Shown here: positions 1 through 64,000 of the stretch, in pieces
How positions within the stretch are numbered: position 1 is the stretch's first letter
Layout: each line of letters starts with the position of its first letter
NCBI GenBank assembly: GCA_021789435.1
Contig: JAJYJO010000002.1
Coordinates: forward strand, 3,713-67,712
DNA from: Chloroflexota bacterium
GTDB taxonomy: Bacteria > Chloroflexota > Limnocylindria > Limnocylindrales > CSP1-4
Direction: 5' to 3'
Length of the DNA: 64,000 bases
Made by a program: the position numbers and the translations under genes
Notes under the pieces: model-generated
The model's input: only the letters and a program-made list of their open reading frames with translations
Databases searched by the model: none
What the model was told of the DNA's origin: nothing

Positions 1-90
1 AGGCCGCGGAGCCGCAGGGTCAGCCAGAAGCGGCGTCCTGCCGGCCGTCGCCTTCTTCAGAGGGCGCTGGCCGCGCGTGCTCGGCCCCGC

Positions 91-927
91 TCAAGTGGCC
101 GGCTGCACCTGGCCCGCCAGCCACGCCCTCCAGGGCTGGACGCGATCGCAGAGCCAGGGAAGCGCGCCGAGCGCCAGCACCGGCCACTGACCCAGTGAGT
201 AGCTCAAGGGAAGGTGGGCGTTTGCCACGACGATGACGTAGTCCGGCCACAGCGGGAGGGTGAGGAGCACCGGGATGGCCGCCACCGCCAGGGTACGGCG
301 TGGCTGGCGCCAGCCGACGAGCACCAGCGGGCCCAGCGACGGCTTGAGGGCGATGAGGCCGGCCGGCCAATCGAGCCGCAGGCCCCAGCCCAGGAAGGCG
401 GCCATCCAGAGCGTGCTGTTCCCGTTCAGGACCGTGTACTCCATCTCGCTGTGCACGAGCAGACCGGCGGCGAACGGGTAGGCCCACCAGGGCGATCGCC
501 GGAGGAGCAGGGCCAGCAGCACCAGGGGCACGCCGACCCAGAGGATCCCATCGAGCGGGAACGGCAGAAGGGCGAACGGCGCCACGAGCGGGAGAAAGGA
601 CGGCGGGTGGATGAAGTCGCCGTACTGCGCGTGGAACGCCCCGACCAGCTCGAAGCGGGCGTACGGCGTACCCGTTTCGAGCCAGCGGAAGAAGCCCTGC
701 CGATACCCCTCCCAGTCGTGACCGATCGGCGGCCTCGCGCCCAGCCAGTCAATGGCGATCGCCGCCCAGACCGCCAGGACAACGGCCGTGCTCGCGAGCG
801 GAACGACGAGATACAGCGGCGGGACCGGCCGAGATCGCCTGAGGTCGCGTCGACCGCGTGCGACCAAGGCGGAGGTTTGCTCCATGATCAGGGAGCCTAG
901 AAGGCGGCCGGGAGAGCGACAAGTCAC
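91..927 (-). CDS. DUF2029 / GT87-type membrane glycosyltransferase (GT-C fold, polyprenol-P-sugar dependent mannosyltransferase-like); alternative start at 885
   Basis: Multi-TM protein with the family-typical 'LIALKPSLGPLVLV' (K-x-P) loop motif, as in the other four DUF2029 paralogs in the window. Stop at 91-93; lies downstream of the 990..2234 gene on the same strand. Confidence 0.55.
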   Translation of the reverse strand: MTCRSPGRLLGSLIMEQTSALVARGRRDLRRSRPVPPLYLVVPLASTAVVLAVWAAIAIDWLGARPPIGHDWEGYRQGFFRWLETGTPYARFELVGAFHAQYGDFIHPPSFLPLVAPFALLPFPLDGILWVGVPLVLLALLLRRSPWWAYPFAAGLLVHSEMEYTVLNGNSTLWMAAFLGWGLRLDWPAGLIALKPSLGPLVLVGWRQPRRTLAVAAIPVLLTLPLWPDYVIVVANAHLPLSYSLGQWPVLALGALPWLCDRVQPWRAWLAGQVQPAT

Positions 928-989
928 CCGATAGTGCTGGTCAAGGCCATAGGCGGCGGCCGTGGCTCAGGCGCTCCCGCCCGCCGCTG

Positions 990-2234
990 CTACAGGTGGT
1001 ACGCCCAATAGACACCGCCCAGGTTGACCAGGACGCCGATGGCGATCAGCAGCCTCCAGAACCAGTCGACGCCGTGGCGGGCGGCGGCCAAGCCGCAGAG
1101 GGCGAAGGCGAAGGGGATCGCGTCGAGCGCGTAGCGGTAGCCGTACTGCAGCCAGCCACCGCCGTAGTAGAGCAGGTCCGGCAACAGGACGATCGCGAAG
1201 GTCAGGGCCAGGGCCCAGCTCTGGCGGGAGCGCCAGTCGGCCCGCAGGGCGAGCAGCAGGCCCGGGCTCGTCAGGAAGATCGACAGGCCGAGCCCGTCCG
1301 GCTTGAACCAGGGGAATTCCGGGATGAGCTTCGGCAGGTGCAGGAACAGGTAGTCGATGTTCATGCCGAGATGGCTGATCGAGAAGAGACCCTGGTCGCG
1401 CAGCGCGGCCAGCCAGCCCGGCAGGGTCGCCAGCTCGTAGCCGGACTCGAGCGGTGAGCCGAAGCGGACGGCGTTGTACCAGAAGAAGAAGGCGACGGCC
1501 GGCAGGACGCCGAGCCCCAGGGCGATCCAGCGCCGCCAGGGCCAGCGCTCGGGCTCGAGCCAGGAGGGAAGGCGGAAGCCGGCGGGAGTCGCCTCCAGGC
1601 CGAGGTCGACCGCCGGCGGAGCCCCGACGGCCCAGGCAAAGTAGGGCACGGCGAAGGCCAGCGGCGGACGGGTCAGGAAGGCGGCCCCCACGAGCAGGCC
1701 CAGCAGCCACGGTCGGCGGGCGCCGAAGACCTCGATCAGGGCACCGAGCGTCAGCATCACCGCCATCAGGTGGCCGGTGTGCCAGACGCCGCCGCGGGTG
1801 GTGACCCACCAGATCGGCGTGCTCAAGGCGAGCAGGACGGTCAGCCAGAACCGGTCGCCGAGCCGGACGACGCCCAGGCGGCCGAGCAGCCACCAGGCCA
1901 GGCCCACGTCGGTCGCCGCCAGGCTGCCGTTGATGAGGGGCTCCCACTGGTGGGCGACGGCCGGCCCGGTGACCGCGACCAGCGGCAGGAAGGCGATCGA
2001 CGGAAAGGGTGGGAACGGCACGTAGTAGTGGCCGTTGTAGAAGATGACGTCGTACGGCCCCAGCGGGACGGAGAGCCAGGTCCGGCCGTGGAGAAAGGCG
2101 TCGGCCAGATAGAAGAGGTCCGGCCGACCGGCATCGAAGGCATGGGCGCTGGCCCAGTAGATGGCGAGGGCCACTGCCGAGAGGAGCAACCCCATGGCCC
2201 GAGCCCGCAGAACATCACGCATGGGCGTAGTCAA
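990..2234 (-). CDS. GT-C membrane glycosyltransferase, PMT_2/ArnT-like (GT39/GT83-like)
   Basis: 414 aa, about 10 TM helices, N-terminal periplasmic loop with acidic motif (RPDLFYLADAF), aromatic-rich loops. Non-GC-biased composition (Y, W, F) argues it is real versus the antisense ORFs 967..1947, 996..1457 and 1770..2276. Confidence 0.55.
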   Translation of the reverse strand: MTTPMRDVLRARAMGLLLSAVALAIYWASAHAFDAGRPDLFYLADAFLHGRTWLSVPLGPYDVIFYNGHYYVPFPPFPSIAFLPLVAVTGPAVAHQWEPLINGSLAATDVGLAWWLLGRLGVVRLGDRFWLTVLLALSTPIWWVTTRGGVWHTGHLMAVMLTLGALIEVFGARRPWLLGLLVGAAFLTRPPLAFAVPYFAWAVGAPPAVDLGLEATPAGFRLPSWLEPERWPWRRWIALGLGVLPAVAFFFWYNAVRFGSPLESGYELATLPGWLAALRDQGLFSISHLGMNIDYLFLHLPKLIPEFPWFKPDGLGLSIFLTSPGLLLALRADWRSRQSWALALTFAIVLLPDLLYYGGGWLQYGYRYALDAIPFAFALCGLAAARHGVDWFWRLLIAIGVLVNLGGVYWAYHL

Positions 2235-2541
2235 CGGATGCCCGGGCAGCGATCATGGAGCCGCCGCCACAGATGAGCATGGTCACGTACGGCGGTCCGT
2301 ATACCGAGGCTGCCCGGACGCTGACACGACCGCTCCGACCCACCTGCTCCGGGCCGGGACCCGGTCTTGCACTCACTCACCCTTCCTGGAGTCTAGGTCT
2401 TGCGGTTACTGTCCCGCCAAAGCAGTGATCGCGGGGTAACCATCGGGCTCCCCGCGGAGATCACCACTCTCCCACCTGCCGCACCCGACCGGTACCGCCC
2501 CGAAGACGTCAAGGTCAGGCCGCTCCAGCGAGGTAAGACCC

Positions 2542-3609
2542 GTGAGCCCGCGATGGCGACGCCCGGCGATGGTCTACAACTCGACCGCATGGCGGTGCTG
2601 GGCTTCCTGGGCACTCGTCGCCGGCGCCTCGGCAGTGCTCCTTGGCTCGCTCGTGCTCGAGGCGCAACGGACACTCAGCGCCCACTACCTGTTGGTCGAC
2701 TGGCGCACCTACGCGGCTGCCTTCGATCGGCTGGCCCAAGGCGCGAGCCTCTACGATCCGCGCCAGCTTCATGGGCCGTATGACCTACCGTCCGTAACCC
2801 TGACCGGGTACGCGTATCCACCCGTTGCGGCGCTGTTGTTCGCACCGTTCGCCTCGGTGCCATTGGGTCTGGCGACCTGGATCGCCCTGAACGTGGGCCT
2901 TGTCCTTGCCGGTCTCGCCGCAGCCATTCACTCCGCGTTTGGGCGGGTGCGGCCGGAAGCCGTGGCGTTCGCCCTGATCGCGCTCAGCGTATTCCCACCG
3001 TTTCGCGAAGGCGTTGCGGTCGGGAACATCAACGTGGGCTTCTCGGGACTGCTGGCCCTCGCCTGGGCCTCGGGTCGAACGGCTGGCTGGCTCGGCCCGG
3101 TCAGTGGACTCGCTGCGGCGCTGAAGGTCTTCCCTGGGTCCCTCGTGGCGTGGGCCGGTCCCGGCTACCGCACTCGGGCCCTTCTCTCCGCGACGTTGGT
3201 GGGAGCCGCCTTGGTTCTCGTGACTCTGCCTCTGGTTGGCGGCGCCAAGAGCTGGGAGGATTGGCTCACGGCTCTCGGCAACGCCCAACCCGCTTGCGCC
3301 CGGTGGAGCAACCTCTTGCCGTCGATAGCCTGCTCCCTGTCGCCATACGTCGGCTCGGACGTGGCCAAGCTGCTCGGCGGCGCTGTCGGCGCCACCCTCG
3401 CTCTGGCAGCCCTTCTCACGAATCGGACGCAACTCTCGCTGGCCTTGCTGACCGCGGCCTGGCTAGCGCCCGTCATCGACATGGATCCCTACTACCTCCT
3501 GACCCCGTTTGTCGTGGGTCTCGCCCTTCTCTTCCATCGTTTCGGGCGAGCCTCCAGCCGCGCCGTGAGTCCTGTGCCCCAAGAGGCCGAAGGCGACCGA
3601 GGAGGGTGA
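2542..3609 (+). CDS. DUF2029 / GT87-type membrane glycosyltransferase
   Basis: GTG start with GAGGT RBS 8 nt upstream. Multi-TM with the 'AALKVFPGSLVAW' K-x-P loop; divergent from the 990..2234 gene across a ~300 bp intergenic region. Confidence 0.6.
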   Translation: MSPRWRRPAMVYNSTAWRCWASWALVAGASAVLLGSLVLEAQRTLSAHYLLVDWRTYAAAFDRLAQGASLYDPRQLHGPYDLPSVTLTGYAYPPVAALLFAPFASVPLGLATWIALNVGLVLAGLAAAIHSAFGRVRPEAVAFALIALSVFPPFREGVAVGNINVGFSGLLALAWASGRTAGWLGPVSGLAAALKVFPGSLVAWAGPGYRTRALLSATLVGAALVLVTLPLVGGAKSWEDWLTALGNAQPACARWSNLLPSIACSLSPYVGSDVAKLLGGAVGATLALAALLTNRTQLSLALLTAAWLAPVIDMDPYYLLTPFVVGLALLFHRFGRASSRAVSPVPQEAEGDRGG

Positions 3610-3716
3610 GCCGGGAGTCTACCTGGCGGGCCTAGGGAGCCCGTACGAATGGTTCGCTCCCGCCGGTGATCGATCTCCTCTATGCTGCCCGGCACCCAAG
3701 TGGGACGAGGGGCGAA

Positions 3717-4430
3717 ATGAGGGATGACCGGCTCGGCGAGGCCGAAGCGCACGCCGTGGGACGACTGGCACTCCACGAAGGCACGCCCGCATGGGCTGAG
3801 TGGGTCAAGGACTACTACCGAGAAGTGGAGTCGTACGACTGGGTCGACGTCGCCGACCACTTCCGGGGCCCGGAGGCGTTCTTCCATAGAAATCGAGCCA
3901 GGGCCGTCCGTCACCTGATTCGAGAGCACGTCCAAAGGGGTCCGATCCTCGACGCCGGGTGCGGGACCGGACTGAACCTTCGTTCTCTTCCTGAAGGGTC
4001 AACGGGTCTTGACATCAACCCACGGAACATCGCGGTCATCAGAACCCGCCTTCCTCGCCACGAGGCAGTCCTTGGAGACATCGAAGCGATGCCCTTCGCC
4101 GATGGCACATTCCAGGCTGTGCTTTGTACCGAGGTCCTCGAGCACGTTCCCGATCCGAACAGAGCCCTGGCCGAGATCTACCGGGTGCTCGCCCTCGGTG
4201 GAGTCGTGATCGGCTCTGTACCCGCAAGAGCGCTGATATGGCGTCTGCGGTTCCTGTCCAGCACGTGCCCACATTCGGAGCCATTCCACCACGAGTACCT
4301 GCCGGCCGAGGTCGCGTCAATGCTCGACGGGTGGACGATCCGGGTCCTGCGCTACTCGCTCCTGCATTTCAACGTGTTGTTCGTCGCAGAGAAGGCCGGG
4401 CGGGAGGCGGCGGCTCGGCACCCATGGTGA
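3717..4430 (+). CDS. Class I SAM-dependent methyltransferase (alternative GTG start at 3666)
   Basis: Motif I 'ILDAGCGTGLN', acidic post-I 'LGDIEAMPF', 'VLCTEVLEHVPDP' and 'LALGGVVI' are canonical Rossmann MTase motifs. ATG 3717 has a GAGGGG RBS and a TATGCT -10-like hexamer at ~3681-3686. Confidence 0.7.
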   Translation: MRDDRLGEAEAHAVGRLALHEGTPAWAEWVKDYYREVESYDWVDVADHFRGPEAFFHRNRARAVRHLIREHVQRGPILDAGCGTGLNLRSLPEGSTGLDINPRNIAVIRTRLPRHEAVLGDIEAMPFADGTFQAVLCTEVLEHVPDPNRALAEIYRVLALGGVVIGSVPARALIWRLRFLSSTCPHSEPFHHEYLPAEVASMLDGWTIRVLRYSLLHFNVLFVAEKAGREAAARHPW

Positions 4431-4500
4431 TGAACTGGGCCAGTCGAACACCTTCCGGTGTCGTCGGCAGAACCGCTCGTTTGGCGGTCAGGGCATGCGG

Positions 4501-5613
4501 TCACGCTCCTGACCCGACATCGACGGACCCTGGGCAATCCGAGCTTCCGGTGAGCAATGGCCCCACAAGACCTGGCGCGAACGCCACCGGAATGATCCAC
4601 GGCAACGGCAACCACGCCGAGAGCGGGATCAGGACCGCCCACCACTGGCGCCGCTGGAGCAGCAGGGCGGTGGGGATCAGCAGCAGCATCGCGTAGTGGT
4701 CCCAGAGGAGCGGCGAGAGCAGCTGGCTGGCCACGGCGGTGACGACGTAGGCGGTCTCCGCATCCGAGCGGAGCCAGGCATAGGCCGTGATGGCGATCGT
4801 CAGCGCCATGCTCGCCCACTGGACCAGGCTGGCCGCCGCCTCGCTCGCTCCCATCTGGTAGGCGACCGCGCCCGGCGTGAAGTTGTGGGGCGTGGTGACC
4901 GGGGCGCTCACCCGCCGCAGGATGGCTACATAGTCGGACCAGGCGGCGAGGCCCGTGACCAGCGTCCCCGCGAGGGCGCAGGCCGCGATTGCGATCACCC
5001 CGATCGCGATGGCGCGCCGGCGACCGCCGGCGAGCGCCCAGCCGAAGAGGAGGCCCGGCTGGAGCTTGATGAGCGTGCCGGCGGCCATCGAAAGCCCCAG
5101 CGGCCCCGGCCGGTCCAGCCAGCGCCAGCCGGCGGCGAAGGCGAGGAAGAGGAGCGGGCCAACCTGGCCCAGCTTGATCGAGTAGAGGAAGGGCCACTGG
5201 AGAGCCGCCAGCAGGACCACCAGCCAGCGGACCTCGCGGCGGACCGGCAACAGGGCGACGCCTGCCAGGAACGCCAGGGCCAGCAGGACCGTCCAGGCGG
5301 TCACGGCGATCGTCCCGGGCAGCAGGGCGAACGGCACCATCGCCAGGGCGAAGGGCGGCGGATAGAGGAAGATCGCGAACCCGCCGGCGACATTCACGGC
5401 CGGGTCGTACAGGCGCGCTCCGTCCAGGAGGCGCTGCCCGGCGTGGAGATAGGCCTTGAAGTCGTAGCCGAGGGTCGGGCCGGCGGCGACGGCGATCACG
5501 GCGATCGCCGCTCCGTACGCCAGCAGGGCCACAAGCGGGATCAGCAGCGCCGGCGCCCACGCGGGGCGGCGCTCCTCAGGCCGGGCGATCGCCGTCGGCA
5601 AGGGCCGCGCCAT
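4501..5613 (-). CDS. DUF2029 / GT87-type membrane glycosyltransferase
   Basis: 370 aa multi-TM with the 'GTLIKLQPGLLFGW' K-x-P loop. Its start overlaps the 3' end of the upstream GT2 gene by ~38 nt. Confidence 0.65.
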   Translation of the reverse strand: MARPLPTAIARPEERRPAWAPALLIPLVALLAYGAAIAVIAVAAGPTLGYDFKAYLHAGQRLLDGARLYDPAVNVAGGFAIFLYPPPFALAMVPFALLPGTIAVTAWTVLLALAFLAGVALLPVRREVRWLVVLLAALQWPFLYSIKLGQVGPLLFLAFAAGWRWLDRPGPLGLSMAAGTLIKLQPGLLFGWALAGGRRRAIAIGVIAIAACALAGTLVTGLAAWSDYVAILRRVSAPVTTPHNFTPGAVAYQMGASEAAASLVQWASMALTIAITAYAWLRSDAETAYVVTAVASQLLSPLLWDHYAMLLLIPTALLLQRRQWWAVLIPLSAWLPLPWIIPVAFAPGLVGPLLTGSSDCPGSVDVGSGA

Positions 5614-6397
5614 GCCGGCCCACCCCCCGATGGACGAGCGGGATGCGGAACAGGTCCCAGGCGACCCTGGCCGCCAGCCCGGGCCGCATCCGCATGTGCG
5701 AGCCGGCCCGGTCCGCCCAGTGGATCGGAACCACCGCCAGCCGGTAGCCGCGGCGCCGGGCCAGGTAGATGATCTCCACGTCGAAGACGATGCTGGTCAC
5801 CCGCTGCCGGCCGAAGAGGTCCTGCGCCGCCGACCTGCGGAAGCCCTTGAAGCCGCACTGCGTGTCGCGGATCGGCCCCGTCACCCACAGCGAGGCCAGC
5901 GCCCGGAAGAGTAGGCCGATCAGGCGCCGGTAGAGCGGCTGGCTGGCCCGCATGTCGCTCCCGTCCGGCTGGATCCGGCTGCCCAGCGCCACGTCGGACG
6001 TCTCCAGGGCGCGGGCCAGCAGCGGCAGCTGGTCCGGCGGGGTGGCCATGTCGGCATCCATGAAGACGACCAGGTCGGTCTCCGCCGCGAGCATGCCCGC
6101 CCGGACGGCCGCGCCCTTGCCACCGTGGGGGACCGCCAAGAGGTCGAGCTTCGGCCAAGCGCCCGTCGTCTCCCCGGCTTCGGGCCGGCCGCGGACCAGC
6201 GCCGCCGTGCCGTCCGAGCTCCCGTCGTCCACGACGAGCACCCGGACCCGGCCCGGCAGCGCCTCCGGGCCGGGCGATCCCTCCCGGGCGCGGTCGCCGG
6301 GCCGGCGGAGGTAGCCGAACAGCTCGTCCAGGGCGCCGCCGAGGCGCGCCTCCTCGTTGTAGGCGGGCAGGACGATCGTGAGCGACGTGCCGGTCAT
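5576..6397 (-). CDS. GT2 polyprenol-phosphate sugar synthase (Ppm1/DPM1/GtrB-like)
   Basis: Motifs 'LTIVLPAYNEE', 'VLVVDDGSSDGT', 'GKGAAVRAGM', 'DADMATPPDQL' and 'DTQCGFK' match dolichol/polyprenol-phosphate mannose (or glucose) synthases. Start ATG 6397 (MTGTSL) chosen; the upstream 165 codons of ORF 5576..6889 are a low-complexity extension. Confidence 0.75.
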   Translation of the reverse strand: MTGTSLTIVLPAYNEEARLGGALDELFGYLRRPGDRAREGSPGPEALPGRVRVLVVDDGSSDGTAALVRGRPEAGETTGAWPKLDLLAVPHGGKGAAVRAGMLAAETDLVVFMDADMATPPDQLPLLARALETSDVALGSRIQPDGSDMRASQPLYRRLIGLLFRALASLWVTGPIRDTQCGFKGFRRSAAQDLFGRQRVTSIVFDVEIIYLARRRGYRLAVVPIHWADRAGSHMRMRPGLAARVAWDLFRIPLVHRGVGRHGAALADGDRPA

Positions 6398-6408
6398 CGG
6401 GCCGAAGT

Positions 6409-7458
6409 CTAGAGCCCGCCGGGACCGGCCGGAGCGACGGCCGGCTGGGGAACCTCGGCGGTGGCAACCACCGCCGCCCGGCGACGGGTCAGCCGGCGCC
6501 CGAGCGCGATCGCCGGGCGCTCCACCACGAGGTAGGAGACCGCAGCGACCACCAGCGTCAGGGCGAGCGCCAGGACGGCCGCCGGCGCGCCGGTCGGGCC
6601 GAGCCGGAGCACGGCCCGGATGACGTCCTCGTGCCACAGGTAGATTGCATAGGAGAGCCCGCCCGCCCAGGCCGCCCACGGGCCGAGGGCGGGCCGGCGC
6701 GCGACGCACCAGGCCACGAGCAGCATCGCCCCGGCCGTCGTCACCAGGTCGACCGACGCCCAGATGGCGAACGCGACCCCGAGGAGCACCAGCTGGGCCC
6801 CGGGAATGACCCAGAGCGGGTTGCGGAAGATGCCCAGGCGACCTCGCACGTCGAGGATGGCCAGGAGCATCCCCGGCACGAATGCCCACAGGAAGAAGGG
6901 CAGGAGACTCACGACCTGCGCCCGGTTGGCCAGCCCTCCCGAGAGGTCGTACAGCACCACGACGCTGGCGCCGAAGGAGACGAGGCCCAGGCCGGCCACG
7001 ACGCGAAGCTCCCGACCGCGGGCGAGGAGGGCGATGCCCGGCAGCAGGAGGTAGAAGCCCATCTCCAGCTGCAGGGTCCAGCTGACGCCCAGGAAGCCGT
7101 TGAAGAGCCGGGGATCATAGTTCTGGGCGAAGAGCAGGAACTCCGCGGGGTGATCCAGGAAGGCCTGGCTGCCGCTCAGCAGGGTCACCCCGACGAGGGC
7201 CACCAGGTAGGCCGGGTAGATCCGCAGCAGCCGCCGCACCAGGTAGGACCGGACGTTCCAGTCGCCGGCCACGAACGGCCGGTAGAGCAGGTAGCCTGAC
7301 AGGACGAAGAAGACGAGCACACCGACGCGACCGCCGGCGGCGAAGCCGGCCGCGGGGCCCAGGGCGGCCGGGTCCAGGATCGCCACGTGGCAGACGAGGA
7401 CCATGAGCGCGGCGATGCCGCGGAGGGCGTCGAGCGCCTCCAGGCGACGGCCGCTCAC
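6409..7458 (-). CDS. Acyltransferase family 3 (OafA/OatA-like membrane O-acyltransferase)
   Basis: Motifs 'RRLEALDALRGIAALMVLVCH', 'VLVFFVLSGYLL' and 'LGVSWTLQLEMGFYLL' are acyl_transf_3 signatures. GTG start at 7458 overlaps the stop of the upstream GT87 gene (GTGA). The listed 786-aa ORF 6409..8769 is a fusion artefact. Confidence 0.7.
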   Translation of the reverse strand: MSGRRLEALDALRGIAALMVLVCHVAILDPAALGPAAGFAAGGRVGVLVFFVLSGYLLYRPFVAGDWNVRSYLVRRLLRIYPAYLVALVGVTLLSGSQAFLDHPAEFLLFAQNYDPRLFNGFLGVSWTLQLEMGFYLLLPGIALLARGRELRVVAGLGLVSFGASVVVLYDLSGGLANRAQVVSLLPFFLWAFVPGMLLAILDVRGRLGIFRNPLWVIPGAQLVLLGVAFAIWASVDLVTTAGAMLLVAWCVARRPALGPWAAWAGGLSYAIYLWHEDVIRAVLRLGPTGAPAAVLALALTLVVAAVSYLVVERPAIALGRRLTRRRAAVVATAEVPQPAVAPAGPGGL

Positions 7459-8669
7459 CGCGCGAACTCCGCGTGGACCGCGGCGCGAGCCCCGCCGGCG
7501 ATCGCCGCCAGGACGAGGCCGACCGCCAGCCAGACCAGGACCGGGGCCACGATCGAGACGATCGCGGCCAGCACCGCCAGCCCCAGGACGACCTGGACGG
7601 CGAGGGCGCGGCGCCCCCCGGTCGCCAGCAGCCAGGCGGCGACCCCGAACGGGATCAGGGCCACCGGGTAGTGGAACCAGGTCACCGGCAGGACGGCGAG
7701 CGAGGCGACCGCCGCCCAGGCCAGGCTCTCCAGGGGGTCCGCCCGCAGCCATGCGGCGGCCACCGTGACCGCCACGGCGACCGCGGCCACGACCACGGCC
7801 AGCGGCCGGGCCACGGCCGGGCTGCCCAGCAGCAGGGCCAGCTGACTGGCCGGCCCGATGTTGAGCCGGGAGGCGAGGTCGGCCCCGGAGCTGGTCCGGA
7901 GCATCGCCACGTAGTCCGCCCAGGGCCCCGTCCCGAAGGCGGCCAGGCTCCCGCCGAGAACCGCCGCGGCCGTGACGACCGCCGCTCCAAGGACCGTCCA
8001 GGCCGGGCCGCGGCCGCGCAGGGCCCGCACCAGGAACCAGAGCCCCAGGACGGCGGGATGGACCTTGATGACGCTGGCCAGGCCGAGCGCGACGCCGCCG
8101 CCGATGAGCGTGGCCCGCCCGGCCCCGCCCGCCTCGGCCAGCGCCGCCAGGAGGACCAGCCCGTAGAGGAGGCCGAACCAGGCGTCCACGTTGCCGAAGA
8201 GGAGGGCCACGGCGAAGGGCGACACGAACGGCGCCAGGGCCAGGAGCGGCAACAGGACGGCGGGCGCCGGCCGCCCCGGGGCAAGGCGACGCGCCAGCAG
8301 GACTGCGACCAGGCCCAGGCCCGCCGTGGCGCCCACGCCCCACAGCGCCAGTGCCGCACCGGACGGAAGCCCGGCCACGGGGGCCAGCGCCTGGGCCAGG
8401 GGCGGCGGGTAGGAGTAGAAGAGGTCGCTGGCCTGGAGGCGGCCGGCCACGGCCGCCGGGTCGTAGGGGGAGCCACCGCCGGCGACGCGGCGGGCCGCGT
8501 CCAGGATCAGCTGGAGATCGAAGCCGGCCTGCGGCGGATGCTGGGCCAGCATCGTCGCCCCGAGCTGGAGCAGGCCGAGCCAGCCGACGCCTCCGAGCAC
8601 GGCCCAGCCGAGCAGCCCGGGACGACGGGCGACCATCGGCGGCGCCGCGGTGCGATCCATCCGCGGCAT
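7455..8669 (-). CDS. DUF2029 / GT87-type membrane glycosyltransferase
   Basis: Start ATG 8669 (MPRMDRTAAPP...). Multi-TM with 'LASVIKVHPAVLGLWFL' K-x-P loop. It is the real C-terminal part of the artefactual 1110-aa ORF 7455..10787. Confidence 0.65.
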   Translation of the reverse strand: MPRMDRTAAPPMVARRPGLLGWAVLGGVGWLGLLQLGATMLAQHPPQAGFDLQLILDAARRVAGGGSPYDPAAVAGRLQASDLFYSYPPPLAQALAPVAGLPSGAALALWGVGATAGLGLVAVLLARRLAPGRPAPAVLLPLLALAPFVSPFAVALLFGNVDAWFGLLYGLVLLAALAEAGGAGRATLIGGGVALGLASVIKVHPAVLGLWFLVRALRGRGPAWTVLGAAVVTAAAVLGGSLAAFGTGPWADYVAMLRTSSGADLASRLNIGPASQLALLLGSPAVARPLAVVVAAVAVAVTVAAAWLRADPLESLAWAAVASLAVLPVTWFHYPVALIPFGVAAWLLATGGRRALAVQVVLGLAVLAAIVSIVAPVLVWLAVGLVLAAIAGGARAAVHAEFAR

Positions 8670-8723
8670 CGTAGACCCCCGCCGAAGCGCCAACAGGCCG
8701 CCGACCGGCGGTCGGGGCGTGGG

Positions 8724-8765
8724 CCATTCGTACCGGTCGGAGGCGCCGGGACCCGGTGCTAGACT
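8724..8765 (+). promoter_or_regulatory. Promoter-like element CCATTCGTAC-N13-CCGGGACCCGGTGCTAGACT (extended -10 TGcTAGACT at 8757-8765) in the divergent GT87/GT-C intergenic region
   Basis: The -10-like TAGACT lies 9 nt upstream of the GTG start at 8775, so the transcript is probably leaderless. An almost identical element (CCATTCGTA-N..-CCGGGACCGGTGCTACAGT) occurs upstream of cpaB at 16610-16649. Confidence 0.45.
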
Positions 8766-8774
8766 GCACCGGCC

Positions 8775-10433
8775 GTGCGGAGACCCATCGCCCTCTATGC
8801 GTTCGCCCTGCTCGTCCGGCTGGGGTTGATTGCGGCCTTCCCTCATCCGGCCTATGTCGATTCCTACTACTACGTCAACGTGGCGCAGGCGCTCCAGGCC
8901 GGCCACGGCCTCAACATCGACTTCATCTGGGCCTTCGTGGATGTGGGCGGCCGGCTGCCGGCGAACCCCCACCTCCCGATCCCGAGCAACGCCCACTGGA
9001 TGCCGCTGGCGTCCCTGGTCCAGGTCCCCTTCCTGGCCCTCTTCGGCTCGGCCTCCTGGGCTCCCCAGGTCCCCTTCGCCCTCTTCGGGGCGCTCGCCGC
9101 GCCGCTCACCTGGGCGATCGCGCGCGAGGCCGGGGCGAGCCGGTCGGTCCAGCTCGGCGCCGGCCTGCTGGGCGCGGTTCCGGCCGGGGCCACCATCTTC
9201 ATGAGCCAGCCCGACAACTTCGGGCTGTACGAGGTGCTGGGCGCGGCGGCCCTCTGGCTGACGGCGCGCGGGCTCCGGGGGGACAGCCGCGGCTTCGCCC
9301 TGGCGGGCCTGCTGGTGGGGTTCGCCACGCTGGCCCGCAACGATGGCGTGCTGATCGGGCTGGTGGTGGCCCTTGCCTTCTTCTGGGACCGCTGGCGGGC
9401 CTGGCGTTCCGGCGGCGGCCGGCGACCGGCCATCCCGTTCTGGTCCGCGGTCGCCTGCGCGGCGCTCTTCGCCGTGGTGATGGTCCCCTGGTATGCGCGC
9501 GAGCTGGCCGTCTTCGGCAGCATCTCGCCCTCGTCCTCGTCCGGCCGGATCCTCTTCATCCGGGATTTCGCCGAGATGAACAGCATCACCACGCCCACCA
9601 CCCTGGCCTACTTCCTGGGCCAGGGGATCGGGCCACTGGTCACGAGCCGCGTCCTGGGCCTGGTGGCGGCGGCCGCCAACTTCGCCGTCATCATCTGCTC
9701 GCTGGTGCTGGCCCCGTTCCTGGTGGTGGGGGCCTGGCGAAGGCGCCGATCCGGTGATTTCGGGCCGTTCCTGGTCTACTTCGCCGTCCTCTTCGCCTTC
9801 TCCGCCCTGGTCTCCGCGGTCCACGTACCGTACGGGACCTTCCTCCACTCTGCGGTGGCGCTCGCTCCGCACACCTACGTCCTGGCGCTTGAGGGCGTGG
9901 TCGCCGCCGTCGGCTGGGTGGCCCGTCGCCGTCGGTCCTGGCACGAGGAGCAGGCGGTGCCGGTCTTCCTGTGGGGCACGGTGGGCCTGACGATGCTGAC
10001 CGCGGCGGCCTTCACCGTGAGCGTGGTCAACGGCTGGACGGTGGAGCGGAACTACCAGCTGGCGGTCGCCGCGAAACTGGACCGCCTGGGGGTGCCGGCT
10101 TCCGACCGGCTGATGACGATCGACGCGGGCGGCTACCGCTACACGACCGGGCACGGCGGGGTGGTGACGGTCAACGACCCACTGCCGACGATCGAGCAGG
10201 TGGCGAAGGCCTACGACATCCGCTGGCTGGTCCTGGAGCGGGGCCACATCGTCCCGCCGCTGGTCCCGGTCCTGGGCGGCCAGGTCCACCAGTCCTGGAT
10301 CGGGCCGCCGGTGCTGACGATCCCCTCCTCCGTGGCGGCCGGCACGTATCCGGAGCTGGCGCTGTACCCGGTCTGCGTGGCGCCGGGCGACGCGCGCTGT
10401 GCCGCGTCGACAGCGGCCGGGGCCACGCCATGA
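8775..10433 (+). CDS. GT-C membrane glycosyltransferase, PMT_2/ArnT-like (GT39/GT83-like)
   Basis: 552 aa; N-terminal TM then loop 'HPAYVDSYYYVNVAQAL' (acidic/aromatic loop-1 motif), ~11 TM helices and a C-terminal periplasmic domain. It is a paralog of the next gene. Confidence 0.65.
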   Translation: MRRPIALYAFALLVRLGLIAAFPHPAYVDSYYYVNVAQALQAGHGLNIDFIWAFVDVGGRLPANPHLPIPSNAHWMPLASLVQVPFLALFGSASWAPQVPFALFGALAAPLTWAIAREAGASRSVQLGAGLLGAVPAGATIFMSQPDNFGLYEVLGAAALWLTARGLRGDSRGFALAGLLVGFATLARNDGVLIGLVVALAFFWDRWRAWRSGGGRRPAIPFWSAVACAALFAVVMVPWYARELAVFGSISPSSSSGRILFIRDFAEMNSITTPTTLAYFLGQGIGPLVTSRVLGLVAAAANFAVIICSLVLAPFLVVGAWRRRRSGDFGPFLVYFAVLFAFSALVSAVHVPYGTFLHSAVALAPHTYVLALEGVVAAVGWVARRRRSWHEEQAVPVFLWGTVGLTMLTAAAFTVSVVNGWTVERNYQLAVAAKLDRLGVPASDRLMTIDAGGYRYTTGHGGVVTVNDPLPTIEQVAKAYDIRWLVLERGHIVPPLVPVLGGQVHQSWIGPPVLTIPSSVAAGTYPELALYPVCVAPGDARCAASTAAGATP

Positions 10434-12121
10434 GCGCCCCGCGCACGCCCGCGCCGGACGCCTTCGTCCTGTCGCCCCGCGAGGCCTGGCTGAGTGCCGG
10501 CCTCGTCTTCCTGGTGGCGCTGGCCGTCCGGGCCGTCTCCGCGGCCGGGGTGCCGTTCCCGGTCCCGGAGGACACCGCCTACTACGTGGAGGTGGCCCGC
10601 AACCTGGTCCAGGGCCGCGGCCTGGTGAGCGACGCGCTCTGGAGCTACCAGACACCGGCCCTGGACCCGGCGACGGGGACCTTCGGGCTCTTCTTCCCGC
10701 GGCCGGCCTTCGAGGTCTGGCTGCCGCTGCCGAGCCTGCTGATGGCCGTCCCGATGCTGCTCTTCGGGCCGACCTTCCACGCCGCACAGGTCATGTCGGT
10801 CCCGGTCGGGGCGCTCGTGCCCGTGCTGGCCTGGCGCCTGGGCGCCGACGTGGCGGCGGAGCTGGGCCTGCCGGCGGGGCGGGCGCGGACGATGGCCCTG
10901 GGCGCCGGCCTCTGCGCCGCGGTGTTCGGGCCGCTCGTCCTGCACAACCTGCTGCCGGACTCCACGATGGTCTTCGCGGTCCTCGCTCTCTGGGCCTGCC
11001 TGCTGATGGAGCGGCTTGTCCGGGACGCAAGCGGGGGACGGCGGATCGCGTCGCTGGACCGCCGGCTGCTGGGACTGGGCGTCCTGCTGGGGCTGGCCGC
11101 CGTGACCCGCAGCGAGGCGGCCTGGGTCGCCCTGACCTGGGCGCTGCTGGCCTGGCTGGCCGTACCGGGAGCGCGCCGGGAGCGGCTCCGCCTGGTCGCG
11201 GTCCCGGCGGTCGTGGCGCTGGCGGTCTTCGCTCCCTGGGGGATCCGCGACTGGCGGATCTTCGGCTCGCCGCTGCCCGGTCAGACCGCGGCCAATGCCT
11301 TCTCCGTGACCGGCTTCGACATCTTCGCCTACCAGGTCCTGCCCACCCTCCAGCGCTACCTGGCGCAGGGTCCGGCGGCGCTGCTCCGGATGCGCGTGGA
11401 GGGCTTCGACCACAACCTCTTCTCCGTCCTCCTGATCCCCGCCGTGCCGGTCGGGCCGCTCGGCCTGCTGGCCCTGCCCTGGACCGGCCGGCTGCGGTCG
11501 CTCCGGCCACTGCTGATCGTGAGCCTCCTCACCTTCACCATCACGACCCTGGTCTTCCCGGTCGCCACGACCTGGGGCACCTTCCTCCACGCGGCCGGGC
11601 CGGTGCACGTCCTTCTGCTGGTCAGCTGCCTGGTGGCGCTCGACGCGGTGATCGCCCGGGTCGGGCGCTGGCGCGGCTGGACGCGGCCGGTCGCCTGGCT
11701 GGGCCCGGCCCTGGTGGCAGGGGTCGCCGCGCCCTTCCTGCTTCTGACGGTGACCGGGATCGGCAGCCTGGCAGCGGACACGCAGGCTCGCTACGCGGCC
11801 CTGCCGGGCCGCCTGGCGGCCGCCGGCATCCCGCTCTCGGCCGACGCGCCGGTCGTGACGGACTTCCCGATCTGGCTCTCCTACGCGGACGGCGTCCCGA
11901 CCCTGGCCCTGCCCGACGAGTCGCCGGCCAGCGTGCTGTCGCTCGCCCAGCGGTTCGGGGCCCGGCTGCTCGTGGTGCAGAGCAGCGGCCACGGCGCGTG
12001 GCCCCAGGTCATCGAAGGCCCGAACGCCCCGCCCGGGGCGGCCTGCTTCCAGGCGGTCCCGCTGCCGCCGGCCGGGGCCGCCCTGGCCGAGACGCGTGCG
12101 TACCTCATCGTCTGCCGCTGA
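10430..12121 (+). CDS. GT-C membrane glycosyltransferase, PMT_2/ArnT-like, tandem paralog of 8775..10433
   Basis: ATG 10430 overlaps the upstream stop (ATGA). Loop-1 motif 'PVPEDTAYYVEVARNL', many TM helices. It is in frame with the tail of the listed ORF 9971..12121. Confidence 0.6.
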   Translation: MSAPRTPAPDAFVLSPREAWLSAGLVFLVALAVRAVSAAGVPFPVPEDTAYYVEVARNLVQGRGLVSDALWSYQTPALDPATGTFGLFFPRPAFEVWLPLPSLLMAVPMLLFGPTFHAAQVMSVPVGALVPVLAWRLGADVAAELGLPAGRARTMALGAGLCAAVFGPLVLHNLLPDSTMVFAVLALWACLLMERLVRDASGGRRIASLDRRLLGLGVLLGLAAVTRSEAAWVALTWALLAWLAVPGARRERLRLVAVPAVVALAVFAPWGIRDWRIFGSPLPGQTAANAFSVTGFDIFAYQVLPTLQRYLAQGPAALLRMRVEGFDHNLFSVLLIPAVPVGPLGLLALPWTGRLRSLRPLLIVSLLTFTITTLVFPVATTWGTFLHAAGPVHVLLLVSCLVALDAVIARVGRWRGWTRPVAWLGPALVAGVAAPFLLLTVTGIGSLAADTQARYAALPGRLAAAGIPLSADAPVVTDFPIWLSYADGVPTLALPDESPASVLSLAQRFGARLLVVQSSGHGAWPQVIEGPNAPPGAACFQAVPLPPAGAALAETRAYLIVCR

Positions 12122-12146
12122 TAGCCGCCCGTATACTCGATCGACG

Positions 12147-13271
12147 ATGGACGCCGGACGGACGGGGACGGACGCGCGCGAGGGCCGCTTCGACGAGCTC
12201 TATGCCGAGGCGAAGGCGACCCTGGGCTATGGCGCCAACACGCTCCGCTCGATCAGCGAGCGCTACCGCGAGGTTTACCGCGACGCGCTCGCCCGCTGGC
12301 ACGCCCTGCGCGACGAGCTGGAGGCGGTGGATCGCGCGACGCCCGGCGCCGCCCCTCCGACAGACGCGGGTGACGCGGCCGCTGTGGACGGCCTGCCCGG
12401 ACCTGCCGGGGCGCTGGCGGCCGAGGCCGGCGCCGAGGATGCCCGCCGGCGGGCGCTGCGGTCGGACGTGGAGCGGATGACCGGCGACCTGGGCCGCCAC
12501 CAGGGCGAGCTCTCCAAGCTGGAGCTGACCGTCCGGAGCATGGAGAGCGGCTGGCTCTTCCTGGAGCGCGGCGACGTCAGCCTGCTCACCGAGCGCGACG
12601 TGCCCTGGTTGCCGACGGACATCCAGATGCGGATCGTGGAGGCCCAGGAGGCCGAGCGGTCGCGCCTGGCCCAGGAGGTCCACGACGGGCCCGCCCAGGC
12701 GCTCTCCAACGCGATCTTCCAGGTGGAATACATCGAGCGGGTGCTGGACCAGAACACCCGGCTGGCGCGGACCGAGCTGCGCTTCCTCCGGGAGCTGCTG
12801 CGCCGCGAGCTGGGCGACGTCCGGACCTTCATCAGCCAGCTCCGGCCCCCGCTCCTCGACGAGCTGGGCCTGGACGGGACGATCCTGGACGCCGTGGAGA
12901 ACATGGCCGCCCTCGCCGGCATCACCATCGAGACGGAGCTGGCCGCGCCGGGCGACCGGCTCTCCGACGTGGAGCAGGCGGGCGTTCTCCGGATCGCCCA
13001 GGAAGCGCTCCAGAATGTGCGCAAGCACGCCGGGGCCCGGCGGGCCGTGGTGGCCACCCGCCTCGAGGGGACCGACTGGGTCCTGGAGGTGCGGGACGAC
13101 GGCCGGGGCTTCGACATCGGCCAGGTGGCCACCCGCGGCCGCCGCAACTTCGGCCTCCAGTTCATGCGGGAGCGGGCCGACCTGATCGGCGCCCGCTTCG
13201 AGGTTCGTTCTCGCCCCGCCGGGGGCGCCATCGTCTGGCTCGCCATCCCGATCGGAGAGGAGGGTTCATGA
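12147..13271 (+). CDS. Cytoplasmic sensor histidine kinase, HisKA_3/DegS-like
   Basis: No TM; coiled-coil N-terminus. H-box 'LAQEVHDGPAQALSNAIFQVEYI', N-box 'QEALQNVRKHA', G1 'VRDDGRGFD', G2 'GLQFMRERA'. TATACT -10-like hexamer at 12132-12137 lies 9 nt before the ATG (leaderless). Confidence 0.75.
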   Translation: MDAGRTGTDAREGRFDELYAEAKATLGYGANTLRSISERYREVYRDALARWHALRDELEAVDRATPGAAPPTDAGDAAAVDGLPGPAGALAAEAGAEDARRRALRSDVERMTGDLGRHQGELSKLELTVRSMESGWLFLERGDVSLLTERDVPWLPTDIQMRIVEAQEAERSRLAQEVHDGPAQALSNAIFQVEYIERVLDQNTRLARTELRFLRELLRRELGDVRTFISQLRPPLLDELGLDGTILDAVENMAALAGITIETELAAPGDRLSDVEQAGVLRIAQEALQNVRKHAGARRAVVATRLEGTDWVLEVRDDGRGFDIGQVATRGRRNFGLQFMRERADLIGARFEVRSRPAGGAIVWLAIPIGEEGS

Positions 13272-14011
13272 GCGCAATGGAGTACCAGGGCCCGGAGCGG
13301 CGGCGCGGCGGCCCGGACCGTCGCGGCGGGGAGAAGACCCGCATCCTGCTGGTGGACGACCACGCCCTCTTCCGGGTGGGCATGCGCAACATCCTCGAGC
13401 GCGAGCCCGACTTCGTGATCGTGGGCGAGGCGGACGACACCCGCAGCGCCTTCGACGGTGCCGTGGAGAACGCCCCGGACATCATCCTGATGGACCTCTC
13501 GCTCCCGCCTCCCGGCGGCATCGAGACGACCCAGCGCATCAAGCGCGAGCTGCCCGCGGCGGGGATCATCGTCCTGGCCGTCAGCGAGGACGAGGACCTG
13601 CTCTTCGACGCGATCAAGGCCGGCGCGGCCGCCTTCATCCTCAAGGACATCGGCCCCGACGACCTGGTGACGATCATCCGCCGGGTCGCGACCGGCGAGT
13701 TCCTGATCAACGACAAGGTTTTCTCGCGGCCGGCCGTCGCCAGCCGGGTCCTCAAGGAGTTCCGCGAGCTGGCCATCTACGGCCAGGAGGCCGCCCCGAT
13801 CTTCGCCCCTCTCTCGCCGCGGGAGGTCGAGATCCTGGACAACATCGCCCAGGGGATGACCAACAAGCAGGTTGCCTATGCCCTCTCGATCAGCGAGCAG
13901 ACGGTCAAGAACCACATGAGCTCGATCCTCCGCAAGCTGAGCGTCAACGACCGGACCCAGGCGGTCGTCTACGCCATGCGCCAGGGCTGGATCCGGATGC
14001 CCGAGGACTGA
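13268..14011 (+). CDS. Response regulator, NarL/LuxR family (DegU-like)
   Basis: ATGA overlap with the kinase. Receiver 'RILLVDDHALFRVGMR ... IILMDLSLP' plus C-terminal LuxR HTH 'LSPREVEILDNIAQGMTNKQVAYALSISEQTVKNHMSSILRKL'. Confidence 0.8.
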   Translation: MSAMEYQGPERRRGGPDRRGGEKTRILLVDDHALFRVGMRNILEREPDFVIVGEADDTRSAFDGAVENAPDIILMDLSLPPPGGIETTQRIKRELPAAGIIVLAVSEDEDLLFDAIKAGAAAFILKDIGPDDLVTIIRRVATGEFLINDKVFSRPAVASRVLKEFRELAIYGQEAAPIFAPLSPREVEILDNIAQGMTNKQVAYALSISEQTVKNHMSSILRKLSVNDRTQAVVYAMRQGWIRMPED

Positions 14012-14017
14012 GGCAGG

Positions 14018-15244
14018 GTGAGCGACCCGCAGCCGGCCTCCCCGGCCTCCCCGGCCGGCCTGGCCGACCTGGCAGCCGGCACGCGCCGGCAGGTCGACCT
14101 GCTCGGGGTGGAGCTGGCGGAGATCGACCTGCTGGTCGCCCAGGCCAGGTCCGAGGCCGGCCGGCACGAGCAGAGGCGCGTCCAGGCGGCCGAGAAGAGC
14201 AAGGCGGCGACCGACCGCGGCGCCGACGCGGCCGAGCTCGCGGAGCTGGGCCGCCAGCTCGTGGCCGCCACCCGGCGGGCGGCCGTCATGGAAGCCCAGG
14301 TGGACGTGCTGGAGGGCAAGCAGAAGGTCCTGGGACGCTTCCGCGACAGCCTGGCCGGCGAGGCGGTGGTGCTGGAGCGGCTGGCCGGCGGTGGCGGGGC
14401 ATCCGGCGGCGCCGCGGCGGGCGCGCTCGGGCCGGCTTCGGCCACGGAGGGCGAGCCGGGCGTGCTGCCGGCCGGGGTCTCCCGGCTGCTGCTGAGCGCC
14501 CAGGAGGACCTCCGCCGGGACATCGCCCGGGCGATGCACGACGGCCCGGCCCAGAGCCTGACCAACATCGTCCTCCAGGCCCAGATCGTGGATCGCCTCC
14601 TGGGCCGCGACGCGGCCGCGGCGGCGGCCGAGCTGCGCCAGCTGGTGGCGATGGTCCAGGCGACGCTGGAGGCCACAAAGTCCTTCATCTTCGACGTCCG
14701 GCCGATGGTCCTCGACGACCTGGGGCTGGTGCCGACGATCCGGCGGGCGGCCCTGGAGCGATCCCGCCGCGCCCGCATCCCGGTCGCGTTCGAGTCGGTG
14801 GGACTGGACCGCCGCCTGCCGATGGACGTGGAATCGGGCCTCTTCCGGATCCTGGACGAGGCGACCGAGGCCTATCTCGGCCTCGAGCCGGACCGGGTGC
14901 TGATCGACCTCGACTGGTCGGAGCGGCTGGCCGCCCGGGTCCGCGCGGTGCGCGACGCGGCGCCACAGGCGGAGGAACCGGCCGCGGCCGGCGGGGCGTC
15001 GGGCCGGCGCCGCCTGCGCTGGGGACGCGGCCGCGACAAGGAGCCGGAGGTGCCGGCTGCTCTCGCCGCCATGATCGAGGAGCGCCGGAGCGCGGAGGAG
15101 GCCGCCCGGACACCGGCCCCGATCGGCCTGCCCGCGCCCGCCTGGCGAGCCATCCAGCAGCGGGCCGCGGTGATCTCGGTGAGCGTGGAGCTCGCCGATG
15201 AGGGGCGCGACCTGCGCGTCGGCTTCGAGCCCGGCCGGGCCTGA
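14018..15244 (+). CDS. DegS-like histidine-kinase paralog with degenerate catalytic (CA) domain, a putative pseudokinase or phosphatase
   Basis: Coiled-coil N-terminus and intact DHp H-box 'IARAMHDGPAQSLTNIVLQAQIV'. The N-box is replaced by 'LDEATEAYLGL' (no Asn/Lys/His), there is no DxGxG, and there is an Ala-rich insert. Confidence 0.55.
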   Translation: MSDPQPASPASPAGLADLAAGTRRQVDLLGVELAEIDLLVAQARSEAGRHEQRRVQAAEKSKAATDRGADAAELAELGRQLVAATRRAAVMEAQVDVLEGKQKVLGRFRDSLAGEAVVLERLAGGGGASGGAAAGALGPASATEGEPGVLPAGVSRLLLSAQEDLRRDIARAMHDGPAQSLTNIVLQAQIVDRLLGRDAAAAAAELRQLVAMVQATLEATKSFIFDVRPMVLDDLGLVPTIRRAALERSRRARIPVAFESVGLDRRLPMDVESGLFRILDEATEAYLGLEPDRVLIDLDWSERLAARVRAVRDAAPQAEEPAAAGGASGRRRLRWGRGRDKEPEVPAALAAMIEERRSAEEAARTPAPIGLPAPAWRAIQQRAAVISVSVELADEGRDLRVGFEPGRA

Positions 15245-15246
15245 CC

Positions 15247-15459
15247 GTGGGGACGGCGCTCCTTCGCGACGGCCGGGAGGCCCCGGCCCGCCTGCTGGCG
15301 GCCGCGCGCCGGCTCTCCCGGGAAGAGGCCCAGGGCCTGGTGGAGTACGGCCTGATCCTGGCCCTGATGGCCCTGGTGGCGGTCGTGGCCCTCACCTTCT
15401 TCGGCGGCGAGCTCTCGACCCTGCTCAGCGTGGTCGGCGGAGCGGCCAGCGCCGGTTGA
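15247..15459 (+). CDS. flp: Flp/Fap family type IVb prepilin (flp1); start uncertain
   Basis: C-terminal '...EEAQG|LVEYGLILALMALVAVVALTFFGG' matches the Flp processing and hydrophobic-core motif. GTG start immediately after the upstream stop. Confidence 0.6.
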   Translation: MGTALLRDGREAPARLLAAARRLSREEAQGLVEYGLILALMALVAVVALTFFGGELSTLLSVVGGAASAG

Positions 15460-15566
15460 GGGTGGTGCGTCCGCTCCTAGGACGAATTGCCTAATGGATT
15501 CTGCGGTCCGTGCCGCCTACAGTCCTGATGCCCCGCTCTGGGGTCCGCTCTCATCGGGAGGCTTGT

Positions 15567-15746
15567 ATGGCGCTCGTCAATCGGCTCTACGCGTTCCTCG
15601 CCACCTTCGGTCACGACGAGGAAGGCCAGGGTCTCGCCGAGTACGCGCTGATCCTCGCCCTCATCGCGATCCTGGCGATCATCGCCCTGCTCTTCCTGGG
15701 CGGCCAGGTCAAGACGATCCTGAGCAACGTCGGCAACTCGATCTAG
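15567..15746 (+). CDS. flp: Flp family prepilin (flp2)
   Basis: ATG 15567 with GGGAGG RBS. 'MALVNRLYAFLATFGHDEEGQG|LAEYALILALIAILAIIALLFLGGQVKTILSNVGNSI'. The last 132 nt (15615..15746) are 131/132 identical to flp4. Confidence 0.75.
   Translation: MALVNRLYAFLATFGHDEEGQGLAEYALILALIAILAIIALLFLGGQVKTILSNVGNSI
15615..15746 (+). repeat. 132-bp direct repeat (copy 1; copy 2 at 16372..16503), 131/132 identical, covering the mature-pilin-coding part of flp2 and flp4
   Basis: Direct sequence comparison; single C/T synonymous difference. Confidence 0.8.
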
Positions 15747-15768
15747 CTCGCCGTCTGCGACCGACAAC

Positions 15769-15801
15769 GTGAAGGCCGCGCCCGGTGGGCGCGGCCTTCA
15801 C
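15769..15801 (+). terminator. Perfect 15-bp stem / 3-nt loop GC-rich hairpin after flp2 (intrinsic-terminator-like, no U-tract)
   Basis: gtgaaggccgcgccc-ggt-gggcgcggccttcac, 23 nt after the flp2 stop. Confidence 0.5.
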
Positions 15802-15966
15802 GCGTCGGGACGCCGTTGACGGCGCCTCGCCGTCGCCACGAGCGTTCCCAACTGCCCGGCTGCGGGAGGGCCGCCACCGGTTCATCGCCGTCATCCCGGG
15901 TGCCGCGCACCACTGCCCTCGCCGGGGGAGAGGCGGGGAGCCTCGAAGGAAAGGAGGTGGTGGAGC

Positions 15967-16140
15967 GTGTCCAGCGCAGTCGCACTCATCTCATCCATCA
16001 TCCGGCGCGACGACCGCGGCCAGGGCCTGGCCGAGTACGCACTCATCCTCGCCTTGATCGCGGTCGTGGCGATCGTCTCGCTCATGTTCCTGGGGCAGAA
16101 CGTCCAGACGCTGATCAGCACCGTGGGAAGCTCGGTCTGA
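15967..16140 (+). CDS. flp: Flp family prepilin (flp3), 57 aa, below the ORF-track length cut-off
   Basis: GTG start preceded by AAGGAGGTG SD (15951-15959). 'MSSAVALISSIIRRDDRGQG|LAEYALILALIAVVAIVSLMFLGQNVQTLISTVGSSV'; stop TGA 16138-16140. Its 5' leader is homologous to that of flp4. Confidence 0.7.
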   Translation: MSSAVALISSIIRRDDRGQGLAEYALILALIAVVAIVSLMFLGQNVQTLISTVGSSV

Positions 16141-16180
16141 GCGGGCGGAGCAGGAAAGCACCGATACCGGCCCTGACCCC

Positions 16181-16209
16181 TTGACAGCCCGCGGACACGC
16201 GCATAGGGT
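16181..16209 (+). promoter_or_regulatory. Sigma-70-like promoter TTGACA-N17-TAGGGT upstream of flp4
   Basis: TTGACA at 16181-16186, 17-nt spacer, TAGGGT at 16204-16209. Confidence 0.4.
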
Positions 16210-16329
16210 GGCGCGGCCAGTCGACCAGGGAGGCGGTGGGAGCCAGCATCGGGCTCGGAAGCCTGCCCGGCCGTGACGGCAACCCCCGCCCGGGGGCGGG
16301 GAGTCTCGAGGAAAGGAGGTGCCCACCCC

Positions 16330-16503
16330 ATGACCTATCTCATGGCTCTCATCTCGTCCTATCTTCATCGTGACGAGGAAGGCCAGGGTCTCGCCGAGTA
16401 CGCGCTGATCCTCGCCCTCATCGCGATTCTGGCGATCATCGCCCTGCTCTTCCTGGGCGGCCAGGTCAAGACGATCCTGAGCAACGTCGGCAACTCGATC
16501 TAG
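16330..16503 (+). CDS. flp: Flp family prepilin (flp4), near-identical duplicate of flp2
   Basis: ATG 16330 with GAAAGGAGGTG SD. Sequence from the DEEGQG|LAEYAL processing motif to the C-terminus is identical to flp2; the DNA differs at one synonymous site (ATC/ATT). Confidence 0.75.
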   Translation: MTYLMALISSYLHRDEEGQGLAEYALILALIAILAIIALLFLGGQVKTILSNVGNSI

Positions 16504-16526
16504 CGAGCGCCGTCGTTCTCGATCCA

Positions 16527-16552
16527 AGGGGCCGCGCCTTCGGCGCGGCCCC
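16527..16552 (+). terminator. GC-rich hairpin (11-bp stem, ttc loop) after flp4
   Basis: ggggccgcgcc-ttc-ggcgcggcccc, 24 nt after the flp4 stop; it separates the pilin array from cpaB. Confidence 0.5.
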
Positions 16553-16603
16553 TCCGTGTCCCGGGGGATCCCTCCTGTCAGCCGGGCGATTCGTCCCGCG
16601 CGT

Positions 16604-16649
16604 CCTAGGCCATTCGTATAGTCGCGGGCCCCGGGACCGGTGCTACAGT
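16604..16649 (+). promoter_or_regulatory. cpaB promoter-like element: CCTAGG-CCATTCGTA-N..-CCGGGACCGGTGCTACAGT (extended -10 TGcTACAGT at 16641-16649)
   Basis: Shares CCATTCGTA and CCGGGACC(C)GGTGCTAnAnT with the 8724-8765 element. A related CCTAGG-N36-TACAGT architecture sits upstream of flp2 (15476-15531). Confidence 0.45.
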
Positions 16650-16683
16650 GGTGCCACCTGTCACAAGGCTGGGGAGAGGGTGT

Positions 16684-17571
16684 GTGAAGCGATCTAACCG
16701 TCTGATCCTGCTCATCGGGGTCTTTCTGGCCGTCGTCGCCTTCGTCGGTATCGTCTTCATCATCGGTTCGGGGACCGGCGGCGGCGGTGGAGGCACACCG
16801 ACGCCTCCCACCACGGTCTCGGTTGTCACCGCGGCGCGCGACATCCCGCTGGGGAACCAGATCGTCAGCGCGGACCTGGCGACCACCACGATCAAGACCA
16901 CCGACGAACCGGCCGATGCCTTCACCGACAAGGCCCTGGTCCTGGGCCAGATCGTCCGGACCACCGTCACCCAGGGCCAGATCCTGACCCGAAGCCAGTT
17001 CCTGACGACCACCAACGCGAACAGCATCGTGCCGAGCCTCCAGAAGGGCTTCCGGGCGATCGCCGTCCAGGTGGACCAGGTGACCGGCGTGGGAACGGTG
17101 ATCCAGACCGGCGACCGGGTGGACGTGGTCCTGGGCATCCGCATCCAGACGCTGGTACCGGCACCCGGCCCGAGCGCGCTCCCGCAGCCCTACCCGGGCG
17201 GCCCCCAGCTCTCGGTAAAGACCGTCCTCCAGAACCTCCAGGTGGTGGGAACCCTCCTGCCGCCGGCCACGCAGAGCCAGCAGCAACAGCAGGCCCAGCC
17301 GTCGCCGAGTCCGAGCGGCGGGAACGCCACCACGGGGCCGACCGTGACCCTGAACGGCCAGCAGGAGATCGTGATCCTGGCGGTCACGCCCCAGCAGGCC
17401 GAGGTGATCCGCTACGCCCAGCTGGGCGCCGAGCCGATCACCCTGACCCTCCGCTCCACGGCGGACAAGGACAGCCCGCCTGACGCCACGACCGGCATCG
17501 TCCTCAAGACCCTCATCGACCAGTACGGCGTCATCCCGCCCTTCCCGATCATCTCCAGCGTCCCGAAGTGA
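16684..17571 (+). CDS. cpaB: Flp pilus assembly protein CpaB/RcpC (SAF domain)
   Basis: GTG 16684 with GGGGAGAGGG RBS. 'MKRSNRLILLIGVFLAVVAFVG' TM anchor, Gly/Thr/Pro linker, SAF-like 'VVTAARDIPLGNQIVSADL'. The upstream in-frame GTG at 16648 overlaps the -10-like hexamer. Confidence 0.75.
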   Translation: MKRSNRLILLIGVFLAVVAFVGIVFIIGSGTGGGGGGTPTPPTTVSVVTAARDIPLGNQIVSADLATTTIKTTDEPADAFTDKALVLGQIVRTTVTQGQILTRSQFLTTTNANSIVPSLQKGFRAIAVQVDQVTGVGTVIQTGDRVDVVLGIRIQTLVPAPGPSALPQPYPGGPQLSVKTVLQNLQVVGTLLPPATQSQQQQQAQPSPSPSGGNATTGPTVTLNGQQEIVILAVTPQQAEVIRYAQLGAEPITLTLRSTADKDSPPDATTGIVLKTLIDQYGVIPPFPIISSVPK

Positions 17572-17671
17572 ACCCGGGGGACGGCCGCGGCCGCCCCTTG
17601 ATCCAGCAGAAAGCGGCGGGCTCGGTCCCTGACCGGGCCCGTCCCCATCCGGAGCTCCGACCGCAACACCC

Positions 17672-18910
17672 ATGGCCGACCAGATCCGCGTCCTGATCGT
17701 CGACGACATCCCGGAGACCCGGGACCACCTCGCCAAGCTGCTCGGCTTCGAGAGCGACATCGAGGTGGCGGGTTCGGCTGCGTCCGGCGCGGAGGCCCTG
17801 GAGATGGCCGCGCGCCTGCTGCCCGACGTGGTGCTGATGGACATCAACATGCCGGACATGGACGGCATCGCGGCCACGGAGCTGCTGTCGGCCCAGGTGC
17901 CGACGGCAGCGATCGTGATGATGTCGGTCCAGGGCGAGGCGGACTACCTGCGGCGTTCCATGCTGGCCGGGGCGCGCGAATTCCTGGTCAAGCCCTTCAG
18001 CTCCGACGAGCTGACGGCCGCGATCCGCCAGGTCCACTCCCGCGAGCGGCAGAAGCTGGACCGCCTGGTGCCGGTCGCCCCGACGCCGGGGAACGGGACG
18101 CCGGCCGGCGAGCGCGGGCCCGGCGAGATCCTGGCGATCTTCAGCCCCAAGGGCGGCGTGGGCCGGACGACGATCGCGGCCAACCTGGCCATCGCCGTCG
18201 CCGAACGCGGCAAGCGGGTGGTGGTGGTGGACGCGTCCTTCCAGTTCGGCGACATCGGCGTCCTCTTCAACCTCAACCCGCGCAACAAGTCGATCGCGGA
18301 CCTGGTCCCGGAGCTCGAGGCCGGCGAGCCCGAGTCGCTGGACACCTTCGTCATCACCCACTCCTCCGGGGTCCGGGTGCTGCTTGCCCCGCCCTCGCCG
18401 GAGATGGCGGAGCTGATCACGACCACCGCTGTCAAGCGCGTCCTGGAGGCCCTCCGGGCCAGCCACGACCTGGTGGTCGTCGACTGCGCCGCCTCCTTCA
18501 ACGACACGACGCTGGCGATCCTGGACCTGGCAGACGTCATCCTTTCCGTGCTGACCCTGGAGATCACCTGCATCAAGAACACCCGCCTCTTCCTGGAGGT
18601 GGCGGACCAGCTCGGCTACGAGCCGTCCAAGGTCCGGCTGGTGCTCAACCGCGCCGACACCACGCTCGGCATCCGGGTCGCCGACGTGGAGCACTCGATC
18701 GGCCGGAAGGTCGACTACACGGTGGTCAGCGACGGGCGGAGCGTGGTCTACGCATTGAACCGGGGCGTACCCTTCGTCCTGAGCAATCGGGAGAGTCAGG
18801 TCACGCAGGACATCATCCGGCTGGCCACCGGGCTCGCAGGCGAGCGCGCGGCGGCCGGAGGTGCCCGCAAGGCTGTGGCTCCCCGCAAATCACTGTTCGC
18901 ATGGCGATGA
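17672..18910 (+). CDS. cpaE: CpaE/TadZ-like pilus assembly ATPase: N-terminal canonical receiver domain plus ParA/MinD-type P-loop ATPase
   Basis: Receiver 'IRVLIVDDIPETRD ... VVLMDINMPDMDG ... LVKPF' and ATPase 'IFSPKGGVGRTTIAANLAIAV'. Confidence 0.8.
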   Translation: MADQIRVLIVDDIPETRDHLAKLLGFESDIEVAGSAASGAEALEMAARLLPDVVLMDINMPDMDGIAATELLSAQVPTAAIVMMSVQGEADYLRRSMLAGAREFLVKPFSSDELTAAIRQVHSRERQKLDRLVPVAPTPGNGTPAGERGPGEILAIFSPKGGVGRTTIAANLAIAVAERGKRVVVVDASFQFGDIGVLFNLNPRNKSIADLVPELEAGEPESLDTFVITHSSGVRVLLAPPSPEMAELITTTAVKRVLEALRASHDLVVVDCAASFNDTTLAILDLADVILSVLTLEITCIKNTRLFLEVADQLGYEPSKVRLVLNRADTTLGIRVADVEHSIGRKVDYTVVSDGRSVVYALNRGVPFVLSNRESQVTQDIIRLATGLAGERAAAGGARKAVAPRKSLFAWR

Positions 18911-18933
18911 GACCTGTTCGCATGGCGATCAGA
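18893..18933 (+). repeat. Tandem ~21-bp direct duplication (ctgttcgcatggcgatGagac / ctgttcgcatggcgatCagac) spanning the cpaE stop codon
   Basis: Two adjacent copies; the first contains the cpaE TGA, and in the second the stop is altered to TCA. Confidence 0.5.
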
Positions 18934-19001
18934 CCGGATCTGCCCAACCATCCGGTCGTCGGTGGAGCGACCCCAATCGGGGGCGAGAAGGGGTATAGGC
19001 G

Positions 19002-20411
19002 ATGTCCCTCCTGAAGCGGATCGAGAGCGCCCGACCGGGCTCCGGGCCGGGCCTGCCCGCACCGGCGCCCGGGGCGCCGGCCCCCGGCGGGCCGGGCGCG
19101 CCCGGCGGACCGGTCAGTCCCTCCCAGCGGCTGCTGACGCAGGCTCCGGTCCGCGAGTCGTTCCGGGACGTCAAGTTCCGGATCCAGAGCCGGGTCATCC
19201 AGGACCTGGATCCCAAGCTGGACCTCTCCAACCAGGTCGAGGTGCGCCGCCAGATCGAGGAGATCTTCGGCAAGGTCATCGACGAGGAGGGCCTGGCCCT
19301 GACGCGCGCCGAGCGGGTCAGGATGCTGGAGCAGATCACCGACGAGATCATCGGCCTTGGCCCGCTGGAGCCGCTGCTCCGCGACGAGAGCATCACCGAG
19401 ATCATGGTCAACGGCCCCCGCCAGGTCTACATCGAGCGCTCGGGCAAGCTGGAGCTGACCAACGTCGTCTTCCAGAACGACGACCACGTCATGCGGATCA
19501 TCGACCGGATCATCGCCCCGATCGGACGCCGCGTGGACGAGTCGTCACCGATGGTGGACGCCCGCCTGACCGACGGCTCCCGCGTCAACGCCATCATCCC
19601 GCCGCTGTCGCTCGTCGGCCCGGTGGTCACCGTCCGGAAGTTCTCCGCCTCGCCGTTCACCGTGGACGACCTGATCCGCTTCGGGACCGCGACGCCGGAG
19701 ATGTTCGACTTCCTGCGGGCCTGCGTGGAGGCGCGGCTCAACATCTTCGTCTCCGGCGGCACCGGCTCGGGCAAGACCACGACCCTCAACGTCCTCTCCT
19801 CGTTCATCCCCAACGACGAGCGGATCATCACGATCGAGGACGCGGCCGAGCTCCAGCTCCGCCAGGAGCACGTGGTGACGCTCGAGTCGCGGCCGCCGAA
19901 CATCGAGGGCCGCGGGGCGATCCCGATCCGGGAGCTCGTGCGCAACGCCCTCCGGATGCGCCCCGACCGGATCATCGTCGGCGAGTGCCGCGGCGGCGAG
20001 GCGCTGGACATGCTCCAGGCGATGAACACCGGCCACGACGGCTCGATGTCCACCGGCCACGCGAACAGTCCCCGCGACATGCTGGCGCGCCTGGAGACGA
20101 TGGTCCTGATGGCCGGCGTGGACCTGCCGCTGCGGGCGATCCGCGAGCAGGTCGCCTCCGCGGTGGACCTGATCGTCCACCAGTCCCGCCTCAAGGACGG
20201 CACCCGCAAGATCGTCAACATCACCGAGGTCCAGGGCATGGAGGGTGATGTGATCGTCATGCAGGACGTCTTCGTCTTCGAGCAGACGGGCATCGTGGAG
20301 GGCAAGATCCAGGGCCGCCTCAAGGCGACCGGGATCCGGCCGAAGTTCGTCGAGAAGTTCGAGGTCATGGGCATCCACCTGCCGCCTGGCCTCTTCGGCT
20401 TCGTCTACTAG
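19002..20411 (+). CDS. cpaF: Tad/Flp pilus secretion ATPase CpaF/TadA (type II/IV secretion NTPase)
   Basis: Walker A 'VSGGTGSGKTTTLNVL', 'ITIEDAAELQL', Asp/His boxes, 'ECRGGEALDMLQAMNTGHDG'. Confidence 0.85.
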   Translation: MSLLKRIESARPGSGPGLPAPAPGAPAPGGPGAPGGPVSPSQRLLTQAPVRESFRDVKFRIQSRVIQDLDPKLDLSNQVEVRRQIEEIFGKVIDEEGLALTRAERVRMLEQITDEIIGLGPLEPLLRDESITEIMVNGPRQVYIERSGKLELTNVVFQNDDHVMRIIDRIIAPIGRRVDESSPMVDARLTDGSRVNAIIPPLSLVGPVVTVRKFSASPFTVDDLIRFGTATPEMFDFLRACVEARLNIFVSGGTGSGKTTTLNVLSSFIPNDERIITIEDAAELQLRQEHVVTLESRPPNIEGRGAIPIRELVRNALRMRPDRIIVGECRGGEALDMLQAMNTGHDGSMSTGHANSPRDMLARLETMVLMAGVDLPLRAIREQVASAVDLIVHQSRLKDGTRKIVNITEVQGMEGDVIVMQDVFVFEQTGIVEGKIQGRLKATGIRPKFVEKFEVMGIHLPPGLFGFVY

Positions 20412-20429
20412 GCCGCCGAGGAGGAAGCC

Positions 20430-21443
20430 ATGAACCCCGTCACCGTCGCCGTCGCGGCCGTCGCGGCCCTGGCGATCGTCCTCATCGCGGCCGGCATCGC
20501 CTTCTCCGGCGGGTCGGGGATCAGCGCCCGCCTGGAGCGGTATGCGGCCGGCAGGCAGGACCAGCCCAAGCCGGCCTCCACGGGCCAGGGCCCCATCTCG
20601 GACCTGCTGGCCCAGAGCCAGGCGCTGGCGCAGCTCAACAAGGCCGTCGAGCAGCGCGACTTCGGGGCCAACCTGGCCCGGGAGCTGGCCCGGGCGGACC
20701 TCAAGCTGAAGGTCAGCGAGTACCTGGCCATCTGGGCCGGCTCCACCGTCGGGCTGCCGATCCTCTTCCTGATCCTGTCGATCGCCCTGCCGACGCTGGG
20801 CAACCCGCTGGTCCTGCTGGTGGGAGCCTTCCTGGGCTTCCTGCTGCCGCGCTTCTGGCTGGGCCGCCGCAAGAGCTCGCGGCTCAACGCCTTCAACAAG
20901 CAGCTCCCGGACACGATCACCCTGATCGCCAACGCCCTGCGAGCCGGCTCGTCGTTCCTCCAGGCGATCGAGCTGGTGGTCCGGGAATCGCGACCGCCGA
21001 TCTCGCTCGAGTTCGGCCGGGTCATCCGGGAGGTCAACCTGGGCCTGCCCTTCGAGCAGGCGCTGGAGAACATGGTCCGCCGGGTCCGCTCGGACGACCT
21101 GGAGTTGATGGCGACGGCCATCTCCATCCAGCACACGGTCGGCGGCAACCTGGCCGAGATCCTCGACTCGATCGCCTACACGATCCGGGAGCGGATCCGG
21201 ATCAAGGGCGAGATCCGGACGCTCACCGCCCAGCAGCGACTCTCCGGCTATGTCGTCGGCTTCCTGCCGATCGGCATCGCACTCTTCCTCTTCATCGCCG
21301 CGCCGACCTTCCTGGAGCCGATGTTCAAGAACCCGCCGGGGATCATCGGCCTGCCGGCCGGGGTCATCATCCTCGCCTTCGGCGGCTTCATGATGTTCAT
21401 CGGCTTCATGGCCATCCGGCGCATCGTCGACATCGAGGTCTAG
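20430..21443 (+). CDS. tadB: Tad pilus inner-membrane platform protein TadB (T2SS-F domain)
   Basis: N-terminal TM, cytoplasmic domain, then GspF-like repeat 'PDTITLIANALRAGSSFLQAIE'; follows cpaF. Confidence 0.75.
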   Translation: MNPVTVAVAAVAALAIVLIAAGIAFSGGSGISARLERYAAGRQDQPKPASTGQGPISDLLAQSQALAQLNKAVEQRDFGANLARELARADLKLKVSEYLAIWAGSTVGLPILFLILSIALPTLGNPLVLLVGAFLGFLLPRFWLGRRKSSRLNAFNKQLPDTITLIANALRAGSSFLQAIELVVRESRPPISLEFGRVIREVNLGLPFEQALENMVRRVRSDDLELMATAISIQHTVGGNLAEILDSIAYTIRERIRIKGEIRTLTAQQRLSGYVVGFLPIGIALFLFIAAPTFLEPMFKNPPGIIGLPAGVIILAFGGFMMFIGFMAIRRIVDIEV

Positions 21444-21445
21444 CC

Positions 21446-22381
21446 ATGCCGACGTTCATGCCCATCGTCATCGCCGCCATCGCGGCGGGCTCGATCCTGC
21501 TGATCTTCCTGGGCCTGGCCGGCAGCCGGCCGGTGGACCCGGTCCAGGCCCGGCTGACCCAGCTCGGCTCGATGCAGGCCAAGAACCTGGAGGAGCTGGA
21601 ACTCCAGCAGCCGTTCGTGGAGCGGACGCTGCGCCCGCTGGCCCTGCGTCTCTCCGGGTCCGTCTCCCGGCTCACGAGCCAGTCCTTCACCGAGACCACC
21701 GAGAAGCGGCTGGCCCTGGCCGGCAACCCCGGCGACCTGCGGGTCGCAGACTGGCTGGGGATCAAGGCCGTGGCGGCCATCGTCTTCGCCATCGTCTTCG
21801 TCGTGCTGGGTGTGCTGCTGCTCGGCTTCCCGCTGATGATCGGCCTGATCATGGGCGTGGTGGGCCTGCTCTTCGGCTACACGATTCCGGAGTTCTGGCT
21901 GGGCCGCCGCGTGCGGGCCCGCCAGAAGGCGATCCTGCTGCAGATCCCGGACGCGCTGGACCTGCTGACGATCTCCGTCCGGGCCGGCCTGGGCTTCGAC
22001 GCGGCGCTGGCCAAGGTCGTGGAGAAGATGAAGGGCCCGCTGGTGGACGAGTTCCGGCGGGCGCTGGCGGAGGTGCGGGTTGGCAAGGCGCGCCGCGACG
22101 CGCTGCGCGACATGATCCCGCGGACCGAGGTACCGGCCCTCACCAACTTCATCGGGGCAATCATCCAGGCCGAGCAGCTGGGCGTCTCGATCTCCAAGGT
22201 GCTGCAGGTCCAGTCGGAACAGCTGCGGATCGAGCGGCGCCAGCGGGCCGAGGAGATGGCGGCCAAGGCGCCGATCAAGATGCTCTTCCCCCTGGTGGGC
22301 TGCATCTTCCCGTCCCTCTTCATCATCATCCTGGGCCCGGCCATGATCCTGCTGGTCCTGAACCTGGGGGCGGCGCACTAG
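21446..22381 (+). CDS. tadC: Tad pilus inner-membrane platform protein TadC (T2SS-F domain)
   Basis: GspF-like 'PDALDLLTISVRAGLGFDAALAKV'; paralog of tadB immediately downstream. Confidence 0.75.
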   Translation: MPTFMPIVIAAIAAGSILLIFLGLAGSRPVDPVQARLTQLGSMQAKNLEELELQQPFVERTLRPLALRLSGSVSRLTSQSFTETTEKRLALAGNPGDLRVADWLGIKAVAAIVFAIVFVVLGVLLLGFPLMIGLIMGVVGLLFGYTIPEFWLGRRVRARQKAILLQIPDALDLLTISVRAGLGFDAALAKVVEKMKGPLVDEFRRALAEVRVGKARRDALRDMIPRTEVPALTNFIGAIIQAEQLGVSISKVLQVQSEQLRIERRQRAEEMAAKAPIKMLFPLVGCIFPSLFIIILGPAMILLVLNLGAAH

Positions 22382-22395
22382 GCCGCGTCCGGAGG

Positions 22396-22824
22396 GTGAT
22401 CGCTCGCAACCTGGAGCGCGGCACGCTCCTCGGCTCGTCGCTGGAGGCGGCCTCATCCTTCGGGGCCCGCTTCCGGGGCCTGATGGGCCGGCCTCCGCTC
22501 CCCGATGATGGCGGCCTGTGGCTGCCCGGGACGAACGGGATCCACATGATGTTCATGCGCTTCGCGCTCGACTGTGTCTTCCTGGACCGGCCGGATGCGG
22601 CGGGCCAGCGGCGGGTGGTGGGGCTGCGACGGGCGCTGCCGCCCTGGCGCGGCGTGGTCTGGTACGTCCGCGGCGCGGACGGCGTCCTGGAGCTGCCCGT
22701 GGGAGCGATCGACCGGTCCGGGACGGTGGTCGGGGACCGGGTCGTCGTGGGTGTCGCGGACCCGATCGTCGCGGACGACGGGGCCGACCGGGCCACCGAC
22801 GAGGCCACCGGCCCGCCGCCGTAG
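22396..22824 (+). CDS. DUF192 domain protein (COG1430), a frequent accessory of Tad loci
   Basis: 'FRGLMGRPPLPDDGGLWL...GIHMMFMRFALDCVFLD' matches the DUF192 R-G-L-M-G-R / M-x-F motifs. The GTG start has poor SD spacing, so the start is uncertain. Confidence 0.55.
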   Translation: MIARNLERGTLLGSSLEAASSFGARFRGLMGRPPLPDDGGLWLPGTNGIHMMFMRFALDCVFLDRPDAAGQRRVVGLRRALPPWRGVVWYVRGADGVLELPVGAIDRSGTVVGDRVVVGVADPIVADDGADRATDEATGPPP

Positions 22825-22914
22825 GCGCCGCGGCCGGCCTCATCCGCCGTTGCCCCCCGACGAGATGCGGCCTGCGGCCCCGCGGGCATCGGTGAAGCAG
22901 CGGCCAAGGGCGGG

Positions 22915-23634
22915 ATGAGTGCGAGCGGGCATGCTGGAGGCGTGTCGATCGCGACGCTCCGGGTCTGCCGCCGTCTGGGCGCCCGCCTGCTCGACCTGGC
23001 GCTGCCGCCCGCCTGTGCCGGCTGCGGCGCGGAGGGAGCGGTGCTCTGCGAGGCTTGCCGGCCGGCGCTCGACGCGCGCCGTGCCACGCCGGCCGGCGTG
23101 CCGCTCGGCCTCCCGTCGGACGTCCCCGCTCCCCTGCTCCAGCTCGAGTGGTGCGCCCCCTTCAGTGGGCCGGTCCGACGGGCCCTCCACGCCCTCAAAT
23201 ACGCGGGGGAGTGCCGCGTGGCACCCGTCCTGGGCGAGGCGGTGGCGGCCCGCTGGCGCGTCGCCGGCGCCGGCGGGGAGGTCCTGGTCCCGGTTCCTGT
23301 CCACGAGGAGCGGGCACGCCAGCGCGGCTACGACCAGGCCGCCCTCATCGCGGCCGCGGCCGGGCCCGCGCTCGGCCTGCCGGTCGCCAGCGCCCTGGCA
23401 CGGCGCCGGGCGACCGTGGCCCAATACCACCTCGACCGAGCGCAGCGGGCCGGCAACGTCCATGACGCCTTCGGCCTCCGCGACGCGACGGAGGCGCGGG
23501 CGGTGCGCGGTCGATGGGTGGTCCTGGTGGACGACATCGTCACCACGGGCGCCACCCTGGCCGCCTGCGGGGCGGCCCTCCTCGCGGCCGGCGCCGAGGA
23601 CGTCTCGGCCGTCACGGTGGCCCGCGAGCGGTGA
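22915..23634 (+). CDS. comFC: ComF family protein (ComFC-like phosphoribosyltransferase with N-terminal double zinc ribbon)
   Basis: CxxC...CxxC 'PPACAGCGAEGAVLCEAC' and PRTase motif 'VVLVDDIVTTGATL'. Confidence 0.7.
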   Translation: MSASGHAGGVSIATLRVCRRLGARLLDLALPPACAGCGAEGAVLCEACRPALDARRATPAGVPLGLPSDVPAPLLQLEWCAPFSGPVRRALHALKYAGECRVAPVLGEAVAARWRVAGAGGEVLVPVPVHEERARQRGYDQAALIAAAAGPALGLPVASALARRRATVAQYHLDRAQRAGNVHDAFGLRDATEARAVRGRWVVLVDDIVTTGATLAACGAALLAAGAEDVSAVTVARER

Positions 23635-23855
23635 ATGGGGGCGCGATGGGTGCGTGGCCGGCTGGGCGGTCGGTGCGTGGGCTCGCGCCCGAGCGCCGCG
23701 AGAAACGCCATTCGTCACCCGATCGAAGGGCCGAGGGTGGGGTTCGGCCCATCGACCGGCCGGGTCTATACTCGACGCGTGACCGGCCCATCAGTCACGA
23801 GACGCGCGTCACCGCCACCAGCGGAGGCGCGCGTCATGTGTTGCGGAGGTTTGCG

Positions 23856-24455
23856 GTGAGGACGATCGTCAAGGGCAAGAACATCGACGTGCCCGATCGT
23901 GTCCGCGACTACGCCGAGCGGAAGATGCGGCGGATGGAGCGGTTCCTCGACGATCGGACGGACGCGCTCATCGAGCTCTCCAACGAGCAGCACCGGAGCG
24001 CGGCCGACGCCCACATCGTCGAGATCACCCTGGTCATCGACGGCCAGACACTCCGCGGCCGCGCCGCCGGGCCGACCTACCAGGCCGGCATCGACGAGGT
24101 GATCGACAAGGTCGAACGGCAGGCCGTCGACCACCGCGAGAAGCCCCGCCTCCGGGCCCGCCCGATCGAGGAGAAGGATCTCCTGCGCCGGATCGCCGAT
24201 GGAACGGCCGAGCCGGCCCGCGAGCGCCGGATCGTGAAGACCAAGCGGTTCGCGATCGAGCCGATGTTCGAGGAGGACGCGGTCGAACGGATGGAGGAGC
24301 TCGGCCACAGTTTCTTCGTCTTCGTCAATGCCGAGACGGAGAAGCTGTGCGTCCTCTACCGGCGGCGGGACGGGGACTTCGGCCTGATCGAACCGATGCT
24401 CGGCGGCGAGTACACGCCGGGCAGGGCGAACGGCAGGGCCCGCAGCCGCGCCTGA
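23856..24455 (+). CDS. hpf: Ribosome hibernation-promoting factor, long form (RaiA/HPF)
   Basis: GTG start with GGAGGT RBS. 'MRTIVKGKNIDVPDRVRDYAERKMRRMERF' S30AE domain plus C-terminal dimerisation domain. TATACT -10-like hexamer at 23767-23772. Confidence 0.8.
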   Translation: MRTIVKGKNIDVPDRVRDYAERKMRRMERFLDDRTDALIELSNEQHRSAADAHIVEITLVIDGQTLRGRAAGPTYQAGIDEVIDKVERQAVDHREKPRLRARPIEEKDLLRRIADGTAEPARERRIVKTKRFAIEPMFEEDAVERMEELGHSFFVFVNAETEKLCVLYRRRDGDFGLIEPMLGGEYTPGRANGRARSRA

Positions 24456-24737
24456 GGGGACCGCGGGCGACCGGGACCGCGAGACGCGGCCGTCCCGAGC
24501 GGCGCGCTCGCTACCGCCGAGAGGCGTCCTCCGTGCCGCCGGCCCCCCGCGAGCCCCATCCGGCCCGCCGGCCACACCCGGCCCCGCCGGCCACACCCGG
24601 CCCCGCCCTTATGCGGTGAGACGCACAGCGCAGATGGGCCGACCGGCTCTCGCGACCCTGACCGCCCGGCGCAGCTCTGGCCGACCGGCGCCGCTGCCCC
24701 CGAGAGCGGGGCACCGGCGCGGCTACGATAGGCGGCG

Positions 24738-25724
24738 ATGGAGACCGTCGAGCCCGCCGGAACCGCGCTGCGGCTCGGCGCCCACCTGTCGCATGCCGGT
24801 GGCCTCGTCCGGGCGGCCGATCGGGCAGGTCGGATCGGTGCCAACGCCCTCCAGGTCTTCGCCGACAATCCGACAGCCTGGCGTCGTCGCGGCGAGCCGT
24901 CGCCTGAGCTGGAGGCCTTCCGGGAACGCCTGGCCGCGCTGGACATCCGGCCCGTGGCCATCCACGCGGCCTACCTGATCAACCTGGCCGGACCGAACCC
25001 CCAACTCCGCGAACGCTCGATCGCCGTCCTGCGCAGCGAACTGGAGGTCGCGCCGGGCTACGGGGCCCGGTTCGTCAACGTGCACGTGGGCTCGCACCTG
25101 GGGACCGGTGTCGAGGCAGGCGTCGGGCGGGTTGCGGCGGCCGTCGCCCGGGTGCTCGGGGAGGTCGAAGGCGGCCCCGGCGCCGCCACGCTCGTCCTGG
25201 AGAACTCGGCCGGCGGTGGCGGTGGCGTGGGTGCCACGGTGACCGAGCTCGCGGGGATCCTCGACGCGGCGGCGGCGCACGGCGTGGACCCGGCGCGGCT
25301 GGCGATCTGCCTCGACACCGCGCACCTCTGGGGTGCCGGTTACCGGATCTCCGAGCCCGCGGAGGTGGATACGCTCCTGGCCGAGTTCGACCGCCGGATC
25401 GGCCTCGGGCGCCTGGCGATGATCCACCTCAACGATTCGAAGGCAGCCCTCGGCTCGCGGTCGGACCGGCACCAGCACCTGGGCGCCGGAGCGATCGGCG
25501 TGGCAGGCCTGGGCCATCTCCTCCGCCAGCCTGCCCTGGCCGGCGTCGCCTGGTACCTGGAGACACCGGGCATGGATGACGGTTACGACGCCGTCAACCT
25601 GGCCCGCGCCCGCGATCTGGCCGCCGGTCGGCCGCTCCAGCCGCTGCCGCCCGAGCCGGCCAGACGGACCCGGCCTGAGCGCCGGGGGATGGCCGAACGG
25701 CGCCGCCCGGCGGCCGACGCATGA
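24738..25724 (+). CDS. nfo: Endonuclease IV (AP endonuclease family 2)
   Basis: 'LGAHLSHAGG', 'FADNPTAW', 'AIHAAYLINLA', 'VNVHVGSH', 'LVLENSAG', 'ICLDTAHLWGAGY' and 'IHLNDS' are canonical Nfo metal-binding motifs. Confidence 0.8.
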   Translation: METVEPAGTALRLGAHLSHAGGLVRAADRAGRIGANALQVFADNPTAWRRRGEPSPELEAFRERLAALDIRPVAIHAAYLINLAGPNPQLRERSIAVLRSELEVAPGYGARFVNVHVGSHLGTGVEAGVGRVAAAVARVLGEVEGGPGAATLVLENSAGGGGGVGATVTELAGILDAAAAHGVDPARLAICLDTAHLWGAGYRISEPAEVDTLLAEFDRRIGLGRLAMIHLNDSKAALGSRSDRHQHLGAGAIGVAGLGHLLRQPALAGVAWYLETPGMDDGYDAVNLARARDLAAGRPLQPLPPEPARRTRPERRGMAERRRPAADA

Positions 25725-27277
25725 CCGCCGCCGGGGCGAGCCCGCCGACCGGCGATGCCAACCGGACCCGGCGGCGCCCGGCGATCGCCCCGTGGGAGTG
25801 GCTTGGCTTCGGCGCAGTCATCCTCGTCGCCGCGGCGGTTCGGCTCGTCGGGCTGGCGGGCCGCGGGACCTGGGATGCCGACCAGGGCCACGACATGCTC
25901 GTCCTGCGGGCGTTCGTCGTGGACGGCCAGATCCCGCTCGTGGGCCCGCCGACCTCGATCGGGACGTTCCACCACGGCGCGCTCTACTACGACCTGCTCG
26001 CGCCGGCAGCTTGGCTGAGCGGCGCCGATCCCGTGGTCGTCGTCGCCGAGATCGCGCTCGGCGGCGTGCTGGCGGTCGGCCTGGTCTGGTGGCTCGCCAG
26101 GGCAATCGCCGGCCCGGTCGCCGCGATCGCCGCGGCCGGCCTGATCGCGATCTCGGCCACCGCGATCGACGCATCGACCTTCATCTGGAACCCCAACCTG
26201 ATCGCCGCCTCGAGCGCCCTGCTTTTCTGCGCCGAGTGGCAGGCCTGGCGCAGCCGGCAGCCGCGCTGGTGGCTCCTGGCGGCCGCCGCTCTCGCGGTGA
26301 CGATGCAGCTGCACGTCCTGGGCAGCGTCCTGGCCGTCCCGACCGCCGCCTTCTTCCTGGTGGATCTCCGCCGCCGCCCAGCCGGCGAGCGCGGGGCGGT
26401 CCTCCGCTGGGGCGCGGGCGGCCTGGCGCTCATCGCCGCGAGCTACGTTCCGTTGCTCGTGTACGACCTGGGCCACGACTTTGCGGAGACGCGCGGGATC
26501 GTCGGCTTCTTCCTCTCGCCGGAAGGGGCGCACAGCGGGCTGGATCCGGTCTCCCGCCTGATCTTCGGGACGCTCCGCATCCTCGCCTGGCCGCTGGCCG
26601 GCCTCATCACGAACGCCCCGCTCCCGGGCATCCTGGCCGCCGTCTCCGCCCTGGCCGTCCTGGCCTGGTGGCCGCTCCGGGCCCACGGCGAGGAGCGCGT
26701 CGCAGCGCGCTGGCTCGTGGCGACGCTGGGCTTCTCCATCGTCGTCCTGGCGCTGGCGGTGGGCGGACTCTCGCTGGTCACGCCGCTCCCGAACGACCAC
26801 TACCACGCCTTCCTGGACCCGCCGGTCTTCGTCGCGGCAGGAGTCGCGGCCGCCGCCCTCTGGGCACGCGGGCTGCCGGGCCGGGTGCTGGCCGGGGCTG
26901 GGCTCGCGGCCCTCGTCGCCTGGAACGTCGCGACCTGGCCGCCGGCCACGGCAGTTGACGGAGGCTGGCCCGCCGCGGAGTCGGCGGCAGCTCGACTCCA
27001 GCGCGACACGCCCGGCTTGACGCTGGCGCTCGTCAGCCTACCGTCGTTCAAGACGGCGGAGGCCTATGCCTTCCCGCTCGTCCGGGACGGAGACCCACCG
27101 GTGGGCCCCTCCCGCGCTGGCGCCGTCGTAGTCCTCTGCGATGCCCTCTTCGTTCACGACTGCGGGGGGCCGGCGGAGGCCGTGGCCGTGGCCGACCTCG
27201 GGGTCCTCCGACTCGTCGACCGCTTCGCGCCCGCACCGGGACGCACCCTATCCGTCTACCTGCGGGGCGAACCTTGA
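25721..27277 (+). CDS. GT-C membrane glycosyltransferase, ArnT/PMT_2-like
   Basis: ATGA overlap with nfo. 518 aa, about 12 TM helices, loop-1 acidic motif 'WDADQGHD', aromatic periplasmic loops. Confidence 0.55.
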   Translation: MTAAGASPPTGDANRTRRRPAIAPWEWLGFGAVILVAAAVRLVGLAGRGTWDADQGHDMLVLRAFVVDGQIPLVGPPTSIGTFHHGALYYDLLAPAAWLSGADPVVVVAEIALGGVLAVGLVWWLARAIAGPVAAIAAAGLIAISATAIDASTFIWNPNLIAASSALLFCAEWQAWRSRQPRWWLLAAAALAVTMQLHVLGSVLAVPTAAFFLVDLRRRPAGERGAVLRWGAGGLALIAASYVPLLVYDLGHDFAETRGIVGFFLSPEGAHSGLDPVSRLIFGTLRILAWPLAGLITNAPLPGILAAVSALAVLAWWPLRAHGEERVAARWLVATLGFSIVVLALAVGGLSLVTPLPNDHYHAFLDPPVFVAAGVAAAALWARGLPGRVLAGAGLAALVAWNVATWPPATAVDGGWPAAESAAARLQRDTPGLTLALVSLPSFKTAEAYAFPLVRDGDPPVGPSRAGAVVVLCDALFVHDCGGPAEAVAVADLGVLRLVDRFAPAPGRTLSVYLRGEP

Positions 27278-28158
27278 GAACCCTGGACGAGCTGACGCAG
27301 GCCGTGCGTCTCGGGAACAACCCGGGCCCGCCAGGTCTCCGGCGCGCCGGCGTCGTGCGGATCGCCTTGTCGATGGTGGGGGCGATCACCGTTGTCGGGG
27401 TCTACCTCATCGGCGGCGGACCCGGCTGGGACACCTACGCGTATTGGCGCGCCGCCACGAAACTCGATCCCTACGGGGTGAGTGTCGCGTTTGGATCGTT
27501 CAACTACAGCCCTCCGATCGTCGACCTCCTGCGCCCATTCGGAGCGCTCCCCTGGCCCCTGTTCTATGGTGGCTTGACCGCCCTGTCGCTCGCCGCGCTC
27601 GTGTGGATGTGTCGCACGTGGTCCCTGGCTGCCCTGGCCTTTCCTCCCGTGGCAATCGACCTCTACCAGGGCAACATCCACCTGATCCTGGCCGCGATGA
27701 TCGTCGCCGGATTCCGGTGGAGCGGCGTCTGGGCGGTGCCGATCCTGACCAAGGTTTCGCCCGGTGTCGGACTGCTCTGGTTCGCCGTGAGACGGGAATG
27801 GCGGCCACTCACGCTGTCGCTGGCGGTGACGGCAGCGATCGTCGCGGCGTCTCTACTGGTCCAGCCGGGGCTCTGGGCGTCCTGGCTCCACCACCTCGCT
27901 GTCACGACGCTTCCCGCGGACGCGGTAGCGGTACCGGTGCCATTCCTGCTCCGACTGCTGACCGCGGCCGGCCTCGTCGCCTGGGGAGCGGCGACGGCAC
28001 GGCGTTGGACCGTCCTCGTCGGCGCCATGTGGGCCACCGCGTTGCTCGGCATCGGCGGCTTCGCGATGCTGGCCGGGCTGGTACCGCTCTGGCGCGAGAA
28101 CCGGAGTCGGGCCGACCGGCGAGGCGGCGAGCCGGGACCCCGGCCGGCCGCGAGATAG
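27274..28158 (+). CDS. DUF2029 / GT87-type membrane glycosyltransferase
   Basis: TTG start overlapping the upstream stop; 'ILTKVSPGVGLLWFAV' K-x-P loop; multi-TM. Confidence 0.6.
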   Translation: MRTLDELTQAVRLGNNPGPPGLRRAGVVRIALSMVGAITVVGVYLIGGGPGWDTYAYWRAATKLDPYGVSVAFGSFNYSPPIVDLLRPFGALPWPLFYGGLTALSLAALVWMCRTWSLAALAFPPVAIDLYQGNIHLILAAMIVAGFRWSGVWAVPILTKVSPGVGLLWFAVRREWRPLTLSLAVTAAIVAASLLVQPGLWASWLHHLAVTTLPADAVAVPVPFLLRLLTAAGLVAWGAATARRWTVLVGAMWATALLGIGGFAMLAGLVPLWRENRSRADRRGGEPGPRPAAR

Positions 28159-28258
28159 AGCGAACGCCGGCCCGTTGGGTCGGCGTTCGCTGTCCCCGAG
28201 ACCCGGAAGGGGAGGGGCCTCCCGGGCCGCACCCTGGAATTCTGTGGTCGGCGGCCGC

Positions 28259-28798
28259 CTAGTAGCGGGTGGAGCGCTCCGGCAGCGGCCGGGCGAGCGG
28301 CCGGCCGAACCGGCTCCCCGTCGCGCCCACCGGCGGGACGCGTCCTGCGGCCGTCGCTTCCATCCGGGGACCGCGAAGGCCTCCGGCATCCATGCCGCCG
28401 CGCAGCTCCGAGTCACCCGGGTGGACCCCGGCGGGGTAGGCGCGGGCATAGCGCCGCATCCGTACGGCCAGGTAGTACTCCATGACCTGGCGGACCTGGG
28501 CCTCGCTCAGCAGCTCGTCCGCCCGGAGCGCGTACTCGACTCGGGCCGTCGGGTTGGTGGCCGCGGCGGTGACGGTACCCAGGTACTGGGGAGCGTCCGC
28601 GTCATCCCGGATCTCCCGGAGGCCGCGAGCCAGCTTCGTCGCCGTTCCCAACGAGGGCATCCGGTCGCCGCGGATCAGTCGCGAGATCGTGGAATGGTCG
28701 ACCCCCGACTGCTGGGCGAGCTGGCGCTGGGACATCTTCTTGGCCTTCAGCTGGGTGCGAAGCCACTCGTTGAAGGCCCGTCCGTTCTGACCGGTCAT
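28259..28798 (-). CDS. XRE-family helix-turn-helix transcriptional regulator
   Basis: ATG 28798 (MTGQNGRAFNEWLR). HTH 'MSQRQLAQQSGVDHSTISRLIRGDRMPSLGTATKLARGL'. Confidence 0.6.
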   Translation of the reverse strand: MTGQNGRAFNEWLRTQLKAKKMSQRQLAQQSGVDHSTISRLIRGDRMPSLGTATKLARGLREIRDDADAPQYLGTVTAAATNPTARVEYALRADELLSEAQVRQVMEYYLAVRMRRYARAYPAGVHPGDSELRGGMDAGGLRGPRMEATAAGRVPPVGATGSRFGRPLARPLPERSTRY

Positions 28799-29200
28799 GG
28801 GCTGCCCGGCACTCCTGCTCCCGCGCGGCGGTGCCGCGATGCGCCAACTATCGCCACGGCGCGGGCCGGTCGATATGACCCGTTGGTACCGGGGGGTGCC
28901 GACCGCTCGGCGTCGCGGCTGCAAGCCGGGCAGCAAGGCGGAGCGGGTGCGGTGGCGAAAGGCGTCGTGCCCGGGGCCTCGGGGTACGGCGCATCACCCG
29001 CCGGCGGGCGGGGGGCAGCGAGTGGGGAGCGGCCGGAGTGGGGAGCGGCCGGAGCGGCCGGACGACCAGGGGCCGGGGCGCAGGACGAGGCTCGGCAGTG
29101 AACGCGGGGGCGAGTTCACCTGTCTCGCCCCCGCGCAGCGGGCCGACGGTTGCCGAGGGGGTGCAGCGGCCGACCCGAGGATCGATGGCTGTTCCCGAGG

Positions 29201-30163
29201 TTACCGGCGGCCGCCACCCCCACTGCCCACCGCCAGCACGTCGACGTAGGTGAGGTTCAGATCGGGCAGCAGGGCGGGGGTCGCCGCCGTCCCTTCACCT
29301 GCCGGCGGGGTTCCCGTGGAGAAGTCCGCGTAGTTGCCGATCTGGGCCAGGGCCAGGTTGACGCCCCCGCTGGGGACGTAGAAGGTGATGCGGTAGTAGC
29401 CGGCCTGCGTCGGCTTCCAGCCGCCCTCCGAAGCGCCGAAGACGTACTTGCCGCCGACGTTGAGTTCAGGAGCGAAGCTCACCGGGACGGGGGTGCCGGC
29501 ATCCCACTGGGTGCCAAGCCAGGTCAGCGTCGTCGGTACGCTCGCTCCGAAGTACTGGATCACCAGCTTCGGGCTGGCGGACACGACCGTCGCCCAGGAG
29601 CTCGCGTACATCGTGCCGTTCGTACCCTGGAGTTCGTCGGCGCTGCTCGGGTATTCGAGCACCGCCATCGTGTAGGCCGTCATGGGCGCGACCAGCTGCT
29701 TGTAGAGCGTCACCTCAAGTCGGAACGGCGCCCGGACCTTGGGGTTGACGGACTCGATGTTGTCGCCCCAGTCGACGTACGAGACGTCCTCGGCCGCCTG
29801 GGCGGCGTACTGCGCCTGCCAGACGTTGCCGGTGGTCTGCTGGGCGTACCACGGGCCGTTCGCCAGCAGGGCGGCGATCTCGTCGGCGGCCAATCCGGGA
29901 TAGTCGCCCGCGTACGGCACGCTGAGGGAGGGGGCGGCCAGCGGCGCGATGGCGAACTGGTCCACGGCGATGGCCGGGAAGGAGAGGTTGTTCCCGACGG
30001 CAGTCTCGCCGCCTCCGCCGCCGCCTCCGCCGCCGCCACTCGGAGGACCCTTGGCGAAGGCTGCGGCGGGAGCCAGCGTGGCCACGATGAGGATGAGGAC
30101 GAGCGACATGACCGCCGGGAGCGTGATCGAGGCGCGCTTCCGGCCGACTACCAGCGTGCGCAT
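29201..30163 (-). CDS. Secreted protein of unknown function (signal peptide plus Gly10 linker)
   Basis: ATG 30163 with GGAGGAG RBS. 'MRTLVVGRKRASITLPAVMSLVLILIVATLAPAAAFA' signal peptide then 'KGPPSGGGGGGGGGGE'. Y/W/N/Q-rich composition, unlike the antisense ORF 29150..31012 covering the same DNA. Confidence 0.55.
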   Translation of the reverse strand: MRTLVVGRKRASITLPAVMSLVLILIVATLAPAAAFAKGPPSGGGGGGGGGGETAVGNNLSFPAIAVDQFAIAPLAAPSLSVPYAGDYPGLAADEIAALLANGPWYAQQTTGNVWQAQYAAQAAEDVSYVDWGDNIESVNPKVRAPFRLEVTLYKQLVAPMTAYTMAVLEYPSSADELQGTNGTMYASSWATVVSASPKLVIQYFGASVPTTLTWLGTQWDAGTPVPVSFAPELNVGGKYVFGASEGGWKPTQAGYYRITFYVPSGGVNLALAQIGNYADFSTGTPPAGEGTAATPALLPDLNLTYVDVLAVGSGGGGRR

Positions 30164-30373
30164 ATCGGGACTCCTCCAGCCGTGAGACGTGGGCGACGGC
30201 GTCACACCCGGTCGCGATGTCCGGGCACTGGCTACGCTACGGACCTCGCCCCGGGTCGTCTGTCGGAACGGGCGCCCTTTGGCTGTAGGAGTCTTCCCAC
30301 AGCGCTCGTACGGTGGCAGAATCCGGAGGCGGTGCTTGTGCGTCTCCAGGCATCCCGGCCAGGGAGGCGCGCC

Positions 30374-31012
30374 ATGACTCGCGCCACGATTCGGGTCCTC
30401 TTCGCGGACGACCACGTCGTAGTCCGCCAGGGCGTGGAGCGCCTTCTCTCGGCGGCCGGCGACATCGAGGTCGCCGGCGTCGCCGGCTCCGGCCCGGAGC
30501 TGCGGGCCCTCCTCCTCGCGCAGCCGGCCGACGTGTGTCTGCTCGACCTCGGAATGCCTGGCGGGGGGCTCGAACTGGTCGCGGCCCTCCTGGGACTCCG
30601 TCCCGGCCTGCGCATCCTGGTCTTCTCGGGACAGGCCCAGGAACAGATGGCGGTTCGCTGCTTCGAGGCCGGGGCGGCGGGCTACCTCGAGAAGACAGCC
30701 GCGAGCCAGGAACTCATCGACGCCATCCACGCTGTCGCCGCCGGGCGCTCGTACGTCACTCCCCAGGCGGCCCAGCTCCTGGCGAGGCAGCTCAACGGCG
30801 GCCGCTCCACGGCCCCCCACGAGCGGCTGTCGCGCCGCGAGTACGAGGTCTTTCGTCGCCTCGCCGCGGGAGGGAGCCTGACCGAGATCGCTGCCGAGCT
30901 GGGGATCTCGGTCAAGACGGCGAGCACGTACCGCACGCGGCTCATGGAGAAGCTGGGTTGCTCGAGGAATGCCGAGCTGACGCGGTACGCCCTCGAGCGG
31001 AAGCTCCTGTGA
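30374..31012 (+). CDS. Response regulator, LuxR/FixJ family
   Basis: AGGGAGG RBS. Receiver 'IRVLFADDHVVVRQGVERLL ... VCLLDLGMPGG' and LuxR HTH 'LSRREYEVFRRLAAGGSLTEIAAELGISVKTASTYRTRLMEKL'. Confidence 0.8.
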   Translation: MTRATIRVLFADDHVVVRQGVERLLSAAGDIEVAGVAGSGPELRALLLAQPADVCLLDLGMPGGGLELVAALLGLRPGLRILVFSGQAQEQMAVRCFEAGAAGYLEKTAASQELIDAIHAVAAGRSYVTPQAAQLLARQLNGGRSTAPHERLSRREYEVFRRLAAGGSLTEIAAELGISVKTASTYRTRLMEKLGCSRNAELTRYALERKLL

Positions 31013-32619
31013 CGACCGCCCGGACAGCCCGGCGCCGGGTGCGGCAGCCCGTCGGCTTCGAAGGCGGTGCGCCGACGAGAGACGGAGTGCCGGCGGAGAG
31101 CGTGCCACTGGCCCTGGACGACGCGCCCGATGCCCTTGTGGTGCTCTCGCCGATCCGCGATGCCGCGGGTGGCATCCTGGATTTCCGGATCGAGTACGCC
31201 AACCGCGCCTGGCGAACCCTGTTCGGCCACGCGCACGCCGATCTCGCGGGACGGAGGGTCTACGAGGCTCTCCCCGCCACGGCGGCCCGGCGGACCATGC
31301 ACGCGACGGTCATGGAGACGGGCGAGCCGGCCGTCGGCACGCTCGAACTCTCGGGTTCTGTCCTGGAGTACCGGGTCGCGAGGTCCGCCGGTTCGCTGGT
31401 GGCGAGCCTCCGCGACATCAGCGAGCGGGTCCTGGCGGTGAAGGCGCTCCGCGCGAGCGAGGAGCGCTATCGGACCCTCGTGGAGGGCCTCGACGCGATC
31501 GTCTTCGTGGACGACGCGGAGGCGGGCACGTCGTGGGTCAGCGCGCAGGCAGAGCGCATCATGGGCTACCCCCCGGCCCAGCTCGCCGAGCCGGGTTTCT
31601 GGCGCTCGCTCGTCGTTTCGGAGGATCGCGCACGGACGGTGGCGCTCTGGGACCACGACGAGCACCTCGACGAGTACGACCTGGAGTATCGCGTCCGGCG
31701 GGCGGACGGGGCCACGATCTGGATCCACGACCGGATGAAGTGCGTGCGGGGCGTGAACGGGAAGGTGCTCCGCTGGTACGGCCTCAGCTTCGATGTGACC
31801 GACCTCCGGACCCTCCGCCAGCAGGCGATCCACAGCGAACGGCTCGAGGCGATCGGCCAGTTCGCGAGCGGCGTCGCGCACGATTTCAGCGACGTCCTGC
31901 TGGGCATCGCCCTGTACAGCGGCTTCGTGCGCGACTCGCTCCCCGACGGAGACCCTCGCGCCCAGGACCTCGACCAGGTCCAGGCCACCGTGGAGCGCGG
32001 GCGGGGGCTTGTCTCCCAGCTGCTCGCCTTCGCTCGCGGGCAGGATGTCGCGATGGCTCCGATCGACCCGGCGCTCATCGCGCGGGAGGTGGCGCCCATC
32101 GTGCAGCGCCTCGTCGGACCGACCATCGAGGTCCGCGTCACGGCCGACCGGGACCCGGGGCTCGTGCTGGGGGATCGGACACAGTACGAGCAGATCCTCT
32201 TCAACCTCGCCTCGAACGCGGCGCGGGCGATGCCGGACGGCGGTCGACTCGAGATCGAGGTGACTGAGGGGAACGCCCCGCGGGGGCGCGGCGGTTCGGG
32301 CTGGGTCCGCATCGTCGTCCGGGACACCGGCGTGGGGATGAGTGCCGAGACGGTTGCCCGCGTCTTCGAGCCCTTCTTCACGACGGCCGAGCGCGGCTAC
32401 GGGACGGGCCTCGGCCTGACCATCGTGCACAGCATCGTCCGCTCGTTCGCCGGCACCATCGACGTCACCAGCGCACCGGGCGCGGGCACCACCTTCGAGA
32501 TCCTGCTGCCGCGCATGACGGAGGAATCGCCGTCCGAGCCGATCCGGGAGACCCCGCCCGAGGGACGCCGCGTGCGCCGCAGGACGCGCCGTCCGGGCGA
32601 CGCGGCCGGGGCCCGGTAG
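31009..32619 (+). CDS. Cytoplasmic PAS/PAC sensor histidine kinase (FixL-like; classical HisKA plus HATPase_c)
   Basis: GTG start overlapping the response-regulator stop (GTGA). Two PAS-like regions, H-box 'ERLEAIGQFASGVAHDFSDVL', N-box 'FNLASNAARAM', G1 'VRDTGVGM', G2 'GTGLGLTIV'. No TM segment. Confidence 0.8.
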   Translation: MTTARTARRRVRQPVGFEGGAPTRDGVPAESVPLALDDAPDALVVLSPIRDAAGGILDFRIEYANRAWRTLFGHAHADLAGRRVYEALPATAARRTMHATVMETGEPAVGTLELSGSVLEYRVARSAGSLVASLRDISERVLAVKALRASEERYRTLVEGLDAIVFVDDAEAGTSWVSAQAERIMGYPPAQLAEPGFWRSLVVSEDRARTVALWDHDEHLDEYDLEYRVRRADGATIWIHDRMKCVRGVNGKVLRWYGLSFDVTDLRTLRQQAIHSERLEAIGQFASGVAHDFSDVLLGIALYSGFVRDSLPDGDPRAQDLDQVQATVERGRGLVSQLLAFARGQDVAMAPIDPALIAREVAPIVQRLVGPTIEVRVTADRDPGLVLGDRTQYEQILFNLASNAARAMPDGGRLEIEVTEGNAPRGRGGSGWVRIVVRDTGVGMSAETVARVFEPFFTTAERGYGTGLGLTIVHSIVRSFAGTIDVTSAPGAGTTFEILLPRMTEESPSEPIRETPPEGRRVRRRTRRPGDAAGAR

Positions 32620-32670
32620 GACGCCGCCGTCCGGGGGCGGAGGGCCGCCGGAGGCCGGAGGGACGGGCGG

Positions 32671-33744
32671 TCAGACCGGCTCCGGCTCCCTGCCCGACGC
32701 GATCCGGCCCTCGCCGCGGGGCTTGGCGGAGAGGGCGTAGGCGATCCCGCCGAAGATGATGACCGAGAAGACGCTGATCGCCCGGTCCAGCAGGGTGATC
32801 GCGGTGGCCTGCGCGACCGGCACGCCGTAGGCCGCGGTCAGGACTCCCAGGATCCCGGCCTCCACGATGCCCAGGCCCGCTGGGCTGAGTGGGACCGCCG
32901 TCAGGAGCGAGCCGATGAGGGCCACGAAGACGGAGCCGGAGAGGCCCAGGTCGACGCCGGGGAAGTCCAGCGCCCGCACCACCAGGTAGAGGCGCAGCGA
33001 CTCGGTCGCCCAGATGGCCACCGTCACGACGCCGAGGACGGGCAGGTTGCGCAGGCCGATGGCGCCGAAGACTCCCTGCTCGAAGCGGTCGTAGAGCTCC
33101 AGGAAGCGGACCGGCAGGGGCAGGCGCTCCAGGATCGGCCGGCCGAAGTTGCGCATCGTGAAGAGCAGCACGGCCAGGAGCGCGATGATCGCCACGCCGA
33201 GCAGGCCGACGATCCGGATCGTCGGCGGCAGGCCGGTCCGGAAGCTCCAGAAGCCCGCCGCCAGGCCCAGGATGGCGATGGCGAAGAGGTCCAGGAAACG
33301 CTCGATGAAGACGGTCCCGAAGGTCCGCGAGAGCGAGGCCGTGCTGTTGATCTTGAGCAGGTAGGCCCGATACACGTCGCCGAGCTTGGCCGGCACCACG
33401 CAGTTGACCAGCCACGAGAGGAAGATGATCTCCGTCGCATCGCGCGTCCGGATCTGGATCCCGGTCCCCCTCAGCAGCCGCGCCCAGCGGAAGCCGCGGA
33501 GCGGGAAGCCCAGGTAGTAGACCACGAGGGCAGCCAGCACCAGCAGCGGATTGGCCTGAAGGATGAGCGACGGGACGCTGGCCAGCTCGCGGTGGTTGAG
33601 CCAGACGAAGGCGACGATGACGACCAGCGGGACGAGGATCGAGATGATCGTCCGTGGCTGGCGGAGGCGCCCGACGAGCGAGATCTGGGCCGCCGCCGCG
33701 GCGACCTCGGCGGTCTCTCCGGCCGTCCCCCGCTCGGCGGTCAT
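32671..33744 (-). CDS. Lysylphosphatidylglycerol-synthase-TM-like / flippase-like membrane protein (UPF0104, PF03706-like)
   Basis: ATG 33744 overlaps the PHP gene stop (ATGA). Eight-plus TM helices, 'WLVNCVVPAKLGDVYRAYLL' typical of the LPG_synthase_TM family. The N-terminal 273 codons of the listed ORF are artefact. Confidence 0.6.
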   Translation of the reverse strand: MTAERGTAGETAEVAAAAAQISLVGRLRQPRTIISILVPLVVIVAFVWLNHRELASVPSLILQANPLLVLAALVVYYLGFPLRGFRWARLLRGTGIQIRTRDATEIIFLSWLVNCVVPAKLGDVYRAYLLKINSTASLSRTFGTVFIERFLDLFAIAILGLAAGFWSFRTGLPPTIRIVGLLGVAIIALLAVLLFTMRNFGRPILERLPLPVRFLELYDRFEQGVFGAIGLRNLPVLGVVTVAIWATESLRLYLVVRALDFPGVDLGLSGSVFVALIGSLLTAVPLSPAGLGIVEAGILGVLTAAYGVPVAQATAITLLDRAISVFSVIIFGGIAYALSAKPRGEGRIASGREPEPV

Positions 33745-34454
33745 GCCACGGCACCGGGACGGACACGGCCGTTGCCGCGGAGCCGCTGCAGGATCTTGGC
33801 CACCGGGCTCATCCCGCGGACCAGGTAGGTCGCCCGGCCCGGCGTCAGCTCGATCGTCCCGGCCAGCGCGGCCAGCATCCCCTCCGGGGTCGACGGGTCG
33901 CCACGGAGGATCGTGTAGGCCACGCCGACCTCCATGACCGTGTGGGCGTCGGAGACGGCCACCCCGGCCAGGTGCCGCTCGCGGGCGAAGTGGGCGGCCT
34001 CCTCGTTCGCCCGGCCGCCCAGGACGCGGGCGTTGTAGGCCTCCACCCAGTCGATCTGGCCGGCGATCCGCTCGAGCTCGTGCTCGCGCCGGGCAAAGCG
34101 CCGGAAGCGGTCGAAGGGGTGGGGGATGCCGACGAGGCCTCCCTGCTCGCGGACCGCCGCGATCGTCTCGAGGGCGGAGAGACCGGGCGCGATCGCCCGC
34201 TCGAGGAAGAGCGCGACCATGTCGCCGTCCGTGCTCCTGATCTCCTCGCCGACGATCACCTGCAGCCCGGCCGGCGCCGCCGACCGCCCCTCCAGCGCGG
34301 CGTCGATCCGGTCGTGGTCGGTGATCGCGAGATGGGTCAGGCCGCGGCCGGCGGCCGCTCGGACCACCACGCGCGGGTCGGCGAGGGAGTCGAAGCTGGC
34401 CCGCGTGTGGCAGTGGAGGTCGACGAAGGCCCGGCCCTCGTCGCCGGCGGCCAT
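33741..34454 (-). CDS. PHP-domain metal-dependent phosphoesterase
   Basis: 'VDLHCHTRASFDS', 'HLAITDHD', 'GIPHPFD', 'VSDAH' His/Asp metal-ligand motifs. Start codon overlaps the mreB stop. Confidence 0.7.
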   Translation of the reverse strand: MAAGDEGRAFVDLHCHTRASFDSLADPRVVVRAAAGRGLTHLAITDHDRIDAALEGRSAAPAGLQVIVGEEIRSTDGDMVALFLERAIAPGLSALETIAAVREQGGLVGIPHPFDRFRRFARREHELERIAGQIDWVEAYNARVLGGRANEEAAHFARERHLAGVAVSDAHTVMEVGVAYTILRGDPSTPEGMLAALAGTIELTPGRATYLVRGMSPVAKILQRLRGNGRVRPGAVA

Positions 34455-35452
34455 CAGACCGCCTGGACCAGCGACTTCTTGAAGAAGTCGAAGTGCTCGA
34501 GGGCCAGGCCGGTGCCGAGGGCCACGCAGTCGAGCGCGTTCTCCGCCACGTGGCAGGGCACACCGGTCACCTGGGTGAGCAGCTTGTCCACGTTCCGCAG
34601 CAGGGAGCCGCCGCCGGCCATCACCATCCCCTTGTCGATGATGTCCGAGGAGAGCTCGGGCGGCGTCTGCTCCAGGACGCCCCGCACGGCGGCGACCAGC
34701 TGCTGAAGCGGCGCCTCGATCGCCTCCATCACCTCCGAGCTGGTGATCGGGATCGTCCGCGGCAGGCCGGCGATCAGGTCGCGCCCGCGGACCTCCATGG
34801 TCAGCTCGCGCTCCAGCGGCAGGGCGGTCCCGATGTTGATCTTGACCTCTTCGGCCGTCCGGTCGCCGATCATCAGGTTGTACTTCTTGCGGACGTAGGT
34901 GGCGATCGCGTCGTCGAAGCGGTTGCCGCCGACGCGGAGGCTGGTGGAGACGACGATCCCTCCCAGGGCGATGACCGCCATCTCGCTCGTCCCGCCGCCG
35001 ATGTCGATGATCATGTTGCCGGACGGCCCGCTGATCGGGACGTTGGCCCCGATGGCCGCCGCCAGGGGCTCCTCGATCAGGTACGCCTCGCGCGCGCCGG
35101 CCTTGAGGGCGGCGTCGCGGACGGCCCGCTTCTCCACGCTGGTCACGCCGGCCGGGACGCTGATCATCACCTCCGGCTTGGTGAAGCCGATGCGGCCTTT
35201 CGTCGCCTTGGCGATGAAGAAGTGCAGCATCGCCTCGGTGATGACGTAGTCGGCGATCACGCCGTCCTTCATGGGCCGGATCGCCTGGATGTTGCCGGGG
35301 GTGCGCCCGATCATCTCGCGCGCTTCCTCGCCGACCGCCACGATCCGGTTGTCGTCGCCGACCGCCACGACCGAGGGTTCGTGGATGACGATGCCCTTGC
35401 CCTTGACGTAGACGATGACGTTGGCAGTCCCGAGGTCGATGCCGATCTTCAT
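34454..35452 (-). CDS. mreB: Rod-shape-determining actin homolog MreB
   Basis: '[14 protein letters not shown]', 'DGVIADY', '[10 protein letters not shown]', '[14 protein letters not shown]' actin-fold motifs; 332 aa. Confidence 0.9.
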
Positions 35453-36804
35453 GCCCTGGCCGCTGTCTCCCGTTCCGCGAGTCGCTCGATCCTGGCGCCC
35501 AGGTCGAGGAACTTGCCGTCGATGTTCTCATAGCCCCGATGGACGTGGTGGGCCCCGTGGATCGTCGTGGTGCCCTCGGCGGCCAGCGCCGCCAGGATCA
35601 GCGAGGCGCCGGCCCGCAGGTCGCCGATCTCCACCTCGGTCCCGCGGAGGCGGGCCGGGCCGTCGATCAGGGCGTGGTGGCGGTCGGGCACCTCCACCCG
35701 GGCGCCCATCCGGCCGAGCTCGCCGAGCCACTCGAGGCGGTCCTCGAAGATCGTCTCGTGGACCCGGCTCCTGCCCTCCGCCTGGCTGAGGAGGACGCAG
35801 GTCGGCGGCTGGAGGTCCGTGGCCAGGCCCGGGTAGGGCGCCGTGGCGATGTCGCACGCCCGCAGGCTGCCGGGCTCGGCGCCGGAGGCGTCCACCTCGA
35901 TGGTGTCGCGGCCGCAGGCGACGTTGAGGCCCATGGCGGATGTCGCCTCCAGGAAGGCACCGAGATGGCCGCAGGGGGCCCCTTCCAGGGTGACCCGGCC
36001 GCCGGTCACCGCGGCCGCCACGACGAACGTGCCGGCCTCGATCCGGTCGGGGATGATCCGGTGCTCCGCGCCGCGCAGGCGACGCCGGCCCTCGACCTCG
36101 ATGGTGTCGGGGGCGGTCCGCTCAACCTCGGCGCCCATCTTCTGGAGGAAGGCGATCAGGTCGTCCACCTCCGGCTCCCGGGCGGCCGGCCGGATCACGG
36201 TGTGGCCGTCGGCCAGGGTGGCCGCCAGCATGGCGTTCTCGGTGCCCATCACCGAGACGAACGGGAAGCGGACCTCGCCGCCGCGCAGCCGGCCCGGCGC
36301 CCGGGCGAAGTAGTAGCCGTCGCGGTACTCGATCTCGGCGCCCAGGGCCCGCATGGCGTCGACGTGGAGGTTCACCGGCCGGCGGCCGATCCGGTCGCCG
36401 CCCGGGTTGCTGATGATGACCCGCCCGAAGCGGCTCAGGAGCGGCCCCAGCAGGATGAAGCTGGCCCGCATCTTGGCGGCCGCCTCCAGCGGGACGAAGA
36501 GCCACTCGACGTCGCCGGAGGCCACCTCGTAGACGTTGGGCGCGGGGTGGTCCACCACCACGCCCAGGTCACGCAGGACGTCCGCCAGGACGCGCACGTC
36601 CTCGATCTCCGGGACGTTGGTCAGGCGACAGCGCTCGCCGGTCAGCGTCGCCGCGGCCAGCATCTTGAGGGCCGCGTTCTTCGCCCCGCTGATGGGCACG
36701 GAGCCGCGGAGGACGCGGCCGCCCTCCACCCGGAAGACCTCGCGGTCCACCGGGTCCGGGCGGTACTCCCACTGGAACGGGCGCGCGTCCGCCACGCGGA
36801 TCAC
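35449..36804 (-). CDS. murA: UDP-N-acetylglucosamine 1-carboxyvinyltransferase
   Basis: EPSP-synthase fold motifs '[17 protein letters not shown]', '[11 protein letters not shown]'; 451 aa; ATGA overlaps with atpC upstream and mreB downstream. Confidence 0.9.
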
Positions 36805-37235
36805 CCGCCGCCGTGGCGCCGCGGGCCTTCGCGGTGGTGCCGTTCGGCGATCCGGATCCGCAGGAGAGCGTGCTGCAGGGCGGCCCTGGCCTGGACCAGG
36901 TCGGCCGGCTCCACGAAGCCCGCCTCGAGCGCTCGCTCCGCCTCCTGCCGCGCGTGGCGGGCCCGCTCGAGGTCGATGTCGGCCGCGAAGTCGGCCGTCT
37001 CGGCCATCACGATCACCTTGTCCGGTCGGACCTGCAGGAAGCCGCCGTAGATGGCGAACGACTCCTGCTGGCCGGCCCGCTTGATGCGCAGCTCGCCGAG
37101 GCCGAGCAGGGAGATGAGCGGAACGTGGTGGGGCAGGATGCCGAGCTGACCCTCGCTGCCGGGCACCACGACCTCGTCGACCTCGCCGCGGTAGGCGAGA
37201 CGCTCCGGGGTGACGATCTCGAGCAGGAGGGGCAT
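36801..37235 (-). CDS. atpC: F1 ATP synthase epsilon subunit
   Basis: 'LEIVTPERLAYRGEVDEVVVPGSEGQLGILPHHVPL' typical epsilon N-terminal beta-sandwich. Confidence 0.85.
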   Translation of the reverse strand: MPLLLEIVTPERLAYRGEVDEVVVPGSEGQLGILPHHVPLISLLGLGELRIKRAGQQESFAIYGGFLQVRPDKVIVMAETADFAADIDLERARHARQEAERALEAGFVEPADLVQARAALQHALLRIRIAERHHREGPRRHGGG

Positions 37236-37248
37236 CAGGTCGTCCCCG

Positions 37249-41096
<3,848 letters not shown>

Positions 41097-41156
41097 CGGT
41101 TCTCCTCGGGCGCGCGCCCGGTGCTGCGCCGGCCAGAGCCGGCGAAGGTGGGGCTG

Positions 41157-41702
41157 TCAGCGCGCCCCGAGCACGAGTCGGTCGCGGAGCCGCTCCAGCC
41201 GGCCCCGCACGCTGGCGTCGATGAGGCGGTCGCCGACCCGGACGGTCAGGCCGCCGATCAGGCTCGGGTCCACCGCGGTGGCTAGCCGGACGGTCCGGCC
41301 GGCCAGGGCCTCCACCCGGGCCTGGACCGCCTCGGTCTCGGCCCGGTCCAGGGGCCGGGCGCTGGTGAGAGTGGCGCCCACGATGCCGCGGGAGGCATCG
41401 AGCAGGCGCCGGTACTCTGCCGCGACGGCGGGCAGGATCGACAGCCGGCCCCGCACCACGAGCACGAGCACGAGGTTCCGGACGTGGACCGTGACCCGGT
41501 CGCCCAGCAGCCGCTCCACGATCCGGCGGCGACTCCCGAGGTCCAGGGCCGGGTCATCGGCGACCTGCTGAACCGACGGATCCGCCGCCAGCCCGGCAGC
41601 CAGCTCCAGCCCGCTCGACCAGTCGTCGAACGAGCCGTCGCGCTCCGCCAGCTGGAAGGCGGCTTCAGCGTAGCGCCGGGCGGCGCCGGTGGGCCGGGCC
41701 AT
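41157..41702 (-). CDS. atpH: F1 ATP synthase delta (OSCP) subunit
   Basis: OSCP-like 181 aa between atpF and atpA. Confidence 0.8.
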   Translation of the reverse strand: MARPTGAARRYAEAAFQLAERDGSFDDWSSGLELAAGLAADPSVQQVADDPALDLGSRRRIVERLLGDRVTVHVRNLVLVLVVRGRLSILPAVAAEYRRLLDASRGIVGATLTSARPLDRAETEAVQARVEALAGRTVRLATAVDPSLIGGLTVRVGDRLIDASVRGRLERLRDRLVLGAR

Positions 41703-42205
41703 CAGCCGAGCGACTCCTCGGCGTCGGGCGCGCGCAGGAACTCCTGGACGAGCCGGCGTTGGCGCTCGTCGCTCATCGACTCGCCGACGACCTTGCCGGC
41801 CGCCGCGAGGGCGAGGTCGGCGACCTCGGCCCGCAGGTCGGCGATCGCCCGCTGCTTCTCCGATTCGATCTCGGCGGCCGCCCGCTCCCGGAGACGCTCC
41901 AGCTCCTGGCGCGTGGCCGCCAGGTCGGCCTGGCGCAGGTCCTCGGCCGCCTTCTGGGCGCGGGCCAGGATGTCGGCCGCCTCCCGGCGGGCTTCGCCGA
42001 GCGCGGCCGCGCGCTCCTGCCCCGCCAGCTCGCGCTCACGCCGGGCGTTCTCCGCGTCGCGCAGGCCGGCCTCGATCCGCTGCCGTCGCTCGTCCAGCAC
42101 CCGGATGATCGGCCGGAACGCCAGCCGGTTGAGCAGGTAGAGGACGATGAGGAAGTTGACCAGCTGCGCCAGCAGCTCGATCGGGTTGATGCCGAGGGCG
42201 CCCAT
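41702..42205 (-). CDS. atpF: Fo ATP synthase b subunit
   Basis: N-terminal TM plus long charged coiled coil. Confidence 0.8.
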   Translation of the reverse strand: MGALGINPIELLAQLVNFLIVLYLLNRLAFRPIIRVLDERRQRIEAGLRDAENARRERELAGQERAAALGEARREAADILARAQKAAEDLRQADLAATRQELERLRERAAAEIESEKQRAIADLRAEVADLALAAAGKVVGESMSDERQRRLVQEFLRAPDAEESLG

Positions 42206-42224
42206 CGGTTCGGGCTTCCGCTCC

Positions 42225-42503
<279 letters not shown>

Positions 42504-42522
42504 TCAGGGACAGTCGGGACGG

Positions 42523-43335
42523 TCAGCTCGGGATGGCGACCTCCGCGGGTCCGCCATCGTCCAGGCCGGAGGTGGGCGCTGCGCTCTCGGCATGGCCCGA
42601 GCCGTGCTCCATGACGGCGAGCGCGATGTAGGTCATCGAGAGCAGGGTGAAGACGGCGGCCTGGATCAGCCCGAAGAGGACTTCCAGGATGATGAAGAAG
42701 GCCGGCACCAGGAACGCTGCCGGGCCCAGGCTCAGGAAGATGATCTGGATCACCTCCCCGGCGAAGATGTTGCCGAAGAGCCGGATGCTCAGGCTGACGG
42801 TCCGGAAGAGGTTGCCGATCAGCTCCAGCAGGGCGATGAACGGGTCGAGCACCGAGCCGTAGAGGAAGGTCCTGGCGTAGCCCACCGGCCCGTGCACGAC
42901 GATGCCGAAGCCGAAGAAGACGACCACCGAGACGATGGCCATCGCCAGGGTCGTGTTCAGGTCGGCCGTCGCCGCCCGCAGGAACGGGATCAGGACGCGG
43001 TCGCTGCCGTGCTGGACGTAGACGCCGATCGTGCCGAAGCCCGGGAGCAGGCTCATCCAGTTCGCCGTCAGGATGAACAGGAAGAGCGCGCCGATCAGCG
43101 GGAAGTAGATCACTCCGTACTTCGAGTCGGCGCCCTTGACGATGTCGAGGACGTACTCAGTCGGCCACTCCAGCAGGCCCTGCAGCCGGTTCGGCACCAG
43201 CCCGGCCCGGCGCCTGACGTAGAGCGCCAGGCCGATCAGGACGGCCATGGTCAGCCACGTCGCGATCATGCTGTTGGTGACGGGGATGGGGCCGATCTGG
43301 AAGACCGTCTCGGCCGAGATCGAAACCTCCGGCAA
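42523..43335 (-). CDS. atpB: Fo ATP synthase a subunit
   Basis: 'LSIRLFGNIFAGE' conserved Arg helix; 270 aa. Confidence 0.9.
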   Translation of the reverse strand: MPEVSISAETVFQIGPIPVTNSMIATWLTMAVLIGLALYVRRRAGLVPNRLQGLLEWPTEYVLDIVKGADSKYGVIYFPLIGALFLFILTANWMSLLPGFGTIGVYVQHGSDRVLIPFLRAATADLNTTLAMAIVSVVVFFGFGIVVHGPVGYARTFLYGSVLDPFIALLELIGNLFRTVSLSIRLFGNIFAGEVIQIIFLSLGPAAFLVPAFFIILEVLFGLIQAAVFTLLSMTYIALAVMEHGSGHAESAAPTSGLDDGGPAEVAIPS

Positions 43336-43354
43336 CCCTCACCTCTCGCGGTCG

Positions 43355-43594
43355 TCAGGTTGTGCGCGTCGCGTCGTACAACTCGTAGAAAGCGATGATC
43401 GTCCCCAGGACCGCCCCGCCGATCAGGAGCCAGGGCGAGGTCCGGAAGTTCTCGTCGAGGAACGCCCCTCCCCCGATGGCCACGATCATCGGCAGGGCTA
43501 TCCTGAAGCCGAGGTTGGCCACCAGGGCCAACGCTCGCAGGTTCTGGTTGTCGCGCTCCGGGTCGGGCGAACCGGAGCCGGTGGGTTCAGCCAC
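43355..43594 (-). CDS. AtpZ/AtpI-family small membrane protein (ATP synthase protein I-like)
   Basis: 'GGGAFLDENFRTSPWLLIGGAVLGTIIAFYELY' matches the ATPase_gene1 (D-x-x-F-x-T-S-P-W) motif. Confidence 0.5.
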   Translation of the reverse strand: MAEPTGSGSPDPERDNQNLRALALVANLGFRIALPMIVAIGGGAFLDENFRTSPWLLIGGAVLGTIIAFYELYDATRTT

Positions 43595-43805
43595 CGCTCC
43601 GGCGCCGTTCGCGCAGGTACAGCCGGCGGACTCCGGCCCAGCCGATCACGTTCCCGGCCGCCAGCAGCAGAATCAGAGCCAGCGGTGACGTTCCGAGCAG
43701 CCGATCGATCACGAGGCCGAGGATCGACAGGCCGAGGATCGGCACCGCCAGGATGATGCCAACCTGCAGGACGATACCTATCACGCCGGGCTGTGCAGCG
43801 TCCAT
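43587..43805 (-). CDS. Second AtpZ/AtpI-family small membrane protein
   Basis: 'GLVIDRLLGTSPLALILLLAAGNVIGWAGVRRLY' has the same family motif; tandem paralog. Confidence 0.45.
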   Translation of the reverse strand: MDAAQPGVIGIVLQVGIILAVPILGLSILGLVIDRLLGTSPLALILLLAAGNVIGWAGVRRLYLRERRRSGG

Positions 43806-44557
43806 CAGGCAAAACCCGGCGGAGTATAGCAGGTGGCCCCGGCCCGCAGGATCGGGTCGACCGGTGCGTCCTGTCCGCTGCCCTGTCCGCCGGCCTGCCC
43901 GCCCTCCGGTCCCGGGCCGGTGCCGGTGGAGCCGGCGGCGCGCACGGCCGTCGAGGTGGCTGTGGGGGCGGGCGTGGCACTCGCCGCCGGTGTCGGCGTG
44001 GGACCCGGCGTCGCGGAGGGAGCCTCGCTCGGGCTCGCTCCGGCCGTCGGCGTCGGGGTGGACGTCGGCGTGGGCGACCGGCTGACGGTCGGCCGCGCGG
44101 TCCCCGACGGTCCCGGGGTCGCGCTCCGGCCCGGCGGCCGCGTGGTTGCCGGGCCGGTCTTGGGCGCCGGCGTGGTCCGTTCCGCCGGGGCGGCCGTCGC
44201 CGGGGCGGCCGCCGCCGAGACGCTCCCGCGCGCTCCCGTTGGGAGCACGGTGCCGGAGGCGGACGGCGGGACGGAGGCGCCCGCCGCAGCCGCGCTCGCC
44301 GCGGACGGCGGGACGGGCGCCCCCTGCGTCCCGAGCACCGCACCCTGGGGCGGGCTGGCGGGCGGCGCAAAGGCCAGCGCGAGCACGAAGAACAGGCTCC
44401 CGACGAAGAGGACCGCGGCCGTGTCCCGCCAGAGTCTCTGTCGCCGGTCGACCGCCCCGTCGATCGGCGGCCCGACCCGCCGCGCACGCACCGCGGTCGG
44501 CGGGACGGGCAGCGAACCCGACCCGACCCGGATCCCGGGCAGCGCCGGATGCACCAT
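43805..44557 (-). CDS. Pro/Thr/Ala-rich low-complexity membrane-anchored protein (hypothetical); start uncertain
   Basis: One TM segment 'AAVLFVGSLFFVLALAF' followed by a ~180-aa PTSA-rich mucin-like region. An in-frame ORF without ATG/GTG start extends further upstream and contains a second TM segment. Confidence 0.35.
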   Translation of the reverse strand: MVHPALPGIRVGSGSLPVPPTAVRARRVGPPIDGAVDRRQRLWRDTAAVLFVGSLFFVLALAFAPPASPPQGAVLGTQGAPVPPSAASAAAAGASVPPSASGTVLPTGARGSVSAAAAPATAAPAERTTPAPKTGPATTRPPGRSATPGPSGTARPTVSRSPTPTSTPTPTAGASPSEAPSATPGPTPTPAASATPAPTATSTAVRAAGSTGTGPGPEGGQAGGQGSGQDAPVDPILRAGATCYTPPGFA

Positions 44558-44824
44558 GGGCGGTCGCGGTGCGCCGTGGGGAGCGAGCGTCGCAAGGCGG
44601 GCAGCCAGGCGCGCCTGGCTGCGGCGCTCCTCCGCCAGGCGGGACGCCCGCCGCCGGCGACGGACCAGCAGCAGGATCGCGGCCGCCAGCAGGCCCCCCA
44701 GCGCGATCGCGACGATCAGGGCGACGAGCGGCTCGATCGGAGCGCCTCCCTCACCTTCCGGCGGGCGTCGCCGGCTCCTCCTGCGGGCGATGCTAGCACG
44801 CGCATGCCGGGACGCTCCCGGACG

Positions 44825-46036
44825 TCAGCCCGGACGGCTGGGGGGGCGGGCTCCGGTCGGCTCGTTCGGGGCGTGGTCGGAGGCGTGGTCGGGGGCGTGG
44901 TCGGGGGCGTCGGACGCCGCCGCGTCGGCGGGCGACTGGTAGGCCTCCGCCTCCAGGTCGTCCGCCGCCAGCCCCCGCCGAGTCAGGAGCAGGAGCACCA
45001 CGCCGAAGGCGACGGCGATGCCGAGGAACGCATAGACCTGGCCGCGACCGGAGAGGAAGAACGAGAGCACGGCCAGGACCAGGCAGAGGCCGTAGATCAG
45101 GAGGACCGTCTGGGTCTGGGACAGCCCCAGGTCCAGCAGGCGGTGGTGGATGTGGCCCAGGTCCGGTGCGAACGGCGATCGGCCGGCCAGCAGGCGCCGG
45201 ACGATGATCCAGAACGTGTCGATGATCGGCACCCCCAGCACCAGAAGCGCCACCGCGACCTTGGCCGTGCCCAGGATCGACAGGACGGCCAGGGTGTAGC
45301 CGAGGAACATCACCCCGCTCGTCCCGGCGAAGATCACGGCGGGGTGGAAGTTCCAGCGCAGGAAGCCGAGCAGGGCGCCGCCCAGGGCGAAGCAGAAGAG
45401 GGCCACGAACGGCTGGCCCACCTCGGCCGTGAGGCTGATGATCCCCAGCGTCAGGGCGGCGATCAGGCCGATCCCGGCCGAGAGCCCGTCCAGGCCGTCG
45501 ATGAAGTTGATGCTGTTGATCATGCCGACGATCCAGAAGACGGTGAAGAGGAGTGCCGGCAGGCCCTCCAGCTGGATCGAGCCCGAGCCGAGCGGGCTGG
45601 TCAGCGTGGTGATCGTGAGGCCCATGACGATCGCGAAGCCGGCCAGGACGAGCTGGGTCAAAAGCTGCCAGCGGGCCCGGATCTGGAAGTAGTCATCCAG
45701 CGTGCCCAGGGCGACGGCGAGGGCCCCGCCGCCCAGCAGCCCCACCAGCTGCCCGCCGCCAATGATCGCCGGCCGCGGGACGATGGCCGGGTCGGCCAGC
45801 GCGTTGACGACGAGCAGGCCCAGGGCGACCGGCAGGAACGCGCCCGCGACGGCCACGCCGCCGCCGCGGGCGATCGGGCGGGTGTTGACGCGACGCTCGT
45901 CGGGGCGATCCACCATCCGGATCCCGATGGCGAACCGGCGGAAGGCCGGCGTCAGGAATCGGGCCAGCAGCGCCGCCACCACGAAGGCCGCCGCCAGCAG
46001 CGGCAGGGCGGCGCCGGCCTCCGGGGCGAATCTCAT
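44825..46036 (-). CDS. wecA: Polyprenyl-phosphate N-acetylhexosamine-1-phosphate transferase (WecA/TagO/MraY family)
   Basis: 'GTLDDYFQIRARWQL', 'NSINFIDGLDGLSAG', 'GHIHHRLL' are MraY/WecA signatures. Its position upstream of the atp operon is conserved in Actinobacteria and Firmicutes. Confidence 0.8.
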   Translation of the reverse strand: MRFAPEAGAALPLLAAAFVVAALLARFLTPAFRRFAIGIRMVDRPDERRVNTRPIARGGGVAVAGAFLPVALGLLVVNALADPAIVPRPAIIGGGQLVGLLGGGALAVALGTLDDYFQIRARWQLLTQLVLAGFAIVMGLTITTLTSPLGSGSIQLEGLPALLFTVFWIVGMINSINFIDGLDGLSAGIGLIAALTLGIISLTAEVGQPFVALFCFALGGALLGFLRWNFHPAVIFAGTSGVMFLGYTLAVLSILGTAKVAVALLVLGVPIIDTFWIIVRRLLAGRSPFAPDLGHIHHRLLDLGLSQTQTVLLIYGLCLVLAVLSFFLSGRGQVYAFLGIAVAFGVVLLLLTRRGLAADDLEAEAYQSPADAAASDAPDHAPDHASDHAPNEPTGARPPSRPG

Positions 46037-46121
46037 CCCCGCGGACCCGCTCCCCGGCGACCCGGCCGCAGCGGCGACGGGCCGCCGGCCCGCGGTGCCC
46101 CGCCGACGGCGCGGGGCCGGC

Positions 46122-47402
<1,281 letters not shown>

Positions 47403-47544
47403 TCCACGTCTCCTTCCCGGCGAGCGACGCCCGGCCTGCTCCGAGGGCAGCCGCGCCGGACGCCGCGCGGCTGCGGACCTCGTGCGCGCTCCGGCCTATT
47501 GTCGCCCAAGCCTCGCCGGTCGCGCAGCCCGGCCGCCGCCCCTC

Positions 47545-48213
47545 TCATCGGGGACCCAGGTCGTGCTGCAGGCCGGCTCCGTCCAGCAGGGCCGCAAGGC
47601 GTGCCGCGGGGACGGCGCCGGCCCGTAGCAGTCGGGGCCGATCGCCGCTGCAATCGACGACGCTGGAAGGGATCCCGCCGCGAGCGGGGCCGCCGTCCAG
47701 GACCAGCCGGATCCGGTCGCCCAGCTGCGCGAGGACGCCGGCGGCGTCCCGCGCGTCCGGGGCTCCCGAGCGGTTCGCGGAGGTGGTGGGCAGCGGGCCG
47801 ACCTCGCGCGCCAGCGCCCTCGGCGCCGGGTGGTCGGGCAGCCGGACGCCGATCGTGGCCAGCCCACCGGTCAGAGCCGCCGGCAGGCCCGAATCCGGTC
47901 GCTGTCGCAGCACGAGCGTCAGGCCGCCTGGCCAGAGCGCCTCGGCCAGGAGGCGGGCCGGCGGGGAGACCTCCGCGATCCCCGCAACCTGGGCCAGGTC
48001 GTCCACCAGGAGCACGATCGCGCGATCCAGCGGCCGGTCCTTGGCCGCGAAGAGGCGCGCCAGCCCGTCCCGAGCGTCGAGCGCCACGGCGATCCCGTAG
48101 ACCGTGTCGGTCGGCAGGGCCACCAGGCCCCCCGCCCGGAGCACCACGACCGCCTCCGCCCGGGCCCCGGGCCCATCGGGGATCCGCCGGGCCGTCACCG
48201 CCGGCTCACCCAT
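47545..48213 (-). CDS. tsaC: L-threonylcarbamoyladenylate synthase (YrdC/Sua5/TsaC family)
   Basis: 'ALPTDTVYGIAV', 'AKDRPLDRAIVLL', 'TSANRSG' YrdC-domain motifs. Confidence 0.8.
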   Translation of the reverse strand: MGEPAVTARRIPDGPGARAEAVVVLRAGGLVALPTDTVYGIAVALDARDGLARLFAAKDRPLDRAIVLLVDDLAQVAGIAEVSPPARLLAEALWPGGLTLVLRQRPDSGLPAALTGGLATIGVRLPDHPAPRALAREVGPLPTTSANRSGAPDARDAAGVLAQLGDRIRLVLDGGPARGGIPSSVVDCSGDRPRLLRAGAVPAARLAALLDGAGLQHDLGPR

Positions 48214-48220
48214 CGCCCGC

Positions 48221-49162
48221 TCACGTTTCGCCTGCGCCCCGCGCGGGACGCGCGCGCCGCACCTGCGGCTCCGGCGCCGGGCCGGACGCCGCGGGATCCT
48301 CGGGAACCGGCCGGCGGCGACCGGAGATCGCGCGGCCGAGGACCAGTTCCTCGATCATCCGGGCCGCCCCCTCCTCCGCCAGGGGGGGCGCGACGTAGCG
48401 AGCGATCGACAGGACCTCCGCCGGCGCGCTCGGCATGGCGACGCCGTGGCCGACCTCCGCGATCATCTCGAGATCGTTGTACTGGTCGCCGACCGCCATC
48501 GTCTGCTCCAGCGGCACGCCGTAGCGGCGGGCCAGCCAGCGGATGGCCCGGCCCTTCGAGACGCCGGGCGCCAGGAACTCCAGGAAGCGTGGGTGGCTGA
48601 TGACGGCCTCGGCGCGGCCGGCGAAGGCCTCCCGGGCGAGCGACGTGACCGTCACCGGACGGGGCGGGTCGGCCACGGCGACGACCTTCGTCACGGGATG
48701 CCGGATCCAGTCCACCAGGTCCGGGACGAGCAGGGCCCGGCCGCCCACGTAGCGCGCGTGGGCCGCCGCGTTCGGCTCGTCGGCCCGCAGGATCAGCCGC
48801 TCCAGGTGGTTCAGGTGCGGCTCCAGCCCCTGCTCGCGGCTCCAGGCGCAGACCTCCCGGGCGACCGCGGCCGGCAGGGGCTCGTGGTGGAGCAGGCGGC
48901 CCAGGCGCGGATCGCCGGCCGGCGGCAGCAGGCGGATCAGCGCCCCCTGGCAGGCCACGAGCGGTCCGGTCAGCCCCAGCGCGTCGGCGAAGCCGCGGGC
49001 GCTGCTGGCCATCCGGCCGGTCACCAGGGCCACCGCCACGCCGCGGGAGACCGCCTCCTCCACGGCGGCGCGGGTGCGCGCCGGTACGACGAGATCCGCC
49101 CCGACGAGGGTCCCGTCGATGTCGAGGGCGAGCAGGCGGATCGGGAGGCGCGGGGCCGTCAT
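48221..49162 (-). CDS. HAD-IIB (Cof-type) hydrolase
   Basis: 'LLALDIDGTLV' motif I, 'VTGR' motif II, 'MAVGDQYNDLEM' motif IV. Confidence 0.75.
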   Translation of the reverse strand: MTAPRLPIRLLALDIDGTLVGADLVVPARTRAAVEEAVSRGVAVALVTGRMASSARGFADALGLTGPLVACQGALIRLLPPAGDPRLGRLLHHEPLPAAVAREVCAWSREQGLEPHLNHLERLILRADEPNAAAHARYVGGRALLVPDLVDWIRHPVTKVVAVADPPRPVTVTSLAREAFAGRAEAVISHPRFLEFLAPGVSKGRAIRWLARRYGVPLEQTMAVGDQYNDLEMIAEVGHGVAMPSAPAEVLSIARYVAPPLAEEGAARMIEELVLGRAISGRRRPVPEDPAASGPAPEPQVRRARPARGAGET

Positions 49163-50055
49163 CAGGGCAGCCGTTCCAGGCGCACGACCCTCGGCCGCCC
49201 CGCCAGGTCGCGGAAGAGCTCGCTCCGCCAGCCGCCCGGCAGCGTCCCCGCCAGGCCGGCCATGGCAACGGCCTGGTCGGCACCGATCTCCAGCAGCGCC
49301 AGCCCGCCCGGCTCCAAAAGATCGGGGAGCCGGGCCAGGAGCCGGCGGATCGCGGCCAGGCCATCCTCGCCGCCGTCCAGGGCGACCCGTGGCTCGAACG
49401 AGGCCGCCACGGGCAGCCGATCCACCTCTGCCGACGGGATGTAGGGCAGGTTGGCGACGACCAGGTCAGCCCGCGCTTCCGGCGGCACGAGATCGGCCCG
49501 GGCGAAGGCGACCAGGTCGGCGACACCGTGGCCGACCGCATTCTCGCGGGCCAGGTCGAGCGCGTCGCCCGAGCAGTCGGTGGCGAGGATCGTCACGTGA
49601 CTCGCCATCCGGCGCCGCCGGAGCAGGACGGCCAGGGCAACGGCCACCGTGCCCGTGCCCGTGCCGACGTCGACGACCCGCAGCGGCGGCGAGCCCGCCG
49701 GCCGGGGCGCCGACGCCAGCCGATCCGCGATCGCGCCCTCCGCCAGCTCGACCAGCAGCTCGGTCTCCGGGCGGGGGATCAGGCCGCGCCCGTCGGTGAC
49801 GAAGACCAGCCCGTAGAACTCCTTGATGCCGCGGATGTAGGCGACCGGCTCGCCCCGCTCGCGGCGAGCGAGGCCGGCGGCGTACGTTCGGGCCGGCCCG
49901 CTGCCCACCTCCGCCTCGGGGTGGGCGATGAGGCCGGTCCGCTGGACCCCGAGGGCGTGGCCGAGCAGCAGCTCGGCGTCCAGCCGCGGGGTCTCCGAAC
50001 CCGCGGCACGCAGCCGCGCGATCCCCTCCTGCAGGAGCGTGGCGACGGACGACAT
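49162..50055 (-). CDS. prmC: Release-factor glutamine N5-methyltransferase PrmC/HemK
   Basis: 'LIPRPETELLVE', 'VVDVGTGTGTVAVAL', 'VVANLPYIP' (NPPY-type motif). Confidence 0.8.
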   Translation of the reverse strand: MSSVATLLQEGIARLRAAGSETPRLDAELLLGHALGVQRTGLIAHPEAEVGSGPARTYAAGLARRERGEPVAYIRGIKEFYGLVFVTDGRGLIPRPETELLVELAEGAIADRLASAPRPAGSPPLRVVDVGTGTGTVAVALAVLLRRRRMASHVTILATDCSGDALDLARENAVGHGVADLVAFARADLVPPEARADLVVANLPYIPSAEVDRLPVAASFEPRVALDGGEDGLAAIRRLLARLPDLLEPGGLALLEIGADQAVAMAGLAGTLPGGWRSELFRDLAGRPRVVRLERLP

Positions 50056-50070
50056 CGGGGCCGGCGGGCG

Positions 50071-52464
50071 CTACGGGCGGACGGTGACCGTCAGGTCGCC
50101 GACTCGGCGGGCGACCTCGACCCCGGTCGTGACGCCGGCGCGCCGGAGGACAAGGTCCGCCGACGCCTCCCCGACGCGGAGCCCGTGGACGACCATCCGC
50201 TCGACGCCGTCGGGCAGGCGCGGCTGCCGCAGCTCCAGCGCCGCGCGGTCGGCGTGCGCCTTCAGCCCGAGGATCGCCTGGAGCAGCAGGAACGGCGCCC
50301 CGGCCGACCAGGCCTGGGGCGAACAGGCGACGGGGTACGGGACCGGCGGCGATCCCGCCTCGCGCTCGAAGCCGCAGAAGAGCTCCGGGAGGCGGTCGCC
50401 CGGGAACGACCGAGCTGCCTCGAAGAGGCGGTCGGCGAGCAGGGCCGCCCGGTCACCGAAGCCGCGGGCCTTGAGGCCGGCCGCGATGAAGGCGGTGTCG
50501 TGGGGCCAGACCGAGCCCACGTGGTAGCTCATCGGGTTGTAGCCCGGCTGGCCCGCGGCGTGCGTCCGGACTCCCCAGCCGGAGAAGAGCCCCGGGGCGA
50601 GGAGCCGGTCCGCCACGCTGCGGGCCCGTGCCGCCGGGACGATCCCGCTCCAGAGGCCGTGGCCGGGGCTGGAGGTGATGGCGCCGGCCCGGCGCTTCCG
50701 GCCGTCCAGCGCCCCGGCGTAGTAGCGGCGATCGGGCATCCAGAATGCGGCGTCGAAGTGCCGCTGCAGCTCGACGGCCTCCCGCTCGAGACGCGCGGCC
50801 AGTTCCGGCTGCCCGAGGAGCCCGGCCAGGCGGGCCAGCCGGCGCTTCGCGTCGTAGACGTAGCCCTGGACCTCCGCCAGGGCGATCGGGAGCTCGGCCG
50901 GGCGGCCGGCCGCATCCAGGATGGCAGCCGTGGAATCCTTCCAGCCCTGGTTGCGGAGCCCCTCCTCGGTGCGGCGGCCGTACTCGACGAGCCCGTCGCC
51001 GTCCCGGTCGCCCCAGCGGTCGATCCACTCGAGGGCCCGCAGGGCGGTCGGCCAGTGCCGCTCCACCAGTCCCCGGTCGCCGGTCCAGTCGTACGTCGCG
51101 CCGAGCAGGACCAGCCAGAGCGGCGTGGCGTCCACGCTCCCGTAGTAGGGCGTCTGGAGGAGCTCGCCCGAACGGGCCATCTCCCCCACGCGGAGCTCGT
51201 GCAGGATCTTGCCCGGCTCGGCGTCGCGCCGGTCGTCCACCTCGCGGGCCTGCCGCGCGCCGAGGACGGCCAGCGTCTCGACGGCCAGCCCGGGCCGGAA
51301 GGGGAGCAGCTGCAGGGCGGTGACGATCGCGTCGCGGCCGAAGAGCGCGGAAAACCAGGGGATGCCGGCCGCCAGGTAGCGCTCCCCCGGTCCCGGGCCG
51401 GGGGTCAGCAGCAGGCGCAGGTCGGCGTCGCTCCGCTCGAGGATCCGGTCGAAGGACGCGTCGTCGGTCGAGACGGCGGTGCCGTCGTCCCGCCAGGCGC
51501 GTTCGGCGGCGGCCGGGATCTCATCGTCGACCACCGGGGGAGCGGGGAAGACGGTCGAGGCCGGCCGACGGGCGGACGGCTCGGCGACGGCGGGCGCGAG
51601 ACGACGGGCTCCATTCGGCCCGGCCGCCGTCGACTCCGATCCCGGGGTCACCACTCGGTCACCACCCACGCCGACCCGCCAGCCCGGGTGGCGCCGCGGC
51701 GCCTCCACGCGCTCCTCGTCGCCCCAGACCAGCCACCCGAGCGAGCGTCCCTCGCCCGGGGCCAGCCGCCATCGCCAGGAGGCAACGGCCCGGCCTCCGC
51801 CCGCGTCGCCGGCCGGGCCCGTCTCGCCCGGCTCGTCGAAGGCCACGTACGTCCGCCGCCGCCAGCCGTCCAGACCGACGGAGCCGAAGGTGATTCGGTC
51901 CGCCGACAGGGCGATCGGCTCCGCGGCCCCCCGCCCGGGCCGCGAGTAGCCGCGGACCTCGAAGATGTCGGCCAGGTCGGCCGCCAGCTCCAGCTCGAGC
52001 GTGACCGTCTCCGGGCGGTCGGTGTAGTTCACGACTTCCAGCCGCTCCCGGAGGGCGCCCGCCAGCAGGCGTTCCCGGCTGAGCCCAAGCGAGCCGCGGA
52101 TCGGCGGGCGGGCGGCTCCGGCCGCCGGCGCAGCCCCGGCTCCGGCCGTGGCGTCCGGCGGATCGGGGTTGGTGAGCCGGATCCGGTCGCGATACGCGCC
52201 GCCGGCCGAGCCCTGGAGGACCGTGGGGCGGAGTCCGTTGAGGCGAGCGGAGGAACGGGAGAGGAGGCGCGTGTCGTCGCGATAGAGGCCCAGGCCGCGC
52301 GCGTCGGGCAGGATGTCGCCGCCCCGGTCCGTCACCAGGTAGAGGTTGTCGTGCTTGAGGACCGCCACGCCACCCAGGTGGGTCGCCGGCACGATCGCCT
52401 CCCGGCCGGCCGGCAGGAAGCGGATCCCGGGCGGCGTTCCCGGGCCGGCGGAGGCTTCAGCCAC
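50071..52464 (-). CDS. Glycogen-debranching-enzyme-like amylo-alpha-1,6-glucosidase (GDE_N_bis plus six-hairpin GDE_C); start uncertain (GTG 52464 or upstream 52542)
   Basis: 'ERYLAAGIPWFSALFGRD', 'GKILHELRVGEMA', 'YYGSVDATPLWL', 'EGLRNQGWKDS', 'NPMSYHVGSVWPHDTA' are typical of archaeal-type GDE/GH63-like glucosidases. The 5' end overlaps the prfA stop. Confidence 0.7.
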   Translation of the reverse strand: MAEASAGPGTPPGIRFLPAGREAIVPATHLGGVAVLKHDNLYLVTDRGGDILPDARGLGLYRDDTRLLSRSSARLNGLRPTVLQGSAGGAYRDRIRLTNPDPPDATAGAGAAPAAGAARPPIRGSLGLSRERLLAGALRERLEVVNYTDRPETVTLELELAADLADIFEVRGYSRPGRGAAEPIALSADRITFGSVGLDGWRRRTYVAFDEPGETGPAGDAGGGRAVASWRWRLAPGEGRSLGWLVWGDEERVEAPRRHPGWRVGVGGDRVVTPGSESTAAGPNGARRLAPAVAEPSARRPASTVFPAPPVVDDEIPAAAERAWRDDGTAVSTDDASFDRILERSDADLRLLLTPGPGPGERYLAAGIPWFSALFGRDAIVTALQLLPFRPGLAVETLAVLGARQAREVDDRRDAEPGKILHELRVGEMARSGELLQTPYYGSVDATPLWLVLLGATYDWTGDRGLVERHWPTALRALEWIDRWGDRDGDGLVEYGRRTEEGLRNQGWKDSTAAILDAAGRPAELPIALAEVQGYVYDAKRRLARLAGLLGQPELAARLEREAVELQRHFDAAFWMPDRRYYAGALDGRKRRAGAITSSPGHGLWSGIVPAARARSVADRLLAPGLFSGWGVRTHAAGQPGYNPMSYHVGSVWPHDTAFIAAGLKARGFGDRAALLADRLFEAARSFPGDRLPELFCGFEREAGSPPVPYPVACSPQAWSAGAPFLLLQAILGLKAHADRAALELRQPRLPDGVERMVVHGLRVGEASADLVLRRAGVTTGVEVARRVGDLTVTVRP

Positions 52465-53554
52465 CCGTCCCCTCGGCGACGAGGAGCCCCCGGAGCCGCT
52501 CGGCCTGCTCGCTGGTGGCCAGCGCGTCGATGAGCCGGTCAAGGTCGCCGTCCATGATGCCGGGCAGGTTGTGGAGGTCCAGGCCGATCCGGTGGTCGGT
52601 CAGCCGATCCTGGGGGAAGTTGTAGGTGCGCACCTTCTCCGATCGCTCGCCGCCTCCGACCAGGCTCCGCCGCAGTGTCGAATCGGCCTCGCGCTGCCTG
52701 GCCTGTTCGAGCTCGAGGAGGCGGGCTCGCAGGACGGCCATCGCCTTGGCCTTGTTCTTGATCTGGCTCCGCTCGTCCTGGATCTCCACCACCAGGCCGC
52801 TCGGCCAGTGCGTGATCCGAACGGCCGAATCCGTCGTGTTGACCCCCTGGCCGCCCGGCCCGGACGAGCGCTTGACCTCGATCCGGAGGTCCTTCTCCTC
52901 GTCGATCTGCACCTCCACCTCGTCGGCCTCGGGCAGGACGAGCACGGTGGCCGTGGAGGTGTGGATCCGGCCGCTCGATTCCGTGACCGGGACCCGTTGG
53001 ACACGGTGGACGCCCGCCTCGTACTTGAGGCGGCTGTAGGCGCCCTCCCCGGTCAGCCGGAGGATCGCCTCCTTCACTCCGCCGATGCCGGTCTCGTTGA
53101 GATTCATGAGCTCCGCGCCGAAGCGGTGGCGCTCGGCGTAGCGGAGGTACATCCGGAGCAGCTCGGCGGCGAACAGGGCGGCCTCCTCGCCGCCGGTGCC
53201 GGCCCGGATCTCCATGATCACGTTGCGCTCGTCGTTGGGGTCGCGGGGCAAGAGCAGCATCTTGAGTGCCTCGACCAGGCGCTCCTCCTCCGCTTCCAGG
53301 CGGTGGACCTCCTCGCGCGCCAGGTCGTGCAGCTCCTCGTCCTCACCGCTCCCGTCCCGCAGCTCGCGGGCGCCGGCCAGCTCGACGCGCACGTCGGCCA
53401 GGTGGCGGTAGGCCGCGACGACCGGTTCCAGCCGCGACAGCTCCCTGCCGAGGCGGCGGAGGGCCGCCGGGTCGGAGGCGCTCTCCGGCCGGGCCAGCTC
53501 GGCCTGGAGGGCGTCGTACTGCCGGGTGACGTCGAGCAGCTTGGCGTCGATCAC
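52457..53554 (-). CDS. prfA: Peptide chain release factor 1
   Basis: PxT-region, 'SGPGGQGVNTTDSAVR' GGQ motif; GTG start 53554 overlapping the DUF1385 stop. The listed 674-aa ORF has a spurious N-terminal extension. Confidence 0.9.
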   Translation of the reverse strand: MIDAKLLDVTRQYDALQAELARPESASDPAALRRLGRELSRLEPVVAAYRHLADVRVELAGARELRDGSGEDEELHDLAREEVHRLEAEEERLVEALKMLLLPRDPNDERNVIMEIRAGTGGEEAALFAAELLRMYLRYAERHRFGAELMNLNETGIGGVKEAILRLTGEGAYSRLKYEAGVHRVQRVPVTESSGRIHTSTATVLVLPEADEVEVQIDEEKDLRIEVKRSSGPGGQGVNTTDSAVRITHWPSGLVVEIQDERSQIKNKAKAMAVLRARLLELEQARQREADSTLRRSLVGGGERSEKVRTYNFPQDRLTDHRIGLDLHNLPGIMDGDLDRLIDALATSEQAERLRGLLVAEGTGG

Positions 53555-54666
53555 GGCCGACCCCGCGGAAGGTCGCCCTCGGCGGGGCGACCGGGCGCCA
53601 CGGGCGGGGGGTCGGGCACGAAGGGCGCGGGGGCGAGCGGCGGGCCAGGGACGCCCGCAGGCTCGGGGGCGACGAGCGGCTCGGGCCCCGCCGGGGAAGC
53701 CGTCCTGGCCGCCGCCTCCGCCGCCCAGCGCGCCCGGGTGCGCCGCTCGGCCTCGTCCAGCGGCTCGCGCTCCAGGTCTGCCGAGCCCGCCGGCACGGCC
53801 TCGCCGTCGGCCAGCAGGGCCTGCTCCATCGAGACGATGGCCACCTCGATCATGTCGTCGGTCGGCTGGCGGGTGGTGATCATCTGGACCCAGATGCCCG
53901 GCGCGGCGAACCAGCGGACCAGCCGATGGTCGCGATGGCGAGCGGTGAACCGCAGCAACTCGTAACTCACGGCGACGATGACCGGGATCAGCAGGATCCG
54001 GCTGACGACCATGGCCAGGGGATCCTGGCTCCCCACCAGGGAGAAGGCCAGGATCGACAGAATGATGACCACGACCAGGAACTCGGTCCCGCAACGCGGG
54101 TGAGCCGTCGGATATCTGCGGACCGCCGCCGGGACGAGTGGCTCGCCGTGCTCCAGGGCGTGGATCGTCATGTGTTCGGCGCCGTGGTACTGGAAGACCC
54201 GCCGGACATCGGCGGTGCGGGCCACCAGCAGCAGGTAACCGATGAAGAGGCCGACGCGGAAGGCGCCCTCGGCCAGACGCTCGCCGAGCCCGCTGTCGAC
54301 CCGCCCGACGGTGACGGCGGCAAGAAAGAGGGGGAGCAGGAAGAAGATGCCGATCCCGGCCGCGAGCGTCACGACGAGCATCAGGGCGACGGCGGCGCCG
54401 CCGAGCTCGACGCCCTCCTCCGAGGCGGCCACGCTCGCCGAGCGGACCAGCCAGCGGGTTCCCACGACCACGGTGTCCCACAGGACGACCAGGCCGCGGA
54501 GAAGAGGAAGGCGGGCCCAGCGGCCGGATCGAAAGCCGGTGTCGAGGCGCTCCGTGGCCCAGACGATCCCCCCGTCCGGATGGCGGAGGGCCACGGCGAG
54601 CGCGTCGCGACCGCGCATCAGGACGCCCTCGATGAGCGCCTGGCCGCCGTAGGAAGTGCGGGCCAT
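53551..54666 (-). CDS. DUF1385 domain protein (YqhQ-like)
   Basis: 'YGGQALIEGVLMRG', 'QYHGAEHMTIHALEHGE', 'RCGTEF' match the DUF1385 family commonly linked to prfA/prmC. ATG 54666. Confidence 0.65.
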   Translation of the reverse strand: MARTSYGGQALIEGVLMRGRDALAVALRHPDGGIVWATERLDTGFRSGRWARLPLLRGLVVLWDTVVVGTRWLVRSASVAASEEGVELGGAAVALMLVVTLAAGIGIFFLLPLFLAAVTVGRVDSGLGERLAEGAFRVGLFIGYLLLVARTADVRRVFQYHGAEHMTIHALEHGEPLVPAAVRRYPTAHPRCGTEFLVVVIILSILAFSLVGSQDPLAMVVSRILLIPVIVAVSYELLRFTARHRDHRLVRWFAAPGIWVQMITTRQPTDDMIEVAIVSMEQALLADGEAVPAGSADLEREPLDEAERRTRARWAAEAAARTASPAGPEPLVAPEPAGVPGPPLAPAPFVPDPPPVAPGRPAEGDLPRGRP

Positions 54667-54749
54667 GGCGGGGATTCTAGCGGCGGTCGCCCGGCCGGCC
54701 GCGGCCGGTCCGCCGCGGGCCGCCGCCAGGGCGGTCGCGACGGGGCGGA

Positions 54750-54962
54750 TCAGGCGCGTTCGGCGCGCTCCAGGCGACGCTGGAACCGCTCCACCTGGCC
54801 CGCCGTGTCGATGATCGTCTGTTTGCCGGTGAAGAACGGGTGGCAGTTGCTGCAGACATCGACCCGGAGCTCGGGCCGGGTCGACCCGACGGTGAACGTG
54901 GTGCCGCACGAGGCGCAGGTGACCTGCGCCTGGAAGTACTTGGGGTGGATCTTCGGCTTCAC
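54750..54962 (-). CDS. rpmE: 50S ribosomal protein L31
   Basis: 'MKPKIHPKYFQAQVTCASCGTTF...CSNCHPFFTGKQ', zinc-ribbon CxxC...CxxC L31. Confidence 0.9.
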   Translation of the reverse strand: MKPKIHPKYFQAQVTCASCGTTFTVGSTRPELRVDVCSNCHPFFTGKQTIIDTAGQVERFQRRLERAERA

Positions 54963-55047
54963 TTGTATCTCCTCCGACGCCTTCCGTCCGGGCGGCTGGC
55001 CCGGCGGTGGCCGTCGGTCGGGTCCGGTCGACGTCCCGGCGACGAGG

Positions 55048-55314
55048 TCAGGCCTCGCCGGCGAGCGCCTCGACGCGGACGCGCTTCTTGTCTCGGGTTT
55101 CGTGCTCGATGTGGACGGTACCGTCCAGGGTGGCGAAGACGGTGTAGTCCCGGCCCAGGCCGGTCCCAGTGCCTGCCTTGAAGGTCATGCCGCGCTGCCG
55201 GACGATGATCGAGCCGGCGGTCACGAACTGGCCGTCACCGGCCTTCATGCCCAGCCGCTGGCCGACGCTGTCGCGTCCGTTCTTCGAGCTGGAGCCGGCT
55301 TTCTTGTGGGCCAT
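55048..55314 (-). CDS. rpmA: 50S ribosomal protein L27
   Basis: '[22 protein letters not shown]...GSIIVRQRG' canonical L27. Confidence 0.9.
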
Positions 55315-55319
55315 GGGGG

Positions 55320-56093
55320 CTACTCGTCCTTCTTGGCCCGACGCCGCTTGGGGGCCGGGCTGGGTGATTCATCGGCGGCCGAAGGTGGCTCGGGCTCGGC
55401 CGCGGTCTCGGGCTCGGCGTGGCCGACCGTCTCCTGGGAGGCGGGAGCGGCCCTGGCGGCCCGGCGGCGGGAGGCGGGTTTCGCGGCCGGCGCCTCCTCG
55501 GCCGGCTCGGCTGTCTCCGGCGGCTCGGGCCTCGCCGGCTTCTCGGGCGTCGCCGGCTTCTCCGGTGCGGCGGGCCGGGCGGCCGCCCTCCCGGCTCGAC
55601 TGCGGCGCGGGACCGCGGCCTCCTCCTCGCCCTCGACTGTCCTGGCCGGCGTCCGGGCGGCGAGCTTGGCCGCCAGGGCGGCATCCTCGGCGGCCTGTCG
55701 CGCGGCTGCCTCCTCGAGCCGCTGGCGCTCGGTCTTGACGGCCTCCTCCTGCCGGGCGGCCTCCTGGGCCGCGCTGCGGCCGTCGAAACGGACGTCCGTG
55801 ATGCGGAGAACGGTCTGCTCCTGGCGGTGACCCTTCTTGACCCGCGAGCGAGCCTTCGGCCGGTACTTGAAGACGACGACCTTCTTGCCGCGGTCTTGCC
55901 GGAGCACCTCGGCGCTGACGGCGGCGTCGGTTACCAGCGGCCGGCCGACCGCGGCACGGTCGCCGTCGGCGACCAGGAGGACGCGGTCCAGGGTGATATC
56001 CTGGCCGGGCTCGACGTCGAGCAGCTCCACCGCCAGCTCGGTGCCGAGCTCGACGCGGTATTGCTTGCCGCCCGTCTCGATGACTGCGTACAT
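55320..56093 (-). CDS. rplU: 50S ribosomal protein L21 with ~150-aa Ala/Glu/Pro-rich C-terminal extension
   Basis: N-terminal ~105 aa '[17 protein letters not shown]...[32 protein letters not shown]' is canonical L21. It is followed by a low-complexity AEPK-rich tail ending in 'KRRRAKKDE'. Confidence 0.85.
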
Positions 56094-56314
56094 GGGCCCT
56101 CGGGGTGGTGCCGGCGGAGGCGCCGGCCGCGGGAGATGCCGCGGAGCATGACAGAATCAGCGCCCGGCGTGGCCGGGGCGCGAAGAGGGAGTGTACGGCC
56201 CTCCCGGGCCAGCGTCAAACGCAGGCCCGGCGCCGTCCAGGGTGCGAAGGTCGGCCGAACGGCGGCCTGGGGCCGGCGGCGAGGACGCGTCGCCGGCCCC
56301 AGCGTCCGCTGCGC

Positions 56315-57802
56315 CTAGTGACCGTGGACGGCGTTCACCAGGTCCGGCAGCAGGTTGGCCGCGTTGGCCGAGCCGAGGCCGGTCACCGGGTCCCAGCCGG
56401 CCGTCGCCGGGTAGCCGGGAATCGAGGCGACCGTCTGGTTCAGGCCGGTCGTCTCGTCGAAGAAGTCGTTCGCGTACCGCGTCGGATTCGAGCCGATCTT
56501 GTAGAGCGCCGGGTTGATCAGGCCCAGGCCCCCGCCGTTGATCTGGTCGGCGATCGCGACCATGCCGGCCCACTGGGGGCAGGCGACGGAGGTGCCGCCG
56601 ATGATGAACCAGCCACCCGAGCCGGCGTTGCTCAGGCCGCCGAGGCCGGCGTTCGTGTCGTAGACGAGCGGGCCGGTCAGGGCGCTGGCCTCGGACGCCA
56701 CGTCGGGAACCCCGCGCATGGCGCCGATCGAGGTCGAGCCGGCCGGCAGGCTGTCCTGGTAGGAGGGCCGAGCGAAGACGTGGCTGAAGCCGCCGCCGGC
56801 GGCGACCCAGCCGACCTCCGCGACACCGGGATGGGCCTTGCAGGCCGCCGGCGGATCGGTGCTGTCCACGACGCGGGCCGTGGTGCTGGCCGGGTCCGTG
56901 CAGAGGTAGGTGCCGCCGACCCCGGTCACCAGCGGGTCGGAGGCCGGCCAGTTGACCGTCGGGTAAGGGATGAGCGTGCCGCCCTGGCGGACCGGCGTCT
57001 TGGTCCCGTTGGCGGTCCCACCGTCACCGGAGGAACCGAGGACGGTCACCCCGTCCGCCGCGGCGGAGACGAAGGCGTGGCGAAGGTTCATCAGCGACTG
57101 GGTGCTGCCGAACGCCTCCTCGGTGGAGGCGAAGCTCTGGCTGATCACGCTCGCCATGTGGTGGTCGACCACGTACTGCTCGGCGTTCATCATGGTCGGG
57201 AAGCCCTGCACGCCGAGCGTCTCGGCCGTCGGCGTGGTCACCAGCAGGATGTTGGCGCCGGGCGCGAAGGAGTGGACGCTCTCCACGTCGAGCGAGACCT
57301 CCAGCGACCAGGCCGCCTTGTTCTCCAGGCCCGTGCCGTTGCCGGGCTGCTGGACGGTGGCCGGGGTGCCCTGGAGGCTGATCCGCTTGAAGGTCGGCAT
57401 GCCCGGGGCGCAGGTGACGCCCTCCTCGCCGCACATCGGCGGCAGGCCGAAGGCCGCGTCGAAGACGTGCAGGTCATGGGCGATCGTGTCGCTGCCGTAG
57501 GAATCGACGATCGCCACGGTGACGCCGCTGCCGTCGAACCCACCCGCGTAGAGGGGGTTCAGGTTGTAGGCGCCCCAGAAGCCCTGGGGCGTGAAGCAGC
57601 GCCGCCCGATCGCGAGGCACTGGGCCTCGGTCGGCGGCGTCTCGCTCGAGGCGACGAAGGCGTAGTCCGAGACCGTCGGCTGCAAGACCGCGGCCTGGGC
57701 AACCGGCAGTGCCGGCGCGGCGCCGAGCGTGGTCAGGGCCAGGGCAACCGAGGCCGACAACGCCCGAACGCGGGCGAGGGATCGCGGAGGTGGCAGGTGC
57801 AT
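56315..57802 (-). CDS. Secreted S8/S53-family serine peptidase (sedolisin-like)
   Basis: ATG 57802 with GGAGG RBS; signal peptide 'LSASVALALTTLGAAPALPVAQA'. 'GVTVAIVDSYGS' (Asp region), 'LGSSGDGG', 'GGTSVACPQWAG' (Ser region). The listed 621-aa ORF has a spurious N-terminal extension. Confidence 0.7.
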   Translation of the reverse strand: MHLPPPRSLARVRALSASVALALTTLGAAPALPVAQAAVLQPTVSDYAFVASSETPPTEAQCLAIGRRCFTPQGFWGAYNLNPLYAGGFDGSGVTVAIVDSYGSDTIAHDLHVFDAAFGLPPMCGEEGVTCAPGMPTFKRISLQGTPATVQQPGNGTGLENKAAWSLEVSLDVESVHSFAPGANILLVTTPTAETLGVQGFPTMMNAEQYVVDHHMASVISQSFASTEEAFGSTQSLMNLRHAFVSAAADGVTVLGSSGDGGTANGTKTPVRQGGTLIPYPTVNWPASDPLVTGVGGTYLCTDPASTTARVVDSTDPPAACKAHPGVAEVGWVAAGGGFSHVFARPSYQDSLPAGSTSIGAMRGVPDVASEASALTGPLVYDTNAGLGGLSNAGSGGWFIIGGTSVACPQWAGMVAIADQINGGGLGLINPALYKIGSNPTRYANDFFDETTGLNQTVASIPGYPATAGWDPVTGLGSANAANLLPDLVNAVHGH

Positions 57803-57974
57803 CGGAGAACCTCCATGCGCGAAGAAGACGCAGGCATGGCGTGAGCGGACACGCGTCGCGAGGCTGGCGCGAGGCTGGCCGACGGCTCCTCCAGCGCCGG
57901 TCGACCGCTGCTCTGGACGGTGAGGCGAATGTGGTACTCCGCCGTCGGGCAGGCTGTCAAGGCGGGCCCGGGCC

Positions 57975-60900
57975 TCAGGACCCGGGCGAACTCCCACCGC
58001 CCGGAAGCTGGGTCCAGCTTCGGCCGCCATCGGTCGTGCGGTAGAGGCGGTGGTCGTTGGCGAGCATCCAGCCGTTGGCCGAATCGACGAACGAGAGCTC
58101 GAACGGCCCGCTGAAGGCCATTGGATCCGGGCTGCGGGGGCTGGCGGGCCAGACGAGGCTGGTCCACGTGGCCCCGCCATCGTGTGTCACCGCCAGCGCC
58201 CCGTCGACGACGGTCGCCCACGCGTCGGACTGCCCGGTCACCGCCGCCAGGTGCGGCAGCGTCGGCGATCCCGGGCTGAGGCTGCTCAACGAGGCGAGCA
58301 GCCGGATCCCGATGGTGCCCTCGGCGCAGGCCAGCACGTCGGAGCCCGCCGCCGGCTGCCAGGTGGCACCACCGTCCGACGTGGCCTCGAGCAGCTGGGC
58401 GCCCGTTCCGACGGATGCGGCGACACAGCCGTGCCGCGAATCGGCCAGCGCCGCCTGCGTTACCGGGCCGTTTCCGACGATCGGTGAAGAGCCGGCGGGA
58501 TCGGGCAGCTGGCGCCAGGTCGCCCCGCCGTCATCGGTTGCCAGGAGATGCCCCGTGGCGGTCACGATCCAGCCATGGGCGGCATCGGCGAAGGAGAGGA
58601 CATGCGCGTTGTAGCCCCCGATGCCGTCGGGCAACTCTGCGGCCCTCGTCCAGGTGCTCCCGCCGTCGGTCGTGCGGACGAACGCCCGAGCGTCGCCGGG
58701 CAGGCCGACGCCGTAGCCGAGCGACGTGCGGACGAAGGCGATGTCGCCGACCGGCGCGGGCGAGGCGGTCGGCCACTGCTGCCGCCAGGTCTGCCCGCCG
58801 TCCGCGCTGGCCAGGAGGTAGCCACCGAGCCCCCACCCGGTCCCGGCGATCCACAGGTGCGTCGGGTCCGGGGCGGCCAGCGCGGTCGCCTCGAGGCCGA
58901 CGCCGGTGATCGGGACGCTCTTCCAGGTGGCCCCCCCGTCACGAGTCACCGTGACCGAGACCTCCAGAGCGTTGGGGCTGGCGCCGAGCTCGACGGCCGT
59001 CGAGCCGTCCGGCGCCGCGAACGGGCCGGGCTCGGCGTCGGCGGAGCCCACACCCGCCGGGGTTCCCGGGAAGTACGGGTTGCCGAGCACCTGCGTCCAG
59101 TGGGCGCCGCCGTCCGTCGAGCGATAGCCGGCGTAGTTGACGTTGCCGGTGGCGCCGCCCAGTGCGCCCTGGAAGAGCCACAGCGCCGAACCCGAACAGC
59201 GGAGGGTGGTGTCGCCGCCGGCCCAGGCCGGGAACGTCGCGGAGACCGCCTGCCATGAGCGCCCGCCGTCGGTCGTGCGGAGGACGCGCGCCCCTGCGGC
59301 CCAGCCGTGGAGCGCGTCGGCGAAACAGACGGAGCCGACCGCGCCGACGGAGAGCGGGCTCCACGTCCGGCCGCCGTCGGTCGTATGCACCAGCGTGCCA
59401 GGCCCGGGGCCACCCGCCGCGTCGATGGCCCAGGCATCGCCGGGGCCGACGACGTCCAGGCCGGTCACCTGGCGGGTCAGCGGGAGGGCGACCCAGCTCG
59501 CCCCGCCGTCAGTCGTCACCAGCAGCCGGTTGCGGACGGATGCCCCGGTCGCTGTCGCCGACGCCGCGACGGCCCAGACATCGCGCTCGTCCAGGGCCTC
59601 GATCTCAACAACCGAATCACTCCCCGACCACTGCCGCTGCCAGGTGGCGCCCCCGTCGGACGTGGCGAGGATCAGACCGGCACCGCCCGCCCAGCCGTGC
59701 GACGTGCCGGCGAAGCCGAGGCTGAACAGGTCCGGGGCGGGCGGCCGGCTGGTCACCGTGGCCGGCGTCCCCGGCGGCGGTCCGCTGGGACTCGGTGACG
59801 GCTGCACGGACGGCGGGACGGACCACGCCCCGAACCAGAGCACGGTCTGGCCGGAACCACCGGCGCCCGCCGGCTCGACGAGAAGCGCGCCGGCCGAGCT
59901 CAGGACGCCGAACCCGGAACCATCCAGCGTGGGAGCCCCCCGCTGGGGCACGACCTGCCAGGCGCTGCCGTCACCCGATGTCCAGGCGCCCGGCGCCCCC
60001 CCCGCGTCGAAGCCGAGGGCCAGGATGCGTCCCCCATCGGACAGGAGGGTCGGCCCCGATCCGCCGAGCGCGAAGGGGACGGCCGCCTGGTCGGCCGGCC
60101 GCCAGACTCGCCCATCCTGCGACCAGACGATGGAGCGGGTCCCGGTCGAGCCCCCGGCCACCAGACCGCCCGCGGCCGCGACCACGAACGTCAGCTCGGG
60201 CGGTCCGCCCGGCACCTCCTTCGCCTCCGTCCAGGACGACCCGTCGGTCGAGAACCACGCACCCCCGAGCGCCGACGGACCCTGCCCGAACCGGCGGCCG
60301 ACTGCCACGAAGCCGAGCGACGAGCCGGCAACCGCGTCCACCACGGCCCCCGGGAAGGCGCCGGCGAACTGCGGGGCGGCGCGCCAGGTCCGGCCGTCGC
60401 CCGACGTCCACATCATCGGCTTCGGATCACCGGTCACCGGCACCTGGTCGCCGGCCGCCAGCACACCAGCCGGGCCCGCGGCCACCGAGAGGATCTGGGC
60501 CCGACCGAACGGCGCCATCGACGCGTCGGGCAGCCGCTGCCAGGTGCGCCCGTCCTTCGAGGTCCACAGCCGGATCGGGAAGGCGGGGTTGCAGCCGAAC
60601 ACGCCCCCGGCACAGGCGGAGTCGCCCGCGGTGGCCGTGCCGACCGCGAGGAGTCCGCCTGCGATGGGCACGACCGTCTGGAGCACGCTCGTCGAGAAGT
60701 CCGGTCCACTCTCGTCGCGCTGCCAGGCCAGGCCGTCGGCCGCCGTCCACACGACCGCCCGCTGGCCGCGGTCGGCATTGCCGACCAGGACGAAGCCGCC
60801 CTGCCAGGCAGTCCCGGCCATGACCGTGTCGCCGTCCAGGAAGGGCGAGTCCGGGCCGCCCGTCCGGGCCGCCTCGGTCCAGCGGATCCCCGCGAACGGC

Positions 60901-61181
60901 GCGCCAGTGGGCGCCGTTGTCGGCGCGGGCGAAGGGGCCGTCGGCGACGGCGAGACGGCCGGGCCGCTCAGGCGGCCGGGCAGCCAGGCGACGAGCAGAG
61001 CGATGATCGCGACCGCGGCCAGGCCCGTGACAAGCCGACCGACCTGGCGTCGGCGGCGGGCCGCGCGGGCGGGGCCGCGGGCGGGCAGCCCGTCGAGCGT
61101 CGTGCGGAGCGCGGGTGGCGCATCCGGCAGCGGGGCGGAGTGGAGCGCATGACGGAGGCGGCGTTCCAGGTCCTCGCTCAC
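57975..61181 (-). CDS. Membrane-anchored putative anti-sigma factor with large extracytoplasmic BNR/Asp-box (Ycf48/sialidase-like beta-propeller) repeat domain
   Basis: GTG start overlapping the ECF sigma stop (GTGA). ~44-aa cytoplasmic N-terminus, one TM 'LVTGLAAVAIIALLVAWL', then at least 11 S/T-x-D-G-G-x-T-W Asp-box repeats (TSDGGATWQ, TTDGGRTWS, TTDGGRSWQ, STDGGAHWT, TRDGGATWK, SADGGQTWR, TTDGGSTWT, TDDGGATWR, TSDGGATWQ, THDGGATWT, TTDGGRSWT). Confidence 0.7.
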   Translation of the reverse strand: MSEDLERRLRHALHSAPLPDAPPALRTTLDGLPARGPARAARRRRQVGRLVTGLAAVAIIALLVAWLPGRLSGPAVSPSPTAPSPAPTTAPTGAPFAGIRWTEAARTGGPDSPFLDGDTVMAGTAWQGGFVLVGNADRGQRAVVWTAADGLAWQRDESGPDFSTSVLQTVVPIAGGLLAVGTATAGDSACAGGVFGCNPAFPIRLWTSKDGRTWQRLPDASMAPFGRAQILSVAAGPAGVLAAGDQVPVTGDPKPMMWTSGDGRTWRAAPQFAGAFPGAVVDAVAGSSLGFVAVGRRFGQGPSALGGAWFSTDGSSWTEAKEVPGGPPELTFVVAAAGGLVAGGSTGTRSIVWSQDGRVWRPADQAAVPFALGGSGPTLLSDGGRILALGFDAGGAPGAWTSGDGSAWQVVPQRGAPTLDGSGFGVLSSAGALLVEPAGAGGSGQTVLWFGAWSVPPSVQPSPSPSGPPPGTPATVTSRPPAPDLFSLGFAGTSHGWAGGAGLILATSDGGATWQRQWSGSDSVVEIEALDERDVWAVAASATATGASVRNRLLVTTDGGASWVALPLTRQVTGLDVVGPGDAWAIDAAGGPGPGTLVHTTDGGRTWSPLSVGAVGSVCFADALHGWAAGARVLRTTDGGRSWQAVSATFPAWAGGDTTLRCSGSALWLFQGALGGATGNVNYAGYRSTDGGAHWTQVLGNPYFPGTPAGVGSADAEPGPFAAPDGSTAVELGASPNALEVSVTVTRDGGATWKSVPITGVGLEATALAAPDPTHLWIAGTGWGLGGYLLASADGGQTWRQQWPTASPAPVGDIAFVRTSLGYGVGLPGDARAFVRTTDGGSTWTRAAELPDGIGGYNAHVLSFADAAHGWIVTATGHLLATDDGGATWRQLPDPAGSSPIVGNGPVTQAALADSRHGCVAASVGTGAQLLEATSDGGATWQPAAGSDVLACAEGTIGIRLLASLSSLSPGSPTLPHLAAVTGQSDAWATVVDGALAVTHDGGATWTSLVWPASPRSPDPMAFSGPFELSFVDSANGWMLANDHRLYRTTDGGRSWTQLPGGGSSPGS

Positions 61182-61756
61182 GATCCGCCTCCTTGCCGCG
61201 GCAGGGCCATCTCGAGGTGCCGCTCCATCTGCTGGAGGGCGCGGTGCAGGCGTGACTTCACGGTGCCGAGCGGCAGGCCCAGGTGCTCTGCGACGGCGAC
61301 CAGTGTCAGGTCGGCCCAGTAGTGGAGCACGACGACGGTTCGCTCCTCGTCATCGAGGACGGCCAGCGCCCGGAGGGCCTCGTCGCGATCGATCACGGAG
61401 CGGAACGGATCGAGAGCGGCGGCGGCGTCGAGCGCCCCGTCCAGGACGATGAAGCGGACGCGTCGGACGCGTCGCAACCGGTCGCGACAGACATTGACCA
61501 GGATCCGGTCGAACCAGGCCTGGAAGCCGGCCGGTTCGCGGAGGGTGGCGGCCGAGCGCCAGGCACGCAGCAGGGCATCCTGGGTCGCGTCCTCCGCTTC
61601 GTGGGCGTCGCCGAGGATCAGGCCCGCCAGGCGGTAGGCACGGTCGAGCTCATGGCCGGCCAGCTCCAGGAAGCGGCGCTCGGTCTCCGTCGTCACGGTC
61701 CCGACCAGCCCTCCCTCCGGCCACGCGATTGACCGACCATCGAGTCGCGCTCGCAT
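61178..61756 (-). CDS. ECF (sigma-70 family, group 4) RNA polymerase sigma factor
   Basis: Region 2 'DATQDALLRAWRS...AWFDRILVNVCRDRLR', region 4 'RTVVVLHYWADLTLVAVAEHLGLPLGTVKSRLHRA'. Confidence 0.8.
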   Translation of the reverse strand: MRARLDGRSIAWPEGGLVGTVTTETERRFLELAGHELDRAYRLAGLILGDAHEAEDATQDALLRAWRSAATLREPAGFQAWFDRILVNVCRDRLRRVRRVRFIVLDGALDAAAALDPFRSVIDRDEALRALAVLDDEERTVVVLHYWADLTLVAVAEHLGLPLGTVKSRLHRALQQMERHLEMALPRQGGGS

Positions 61757-61813
61757 CGACTGTCCAGACGAGCGAGCATGAGGTTTGGTTCTCCCGGCGG
61801 GATGCGGCCCGCC

Positions 61814-62644
61814 TCAGGCGTCGATCTCGATGGGCGCAGGACGGGCGGCCGGCAGGCTCCCTGGATCATCGCGCCCCGGACCTGCCTGGGGCGCCTCCCC
61901 TGCGAGCCAGAGCCGTTCGCGGACGGCCACCAGGATCTCGAGAGGCGGCCCTGCCGCCGGCAGCCGCTCGGCGAGGGCCGTGAGCACCTCCTCCGCCCTG
62001 CCGATGCCGCCCTCCTGGCGGTGTCGGAGCCGCATCCAGAGGCCTGCCCGAGCCGAGCCCGGAACGTCGGGGCGAGCCGACGCGTCCGGCTCCTCGACCG
62101 CGATCCGCTCGATCAGCGGCCGCAGGTCGTAGGCGACCGCCTTCGTCTCGCGCTGGCGCGCGCGCTCCAGCCGCTCGGCTCCGAGCAGGCCGTCCGCCGC
62201 GGCGGCAAGGGCGGCCGGCGCGGCCCCACCGACCGTGAGGCGATAGTCGGCCGCCACGAGCCGGCTCGCCAGCGACGGAGCGCCGACCCAGGCGTCCTCC
62301 AGGTCGACCAGCTCGTAGCCGCGCGGCAGGTCGCGCCGCAGCCGGCCGCGAAGATCGGGCAGCGTCAGCCGCTCCGAGAGGAAGAGGTCGGCCAGCTCGC
62401 GCTCGCCGAGCATGCCCAGCGGCAGCGGAGCCGCGAAGATCAGGCGCGGTCGCGGGTTGAACCCCTCCGTCGTTGCGATCGGGATGCGGCCGCGCCGGAA
62501 GGCCCGCTCCCAGAGCTTGACCGCGTCGAGGTGGGCCAGGAAGCGGGCTTCCTCGCCGCGCCGGAAGACGAGCCGCCAGCGCTGGCGGACCTCGCTCACC
62601 TTCCCTCCCTGACCGCCGACCGGCCGCGGCGCCGGCAAGCGCAT
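61814..62644 (-). CDS. DUF2344 / TIGR03936-like (radical-SAM-linked) protein; start uncertain
   Basis: 'WRLVFRRGEEARFLAHLDAVKLWERAFRRGRIPIATTEGFNPRPRLIFAAPLPLGM' matches the TIGR03936 family. The N-terminal part of ORF 61814..62863 is low complexity. Confidence 0.55.
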   Translation of the reverse strand: MRLPAPRPVGGQGGKVSEVRQRWRLVFRRGEEARFLAHLDAVKLWERAFRRGRIPIATTEGFNPRPRLIFAAPLPLGMLGERELADLFLSERLTLPDLRGRLRRDLPRGYELVDLEDAWVGAPSLASRLVAADYRLTVGGAAPAALAAAADGLLGAERLERARQRETKAVAYDLRPLIERIAVEEPDASARPDVPGSARAGLWMRLRHRQEGGIGRAEEVLTALAERLPAAGPPLEILVAVRERLWLAGEAPQAGPGRDDPGSLPAARPAPIEIDA

Positions 62645-62738
62645 GCCGCCCACCCCGGACCCGCGCCGCGGCGATGCGGCGGCGCGAACCGTCCTCGATC
62701 GGCCGTTGCCCTCATCCGGTCTGCTAGTCTGCCCCACG

Positions 62739-64000
62739 ATGGAGCCTTTCGCCCAGCCCCGCGCCGGCGCGGCTCCCGGATCCGCCGACGGATCGACCGG
62801 AGCCACCTCGGCGGGCCGCGCCTCAGGCCAGGTCGGCCCGGATCGCCGCCTGCGGCCGCCCACGCCGCGGGTCGCCCTGCTGATTGCCGGCCTGGCCGTC
62901 CTGGCCGGGATCCTCTATCTCGGGCGCGACGTCCTGCCGCCGTTCGTCCTGGGGCTGCTGCTGGTCTACCTGCTCGACCCGCCCGTCGAGTTCCTCTCGC
63001 GGCTCTACCTGCCCCGCTGGCTGGCGGTCCTGCTCGTCTACGGGACGGCCCTGTTCGTGCTGATCGAGGGCGCCAACGTCCTGCTCGCGCCGCTGGTCCA
63101 GCAGATGAGCGCCTTCGCCAGCGGACTGCCCCGCTACCTGAACGAGATCGATCGCCAGCTGCAGCACCTGACGGCGGCCTACCGGGGCCTGGCCCTGCCG
63201 CCCGAGATCCGCCAGATCGTCGACCAGGCCATCAGCGGCCTGGGCAAGAGCGGGAGCTTCGACCCCACCGTCCTGCTGCCCGTCTTCGGATCGATCGCCG
63301 GCCTGATCGCGTCGCTCTTCGGCTACCTGGTGATCCCGGTCTGGGCCTTCTACCTGCTGCGCGACCGGCCGGCCCTGGCGGCCAGGCTCGATCGGGCCCT
63401 CCCGGAGGCCTGGCGGGCCGACGTCTGGGCCCTGATCGGGATCACCGACCGCGTGATCGGCCAGTGGCTTCGCGGCCTGCTCTTCCTCGGCTTCACCGTC
63501 GGCGTGTTCACCTACATCGGCCTGCTGGTGCTCTCGACGGTCGTCGATCCCCTGTTCGGACGCTACGCCCTCCTGCTGGCGATCGTCGCCGGCGTCTTCG
63601 AGCTCCTGCCGATCATCGGCCCGATCCTCTCGGCCATCCCCACCGGGCTCCTGGCGCTGACCGTCTCGATCCCCGCCGTCGTCGCCGTCGCGATCCTCTA
63701 CTTCGTCGTCCAGCAGGTGGAGAACTACCTGCTGGTCCCCAAGATCCAGGGTGACGCCGTCCGGCTCCACCCGAGCGTGGTGATGTTCGCCCTCATCCTC
63801 GGCGCCGCGATCGGCGGCCTGGTCGGGGCGATCCTCGCCCTCCCGATCACCGCCGCCGGCCGCGACGTGTTCCGCTACCTGTTCCACCGGCTCAGCGAGG
63901 CGGCGCCGTCCCCGGCCGTTCCCGCGCCGACGGGCCCGCTCCCGGAGGCTGGGGCAGTGGACCGGGCGGCCTCTGTCGGCGGGCGGGGCGAGCAGGCCGC
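62739..64000 (+). CDS. AI-2E family transporter (PerM/UPF0118), 3'-truncated by the window end
   Basis: ATG 62739; not in the ORF track because no stop occurs before 64000. TM protein with 'LLDPPVEFLSRLYLPRWLAVLLVY', 'IPVWAFYLLRD', 'LLPIIGPILSAIP', 'VENYLLVPKIQGDAVRLHP' family motifs. Confidence 0.7.
   Translation, partial: MEPFAQPRAGAAPGSADGSTGATSAGRASGQVGPDRRLRPPTPRVALLIAGLAVLAGILYLGRDVLPPFVLGLLLVYLLDPPVEFLSRLYLPRWLAVLLVYGTALFVLIEGANVLLAPLVQQMSAFASGLPRYLNEIDRQLQHLTAAYRGLALPPEIRQIVDQAISGLGKSGSFDPTVLLPVFGSIAGLIASLFGYLVIPVWAFYLLRDRPALAARLDRALPEAWRADVWALIGITDRVIGQWLRGLLFLGFTVGVFTYIGLLVLSTVVDPLFGRYALLLAIVAGVFELLPIIGPILSAIPTGLLALTVSIPAVVAVAILYFVVQQVENYLLVPKIQGDAVRLHPSVVMFALILGAAIGGLVGAILALPITAAGRDVFRYLFHRLSEAAPSPAVPAPTGPLPEAGAVDRAASVGGRGEQA

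Follow-up and report, generated by a model that had tools for sequence, protein, structure and literature searches.

The question raised by this locus is whether a short motif that recurs upstream of pilus and glycosylation genes is the site of a dedicated regulator and, if so, of which one. The window, by which we mean the whole 64,000-nt stretch of DNA analysed here, comes from a member of the Limnocylindria, abundant Chloroflexota of soil and freshwater; to our knowledge the group has no cultured, genetically tractable member and its gene regulation is nearly unstudied. The literature searched on Limnocylindria makes no mention of pili. An earlier note on the window had proposed that CCTAGG, lying next to an ATTCG-type motif upstream of a methyltransferase (MTase) gene, flp2 and cpaB, is an operator for such a regulator. 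We suggest instead that the element is a 15-bp box, which is probably the binding site of a dedicated transcription activator at promoters lacking a -35 hexamer.

The three strings quoted in that note are present as given, at 3631-3652 (CCTAGGgagccCGTACGAATGG), 15476-15499 (CCTAGGACGAATTGcctaATGG) and 16604-16618 (CCTAGGCCATTCGTA), and the reported spacing from CCTAGG to TACAGT could be confirmed as N36 at flp2 (15482-15517) and N34 at cpaB (16610-16643). The statement that these were all the CCTAGG sites was wrong, as the window holds four. Since 7.2 are expected from shuffles, the count is not unusual. The fourth site (39563-39568) contains the end of atpA, which encodes ATP synthase alpha (39564-41096, minus strand; stop codon TAG), and is followed 21 nt further on by the gamma-subunit gene; it has no ATTCG-type motif nearby. 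Taken by the letter, the claim that every CCTAGG is accompanied by such a motif fails here; the association of CCTAGG with ACGAAT is still more than chance. ACGAAT/ATTCGT has eight copies in the 64 kb and is found at most 20 nt from three of the four CCTAGG sites (P = 2e-4, with a null in which intergenic ACGAAT sites were re-dealt among the 5,466 intergenic bases only). The confinement of CCTAGG to non-coding DNA is largely compositional: CTAG is depleted 3.4-fold in the window (20 observed, about 69 expected), and, apart from those at stop codons, ORFs contain only two copies. A third exact TACGAATGG, overlooked in the earlier note, was found on the minus strand at 8724-8732, upstream of a PMT_2 glycosyltransferase gene.

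To see which bases are kept in relatives we applied footprinting to about 100 loci from Candidatus Limnocylindria MAGs and metagenomes. CCTAGG was not borne out as the conserved unit, most relatives having CCTAGC or GTAG/ATAG in its place; what is kept at cpaB, PMT_2 and flp2-type promoters is a box of 15 bp with the consensus nT(A/G)G-(C/G)-(C/T)C-n-TT-(C/G)-GTA(C/T), or about CTAG-N7-GTAC. The box was found in 31 distinct related sequences for cpaB, 33 for PMT_2, about 17-20 for flp2-type promoters and five for the XRE-family regulator gene described below. At the first three kinds of locus protein identity is no more than 31-70% and the intergenic DNA on either side of the box cannot be aligned, and this conservation supports the idea of a cis-regulatory element common to pilus and glycosylation genes. 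Among 40 distinct instances of the box, T2 and G12 are invariant (40/40 each), and G4, T13 and A14 are each found in 39/40. The symmetry of the box is limited to T2A3/T13A14 (a TA-N9-TA pseudo-symmetry) and partly to positions 5 and 11, with no clear inverted or direct repeat; CTAG and GTAC might also represent a direct repeat of TA(G/C) with a distance of 11 bp. The box is relatively A/T-rich in a genome of 72% G+C. The reversed box (TACCAAnnnnCTA) resembles the IHF consensus, which we take to be WATCAANNNNTTR; this reading was rejected, as the invariant positions differ.

A matrix of the box was built from the relatives only, with the window left out. Its four best matches in the 64 kb, at 16605 (23.7 bits), 8719 (20.8), 28875 (16.8) and 15480 (12.9), all lie at promoters, and the strongest of the sites overlooked earlier are 8719-8733 (PMT_2) and 28875-28889 (XRE gene). 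In simulated windows the threshold of 15 bits is reached about 0.1 times and that of 11 bits about once per window. Loci L001-L091, together 712 kb, reach 15 bits at cpaB, PMT_2 or flp2-type promoters and nowhere else, and the later loci gave matches at PMT_2, at the MTase gene of L092/93 (17.3 bits) and at XRE promoters (12.6-16.8 bits). The same box thus stands upstream of several operons of one genome above chance, as is looked for in a transcription-factor site. A copy of TACGAATGG with one mismatch upstream of hpf (23708), 50 nt from a -10-like hexamer, lacks T2, G4 and A14 and gives no matrix match of at least 9 bits, and was taken as chance.

The best match in the window is the forward box CTAGGCCATTCGTAT (16605-16619, plus strand) upstream of cpaB (16684-17571), which covers five bases of the CCTAGG in the earlier note and all of CCATTCGTA. 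Across 31 distinct related sequences, with CpaB identities of only 31-70%, the box reads (C/G)(C)TAGCCC(A/T)TTGGTATAGTCGCG. It is followed after 24-26 nt by an extended -10, TGC-TACAGT (16641-16649), with columns conserved in at least 90% of the 31 sequences, directly by a conserved block GGTGCCACCTGTCACA (16650-16665), and then by the Shine-Dalgarno sequence GGGGAGAGG (16671-16679) and the GTG start at 16684, all on the plus strand. About 9 nt upstream of the main box the relatives have a second CTAG-type box with CCTA at least 90% conserved, which is lost in the window; here a degenerate block ATTCGTCCCGCGC (16589-16601, plus strand) aligns with AATyCTTCCTAG/TTCCTAATGG of the relatives. An extended -10 close to consensus, which in most relatives reads TGGTATAGT and is preceded at 18 nt by TTCCTA, shares bases with the main box, so that part of the conservation of the box may belong to a second promoter.

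The PMT_2 operon, which encodes PMT_2, a PMT_2 paralogue, a histidine kinase, a NarL-type response regulator, a second histidine kinase and flp1, is preceded by the forward box GTGGGCCATTCGTAC (8719-8733, plus strand; 20.8 bits). A homologous box is present in the 33 related sequences, with GTAC invariant in alignment A1 and a gap of 25-27 nt to the -10. The extended -10, TGC-TAGACT (8757-8765, plus strand), is followed by conserved GCACCGGCC, the whole element covering 8757-8777. In its columns G.TG.TA...TG is invariant with the middle three hexamer bases free, and because TG.TA...T is kept while these three vary we take the predicted -10 to be genuine. The GTG start at 8775 lies 9 nt after the -10, and the promoter looks leaderless or near-leaderless. 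A palindrome round this -10, CCGGTGC-N6-GCACCGG, was considered as operator or hairpin and rejected, the right arm being non-complementary in one whole clade (L006, L027, L029, L032 and L063) and RNAalifold showing no covariation. GGTGC-TAnnnT-GCACC was retained as a conserved block only. It is also conceivable that this block at PMT_2 and GGTGCCACCTGTCACA at cpaB are the true site of the regulator instead of the box.

Upstream of flp2 (15567-15746) the box is reversed, lying on the minus strand at 15480-15494 (GGACGAATTGCCTAA on the plus strand, TTAGGCAATTCGTCC on the minus strand), and is followed by a -35-like TGGATT (15495-15500) and the -10 TACAGT (15518-15523), with a gap from box to -10 of 22-24 nt. 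With 12.9 bits the match is not significant alone, chance giving about one match of at least 11 bits in each window. Its position corresponds by homology to that of GGTAC(C/G)AAnnGsCTAGTGG, which is present in about 17-20 related flp2-type promoters and always in reverse orientation. The equivalent of CTAG is here CTAA (15491-15494), found within the stretch written 'cctaATGG' in the earlier note, and the CCTAGG of that note (15476-15481, no strand) shares just two bases with the box, at its distal end, and falls in columns that vary in relatives. Among 128 distinct flp upstream regions the box was found in 20, none of which has TTGAC(A/C)-N16-18-TAnnnT, a promoter present in 22 of the 108 regions without box. 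Neighbouring flp promoters have TTGACA and no box, and the window itself holds TTGACA-N17-TAGGGT at 16181-16209. In the flp upstream regions the box and the -35 hexamer are mutually exclusive. Consensus promoter and terminator scans over 3500-3760, 8640-8800 and 15400-16700 gave no matches and were uninformative, since the obvious promoter at 16181-16209 was missed because at least four of six matches to TATAAT were demanded.

The fourth box, a variant reading ATGACCCGTTGGTAC on the plus strand (28875-28889; 16.8 bits), is reversed relative to the gene it precedes, which encodes an XRE-family HTH protein (28259-28798, minus strand; HTH_3, 2.2e-13). It lies 22 nt from a -10-like GATAGT (28852-28847, minus strand). 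Upstream of the orthologue in L099-L102, GGTAC(C/G)AACGGGT(C/G)ATA is kept, so that the XRE promoter has a conserved variant of the 15-bp box, which is not palindromic.

The MTase site at 3631-3652, from which the earlier note had started, is the weakest of the sites. It scores below 9 bits on the matrix and has only the GTACGAATGG half of the box, a 10-mer expected about 0.04 times per window as estimated from base composition. This half box (3643-3657, minus strand; GTACGAATGGTTCGC on the plus strand) has a perfect GTAC/CCATTCGTAC half and no CTAG half. It lies 22 nt upstream of a -10-like TATGCT (3680-3685), a gap that agrees with the 22-24 nt of the reverse class, and the ATG of the MTase gene is at 3717. 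The CCTAGG (3631-3636, no strand) is separated from the half box by 6 nt on its distal side; the CTAG of a full box would lie at the other end. No footprint could be obtained at this site because the pair of GT87 and MTase genes is absent from L001-L011 and the region is not syntenic with relatives. The MTase orthologues of L092/L093 have a full forward box (17.3 bits); none was found upstream of the orthologues in L094-L098, which include the closest homologues (74% identity, L096/L097). On the minus strand, CCATTCGTAC-N21-TAGACT resembles a PMT_2-type promoter pointing away from the MTase gene, and an invertible promoter was considered; with no flanking inverted repeats and no significant fold (RNA fold no better than shuffles, z = -0.64) the idea was dropped.

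Taken over all promoters, the box lies 22-27 nt upstream of a conserved TAnnnT -10, with its centre 31-34 nt upstream of the first base of the hexamer. If transcription starts about 7 nt after the predicted -10 hexamer, the centre would be at about -43 to -46. These promoters combine a good and often extended (TGn) -10 with the lack of a -35 hexamer, as is found at class II activated promoters. Two geometries can be told apart. In the forward one, at PMT_2 and cpaB, the CTAG end is distal, the gap is 24-27 nt and the -10 is extended; in the reverse one, at flp2, the XRE gene and perhaps the MTase gene, the GTAC end is distal and the gap is 22-24 nt. The orientation follows the class of promoter, every cpaB and PMT_2 box being forward and all 20 flp boxes reverse.

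From this we propose that a protein bound at the box would stand in for the missing -35 contact and recruit RNA polymerase in the manner of class II activators. Its targets in the window would be the PMT_2 operon, the stand-alone pilin gene flp2, the cpaB-cpaE-cpaF-tadBC assembly operon and the XRE-family regulator gene, with the MTase gene as a possible further target. The earlier idea of a site for a dedicated regulator is thereby retained; the word operator, which means repression, does not fit, as a centre near -43 at promoters without -35 points to activation. The likeliest candidate for the binder, to which we give somewhat less than an even chance, is the NarL/LuxR-type response regulator of the cluster (13268-14011, plus strand; Response_reg and GerE domains), flanked by two HisKA_3 kinases (12147-13271 and 14018-15244). 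Its closest solved relatives are NarL (1a04, E = 2e-36), VraR and DevR, and its identity across loci is 81-89%, against 31-70% for the proteins encoded beside it, with synteny kept. As this regulator is encoded in the PMT_2 operon, the system would be positively autoregulated if it binds the box.

The NarL-type regulator and the XRE protein are both conserved HTH proteins and are equally compatible with the data, and the XRE protein (28259-28798) might bind the same box and be autoregulated, with the NarL-type regulator acting elsewhere, e.g. at the GGTGC/GCACC or TGTCACA blocks. In favour of this are the conserved reverse box at the XRE promoter in five genomes, the conservation of the protein, which equals that of the response regulator (many homologues show 85-92% identity in alignments covering about 70% of the query, several of them named Limnocylindria or Limnocylindrales by NCBI), and the synteny of its gene with GT-C/GT87 genes a few kb from the tad cluster. 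The lambda CI protein, too, activates at PRM from a 15-bp site near -42. Cro/CI-type dimers, however, normally bind palindromes and the box is asymmetric; the box at the XRE gene's own promoter regularly has T(C/G)AT, not CTAG, as its proximal tetramer, and the other four targets cluster round the gene of the response regulator, not round the XRE gene. We consider the XRE protein the second candidate, unlikely but worth keeping in mind. It seems improbable that the box is a core-promoter element contacted by polymerase, be it a -35 recognized by an alternative sigma factor or an UP-like element contacted through the alpha subunit. The fixed distance to the -10, the want of another -35, the A/T-rich content in a G+C-rich genome and the -10-like TATAGT overlapped by the box at cpaB would agree with it. 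Yet opposite orientations occur at the same distance, which a sigma -35 does not tolerate and which by itself would exclude a -35 of this kind as well as a motif read in RNA; at 22-27 nt the gap is much longer than the 16-19 nt spacer of the sigma-70 family, and at 16-18 nt downstream of the box, in the variable region, there is no conservation. Furthermore, canonical TTGACA-N17-TAnnnT promoters in the same loci indicate that the housekeeping polymerase is ordinary.

Composition alone, by which CTAG- and AT-containing words are confined to a small intergenic fraction and hence co-occur, is very improbable as the cause of the pattern. The near absence of the depleted CTAG from coding sequence, the CCTAGG count below expectation and the fourth CCTAGG, merely a stop codon, speak for it, as do the non-conserved positions of the flp2 CCTAGG and the want of a homologous region to compare with the MTase one. 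Against it stand the association with ACGAAT, significant even with the intergenic-only null, and boxes at cpaB, PMT_2, flp2 and the XRE gene conserved across a bacterial class. Judged from these alignments, coincidence is left as an explanation for no more than the hexamers at 3631 and 15476, and for the box it is refuted by the footprinting. Least credible of all is a post-transcriptional role, in which the blocks conserved upstream would work as RNA (a leader, an attenuator or a small RNA). The blocks are long, about 55-80 nt, with short GC-rich palindromes nearby, and the 5' UTRs of cpaB and flp2 contain conserved stretches. On the other hand no Rfam family reached the gathering threshold in the whole window, RNAalifold on 31 PMT_2 upstream sequences gave -1.8 kcal/mol with three pairs and no covariation, the fold at the MTase site was equally unremarkable, and the box is found on either strand. 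At PMT_2 the -10 and the start codon are 7-10 nt apart, which leaves the box outside the transcript, on its upstream side.

An activator bound at the box would make it a new instance of a familiar type of regulatory element, and the general principles of bacterial transcription are unchanged by it. In Pseudomonas aeruginosa, PprB of the NarL/LuxR family directly and positively controls flp/tad, acting on the promoters of pilin and assembly genes (PMC3510237). The PprAB system and its flp-tad-rcp locus resemble the present case in that a NarL/LuxR-family regulator is encoded beside a Tad locus, here together with two kinases between glycosyltransferase and flp/cpa genes. The present, putative system differs in belonging to an unrelated phylum (Chloroflexota), in having two HisKA_3 kinases and in a putative regulon that also takes in GT-C/GT87 genes and the XRE regulator gene. 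A PprB binding consensus for comparison was not found in the literature searched. NarL 7-2-7 heptamer sites and RcsB boxes are about 14-16 bp long with TA-containing ends (TACYYMT for NarL), and an RcsB box immediately precedes the -35 and activates promoters in which this hexamer is weak. The box is similar in its 15 bp, its TAG and GTA ends and its centre near -43, but it has no 7-2-7 inverted repeat, and its half-sites, CTAG against GTAC, and their spacing differ. Class II activation, as by CRP at -41.5 or lambda CI at OR2 of PRM, likewise has an activator site at the -35 position, no -35 hexamer and strict helical phasing, which at the box is seen as a gap variation of only 1-2 nt; unlike these sites, the box is asymmetric, has a fixed class-specific orientation and would be centred at -43 to -46.

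The conservation of the box gives a concrete, testable regulon joining Tad pili to glycosyltransferases, and both candidate regulators lend themselves to expression and to in vitro tests with synthetic DNA. Further, we speculate that one class-wide box may unite Tad assembly, pilin, GT-C/GT87 glycosylation, the two-kinase NarL-type system and the XRE regulator as a regulon for adhesion and surface remodelling, with a strict grammar of two orientations in which the forward one goes with an extended -10, partly leaderless, and the reverse one with a -35-like TGGnCT. This would imply an asymmetric complex of activator and polymerase undescribed for the NarL and XRE families, and we regard it as possible though doubtful. 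The loci also give direct sequence evidence on promoters of Limnocylindria, namely canonical TTGACA/TAnnnT, extended -10 and leaderless starts. PMT_2 and the divergent GT87 gene have TGnTAnnnT or TAnnnT 7-10 nt before the start codon and no Shine-Dalgarno sequence, and in their core promoter, not in the box, they resemble the leaderless extended -10 promoters of Actinobacteria and Deinococcus-Thermus. Differing from these, cpaB and flp2 have normal leaders with Shine-Dalgarno sequences.

Gene calling by codon statistics together with Pfam gave the gene order of the window, whose G+C content is 72%. A GT87 gene (2542-3609) and a methyltransferase (MTase) gene (3717-4430, with an in-frame ATG at 3717) on the plus strand are followed on the minus strand by GT87 (4501-5613), GT2 (5576-6397), acyltransferase (6409-7458) and GT87 (7455-8669) genes. 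Back on the plus strand are PMT_2 (GT-C, 8775-10433) and its paralogue (10430-12121), a HisKA_3 kinase (12147-13271), a NarL-type response regulator (13268-14011), a second kinase (14018-15244), four flp pilin genes (15247-16503), cpaB (16684-17571), a cpaE-like gene (REC-ParA, 17672-18910), cpaF (19002-20411) and tadB and tadC (20430-22381). With the PMT_2 protein as query, GTDB species genomes yielded 11 loci, all from MAGs (PMT_2 identity 47-61%), ten labelled as Chloroflexota lineages, Candidatus Limnocylindria and Limnocylindrales included, and one as Dormiibacterota; a scan of metagenomes, with the response regulator as query, added 80 loci. The relatives keep the order GT87, PMT_2, PMT_2 paralogue, kinase, response regulator, kinase, flp genes, cpaB, cpaE and cpaF, with 81-89% identity for the response regulator and merely 31-70% for CpaB.

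An earlier note had proposed CCTAGG beside an ATTCG-type motif as an operator upstream of the MTase gene, flp2 (the first stand-alone pilin gene) and cpaB. Its three quoted strings were all found where it had placed them, and the CCTAGG-to-TACAGT gaps of N36 at flp2 and N34 at cpaB were confirmed. Its list of only three CCTAGG sites was incomplete, as an exhaustive search of the window gave four (7.2 expected from shuffles). The fourth (39563-39568) includes the stop codon (TAG) of the gene for ATP synthase alpha, lies 21 nt before the gamma-subunit gene and has no ATTCG-type motif beside it. As CTAG is about 3.4-fold under-represented in the window (20 copies, ~69 expected) and nearly confined to stop codons and intergenic positions, the non-coding location of CCTAGG is largely compositional. 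Two copies aside, CTAG occurs only in stop codons, -10 elements (TGCTAG...) and the boxes described below. The pairing itself is beyond chance: ACGAAT/ATTCGT occurs eight times in the window and within 20 nt of three of the four CCTAGG sites (P = 2e-4, intergenic hexamers being re-dealt among intergenic positions only). Exactly three copies of the 9-mer TACGAATGG are present, two at sites already noted and one, at 8724-8732, that had been overlooked. The observation of the note is confirmed in part; its reading, that glycosylation and pilus genes have a regulatory site in common, is supported in a corrected form.

The upstream regions of cpaB (31 distinct sequences) could be aligned over ~90 nt. 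They consist of (A)ATyCTTCCTAG, 4-5 nt, (C/G)(C)TAGCCC(A/T)TTGGTATAGTCGCG, ~14-16 variable nt and GGTGC-TACAGT-GGTGCCACCTGTCACA, followed by GGGAG and the start codon; the previously quoted CCTAGGCCATTCGTA is the second block as found in the window. For PMT_2, 33 distinct sequences have in common (A/G/C)T(A/G)G(C/G)(C/T)C-n-TT(C/G/A)GTACCGGT, ~12 variable nt and CCGG(T/C)G(A/G)TGC-TAnnnT-GCACCGGCC-GTG. In alignment A1 of this region the GTAC and G.TG.TA...TG columns are invariant and the central bases of the hexamer are free to vary, a pattern typical of an extended -10 element. Upstream of flp2-type genes the relatives carry GGTAC(C/G)AAnnG(C/G)CTAGTGGnCTTC-N17-(C/T/G)ATAGTGG, which is the cpaB/PMT_2 block in reverse complement. 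Its homologue in the window is GGACGAATTGCCTAA (15480-15494; GGTACGAATTGCCTAGTGG in the related locus L050), and its CTAG-equivalent is CTAA (15491-15494), within the 'cctaATGG' of the earlier note; the CCTAGG at 15476, taken there as the flp2 motif, falls on positions that vary in relatives.

Common to all promoter classes is a 15-mer, nT(A/G)G-s-yC-n-TT-s-GTA(C/T). A weight matrix based on relatives only (40 distinct instances, none of them from the window) placed its four best matches in the window at the promoters of cpaB (16605, plus strand, 23.7 bits), PMT_2 (8719, plus, 20.8 bits), the XRE gene (28875, plus, 16.8 bits) and flp2 (15480, minus, 12.9 bits), where simulated windows give 0.1 matches of at least 15 bits and ~1 of at least 11 bits. 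In 712 kb of related loci, all matches of at least 15 bits were at cpaB, PMT_2 or flp2-type promoters. Orientation is class-specific, forward (CTAG end distal) at cpaB and PMT_2 and reverse in 20 of 20 flp boxes. The gap to the -10 is 24-26 nt at cpaB, 25-27 nt at PMT_2 and 22-24 nt at flp2, which places the box centre ~31-34 nt 5' of the hexamer, and no TTGACA -35 was found at box promoters. Non-box flp promoters of related loci frequently carry TTGAC(A/C)-N16-18-TAnnnT; among 128 flp regions this was found in 22 and the box in 20, with no region having both. These canonical promoters show directly, at the sequence level, that Limnocylindria use the standard housekeeping promoter consensus.

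The deep conservation, strict spacing, use of one position in either orientation, restriction to a few promoters and absence of a -35 point to a putative transcription-factor site serving activation. Such a combination would not arise from a sigma element, from an RNA motif or by chance. The natural candidate for binding is the NarL-type response regulator (relatives NarL, VraR and DevR), since its gene belongs to the PMT_2 operon controlled by the box and has a kinase gene on either side, and since the protein is unusually conserved and has a functional precedent in PprB, a NarL/LuxR-family protein and direct activator of flp/tad in P. aeruginosa (PMC3510237). A serious alternative is the XRE-family HTH protein (28259-28798, minus strand), which has the box in its own promoter. 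This variant (28875-28889) lies 77 nt 5' of the gene and reads, on the minus strand, GTACCAACGGGTCAT-N22-GATAGT, a reverse geometry like that at flp2; four other genomes keep GGTAC(C/G)AACGGGT(C/G)ATA 5' of the orthologue (around 2388-2420 in L099-L102). The XRE protein is highly conserved, with many homologues 85-92% identical over ~70% of the query. The box is previously undescribed, but regulon boxes serving a dedicated regulator are a familiar type of element. It adds no new principle; what it provides is a clean regulon, open to testing, in a class that is uncultured and ecologically abundant.

The site upstream of the MTase gene (3631-3652) is the weakest member. Its GTAC half is perfect (GTACGAATGG, in common with the PMT_2 box), its T(A/G)G half is missing, its matrix score is below 9 bits and its CCTAGG is on the side away from where the box has its CTAG. 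In its favour, about 0.04 copies of its 10-mer are expected per window, as estimated from base composition, and the 22 nt to a -10-like TATGCT (3680-3685) match the reverse class. Against it, the site could not be footprinted in the syntenic loci L001-L011, as the GT87-MTase pair is missing there, and no box was found at the MTase gene in five other MTase loci, closest homologues included. Searches for an RNA fold, an inverted repeat and a terminator gave nothing that accounts for the site. Also in its favour, the MTase gene of relatives is often immediately 5' of PMT_2, and in L092 and L093 a complete forward box (17.3 bits) of its own precedes it, with a GGTGC-TACATT-GCACC promoter. We would give the site roughly even chances of being functional.

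With its start codon 7-10 nt past the -10 hexamer, the PMT_2 transcript would probably be leaderless. Both genes of the 105-nt divergent spacer look leaderless, with TGCTAGACT, 9 nt and GTG at PMT_2 (8757-8777), an arrangement kept in relatives, and TACGAT, 7 nt and ATG at GT87 (7455-8669; 8667-8684, minus strand); neither has a Shine-Dalgarno sequence. The GGTGC/GCACC around the PMT_2 -10 may be part of a second regulator's site or a second promoter, as may, at cpaB, GGTGCCACCTGTCACA and the additional TTCCTAG block with its TATAGT. Directly 3' of the cpaB -10, GGTGCCACCTGTCACA (16650-16665) is at least 90% conserved in the 31 sequences and could be an operator at ~+1 or an mRNA 5'-end element.

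Canonical TTGACA-N17-TAnnGT promoters precede the later flp genes (in the window, TTGACA-N17-TAGGGT at 16181-16209). The pilins of flp2 (15567-15746) and flp4 (16330-16503) are identical from DEEGQGLAEY to the C-terminus, and differ in leader peptide and promoter (box and TTGACA), hence one mature pilin could be made under two regulatory regimes. The flp2 leader (15530-15566) is conserved 3' of the -10 as GCCCTC-ATCCGGGGG and then ACTCATCCAGGAGG, which may be a small hairpin and Shine-Dalgarno context.

The XRE gene is in conserved synteny with MreB-PHP-LPG_synthase to one side and with PMT_2/AP_endonuc_2/hpf/ComF to the other. The 400-nt spacer to the gene at 29201-30163 holds a GC-rich hairpin (29100-29135) and, at 29017-29065, a short tandem repeat made of two copies of gagtggggagcggccg followed by gagcggccg. 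L011 (DATHCS010000333.1), binned as Candidatus Dormiibacterota, shares this PMT_2 promoter, including a CCATTCGTACCGGTC box that is perfect, reflecting either a binning error or an element reaching beyond Chloroflexota. The segment 2196-4500, with GT87 (2542-3609) and the MTase gene, has a lower G+C of 0.67 and was not called by the codon model; in other lineages (L092-L094) the MTase gene is directly 5' of PMT_2. The low G+C, the absence from L001-L011 and the different MTase position elsewhere suggest that the segment was rearranged or acquired in this genome.

Follow-up and report, generated by a model that had tools for sequence, protein, structure and literature searches.

Why should a glycosyltransferase operon and a pilus assembly operon be preceded by nearly the same sequence? 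The question arises in a MAG of Candidatus Limnocylindria (Chloroflexota), from which a stretch of 64,000 nucleotides, hereafter the window, was analysed. Limnocylindria are a class of uncultured soil bacteria, abundant in fresh water as well as in soils; to our knowledge nothing is known of their control of gene expression, and our literature search returned no paper tying the class to pili. The preliminary description had placed the shared sequences upstream of a GT-C gene and of cpaB, and both were found there: GGCCATTCGTAC (8722-8733) is followed by CCGGGACCCGGTGCTAGACT (8746-8765) and the GTG start codon of the GT-C gene at 8775, and GGCCATTCGTAT (16608-16619) is followed by CCGGGACCGGTGCTACAGT (16631-16649) ahead of cpaB.

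The GT-C gene (8775..10433, plus strand) encodes a PMT_2, GT39-like glycosyltransferase and is a 100% match to P0001, which bears Pfam PF13231. A GT87 glycosyltransferase gene diverges from it on the minus strand (7455..8673, ATG at 8660; Pfam GT87, E = 1.7e-20). Another GT87 gene (2542-3609) and a methyltransferase gene (3717-4430) lie on the plus strand; in other genomes the methyltransferase gene is on the same strand as GT-C and is not its divergent neighbor. Between the glycosyltransferase operon and flp/cpaB, the window holds a block of three plus-strand genes assigned by Pfam, namely a HisKA_3 kinase (12096-13271), a NarL/GerE-type response regulator with Response_reg and GerE domains (13268-14011) and a second HisKA_3 protein (14018-15244). 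In 61 loci, a response regulator of the NarL/LuxR family and a kinase are retained next to the flp/tad genes, within a conserved gene order running GT87s, GT-C, GT-C2, HK-RR-HK, flp genes and cpaB-cpaE-cpaF. A 179-residue XRE/HTH_3 protein (28262..28798, minus strand; Pfam HTH_3) is encoded 12 kb off, yet its gene is syntenic with the tad cluster, in the order tadB-tadC-comF-hpf-APendo-PMT_2-XRE.

The upstream block shared by both sites contains CCATTCGTA, whose frequency in the window had been described as improbably high. Three exact copies were found (3644 on the minus strand, 8724 and 16610 on the plus strand) against an expectation of 0.04 derived from dinucleotide-preserving shuffles, none of 100 of which reached three copies. 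Allowing up to one mismatch gave eight matches against 2.9 expected; several of the one-mismatch matches lie within coding sequence, that at 23708 lies between genes yet lacks a correctly spaced -10, and none of the five scored as a site with the 17-mer position weight matrix (PWM) described below. The downstream block, CCGGGACC(C)GGTGCTA, occurs at the two named sites only, with 0 expected. Its description as a shared element stood in part: GGTGCTA(nnnT) is kept in orthologues, whereas CCGGGACC belongs to a GC-rich spacer that varies between species. This variability is the one feature that would suit an origin by chance, or from a dispersed repeat or a mobile element, in intergenic DNA of high GC content. 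Such an origin has next to no probability: besides the count of exact copies, about 80 species have the element at orthologous positions with fixed geometry; its copies are not scattered but restricted to equivalent places in promoters; and 329 kb of XRE neighborhoods contained two stray matches. The conservation data refute it.

Comparison of orthologues showed that both elements are promoter regions, as had been proposed, kept in Limnocylindria upstream of the orthologous GT-C gene (about 70 species) and of cpaB (about 45 species). What is retained, at both genes in about 80 related species, is a two-part promoter consisting of a 17-mer and an extended -10, which phylogenetic footprinting recovered in 75 GT-C and 46 cpaB upstream regions; the proteins diverge meanwhile, CpaB standing at about 43% identity. 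The 17-bp motif reads (C/A)TAG-SCC-NTT-S-GTAC-NG, with CCATTCGTA as its core. It is asymmetric and lacks two clear half-sites, which is unusual for a homodimeric helix-turn-helix protein. A simple IUPAC motif, TAGNNNNNTTNGTAC, was tried and dropped; it missed the window's own sites because each of them deviates in one half.

A PWM built from the GT-C and cpaB sites was used to scan 1.36 Mb of cluster neighborhoods, where 157 matches reached at least 13 bits, compared with 11 in reversed or complement-only controls. Beyond the two training families, strong matches appeared in a third, upstream of flp1 on the opposite strand, in 21 loci. An independent set of XRE neighborhoods from metagenomes, the 329 kb mentioned above, yielded 43 matches of at least 13 bits, of which 40 fell within 140 nt upstream of the XRE gene, all reverse-oriented. 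The idea that glycosyltransferase and pilus genes belong to one regulon is thus strengthened, since the first flp pilin gene and the XRE regulator that the preliminary description had already named are likewise preceded by the conserved motif. Beyond the 1.36 Mb, 0.33 Mb and 64 kb of cluster neighborhoods sampled, the regulon may extend to more genes, or the motif may occur more widely. In many loci, matches to CCA(T/C)TCGTActtgta also occurred about 3.4 kb upstream of GT-C; they look like the antisense of conserved coding sequence and were set aside because their flanks are gene-like in conservation and lack promoter features.

At the GT-C gene, the 17-bp site GTGGGCCATTCGTACCG (8719..8735, plus strand) scores 20.6 bits, and its consensus over 71 unique orthologous promoters is aTaG.ccaTTCGTACCG. 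The extended -10, TGC-TAGACT (8757..8765, plus strand), follows the site at a distance of 24 nt. An alignment of 48 GT-C promoters shows no variation in TGCTA or in the last T, and the spacing between site and -10 is 23-24 nt in 66 of 69. The GTG start codon follows 9 nt past the -10 in the window and 8-10 nt past it in all orthologues, so that the mRNA would be leaderless or nearly so; leaderless translation in Limnocylindria is a prediction from this spacing. The -10 is flanked by a conserved palindrome, CCGGTGC-N6-GCACCGG (8753..8772), with 85% of cells paired compared with 16-55% in slid controls. It is conserved rather than covarying, with few compensatory changes, and may be the operator of a second regulator. 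The site stands in a 114-bp region between the GT87 operon on the minus strand and the GT-C operon on the plus strand, its center at about -45 from the predicted GT-C start and about -66 from the predicted GT87 start. The GT87 gene has a -10-like TACGAT (8673..8668, minus strand) 7 nt before its ATG at 8660 and 45 nt from the factor site, and reverse-strand TAnnnT sequences peak 43-46 nt from the GT-C site in 21 loci.

Upstream of cpaB, the site CTAGGCCATTCGTATAG (16605..16621, plus strand) reaches 29.1 bits and has the consensus CTAGcCCaTTGGTATAG in 42 unique orthologues. Its extended -10, TGC-TACAGT (16641..16649, plus strand), is 22 nt downstream, a spacing found in 29 orthologues, with 24 nt in 12 others. 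The cpaB leader (16650..16683, plus strand), delimited from an alignment of 46 orthologues, contains a near-invariant block, GGTGCCACCTGTCACA (16650-16665), and a Shine-Dalgarno sequence, GGGGAGAGGG, before the GTG start at 16684.

The two further families carry the motif in reverse. Ahead of the first complete flp pilin gene (ATG at 15567), the window has a degenerate site, TTAGGCAATTCGTCCTA (15478..15494, minus strand; 7.3 bits), 23 nt from a -10, TACAGT, at 15518-15523; the orthologous position scores 13-25 bits in the 21 loci, 15 of which show the 23-nt spacing. Upstream of the XRE gene, ATGACCCGTTGGTACCG (28875..28891, plus strand, hence reverse-oriented relative to the gene; 16.2 bits) is 22 nt from the -10 GATAGT at 28852..28847, and a score of 9 bits or more was reached by 53 of 70 unique regions preceding XRE genes in metagenomes. 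A -10-like hexamer was present on the gene side of all 50 testable XRE sites and all 21 flp1 sites, against 3/50 and 3/21 on the far side, which indicates that the reverse sites serve the gene-side promoter. The third exact copy of CCATTCGTA, at 3644, points at no gene in its own orientation. It belongs to a partial site, GCGAACCATTCGTACGG (3641..3657, minus strand), with the GT87 gene 2542-3609 on one side and the methyltransferase gene on the other; the PWM score of this site falls below 7 because the TAG half is missing. On the plus strand, TATGCT (3681-3686) is 23 nt away from the partial site, and on the minus strand TAGACT (3621..3616) is 19 nt away; the copy is consistent with a site serving the methyltransferase promoter in reverse orientation.

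The distance from the edge of the 17-mer to the -10 is therefore nearly constant across the four promoter families: 23-24 nt at GT-C and 22 or 24 nt at cpaB in the forward orientation, 23 nt at flp1 and 22 nt at XRE in reverse. The motif occupies a fixed position abutting the -35 region. Its center would lie about 44 bp (± 1-2) upstream of the transcription start, a figure obtained by assuming the usual 7-nt distance from -10 to start. Since the motif is usable in either orientation at this position, it behaves as a transcription factor site and not as a sigma factor element or an RNA. By this evidence CCATTCGTA is read as the core of a 17-bp factor site near -44, and not as a -35 or -10 element.

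The proposal that TGCTAnnnT acts as an extended -10 was borne out. At both GT-C and cpaB, TAnnnT is preceded by TGn, as in sigma-70-type extended -10 elements, with A at position 2 and T at position 6 invariant; some motif-bearing promoters have nATAGT as -10 instead of TGCTAnnnT. The position of a -35, 16-18 nt upstream of the -10, is occupied by TCGGAG and GTCGCG. A scan of 8500-8900 and 15200-16800 for promoters of the TTGACA-N16-18-TATAAT type found none at these promoters, and a scan for E. coli-type promoters and terminators found nothing at the sites. By eye, a neighboring flp gene shows TTGACA-N17-TAGGGT (16181-16209).

The fixed distance from the motif to a -10-like hexamer might also be expected if CCATTCGTA were a -35-like box read by an alternative sigma factor, making this a sigma regulon rather than a transcription factor regulon, and CGTA does resemble ECF-type -10 motifs. 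We consider this highly improbable. Sigma factor elements are directional, yet the same motif is reversed at flp1 and XRE with the same spacing; 25-27 nt separate GTA from the -10 (22-24 nt if counted from the edge of the 17-mer), too long a gap for a -35/-10 pair; and if CGTA is taken as an ECF -10, no shared box lies 16-17 nt upstream of it.

A different arrangement is suggested by the cpaB promoters, in which the GTA half of the motif reads TGGTATAGT, itself a perfect extended -10, and is invariant. Promoters could then be in tandem, with the upstream block as a -10 region, most clearly in cpaB, and the downstream block as a conserved 5' leader. Some flp promoters elsewhere read TTGACA-N16-CTCGTAccgT, where the TA of the motif begins the -10, and GC-rich inverted repeats separate the two blocks. 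Against this, the equivalent hexamer at GT-C, flp1 and XRE (TACCGG or TACCAA) lacks the essential final T, and the downstream -10 stands only about 9 nt (8-10) before the GT-C start in all species. The leaders fold no better than shuffles (z = -1.7, +0.8 and +0.9, the first two for the would-be leaders of this arrangement), and no Rfam family matches in the window, which speaks against a structured leader or riboswitch. Tandem promoters are accordingly improbable, if somewhat less so than a sigma factor element.

The shared element is probably the site of one transcription factor, acting as a class-II-type activator and defining a regulon of glycosylation and Flp/Tad pilus genes. In this promoter module, the 17-bp motif is combined with a sigma-70-type extended -10 and no recognizable -35, and the factor bound at about -44 would most likely recruit RNA polymerase in place of the -35 contact. 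The site would act at the promoters of the GT-C (PMT_2) operon, cpaB-tad, the first flp pilin gene and the XRE-family regulator gene, in some genomes also at the methyltransferase gene and extra GT-C paralogues, and the divergent GT87 operon is possibly governed from about -66. With one site common to these promoters, polyprenol-dependent glycosyltransferases and the Flp/Tad pilus would be switched together. What the sequence shows directly is the motif, its conservation, a fixed distance to the -10 whichever way the motif is turned and, within the DNA sampled, its confinement to these promoters; the transcription starts and the identity of the factor are predictions from it.

Class II promoters offer the closest comparison. 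The lux box of LuxR is centered at -42.5, and lambda CI at OR2 activates PRM from about -42. As in those promoters, the Limnocylindria site keeps a fixed helical position, adjoining the -35 region or standing in its place, and is paired with a good -10 and no -35; its center is at about -44, rather than -41.5 or -42.5, the motif is asymmetric with no clear palindrome, and activation is here presumed. The promoters also resemble leaderless promoters of the actinobacterial type, having TAnnnT preceded by TG and lacking a -35. At GT-C, at the divergent GT87 gene and at the methyltransferase gene in L071, 7-10 nt separate the -10 from the start codon, as in the leaderless type, and other motif-bearing promoters have their ATG 7 nt past the -10. 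Unlike actinobacterial-type leaderless promoters, however, those of Limnocylindria bear the added conserved factor site. A transcription factor site common to several promoters is textbook: the regulon is new, the mechanism is not.

Activation rather than repression is what we infer, the sequence itself not telling the two signs apart. In the opposite case, the 17-mer would be a repressor operator, for instance of an autoregulating XRE protein, silencing the promoters of pilus and glycosylation genes until relieved by a signal. Proteins of the XRE family are mostly repressors and commonly bind their own promoters, the motif was found at every XRE promoter retrieved, and the closest folds to the XRE helix-turn-helix include SinR, DdrO and phage repressors beside controller C proteins. 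The site nevertheless lies upstream of the -35 region, at about -52 to -36, away from the -10 and start where repressors usually act; promoters without a -35 should need help to fire; and strict helical positioning in both orientations is typical of activators touching RNA polymerase. We regard repression as unlikely, and activation by a factor at -44 as the better account of these promoters.

Two proteins encoded in the window are candidates for this factor. On a rough split, the NarL-type response regulator (13268-14011) is the first choice, at somewhat less than an even chance, the XRE protein (28798-28262) is the second, and another protein is the least likely. Conservation fails to separate the two because both DNA-binding domains are near-invariant: 52 of 56 residues in the GerE helix-turn-helix of the response regulator (63 orthologues), and 57 of 59 in residues 4-62 of the XRE protein (32 homologues).

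The closest solved structure to the response regulator is NarL (E = 2e-36). The NarL 7-2-7 heptamer consensus is TACYYMT-NN-AKRRGTA (as quoted in PMC4886647), and the GTAC end of our motif, read on the other strand as TACCAAT or TACGAAT, matches TACYYMT at 5-6 of 7 positions. The 17-mer is nevertheless not a member of the 7-2-7 class: its other half, TAGCCCA, is a poor heptamer, and its TA steps are 11 bp apart, a 13-bp span in place of the 16-bp arrangement, so that two heptamers would overlap by 1 bp. Control of tad genes by such a regulator has precedents. The NarL/LuxR-family protein PprB directly controls the tad locus of P. aeruginosa (PMC3510237), and in Pectobacterium a two-component system adjoining flp/tad activates these genes (PMC3767616); both regulators act on several promoters of their locus, those of the flp pilin and of the assembly operons (PMC3510237, PMC3767616). 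As in PprAB and Pectobacterium, the tad genes in the window have genes for a response regulator of the NarL/LuxR family and a kinase as neighbors. The flp1 and cpaB promoters have a motif in common, but the XRE promoter bears it too, and the response regulator is one of the candidates for binding it. The reported PprB site, GGCTAATAC (PMC6821963), differs from the Limnocylindria 17-mer. The Limnocylindria regulon differs further from that of PprAB in including GT-C/GT87 glycosyltransferase operons and the XRE regulator, in its Chloroflexota host, and in that regulator binding to the 17-mer is putative.

For the XRE protein, sequence searches returned no solved relative. Its AlphaFold model is confident for the helix-turn-helix domain only (mean pLDDT 61), and a fold search returned only generic XRE/Cro-type domains, those named above being the closest. 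In this model, the domain superposes on C.AhdI with an rmsd of 1.0 Å and 42% identity over 53 residues. C proteins such as C.AhdI and C.Esp1396I activate their own promoters by binding upstream of them, at the -35 region. The XRE gene likewise always bears the motif at about -43, but no restriction-modification system accompanies it, the modeled protein has a disordered tail and an additional helical part, the motif is no C-box, and binding is putative.

For Limnocylindria, these results would provide a cis-element and a promoter architecture, with an extended -10, no -35, predicted leaderless starts and a site at -44. They also point to a conserved regulon in which adhesion pili are linked with glycosylation of the envelope or of proteins, and to two named candidate regulators. 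The regulon predicts that pilus production and GT-C-dependent glycosylation are turned on together, which would point to pilin or envelope glycosylation within the surface attachment of these bacteria. A bolder reading, possible though doubtful, is that one class-wide master regulator, XRE or NarL-type, with its near-invariant DNA-binding domain, couples Flp/Tad assembly to polyprenol-dependent GT-C/GT87/GT2 glycosylation through a single orientation-independent site at -44, or at -66 for the divergent operon. We know of no GT-C modification route described for Tad pili; if such a regulator exists, Flp pilins, or the envelope crossed by the pilus, would be glycosylated by GT-C enzymes.

The two similar elements that the preliminary description had placed upstream of the glycosyltransferase gene GT-C (PMT_2) and the pilus gene cpaB are both present, and the three exact copies that it had counted of the 9-mer CCATTCGTA were recovered at 3644 (minus strand), 8724 (plus) and 16610 (plus), against 0.04 expected in the window from dinucleotide-preserving shuffles. 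In the window, CCGGGACC(C)GGTGCTA, the second block, is confined to 8746 and 16631, with 0 expected. Allowing one mismatch in the 9-mer gave five additional matches in the window, with ~3 expected overall; when scored with a position weight matrix (PWM) of the longer 17-mer site, none of the five qualified.

The GT-C protein (8775-10433, plus strand) shows a 100% match to an NCBI metagenome-assembled-genome protein, and the proteins related to it at 55-65% identity carry the annotation Candidatus Limnocylindria/Limnocylindrales, in the phylum Chloroflexota. Genes near the sites were assigned by Pfam. The minus strand encodes a second GT87 (4501-5613), a GT2 (5576-6889, maximal ORF), an acyltransferase (6409-~7500) and GT87 (7455-8660). 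On the plus strand, GT-C is followed by a second GT-C-like membrane protein (10399-12480), a HisKA_3 kinase (12096-13271), a NarL/GerE-type response regulator (13268-14011), a second HisKA_3 protein (14018-15244), four flp pilin genes (15247-16505), cpaB, cpaE, cpaF, tadB and tadC (16684 onwards), and a comF-like gene, hpf, a sugar-phosphate-isomerase-like gene and another PMT_2 gene (22915-27277). An XRE/HTH_3 regulator (28262-28798) lies on the minus strand; divergent from it is a second Response_reg and GerE regulator, whose plus-strand ORF (29150-31012) looks over-extended at its 5′ end. Gene order around the sites is kept in other Limnocylindria. The four tandem flp genes differ in promoter type, and the first full one (flp1) has the predicted factor site.

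Scanning a single genome for each species yielded 80 loci with a GT-C orthologue, from which 10-kb flanks were taken. Striking conservation was seen in the 75 unique regions upstream of GT-C and the 46 upstream of cpaB; the median identity of the CpaB protein is merely ~43% across loci. The GT-C consensus reads aTAGcCcaTTCGTACCGGtcgGA, ~15 variable nt and cCGGTGCTACgCT-GCACCGGCC-GTG, and that of cpaB reads CCTAGcCCaTTgGTATAGTCGCGc, a variable stretch, GGTGCTACAGT-GGTGCCACCTGTCACA, a Shine-Dalgarno sequence and the start codon. Common to both families are a 17-mer, (C/A)TAG-SCC-NTT-S-GTA(C/T)-NG, and the extended -10 TGCTAnnnT. Within the second block first described, the GGTGCTA-type -10 is conserved, whereas CCGGGACC belongs to a variable GC-rich spacer across orthologues. 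The extended -10-like TGcTAnAnT first described holds up as a -10: the TG in front and the T-A...T positions of the hexamer are invariant in orthologues.

The PWM, trained on the GT-C and cpaB copies, was used to scan 1.36 Mb of cluster neighbourhoods and gave 157 matches of at least 13 bits, versus 11 in reversed or complement-only controls. Strong matches beyond the training families formed a third family of 21 loci, directly upstream of flp1, on the opposite strand and ~6.6-6.75 kb past the start of GT-C; the window's own flp1 copy (15478-15494) is degenerate, at 7.3 bits. An independent set of 80 loci (329 kb), obtained by scanning metagenomes with the XRE protein, contained 43 positions of at least 13 bits, 40 of them at most 140 nt upstream of the XRE gene, all on the reverse strand. 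In the window, the corresponding 17-mer (28875-28891, reverse to the gene) is a strong PWM match.

Spacing between the 17-mer edge and the -10 hexamer is nearly constant: 23-24 nt for GT-C and 22 nt for cpaB (24 in a divergent subgroup), both in forward orientation, and 23 nt for flp1 and 22 nt for XRE, both in reverse. Of the reverse sites, 50/50 at XRE and 21/21 at flp1 have a -10-like hexamer 21-25 nt away towards the gene, compared with 3/50 and 3/21 in the other direction. Assuming the usual 7 nt from -10 to transcription start, the 17-mer would be centred at ~-44 in all four families, in either orientation. A promoter scan found no TTGACA-like -35 at the proper distance from these -10s; a neighbouring flp gene carries what we read as a canonical TTGACA-N17-TAGGGT (16181-16209), so the organism does have promoter sequences of the canonical -35/-10 kind. 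Conserved sites that keep a fixed helical position in either orientation, next to where a -35 is lacking, are characteristic of transcription factors that contact RNA polymerase, and the 17-mer is predicted on sequence grounds to be such a site. The same geometry in both orientations excludes a directional sigma-factor box, and an RNA element is excluded because the motif lies on the side that is not transcribed and can stand on either strand. The Rfam search matched no family, and leader folding was no better than for shuffles.

In every species the GT-C start codon lies 8-10 nt past the -10, a distance compatible with an mRNA that has no leader, or almost none, and with an inferred start at ~8772. 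Among other two-block promoters, those of loci L071 and L069 have an ATG 7 nt past the -10. The methyltransferase in L071 is apparently leaderless as well. In some genomes, the second GT-C-like gene of the operon (L062 and L076 at ~12777, L056 at 8049) has its own full two-block promoter, consisting of the site, 24 nt, TGCTAGGCT and a start codon 9 nt on.

A palindrome, CCGGTGC-N6-GCACCGG (8753-8772), exactly flanks the GT-C -10 hexamer. Across species it is 85% paired, versus 16-55% in slid controls, and mostly conserved rather than compensated; a second protein may use it as an operator over the -10. Among the orthologues in L001-L082, most species keep it, and a few have a different yet complementary pair, such as CCCGA...TCGGG in L053. 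A related GGTGC...GCCACC arrangement is retained in cpaB promoters. Directly 3′ of the cpaB -10, GGTGCCACCTGTCACA (16650-16665) is near-invariant class-wide, far above CpaB protein conservation, and is a possible start-site region, operator or leader element. At cpaB, where TGGTATAGT in the GTA half of the site amounts to a perfect extended -10, a second upstream promoter is also possible.

In the cpaB loci, a conserved block, TTCTTCCTAATGG, further precedes the 17-mer by ~20 nt (L004, ~18030, is an example), and AATGG-N7-CCATT makes up a near-palindrome centred on CTAG, perhaps a second half-site, overlapping and in reverse orientation; the window's own copy (16588-16604) has lost it. In many species (e.g. 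L020 at ~16700-16760, L007, L043) the flp1 5′ leader contains a hairpin-like AGCCCTCA-N4-GGGG, then GTACTCATCCAGGAGG and ATG, of which the window leader (15524-15566) has a more diverged version.

The third exact 9-mer (3644, minus) lies between a plus-strand GT87 (2542-3609) and a methyltransferase gene (start 3717), with no gene ahead in its own orientation. Read in reverse, it has TATGCT (3681-3686) at a distance of exactly 23 nt, ahead of the methyltransferase gene, and is probably a weaker regulon member. In other genomes this upstream region carries a forward copy in two (L071, L069) and none in two others. On the minus strand the copy is 19 nt from TAGACT, a layout matching the L069 promoter, so that an inverted remnant or antisense promoter is possible. 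Replacing or beside the 17-mer, CATGAC(C/T)TTCGGG(T/G)GG occurs upstream of the methyltransferase in L033 (~8430), L056 (~7300) and L069 (~8180).

The divergent glycosyltransferase genes start at 8660 (minus) and 8775 (plus), 7 and 9 nt past a TAnnnT, and both appear leaderless; with the L071 methyltransferase, they suggest that mRNAs of this type occur in the glycosyltransferase/pilus cluster. For GT87, whose ATG is at 8660, the hexamer is TACGAT (8673..8668), at a distance of 45 nt from the site. In 21 loci a TAnnnT recurs on the reverse strand 43-46 nt from the GT-C site, with unconserved intervening sequence. Relative to the divergent promoter the same site would then sit at ~-66, further out by two helical turns, which is suggestive of one bound factor that could serve both operons.

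Two candidate regulators were considered. In every locus the response regulator (13268-14011) occupies the middle of the cluster; NarL and VraR are its nearest relatives with solved structures. In P. aeruginosa, the tad locus is under direct control of PprB, a protein of the NarL/LuxR family (PMC3510237), and Pectobacterium offers a further precedent for such control (PMC3767616). On the opposite strand, the GTAC end of the 17-mer reads TACCAAT or TACGAAT, a near match to the NarL heptamer TACYYMT; the 17-mer lacks the NarL 7-2-7 arrangement and differs from the reported PprB site, GGCTAATAC (PMC6821963). The XRE protein is encoded in synteny with the tad genes, and its own promoter always bears the motif. 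In its HTH domain it is similar to controller C proteins and to phage repressors, a group that includes activators working from the -35 region. Residues 4-62 of the XRE protein are invariant at 57/59 positions in 32 homologues (alignment A3), and 52/56 residues are invariant in the response regulator HTH (63 orthologues); both DNA-binding domains being near-invariant class-wide, conservation cannot choose between the candidates. The XRE homologues come from species with GT-C proteins just ~60% identical; the protein has a variable disordered C-terminal tail and ~3,900 relatives (E <= 1e-8) with generic annotation only.

The proposal that glycosyltransferase and pilus genes form one regulon is therefore supported and extends to the flp1 and XRE promoters. 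Judged from sequence comparison, the putative factor site together with the extended -10 would mark out a regulon, conserved in Limnocylindria, that covers glycosylation and the Flp/Tad pilus. The type of element is well known; what is new is this instance, which opens regulation in an abundant uncultured lineage to direct tests and hints at glycosylation linked to the pilus.

Follow-up and report, generated by a model that had tools for sequence, protein, structure and literature searches.

The 64,000-nucleotide stretch of Chloroflexota DNA analyzed here (the window) encodes a kinase, a response regulator and a kinase-like protein between a pair of paralogous membrane protein genes and a Flp/Tad pilus locus, as follows.

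8775..10433, + strand: GT_A, a PMT_2-type membrane glycosyltransferase and the upstream neighbor of the module (Pfam PMT_2, E 1.9e-10)
10430..12121, + strand: GT_B, a syntenic membrane protein paralogous to GT_A, with its start mapped
12147..13271, + strand: HK1, a cytoplasmic histidine kinase of the HisKA_3 type whose ATP-binding domain is intact (Pfam HisKA_3, E 4e-14; HATPase_c, E 6e-11)
13268..14011, + strand: RR, a NarL/DegU-type response regulator with REC and GerE helix-turn-helix domains (Pfam REC, E 1e-23; GerE, E 1e-22)
14018..15244, + strand: HK2, a predicted DegS-derived pseudokinase (Pfam HisKA_3, PF07730, E 1.6e-11 only)
15247..15459, + strand: flp1, a Flp-type prepilin (Pfam Flp_Fap, E 1.5e-5, under the gathering score)
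15510/15567..15746, + strand: flp2 (Pfam Flp_Fap; alternative starts with ribosome-binding sites)
15967..16140, + strand: flp3 (Pfam Flp_Fap)
16273/16330..16503, + strand: flp4 (Pfam Flp_Fap; alternative starts with ribosome-binding sites)
16648..17571, + strand: CpaB/RcpC pilus assembly protein (Pfam RcpC, E 2e-15; SAF)
17672..18910, + strand: REC-CpaE/TadZ ATPase-family protein (Pfam Response_reg, E 1.5e-27; AAA_31/ParA)
19002..20411, + strand: CpaF ATPase (Pfam T2SSE)
20430..21443, + strand: TadB (Pfam T2SSF)
21446..22381, + strand: TadC (Pfam T2SSF)
22396..22824, + strand: DUF192 protein (Pfam DUF192)

HK1, RR, HK2 and flp1 form a tight operon structure that recurs throughout the class Limnocylindria. 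The GT_B start overlaps GT_A through an ATGA, and GT_B ends 25 nt from HK1, whose start is the ATG at 12147 rather than the GTG at 12096, in agreement with the 'MDAxR' start of its orthologues. The HK1 TGA is overlapped by the RR ATG within 'ggttcATGAgc', and judged by this overlap RR is translationally coupled to HK1. HK2 stops with a TGA at 15242-15244 and flp1 begins with a GTG at 15247, the 2-nt gap that the original prediction had described; in most relatives this junction is a 4-nt overlap instead. GT_B of the window has no Pfam match, and its orthologue in locus L004 has a weak match to PMT_2.

The Flp/Tad locus contains Flp pilins, CpaB, CpaE/TadZ, CpaF, TadB and TadC, and the order CpaF-TadB-TadC-DUF192 is identical in relatives. 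Matches of flp2 to flp4 to Flp_Fap (E 2e-6 to 6e-5) lie, like that of flp1, below the Pfam gathering score; the flp1 leader is variable, the mature 'GQGLVEYGLIL' segment is conserved and the G/xxEY motif is kept. Strong hairpins follow flp2 and flp4, and there are repeats in the flp region; a scan of 11900-16800 for promoter and terminator consensus sequences gave nothing useful. In the REC domain of REC-CpaE, residues D11, D12, D57, S85 and K107 are invariant in 65 of 65 orthologues, as in a canonical receiver, which is apparently phosphorylatable and is a possible second phospho-acceptor of the locus.

The order GT-GT-HK1-RR-HK2-flp-cpaB-cpaE-cpaF is kept in every locus examined with enough flank, and the synteny of GT_A extends to all Limnocylindria loci with sufficient upstream flank. 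RR lies directly upstream of HK2 or a DegS-like gene in all loci, an abutting flp was found in 75 of 86 loci, and because HK1, RR and HK2 with an abutting flp are conserved across approximately 80 independent genomes, the arrangement is far beyond chance. The host organisms are uncultured, and all relatives recovered are metagenome sequences or metagenome-assembled genomes (MAGs). A locus that appeared to lack HK1 (L090) proved to be the same locus in a noisy assembly, with fragmented GT_A, GT_B and HK1 found upstream by tblastn, and an apparent 'Rosetta-stone' fusion of HK1 and RR (P0290 in L005), which would have shown their pairing, is the product of a frameshift in the last ~15 codons of HK1. 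From synteny we infer that the module controls pilin expression, as originally proposed; HK1-RR-HK2 probably marks the regulator of the Limnocylindria Flp/Tad pili, and the adjacent PMT_2-type membrane glycosyltransferases are perhaps regulated by it as well. Pilus regulation is not an intrinsic property of the module, since a related HK-RR-pseudokinase triad in another Chloroflexota lineage (L087/L088) is without any tad genes. At one further locus (L086) RR and a degenerate DegS occur with no adjacent HK1. A literature search on Limnocylindria and pili found no paper.

N290 of the HK1 N box, D317, G319 and G321 of G1, and G336 of G2 are invariant in 73-74 orthologues, bearing out the claim that these boxes are intact, and HATPase_c is matched in 17 of 17 HK1 orthologues. 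An AF2 model built with database homologues (pLDDT 62.5) gives HK1 a hairpin-DHp-CA architecture. The best NCBIfam match of RR is NarL (161 bits, under the cut-off), in keeping with the predicted NarL/DegU-type regulator coupled to the kinase; orthologues share 84-92% identity, short end-truncated matches left out, and D30, D76 and K126 are invariant among them.

HK2 is built differently. An N-terminal helical hairpin (aa 15-123) and a disordered linker precede a HisKA_3 DHp and a CA-fold domain (aa 237-311 and 346-403), in which a disordered Arg/Gly-rich insert (aa 312-345) replaces the ATP lid. The predicted structure retains the Bergerat alpha/beta fold, with an additional conserved helix (aa 347-364). 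The original prediction held that HK2 keeps the DHp and its acceptor His while the N box and G1 are destroyed, and both halves of this statement stand: the DHp carries H174-D175-G-P-A-Q179, in which H174, D175 and Q179 are invariant in 83 of 83 orthologues, and the N box, DxGxG and G2 helix positions read 'DEAxxGYL', 'EARVxAxR' and 'WREIQQRA', the Mg/ATP-contacting motifs being absent family-wide. Sensitive Pfam searches at E<=1 detect no HATPase_c domain in HK2, against E 6e-11 in HK1, nor in any of 27 family members tested. HK2 is thus almost certainly unable to bind ATP, and hence to autophosphorylate. A PDB sequence search with HK2 matches the DesK DHp only, and the DesK docking positions S196 and L200 align gap-free with the invariant T182 and L186 of HK2.

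HK2 belongs to a family of more than 120 full-length homologues at 50-67% identity, the best 80 of which are all from Chloroflexota/Limnocylindria MAGs. Constraint is greatest in the DHp (80% identity), intermediate in the pseudo-CA domain (51-60%) and lowest in the linker and insert (19-26%). Full-length in-frame conservation, a confident fold and the C-terminal invariance of W300, P346, L349, M352, R377, R382 and G396 (P346, L349 and M352 at or in the extra helix) exclude a frameshifted fragment of a normal kinase or a pseudogene. We also considered that the HK2 hairpin might sense the long flp1 leader peptide, and rejected this because neither the length nor the sequence of the leader is conserved among 75 orthologues.

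Both kinase-like proteins had been called DegS-like, and JGI annotation labels the orthologues of both 'DegS'; in N-terminal sequence the likeness is detectable for HK2 and not for HK1. The HK2 profile aligns over residues 14-301 with kinases carrying the DegS N-terminal domain PF05384, an alignment that takes in the N-terminal residues 14-150, although neither HK2 nor its relatives match PF05384 directly. The HK1 hairpin has no detectable DegS-like sequence: PF05384 is not matched in HK1, and HK1 does not align with PF05384-carrying kinases over the N-terminal region. The next-nearest relatives of HK2 are true kinases with Pfam DegS, HisKA_3 and HATPase_c domains, one of which sits in a plain RR-DegS pair without HK1, and in both Limnocylindria and a second lineage degenerate DegS proteins are found with an HK1-type kinase upstream. 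HK2 is not a recent duplicate of HK1, since only the DHp domains align (33-34% identity; the 'HDGPAQxLxN' segment is nearly the same in both) and the N-terminal sequences are unrelated; most DHp core positions outside the His box differ, and the hhalign alignment of HK2 to the HK1 profile ends at the first CA helix. By its sequence relationships, HK2 is a degenerate DegS and not a degenerate copy of HK1.

We tentatively favor, at a probability of about 0.45, a reading in which HK1 is the kinase and HK2 an ATP-independent phosphatase or phospho-sink acting on RR. The steps that we infer are these: HK1, which alone among the three has a functional ATP site, would be the phosphodonor for RR; HK2 would dimerize through its intact HisKA_3 DHp and dock the DegU/NarL-type RR; and its H-D-x3-Q center would strip phosphate from RR~P, by water-mediated dephosphorylation, back-transfer to its own His, or both. 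The nucleotide-blind CA-fold domain would keep the DHp in a phosphatase-competent state and the DegS-type hairpin would provide a second, independent input, such that the kinase and phosphatase activities of an ancestral bifunctional DegS would be divided between two proteins, and the level of RR phosphorylation would set transcription of the operon, including flp1 and the downstream Flp/Tad genes. The role of HK1 is suggested by the retention of all its ATP-binding residues in 73-74 orthologues. The phosphatase role is suggested by the invariance of DxxxQ, the matching DesK docking positions and the strong constraint on the DHp; in HisKA_3 kinases dephosphorylation uses a water molecule placed by the Gln, and the Asp makes contact with the regulator (DesK Gln193 and Asp189; PMC5231405). 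The 'phosphatase or modulator' of the original prediction would likewise fit the invariant H-DxxxQ and retained CA fold. The division of an ancestral DegS is suggested by the true DegS kinases as nearest relatives, the RR-DegS pair without HK1 and the degenerate forms beside HK1. The tight operon shared across the class fits the favored reading as a whole, and the degenerate DegS of L086, with no adjacent HK1, counts against that reading. Against a phosphatase, HisKA_3 phosphatase chemistry does not need the His (literature summarized in PMC5231405), and the conservation of H174 hints at a phospho-acceptor role instead. Moreover, PhyP, a degenerate-CA kinase first named a phosphatase, proved to be a phosphotransferase with undetectable phosphatase activity (PMC5898713), and a laboratory-evolved, CA-frameshifted ChrS, termed a 'pseudokinase' by its authors, lost phosphatase function (PMC9491836).

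The main rival was not part of the original prediction and is as well precedented (ChpT, Spo0B, PhyT) as a phosphatase: HK2 may be a histidine phosphotransferase that works as a dimer, like Spo0B, ChpT and PhyT, with H174 taking phosphate from one receiver and giving it to another. A possible route runs from HK1 to the REC of CpaE, then to HK2 and the DegU-like RR, or in reverse, coupling pilus-assembly status to transcription. The invariance of H174 suits this role, as do the two canonical receivers of the locus, RR and REC-CpaE. HK2 shares with ChpT the combination of a His-bearing DHp and a Bergerat-like domain that does not bind ATP (PMC3433190), and ChpT is among its Foldseek matches (4qpk), albeit at rank 39, behind true kinases; RedE takes phosphate from a receiver (PMC2755868), and the presumed phosphatase PhyT is itself a phosphotransferase (PMC5898713). 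Nevertheless, HK2 shows no detectable sequence homology and no close structural homology to Spo0B or ChpT, and pure phosphotransfer does not require the invariant DxxxQ. In the 8-kb flanks of the L087/L088 triad there is neither a CpaE nor any other receiver, and the module therefore works without a REC-CpaE nearby. HisKA_3 DHp domains are, in addition, expected to partner receivers of the NarL type and not the CheY-like REC of CpaE. Overall we regard a phosphotransferase as possible, if somewhat unlikely.

It is less likely again that HK2 acts mainly via HK1, through heterodimers or hetero-oligomers with trans-phosphorylation (a split kinase) or by allosteric tuning in the style of RetS-GacS, DivL-CckA or ChrS-HrrS. 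The two proteins share the hairpin-DHp-CA architecture and the near-identical His-box segment, belong to one operon and are conserved together wherever a Limnocylindria locus has enough flank, and have precedents in histidine kinase heteromers and pseudokinase modulators (PMC9491836). However, heterodimerization of histidine kinases is rare, the two DHp sequences diverge at most core positions beyond the His box, the degenerate DegS of L086 has no HK1 next to it, and the invariant DxxxQ would be superfluous in a pure scaffold.

More speculative, and in our judgment improbable, is a four-protein phospho-network in which HK1 is the sole ATP-using donor and HK2 a reversible His relay or sink joining the DegU-like RR to the CpaE receiver. 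Were it true, pilin transcription and the activity or localization of the Tad machine would share one phosphate pool, a wiring that to our knowledge has not been described for any Tad system. Finally, we give very little credence to a kinase with non-canonical nucleotide binding or a decaying, functionless gene: the CA fold is retained, but the Mg/ATP-contacting motifs are missing family-wide and a disordered, variable insert stands where the lid would be. Decay is excluded by full-length conservation among relatives, which occur in at least 541 species genomes, and by a DHp in which 70% of columns reach 90% conservation or more.

Kinase derivatives with dead ATP sites, such as ChpT, Spo0B and PhyT, are key nodes of bacterial signaling, and we know of few such families. 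The HK2 family is of the HisKA_3 class, to which these three do not belong, and under the phosphatase reading it would be a clean natural case of a bifunctional DegS-type kinase resolved into two proteins, a kinase and a partner blind to ATP, for which true-kinase, intermediate and fully degenerate DegS forms are all available across the Chloroflexota. It also bears on annotation, in that hundreds of HK2-type proteins are entered as 'sensor histidine kinase DegS' yet are almost certainly not kinases.

Among known systems, DegS-DegU (PF05384, HisKA_3 and HATPase_c, with a NarL-family DegU) resembles the module in combining a soluble kinase, which has a helical hairpin at its N terminus and a HisKA_3 DHp with 'HDGPAQ', with an adjacent REC-GerE regulator, but HK2 lacks every ATP-binding motif, the order is HK1-RR-HK2 rather than degS-degU, and there is an extra intact kinase, HK1. 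ChpT and Spo0B likewise combine a phospho-His DHp hairpin with a Bergerat-like alpha/beta domain at the C terminus, which binds no ATP and is remodeled around the ATP lid (PMC3433190); in HK2 the extra helix and the insert at the lid position recall this. They differ in showing no detectable sequence relationship and only a modest Foldseek rank, and HK2 is of the HisKA_3 class, its DxxxQ phosphatase motif is intact and its sensor-like N-terminal hairpin spans 120 aa. PhyT (PhyP) of Sphingomonas melonis is kinase-derived, combines a conserved His with a degenerated ATPase domain, is encoded beside a response regulator, and both shuttles phosphate and restrains its regulator (PMC5898713), but it is a membrane-anchored alphaproteobacterial protein of the HWE/HisKA_2 (HRxxN) class that acts on PhyR/NepR partner switching.

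The RedCDEF 'four-component' system of Myxococcus xanthus is also an operon with a true kinase, a non-autophosphorylating kinase-like protein and response regulators, in which RedE dephosphorylates RedF~P (PMC2755868). RedE is the opposite of HK2, however, with a well-scoring HATPase_c (SMART E 5e-18) and a poor HisKA (SMART E 2.7), though its invariant His-24 aligns, and its phosphatase activity is ADP-dependent. DivL, PsmA and the evolved ChrS_CA-fs have the kinase fold and take part in signaling although they have no autokinase activity, and ChrS is itself a HisKA_3 protein whose CA loss rewires signaling via a paralogous kinase (PMC9491836); DivL and PsmA, by contrast, lack the His and keep the CA domain, and ChrS_CA-fs is a laboratory frameshift, not a conserved natural family. 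Set beside these systems, the HK1-RR-HK2 unit is a real, conserved and undescribed variant of the 'degenerate histidine kinase' theme.

HK2, the protein encoded immediately 5' of the Flp-type prepilin genes, appears to be a conserved, DegS-derived pseudokinase that has lost its ATP site. The genes concerned are the following:

8775..10433, + strand, GT_A, PMT_2-like membrane glycosyltransferase gene
10430..12121, + strand, GT_B, second gene of this type, the pair lying directly 5' of HK1
12147..13271, + strand, HK1, intact histidine kinase (HisKA_3, E 4e-14; HATPase_c, E 6e-11)
13268..14011, + strand, RR, NarL/DegU-type regulator (Response_reg, E 1e-23; GerE, E 1e-22)
14018..15244, + strand, HK2, DegS-like pseudokinase (HisKA_3, E 1.6e-11)
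15247 (GTG start), + strand, flp1, first prepilin gene, 2 nt past the HK2 stop

An ORF scan and Pfam recovered all of the ORFs of the original prediction on the + strand, with their anatomy correctly described. The HK1 TGA is overlapped by the RR ATG in the sequence ATGA, GT_A and GT_B share an ATGA overlap, and GT_B ends 25 nt before HK1; in that gap, within 12130..12146 of the window, the HK1 ATG is preceded at a distance of 6 nt by the hexamer TATACT, which could be a -10 element of a near-leaderless transcript. A consensus promoter scan gave no match, including in this region. Downstream of flp1 are three further Flp-like genes, CpaB, CpaE with a receiver (REC) domain, CpaF, TadB, TadC and a DUF192 gene. 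The G+C content of the window is ~72%, and minus-strand ORFs of up to 1110 aa that overlap real genes between 7455 and 21134 are artefacts typical of such DNA, not genes.

The predicted degeneration of the catalytic ATP-binding (CA) domain was borne out, as a Pfam scan of HK2 found no HATPase_c-like match even at E<=1, and scanning relatives one by one at this threshold found none in HK2-family proteins (0/27); HK1 orthologues scanned singly matched in every case (17/17). A database search returned one near-identical copy (99%) and upwards of 120 full-length homologues sharing 52-67% identity, which refutes a frameshifted fragment; PF07730 is the sole annotation of every full-length homologue returned, and the named ones belong to Candidatus Limnocylindria/Limnocylindrales. 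Relatives occur in at least 541 genomes in a scan of species-representative genomes, the best 80 all being Chloroflexota MAGs. These sequence comparisons show that HK2 belongs to a real, conserved family. Where true kinases have QEALxNxxxHA (N box), DDGxGF (G1 box) and GLxxMxER (G2 helix), the family alignment has DEAxxGYL, EARVxAxR and WREIQQRA, respectively, and a variable Arg/Gly-rich insert parts the two halves of the C-terminal domain.

The original prediction framed the locus as a DegS/DegU system plus a paralogue; this should be turned round, since it is the degenerate kinase that resembles DegS. A library-wide HK2 profile search gave 360 clusters at E<=1e-30, and the next proteins beyond the family carry Pfam DegS (PF05384), HisKA_3 and HATPase_c. 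With one of these, P0250, the HK2 profile aligns from residue 14 to 301 (E 4e-40), spanning the N-terminal hairpin, the dimerisation/His (DHp) domain and the first CA elements, whereas the HK1 profile aligns from the DHp onward only. HK2 is thus the probable DegS descendant and HK1 an intact kinase whose N-terminal sequence differs. The profile-profile alignment of HK2 with HK1 ends at the first CA helix, and the HK1 model, of lower confidence, has the same hairpin-DHp-CA architecture. Among PDB sequences the HK2 profile matched only the DesK DHp.

Domains of HK2 in an AlphaFold2 model (mean pLDDT 78.8), with relatives' mean identity to the window protein
aa 15-123, N-terminal helical hairpin, pLDDT ~95, identity 52%
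aa 128-150, linker, disordered, identity 19%
aa 152-233, DHp, lower confidence (mean pLDDT ~55-78), identity 80%, with at least 90% conservation in 70% of columns
aa 237-311 and 347-403, C-terminal alpha/beta domain (pseudo-CA), pLDDT ~95, identity 51-60%
aa 312-346, insert, disordered, identity 26%

In its C-terminal domain HK2 has thus kept the Bergerat fold but lost the chemistry for binding nucleotide. Besides the insert, the lid region carries a conserved additional helix with invariant P346, L349 and M352, which recalls the added helical turns that fill the ATP pocket of ChpT (PMC3433190).

In HK2, H174, D175 and Q179 are shared by 83/83 orthologues and form the H-DxxxQ arrangement of HisKA_3 transmitters, in which the Gln places the catalytic water used in dephosphorylation, while the Asp touches the regulator (DesK Gln193 and Asp189; PMC5231405). 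Invariant T182 and L186 align without gaps to DesK S196 and L200, the core of the DesR interface (PMC5231405). HK1 keeps N290, D317, G319, G321 and G336 across all orthologues, and RR orthologues keep D30, D76 and K126.

The most economical reading, to which we assign a probability of roughly 0.45, is that HK1 is the kinase and HK2 an ATP-independent remover of phosphate from RR~P. HK1 would be the sole ATP-dependent phosphodonor to RR; HK2, having lost ATP binding and kept its dimerisation, RR-docking and DxxxQ elements, would strip RR~P, with the pseudo-CA domain stabilising a phosphatase-competent DHp and the DegS-type hairpin supplying a second input. The functional proposal made originally, phospho-relay control of pilin expression with HK2 as a phosphatase or modulator, is plausible.

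Its main rival, distinctly less probable, is a phosphotransferase like ChpT, Spo0B or PhyT, a role that the invariant His and the PhyP-to-PhyT precedent would suit. TadZ receivers are described as atypical; that of CpaE/TadZ (17672..18910) is fully canonical, with D11, D12, D57, S85 and K107 invariant in 65/65 orthologues. Some phosphodonor for it must exist, and this second receiver also favours phosphotransfer. Against it stand the conserved phosphatase motif of HK2 and a triad without tad genes at locus L087. Heteromer formation with HK1, or trans-phosphorylation, is unlikely, mechanisms beyond these models are more so, and residual kinase activity or gene decay is very improbable.

When nine window proteins were compared by tblastn with the 85 loci fetched, the order was GT_A-GT_B-HK1-RR-HK2-flp-CpaB-CpaE-CpaF wherever flanks reach. 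RR is 84-92% identical across orthologues (short end-truncated matches excluded), CpaF ~90% in most full-length matches, HK1 mostly 55-82% and HK2 50-67%. In 75/86 loci the HK2 stop is closely followed or overlapped by a flp gene; the junction lies between -4 and +15 nt in 63, a 4-nt overlap being commonest (28 loci). Annotation of a 608-aa HK1-RR 'fusion' (P0290; L005:8167-9993) reflects a frameshift ~15 codons before the HK1 stop, and the protein is probably a product of misassembly, not a hybrid kinase that occurs in nature. Gene calls are likewise misleading in some long-read MAG assemblies (L001/L002:12925-14300 and L090), where fragmented CpaE, HK1 and GT genes were recovered piecewise by tblastn and thus most likely carry indel errors.

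Three arrangements are seen outside Limnocylindria. Locus L089 has a true DegS-domain kinase in a simple RR-DegS pair without HK1; the more distant L087/L088 have GT-like genes, an HK1-like kinase, RR and a degenerate DegS with no tad genes; and L086, from a 6.1-Mb Chloroflexota genome, has RR and a degenerate DegS beside a PMT_2-like gene with no adjacent HK1, the pair being followed (L086:9366-14825) by a 1819-aa TadE-domain protein and a >1000-aa protein. From these arrangements, the RR-DegS pair seems to be the ancestral state. Two lineages combine CA degeneration with an additional kinase upstream, and the pilus link of the module is lineage-specific. GT_A and GT_B are syntenic with the triad in every Limnocylindria locus with enough upstream flank, and a 29%-identical GT homologue also precedes the tad-less L087 triad, so the tie of the module to these enzymes, which may glycosylate pilins or the envelope, may be no weaker than its tie to pili.

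Within the pilin array, flp2 (15510..15746) and flp4 (16273..16503) are duplicates of each other that match at 99% over 133 nt; their RBS placement points to shorter genes that truly start at 15567 and 16330. A perfect GC-rich hairpin lies 3' of each gene (15768-15802, 16-bp stem; 16527-16553, 12-bp stem) and could be a terminator or attenuator setting the pilin:machinery ratio.

Our literature search found no paper on the HK2 family. ATP-blind DHp proteins of kinase origin are already well known, with ChpT, Spo0B and PhyT as examples and RedE, DivL and PsmA as related cases. The HK2 family differs from all of these in being HisKA_3/DegS-derived with DxxxQ intact, in retaining a sensor-like N-terminal hairpin, in sharing an operon with an intact paralogous kinase and the regulator common to both, and in its translational coupling to a pilin gene.

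Follow-up and report, generated by a model that had tools for sequence, protein, structure and literature searches.

Gene content and layout of the locus

In the window, i.e. the whole stretch of 64,000 nucleotides, the forward strand carries a bona fide histidine kinase (HK1), a response regulator (RR), a 408-aa ORF starting with GTG (pHK), four Flp-like pilin genes and a Tad pilus assembly block spanning 16648..22381 (Table 1). A 4-nt overlap joins the HK1 stop to the RR gene, a gap of 6 nt lies between RR and pHK, and flp1 starts 2 nt past the pHK stop; judging from this overlap and these two gaps, HK1, RR, pHK and flp1 are probably co-transcribed in that order. With a G+C content of 74%, a consensus scan for promoters and terminators over positions 8500-17000 gave nothing informative. 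In 64 out of 81 related loci, a flp1-type gene starts at most about 25 nt from the pHK stop, 34 of these overlapping the stop by 4 nt, and the synteny of HK1, RR and the Flp/Tad genes around pHK is found at every locus where the contig permits. The four flp genes are repeats of one family, and flp2 is 99% identical to flp4. The long leader of flp1 was also considered as a conserved coiled-coil ligand and was dropped, as neither its length nor its sequence is conserved across the 81 loci.

Table 1. Features of the HK1-RR-pHK-Flp/Tad locus, with positions in the window.
Feature	Position	Strand	Evidence
HK1, bona fide cytoplasmic HisKA_3 histidine kinase, 5' of pHK	12096..13271	+	HisKA_3 + HATPase_c (Pfam)
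RR, NarL/DegU-type response regulator, REC + GerE HTH	13268..14011	+	Pfam, NCBIfam
pHK, degenerate DegS-type histidine-kinase homolog	14018..15244	+	ORF, Pfam HisKA_3, database relatives
pHK N-terminal helical hairpin, residues 15-123	14060..14386	+	AF2 helices 15-66, 71-123, pLDDT 93-98
pHK Gly/Ala-rich disordered linker, residues 124-151	14387..14470	+	pLDDT <50; mean pairwise identity 0.28, 65 genomes
pHK DHp (HisKA_3), residues 152-232	14471..14713	+	Pfam; alignment of 121 sequences
pHK degenerate CA (Bergerat-fold) domain without N, G1, G2 motifs, residues 237-408	14726..15241	+	
pHK Ala/Gly/Arg-rich disordered insert replacing ATP lid, residues 312-343	14951..15046	+	pLDDT <50; identity 0.24; not in intact orthologs
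pHK family-specific conserved helix, residues 344-364	15047..15109	+	alignment statistics; AF2 helix 347-364; no counterpart in intact orthologs
flp1, Flp-like pilin ('GLVEYGLIL' type)	15247..15459	+	Pfam Flp_Fap E 1.5e-5
Three more Flp pilin genes	~15567-15746, 15967-16140, 16331-16503 (span 15567..16503)	+	ORFs, Flp_Fap match
RcpC/CpaB	16648-17571	+	Pfam, synteny
CpaE/TadZ with N-terminal canonical REC	17672-18910	+	Pfam, synteny
CpaF ATPase	19002-20411	+	Pfam, synteny
TadB	20430-21443	+	Pfam, synteny
TadC	21446-22381	+	Pfam, synteny

HK1 contains LAQEVHDGPAQALSNAIFQ, 'QEALQNVRKHA' and 'VRDDGRGFD', retains its own HDxxxQ motif, and its N, G1 and G2 motifs are invariant (4 orthologs). In the RR, whose identity across loci is 84-92% (99.5% pairwise for the HTH), residues D30, D76 and K126 are invariant; the same applies to D11, D12, D57, S85 and K107 of the CpaE receiver in 65/65 sequences, the alpha1 of which is DDIPETRDHLAKLL, compared with DDHALFRVGMRNIL in the RR.

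In pHK, the sole domain recovered by the Pfam scan is HisKA_3 (PF07730, residues 166-232, E 1.6e-11). The H-box string IARAMHDGPAQSLTNIVL, located at 14522-14575, includes His174 (codon 14537-14539), and the DHp also holds a D175-x-x-x-Q179 phosphatase motif together with the regulator-docking positions T182 and L186. Throughout an alignment of 121 sequences, H174, D175, G176, P177, Q179, S180, L181, T182, N183 and I184 are invariant, which bears out the intact H-box proposed in an earlier note on this DNA. The N-terminal hairpin exhibits the invariant polar residues E32, E35, Q42, E46, R49, H50, E51, R54, R87, Q94 and K101, and it can be aligned to the N-terminal, PF05384-bearing part of intact DegS-like kinases, the profile-profile and BLAST alignments starting at residues 10-18, with no direct match to the PF05384 HMM in pHK or 24 relatives. 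On this sequence evidence, the hairpin probably shares its ancestry with the coiled-coil sensor of DegS. In the helix at residues 344-364, P346, L349 and M352 are invariant or nearly so.

Loss of the ATP-binding motifs, conservation and origin of pHK

HATPase_c (PF02518) is absent at E<=1 from pHK as well as from all 24/24 family members scanned with Pfam, and relaxed Pfam and NCBIfam scans of pHK and 24 relatives gave neither a HATPase_c nor a DegS match. When the family is aligned with intact orthologs, residue 285 of pHK falls at the N-box Asn, a position taken by G in 67, A in 53 and L in 1 of the 121 sequences and by N in none, whereas N293 is present there in each of 22 intact orthologs. 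Arg312 stands opposite the G1 Asp in 114/121, and neither DxGxG nor any glycine motif was found at the aligned G1 position of the family, whereas D320, G322, G324, F325 and G341 are invariant in the intact orthologs. A 3-residue deletion ahead of the last strands further separates the family from the latter. With Gly/Ala in place of the N-box Asn, Arg in place of the G1 Asp, a disordered insert and a new helix in place of the lid, and the G2 glycines gone, the CA domain of pHK is predicted to be unable to bind ATP. Flags from a D.G.G regular expression were left unused, as they are not position-specific and occur in low-complexity linkers.

A profile search of PDB sequences returned the DesK DHp as sole match and was uninformative on the C-terminal domain, hence the use of fold searches. 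According to these searches and to the AF2 model, the Bergerat alpha/beta fold is kept in this domain. Its N-box helix also retains E272, F276, R277 and E281. This retention, along with the conserved helix found where the lid was, is what could speak for pHK still being an autokinase that binds ATP via a non-canonical pocket formed by the insert and the new helix. This reading is very improbable, as every Mg-ATP-contacting residue of GHKL kinases (N-box Asn, G1 Asp and glycines, G2 glycines) is missing family-wide, a conserved Arg stands at the G1 Asp position, and there is no HATPase_c signal in 24 members.

The chance that pHK is instead a decaying pseudogene, a wrongly called ORF or the product of a sequencing frameshift is next to nil, even though a G+C content of about 74% yields many spurious long ORFs in the region. 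A tblastn search with the HK1 CA domain against the six frames of 14000-15800 gave a best E of 0.006 over 38 residues, so that no frameshift conceals a CA domain, and hundreds of relatives keep the same C-terminal reading frame. Same-frame, full-length homologs in at least 541 species representatives, a conservation structured by domain, a confident AF2 fold and CA motifs in no other frame refute these explanations; pHK is real and not a chance product.

Over 3,500 relatives of pHK are found in the database; the best 120 are 385-470 aa long and each exhibit HisKA_3 only, and the family falls into 360 clusters at 50% identity (E<=1e-30). At least 541 GTDB species representatives carry the degenerate form, and the 80 loci retained are all from Chloroflexota/Limnocylindria MAGs. 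Over the same 65 genomes, mean pairwise identity is 0.82 for the pHK DHp against 0.79 for that of HK1, and 0.64/0.54 for the dead CA domain against 0.665 for the HK1 CA, with about 0.25 for the linker and insert of pHK; the dead domain is thereby nearly as conserved as the live one of HK1. Such a domain-structured identity, low in the linker and insert, is expected from selection and not from decay, and the sequence comparison indicates that the dead CA domain is under purifying constraint.

The reading first made in the earlier note holds in part. The strings it had quoted are all present in the two ORFs, 'LDEATEAYLGL' and 'VRAVRDAAPQ' followed by AEEPAAAGGASGRRRLRWGRGRDKEPE in pHK; the CA motifs are lost, with N-box, G1 and G2 missing in the alignments with intact orthologs; the Ala/Gly-rich insert is confirmed at residues 312-343; and the rarely annotated regulator it had suspected is a conserved one, mis-annotated as 'histidine kinase/DegS'. 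The term 'pseudo' stands in the sense of catalytic-motif loss and falls in the sense of decay, the fold being kept and the dead domain constrained. As for the two findings named beforehand as refuting, shifted N/G boxes did not turn up in the alignments with intact orthologs, nor did the six-frame tblastn search of 14000-15800 uncover a frameshift restoring a canonical CA domain. Of the checks it had put forward, the pairwise alignment of the two kinases stops at the N-box, the predicted structure retains a Bergerat fold, and comparative genomics recovers the degenerate form throughout the species representatives mentioned above.

Where the earlier note fares poorly is in deriving pHK from a paralog duplication of HK1. 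By BLASTP, the two proteins align over pHK residues 143-284 only (34% identity, E 1e-14, ending at the N-box), and the comparison of the pHK and HK1 family profiles covers no more than 139 columns (E 3e-17), from the DHp and the N-box helix. By contrast, the profile match to intact DegS-type kinases of other Chloroflexota extends over 296 columns (E 2.7e-58), from the N-terminal coiled coil through the DHp to halfway along the CA domain. In a neighbour-joining tree limited to residues 152-300 and without bootstrap, HK1 is a distant outgroup to pHK. On the profile comparisons and this tree, a recent duplicate of HK1 is rejected. A Chloroflexota MAG locus (L085) with the order HK-RR-X-Flp-RcpC-CpaE-CpaF-TadB-TadC-DUF192 carries in slot X an intact DegS+HisKA_3+HATPase_c kinase. 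At the level of sequence and synteny, the profile comparisons and this locus slot make pHK an ortholog, in degenerate form, of an ancient second kinase of the DegS type. In other Chloroflexota, intact DegS-like orthologs sometimes adjoin Flp genes without an adjacent regulator.

A candidate role in phosphate flow

Regarding function, pHK probably takes away or passes on phosphate instead of producing it. The proposal with an even chance of being correct, and the likeliest of those considered, is that pHK descends from a cytoplasmic DegS-type kinase and, though catalytically dead, is functional, serving as an ATP-independent RR~P phosphatase or phosphoryl acceptor for the adjacent RR, which would control the Flp/Tad genes. 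HK1 would phosphorylate the RR; the DHp of pHK would dock the same RR; and pHK, without using ATP, would act as an RR~P phosphatase and/or as a reversible phosphoryl sink at His174, under the control of its DegS-type input domain. The resulting RR~P level would govern the adjacent Flp/Tad pilus genes, and the retained CA fold would have a structural and not a catalytic part, holding the DHp clamped as DesK does in its phosphatase state. Motif loss, retention of the fold, conservation across the class, synteny and orthology to an intact kinase are shown here; which partner pHK docks, which way phosphate flows and what is regulated are inferred, the evidence for control of the pilus genes by the RR being synteny. 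The adjacent RR has a receiver of the NarL type, with which HisKA_3 DHp domains usually pair, which makes it the candidate partner. DxxxQ is the phosphatase motif of HisKA_3 kinases, as described for NarX (PMC3510030); in DesK, Gln193 places the catalytic water while Ser196 and Leu200 dock the regulator (PMC5231405), and the equivalents in pHK, namely Q179, T182 and L186, are invariant. Besides, kinase-derived proteins with a degenerate CA domain, i.e. PhyT, Spo0B and ChpT, act in phosphotransfer or as negative regulators (PMC5898713, PMC3433190).

A pure phosphatase would not obviously demand the invariance of His174, since the phospho-acceptor His of NarX is not needed for phosphatase activity (PMC5231405); this invariance points to phosphotransfer or to a structural role of the His in the DHp core. 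Moreover, HK1 keeps HDxxxQ, so that a separate phosphatase is not strictly needed, and the DegS-like orthologs standing beside Flp genes without an RR mean that the primary partner could lie in the pilus system rather than being the RR. The main rival is a relay of the Spo0B/ChpT/PhyT type in which phosphate would pass from HK1~P to the RR (Asp), then to His174 of pHK and on to the CpaE/TadZ receiver, or in reverse, thereby coupling pilin transcription to pilus assembly. It is possible, if unlikely. His174 is invariant in 121/121 sequences although a HisKA_3 phosphatase needs no His (PMC5231405), and a DHp followed by a CA-like domain without ATP motifs is the exact architecture of ChpT, Spo0B and PhyT (PMC3433190, PMC5898713). 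Foldseek finds ChpT (4qpk/4qpj, E ~1.5e-3), which is a weak match at the level of fold only, the profile search of PDB sequences having yielded no sequence homology of pHK to Spo0B, ChpT or PhyT. The locus offers two receivers, RR and CpaE-REC, both with canonical invariant active sites, and DegS-like orthologs follow Flp/tad genes even without an adjacent RR; however, the CpaE receiver is not of the NarL type, the usual partner of a HisKA_3 DHp, and, since two intact kinases and two receivers were already present in the ancestral locus, the parts can be explained without a relay.

More specifically, pHK may be an undescribed HisKA_3/DegS-derived phosphotransferase shuttling phosphate between the DegU-like factor and the CpaE/TadZ receiver and so coupling pilin expression to pilus assembly, a reading held to be rather unlikely. 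In Bacillus, DegS-DegU responds to the arrest of flagellar rotation; by analogy, the DegS-type coiled coil of such a phosphotransferase could report pilus or pilin status. If this reading is true, pHK would add a fourth lineage, of independent origin, to the kinase-derived phosphotransferases, the first to be linked to a type IV-like filament.

As a third option, pHK could be a non-catalytic modulator that heterodimerises with or binds HK1 and tunes its kinase/phosphatase balance, in the manner of RetS-GacS or DivL-CckA, or it could be trans-phosphorylated by the CA domain of HK1. This is distinctly doubtful: heterodimerisation of histidine kinases is rare, the DHp domains of pHK and HK1 share only about 34% identity and fall in distant clades, and DivL and RetS do not rely on an intact phospho-acceptor and phosphatase dyad, whereas pHK exhibits 11 consecutive invariant H-box residues. 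The latter, i.e. His174 and ten neighbours, argue that some His-centred chemistry or geometry is still required in pHK.

Relation to known systems and implications

The closest relatives are DegS of Bacillus subtilis and, more directly, the intact DegS-type kinases of other Chloroflexota (PF05384 + HisKA_3 + HATPase_c), which are, like pHK, soluble and about 390 aa long and with which it has in common a probably homologous N-terminal coiled-coil input, a HisKA_3 DHp with an HDGPAQ H-box, an adjacent NarL/DegU-type regulator and, for the kinase of L085, the same locus slot. It differs from them in being deprived of the N, G1 and G2 motifs, in having a 35-45 aa insert and a new helix in place of the lid, and in sharing its locus with a second, intact kinase, HK1, 5' of the regulator. 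The best sequence and structure matches to the DHp and CA domains are DesK, NarX and VraS, which share the DxxxQ motif and the regulator-docking positions (PMC3510030, PMC5231405); these are nonetheless membrane sensors with functional ATP sites, whereas pHK is soluble and without ATP-binding motifs.

With Spo0B (Bacillus), ChpT (Caulobacter/Brucella) and PhyT (Sphingomonas), pHK shares a helical hairpin for dimerisation and His phosphotransfer, with a conserved His, followed by an alpha/beta CA-like domain without ATP-binding motifs. The former arose from a kinase by degeneration (PMC5898713, PMC3433190). Their DHp is HisKA_2/HWE-like or of the Spo0B type, whereas that of pHK is HisKA_3/DegS-type, and the origin is independent; pHK further keeps a large input domain, and its phosphotransfer is putative. 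In DivL (Caulobacter), a Tyr takes the place of the phospho-acceptor His and the CA domain is kept. This protein and RetS (Pseudomonas), both among the structural matches to pHK, are kinase-fold regulators of another kinase or pathway (PMC4211667). RetS acts via DHp heterodimerisation; pHK instead combines an invariant His and a phosphatase dyad with the loss of the CA motifs, and the function without phospho-acceptor His that characterises DivL and RetS is not what the invariance of His174 suggests here.

Kinase derivatives with a dead ATP domain, such as Spo0B, ChpT, PhyT, DivL and RetS, are key nodes of bacterial signalling. Few such proteins have been described, and none is known to us from the HisKA_3/DegS lineage; a search of the open-access literature (Limnocylindria, DegS, Flp, pseudo-kinases) gave no description of the pHK family either, which is not proof of absence. 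With an intact second kinase at the locus in one Chloroflexota lineage and a dead, strongly conserved one throughout Limnocylindria, the family represents a remarkably clean natural experiment, from which it can be asked why a histidine kinase persists once the use of ATP is lost. It also points to how an abundant, uncultured class of soil and freshwater bacteria may regulate its Flp/Tad pili, and it exposes a systematic annotation error. Thousands of database entries bear the name 'histidine kinase' or 'DegS'. Of note, locus L087 presents at least one further, apparently independent degeneration elsewhere.

Loss of the ATP-binding motifs in a conserved family

The ORF under study (pHK), which lies downstream of a complete kinase (HK1) and a NarL-type response regulator (RR), has HisKA_3 as its sole Pfam domain (E 1.6e-11), with no match to HATPase_c even at E<=1. 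Compared with a canonical histidine kinase, it is without a HATPase_c HMM match, N-box Asn, G1 and G2. The earlier note had described an intact H-box alongside missing motifs of the catalytic ATP-binding (CA) domain; the sequence strings it cited for both kinases are all present in the window and the description is confirmed, the BLASTP alignment of pHK with HK1 being limited to pHK residues 143-284 (34% identity) and ending in the N-box helix. Since six-frame tblastn of the HK1 CA domain over 14000-15800 returned no match, no frameshift conceals a canonical CA domain. Neither are the boxes merely shifted: among 121 family sequences, the residue opposite the N-box Asn in the alignment is Gly in 67, Ala in 53 and Leu in one, never Asn, and DxGxG is absent at the aligned G1 position.

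Features of the window and of the pHK protein
Feature	Position	Strand	Description
Glycosyltransferase-like genes	8775-12121		Two large membrane proteins
HK1	12096..13271	+	Complete HisKA_3 + HATPase_c kinase, upstream neighbour of pHK
RR	13268..14011	+	NarL-type response regulator, REC + GerE
pHK	14018..15244	+	ORF, 408 aa
flp1	15247-15459		Flp-like pilin, 'GLVEYGLIL' type; starts 2 nt past the pHK stop
Flp pilin genes	15247-16503		Four in tandem (flp1 and three more downstream)
Inverted repeat	15768-15802		Just past flp2
Related hairpin	near 16530-16547		Past flp4
CpaE/TadZ homolog	17672-18910		Full-length canonical receiver domain, Pfam 96 bits
pHK helical hairpin	residues 15-123		AlphaFold2, pLDDT 93-98
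pHK linker	residues 127-150		AlphaFold2, disordered
pHK DHp hairpin	residues 152-232		AlphaFold2
pHK HisKA_3	residues 166-232		Pfam
pHK alpha/beta domain	residues 237-408		AlphaFold2, pLDDT >90 outside disordered insert 312-346

A database search returned >3,500 relatives, the best 120 of which are all 385-470 aa long with HisKA_3 alone in Pfam, share 52-67% full-length identity with pHK (plus one copy at 99%), are labelled 'histidine kinase' or 'DegS' and, where the taxon is stated, come mostly from Candidatus Limnocylindria/Limnocylindrales. At E<=1e-30, an exhaustive HMM search gave 360 clusters formed at 50% identity, and, with each GTDB species represented by a single genome, a scan found relatives in at least 541 species, the 80 loci retained from it being all Chloroflexota MAGs. 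H-box residues H174, D175, G176, P177, Q179, S180, L181, T182, N183 and I184 are invariant in the 121 sequences; L186 is invariant as well. Over the same 65 genomes, the mean pairwise identity of the DHp domain, which carries the phospho-acceptor His174, is 0.82 in pHK and 0.79 in HK1, while the pHK linker and insert fall to 0.28 and 0.24; since the first and second halves of the degenerate CA domain stand at 0.64 and 0.54 vs. 0.665 for the HK1 CA domain, the constraint on the dead domain nearly equals that on a live one. pHK represents a conserved family rather than a gene in decay, and pseudogene status or an artefact of sequencing is excluded. The family has been kept throughout an entire uncultured class, in genetic coupling with Flp/Tad pilus genes. 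In the AlphaFold2 model (alignment of 24 sequences, mean pLDDT 78), the predicted CA fold is retained. No description of this family was found in the searchable literature.

Descent from a DegS-type kinase

The earlier note had further proposed that pHK arose by duplication of its neighbour HK1 followed by loss of catalysis, which is not borne out. Profile-profile comparison matches the pHK family to 22 intact DegS-type kinases over residues 10-306 (probability 100%, E 2.7e-58) but to the HK1 family over residues 148-286 only (E 3e-17). The nearest proteins outside the family in the exhaustive search, matching profile positions ~6 to 300, are complete DegS (PF05384) + HisKA_3 + HATPase_c kinases, which occur widely in Chloroflexota, among them MAGs that carry the labels Chloroflexia and Anaerolineae. 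In an NJ tree without bootstrap, the degenerate family and the protein P0172 form a single clade with P0228 as sister, and HK1 is a distant outgroup. Decisive is the locus L085 (Chloroflexota MAG, 55% G+C), where a DegS-type kinase with an intact HATPase_c occupies the place of pHK in the same gene order, i.e. PMT_2-x-x-HK-RR-[DegS-type kinase]-Flp-RcpC-CpaE(REC)-CpaF-TadB-TadC-DUF192, with flanking genes that are orthologs of the window's own (RR 59%, CpaE 55%, CpaF 72%). Judged from these sequences, pHK is therefore orthologous to a second, ancient kinase of DegS type and has lost the catalytic motifs, and this descent replaces the duplication of HK1. In other Chloroflexota loci, Flp pilin genes lie directly downstream of an intact DegS-type kinase (L088, L090) or such a kinase belongs to an HK-RR-DegS trio (L089). 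The pair of intact and dead orthologs in one conserved locus makes a useful system.

Homology between pHK and the intact orthologs is traceable over the entire CA domain, R382 and G396 being invariant in both. From intact orthologs to the pHK family, the N-box changes from FRIxQEALxN to FRIIDEAxx(G/A)Y, G1 from VEDDGxGF to RVxAxR... (the near-invariant Arg312 aligning with the G1 Asp) and G2 from GLxxMxERV to LPxxxWREIQQRA; the short ATP lid gives way to a 35-45 aa insert and a new conserved helix (E-[LMI]-P-x-A-L-x-A-M-I), and the PGx upstream of the last two strands to a 3-residue deletion. P0228 (2.4-kb JGI contig), which has kept the N-box Asn and lost G1 ('DAKGL' replaces DxGxG), may represent an intermediate state. 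A second DegS + HisKA_3 protein with a degenerate CA domain, P0261 (L087 7001-8086; 6.1-Mb Chloroflexota contig, 45% G+C), follows an RR and adjoins a giant TadE-domain protein (1819 aa). Its degeneration differs from that of pHK (His at the N-box Asn position, 'NKEGM' as G1) and, since it nests among intact kinases in the NJ tree, its loss seems independent.

Predicted activity and the two receivers

The concept of a dead kinase-derived regulator is already established. By its sequence, pHK appears to be a kinase homolog with a dead ATP site, derived independently from the HisKA_3/DegS lineage. Its homology to DegS-type kinases is clear, and it falls within the structural definition of the kinase-derived phosphotransferases (Spo0B, ChpT, PhyT), but it shares no sequence homology with Spo0B and ChpT, the two compared. 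DxxxQ is the phosphatase motif of HisKA_3 kinases such as NarX (PMC3510030); in DesK, the regulator docks at Ser196 and Leu200, the hydrolytic water is placed by Gln193, and the phosphatase state has the CA domains clamped rigidly to the DHp (PMC5231405). At His+5, His+8 and His+12, pHK has Q179, T182 and L186. Most likely, pHK is an ATP-independent phosphatase and/or phosphoryl acceptor for the NarL-type RR: HK1 would supply the phosphate, and pHK would dock the NarL-type receiver and act on it without ATP, as RR~P phosphatase and/or reversible phosphoryl acceptor at His174. The DegS-type coiled coil would gate this chemistry, the output being the RR~P level, which would control the adjacent Flp/Tad genes. 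With the ATP-binding motifs lost, an autokinase of non-canonical type is unlikely, and a non-catalytic, RetS- or DivL-like modulator of HK1, with which the invariant H-box fits poorly, is likewise among the less likely readings.

The main alternative is a relay of the Spo0B/ChpT/PhyT kind to the CpaE receiver. Degenerate-CA kinases turned phosphotransferases provide precedent (PMC5898713, PMC3433190), and the absolute invariance of His174 speaks for the relay, since the His is dispensable for the phosphatase activity of NarX (PMC5231405); against it, the CpaE receiver is not NarL-like. As its canonical residues D11, D12, D57, S85 and K107 are invariant in 65 genomes, this receiver is probably phosphorylatable, but a kinase dedicated to it is not apparent. 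If it exists, the possible link between a phosphorelay and the assembly of Tad pili would be noteworthy. In the RR, D30, D76 and K126 are invariant, Ala104 occupies the conserved Thr/Ser switch position in 76/76 orthologs, and the HTH region is 99.5% identical over 65 genomes whose flanking kinases differ by 35-45%.

Gene neighbourhood

The order glycosyltransferase(s)-HK1-RR-pHK-Flp pilins-RcpC/CpaB-CpaE-CpaF-TadB, found across 84 related loci, holds in every locus with a long enough contig. In the window, HK1 shares 4 nt with RR, a 6-nt gap separates RR from pHK, and translation of flp1 is coupled to that of the dead kinase. A 'GLVEYGLIL'-type pilin starts no more than about 25 nt from the pHK stop in 64/81 loci, overlapping it by 4 nt in 34 of those 64. 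Leader peptides differ greatly among flp1 orthologs, both in length and in sequence, and flp2 and flp4 share 99% identity over 133 nt. The inverted repeat past flp2 (perfect, 16 bp, G+C-rich, with a 3-nt loop and without T-tract) is likely a transcription terminator or attenuator.

Upstream of HK1, synteny extends to the two glycosyltransferase-like genes, one with a PMT_2 match and the other without Pfam match; GT87 genes are present in related loci. The overlap of the second gene with the HK1 start suggests one long operon, and these enzymes perhaps serve pilin or envelope glycosylation. A DUF192 gene consistently lies downstream of TadC and closes the tad cluster (L001, L003, L004, L085), an arrangement common to Limnocylindria and the distant Chloroflexota locus L085.
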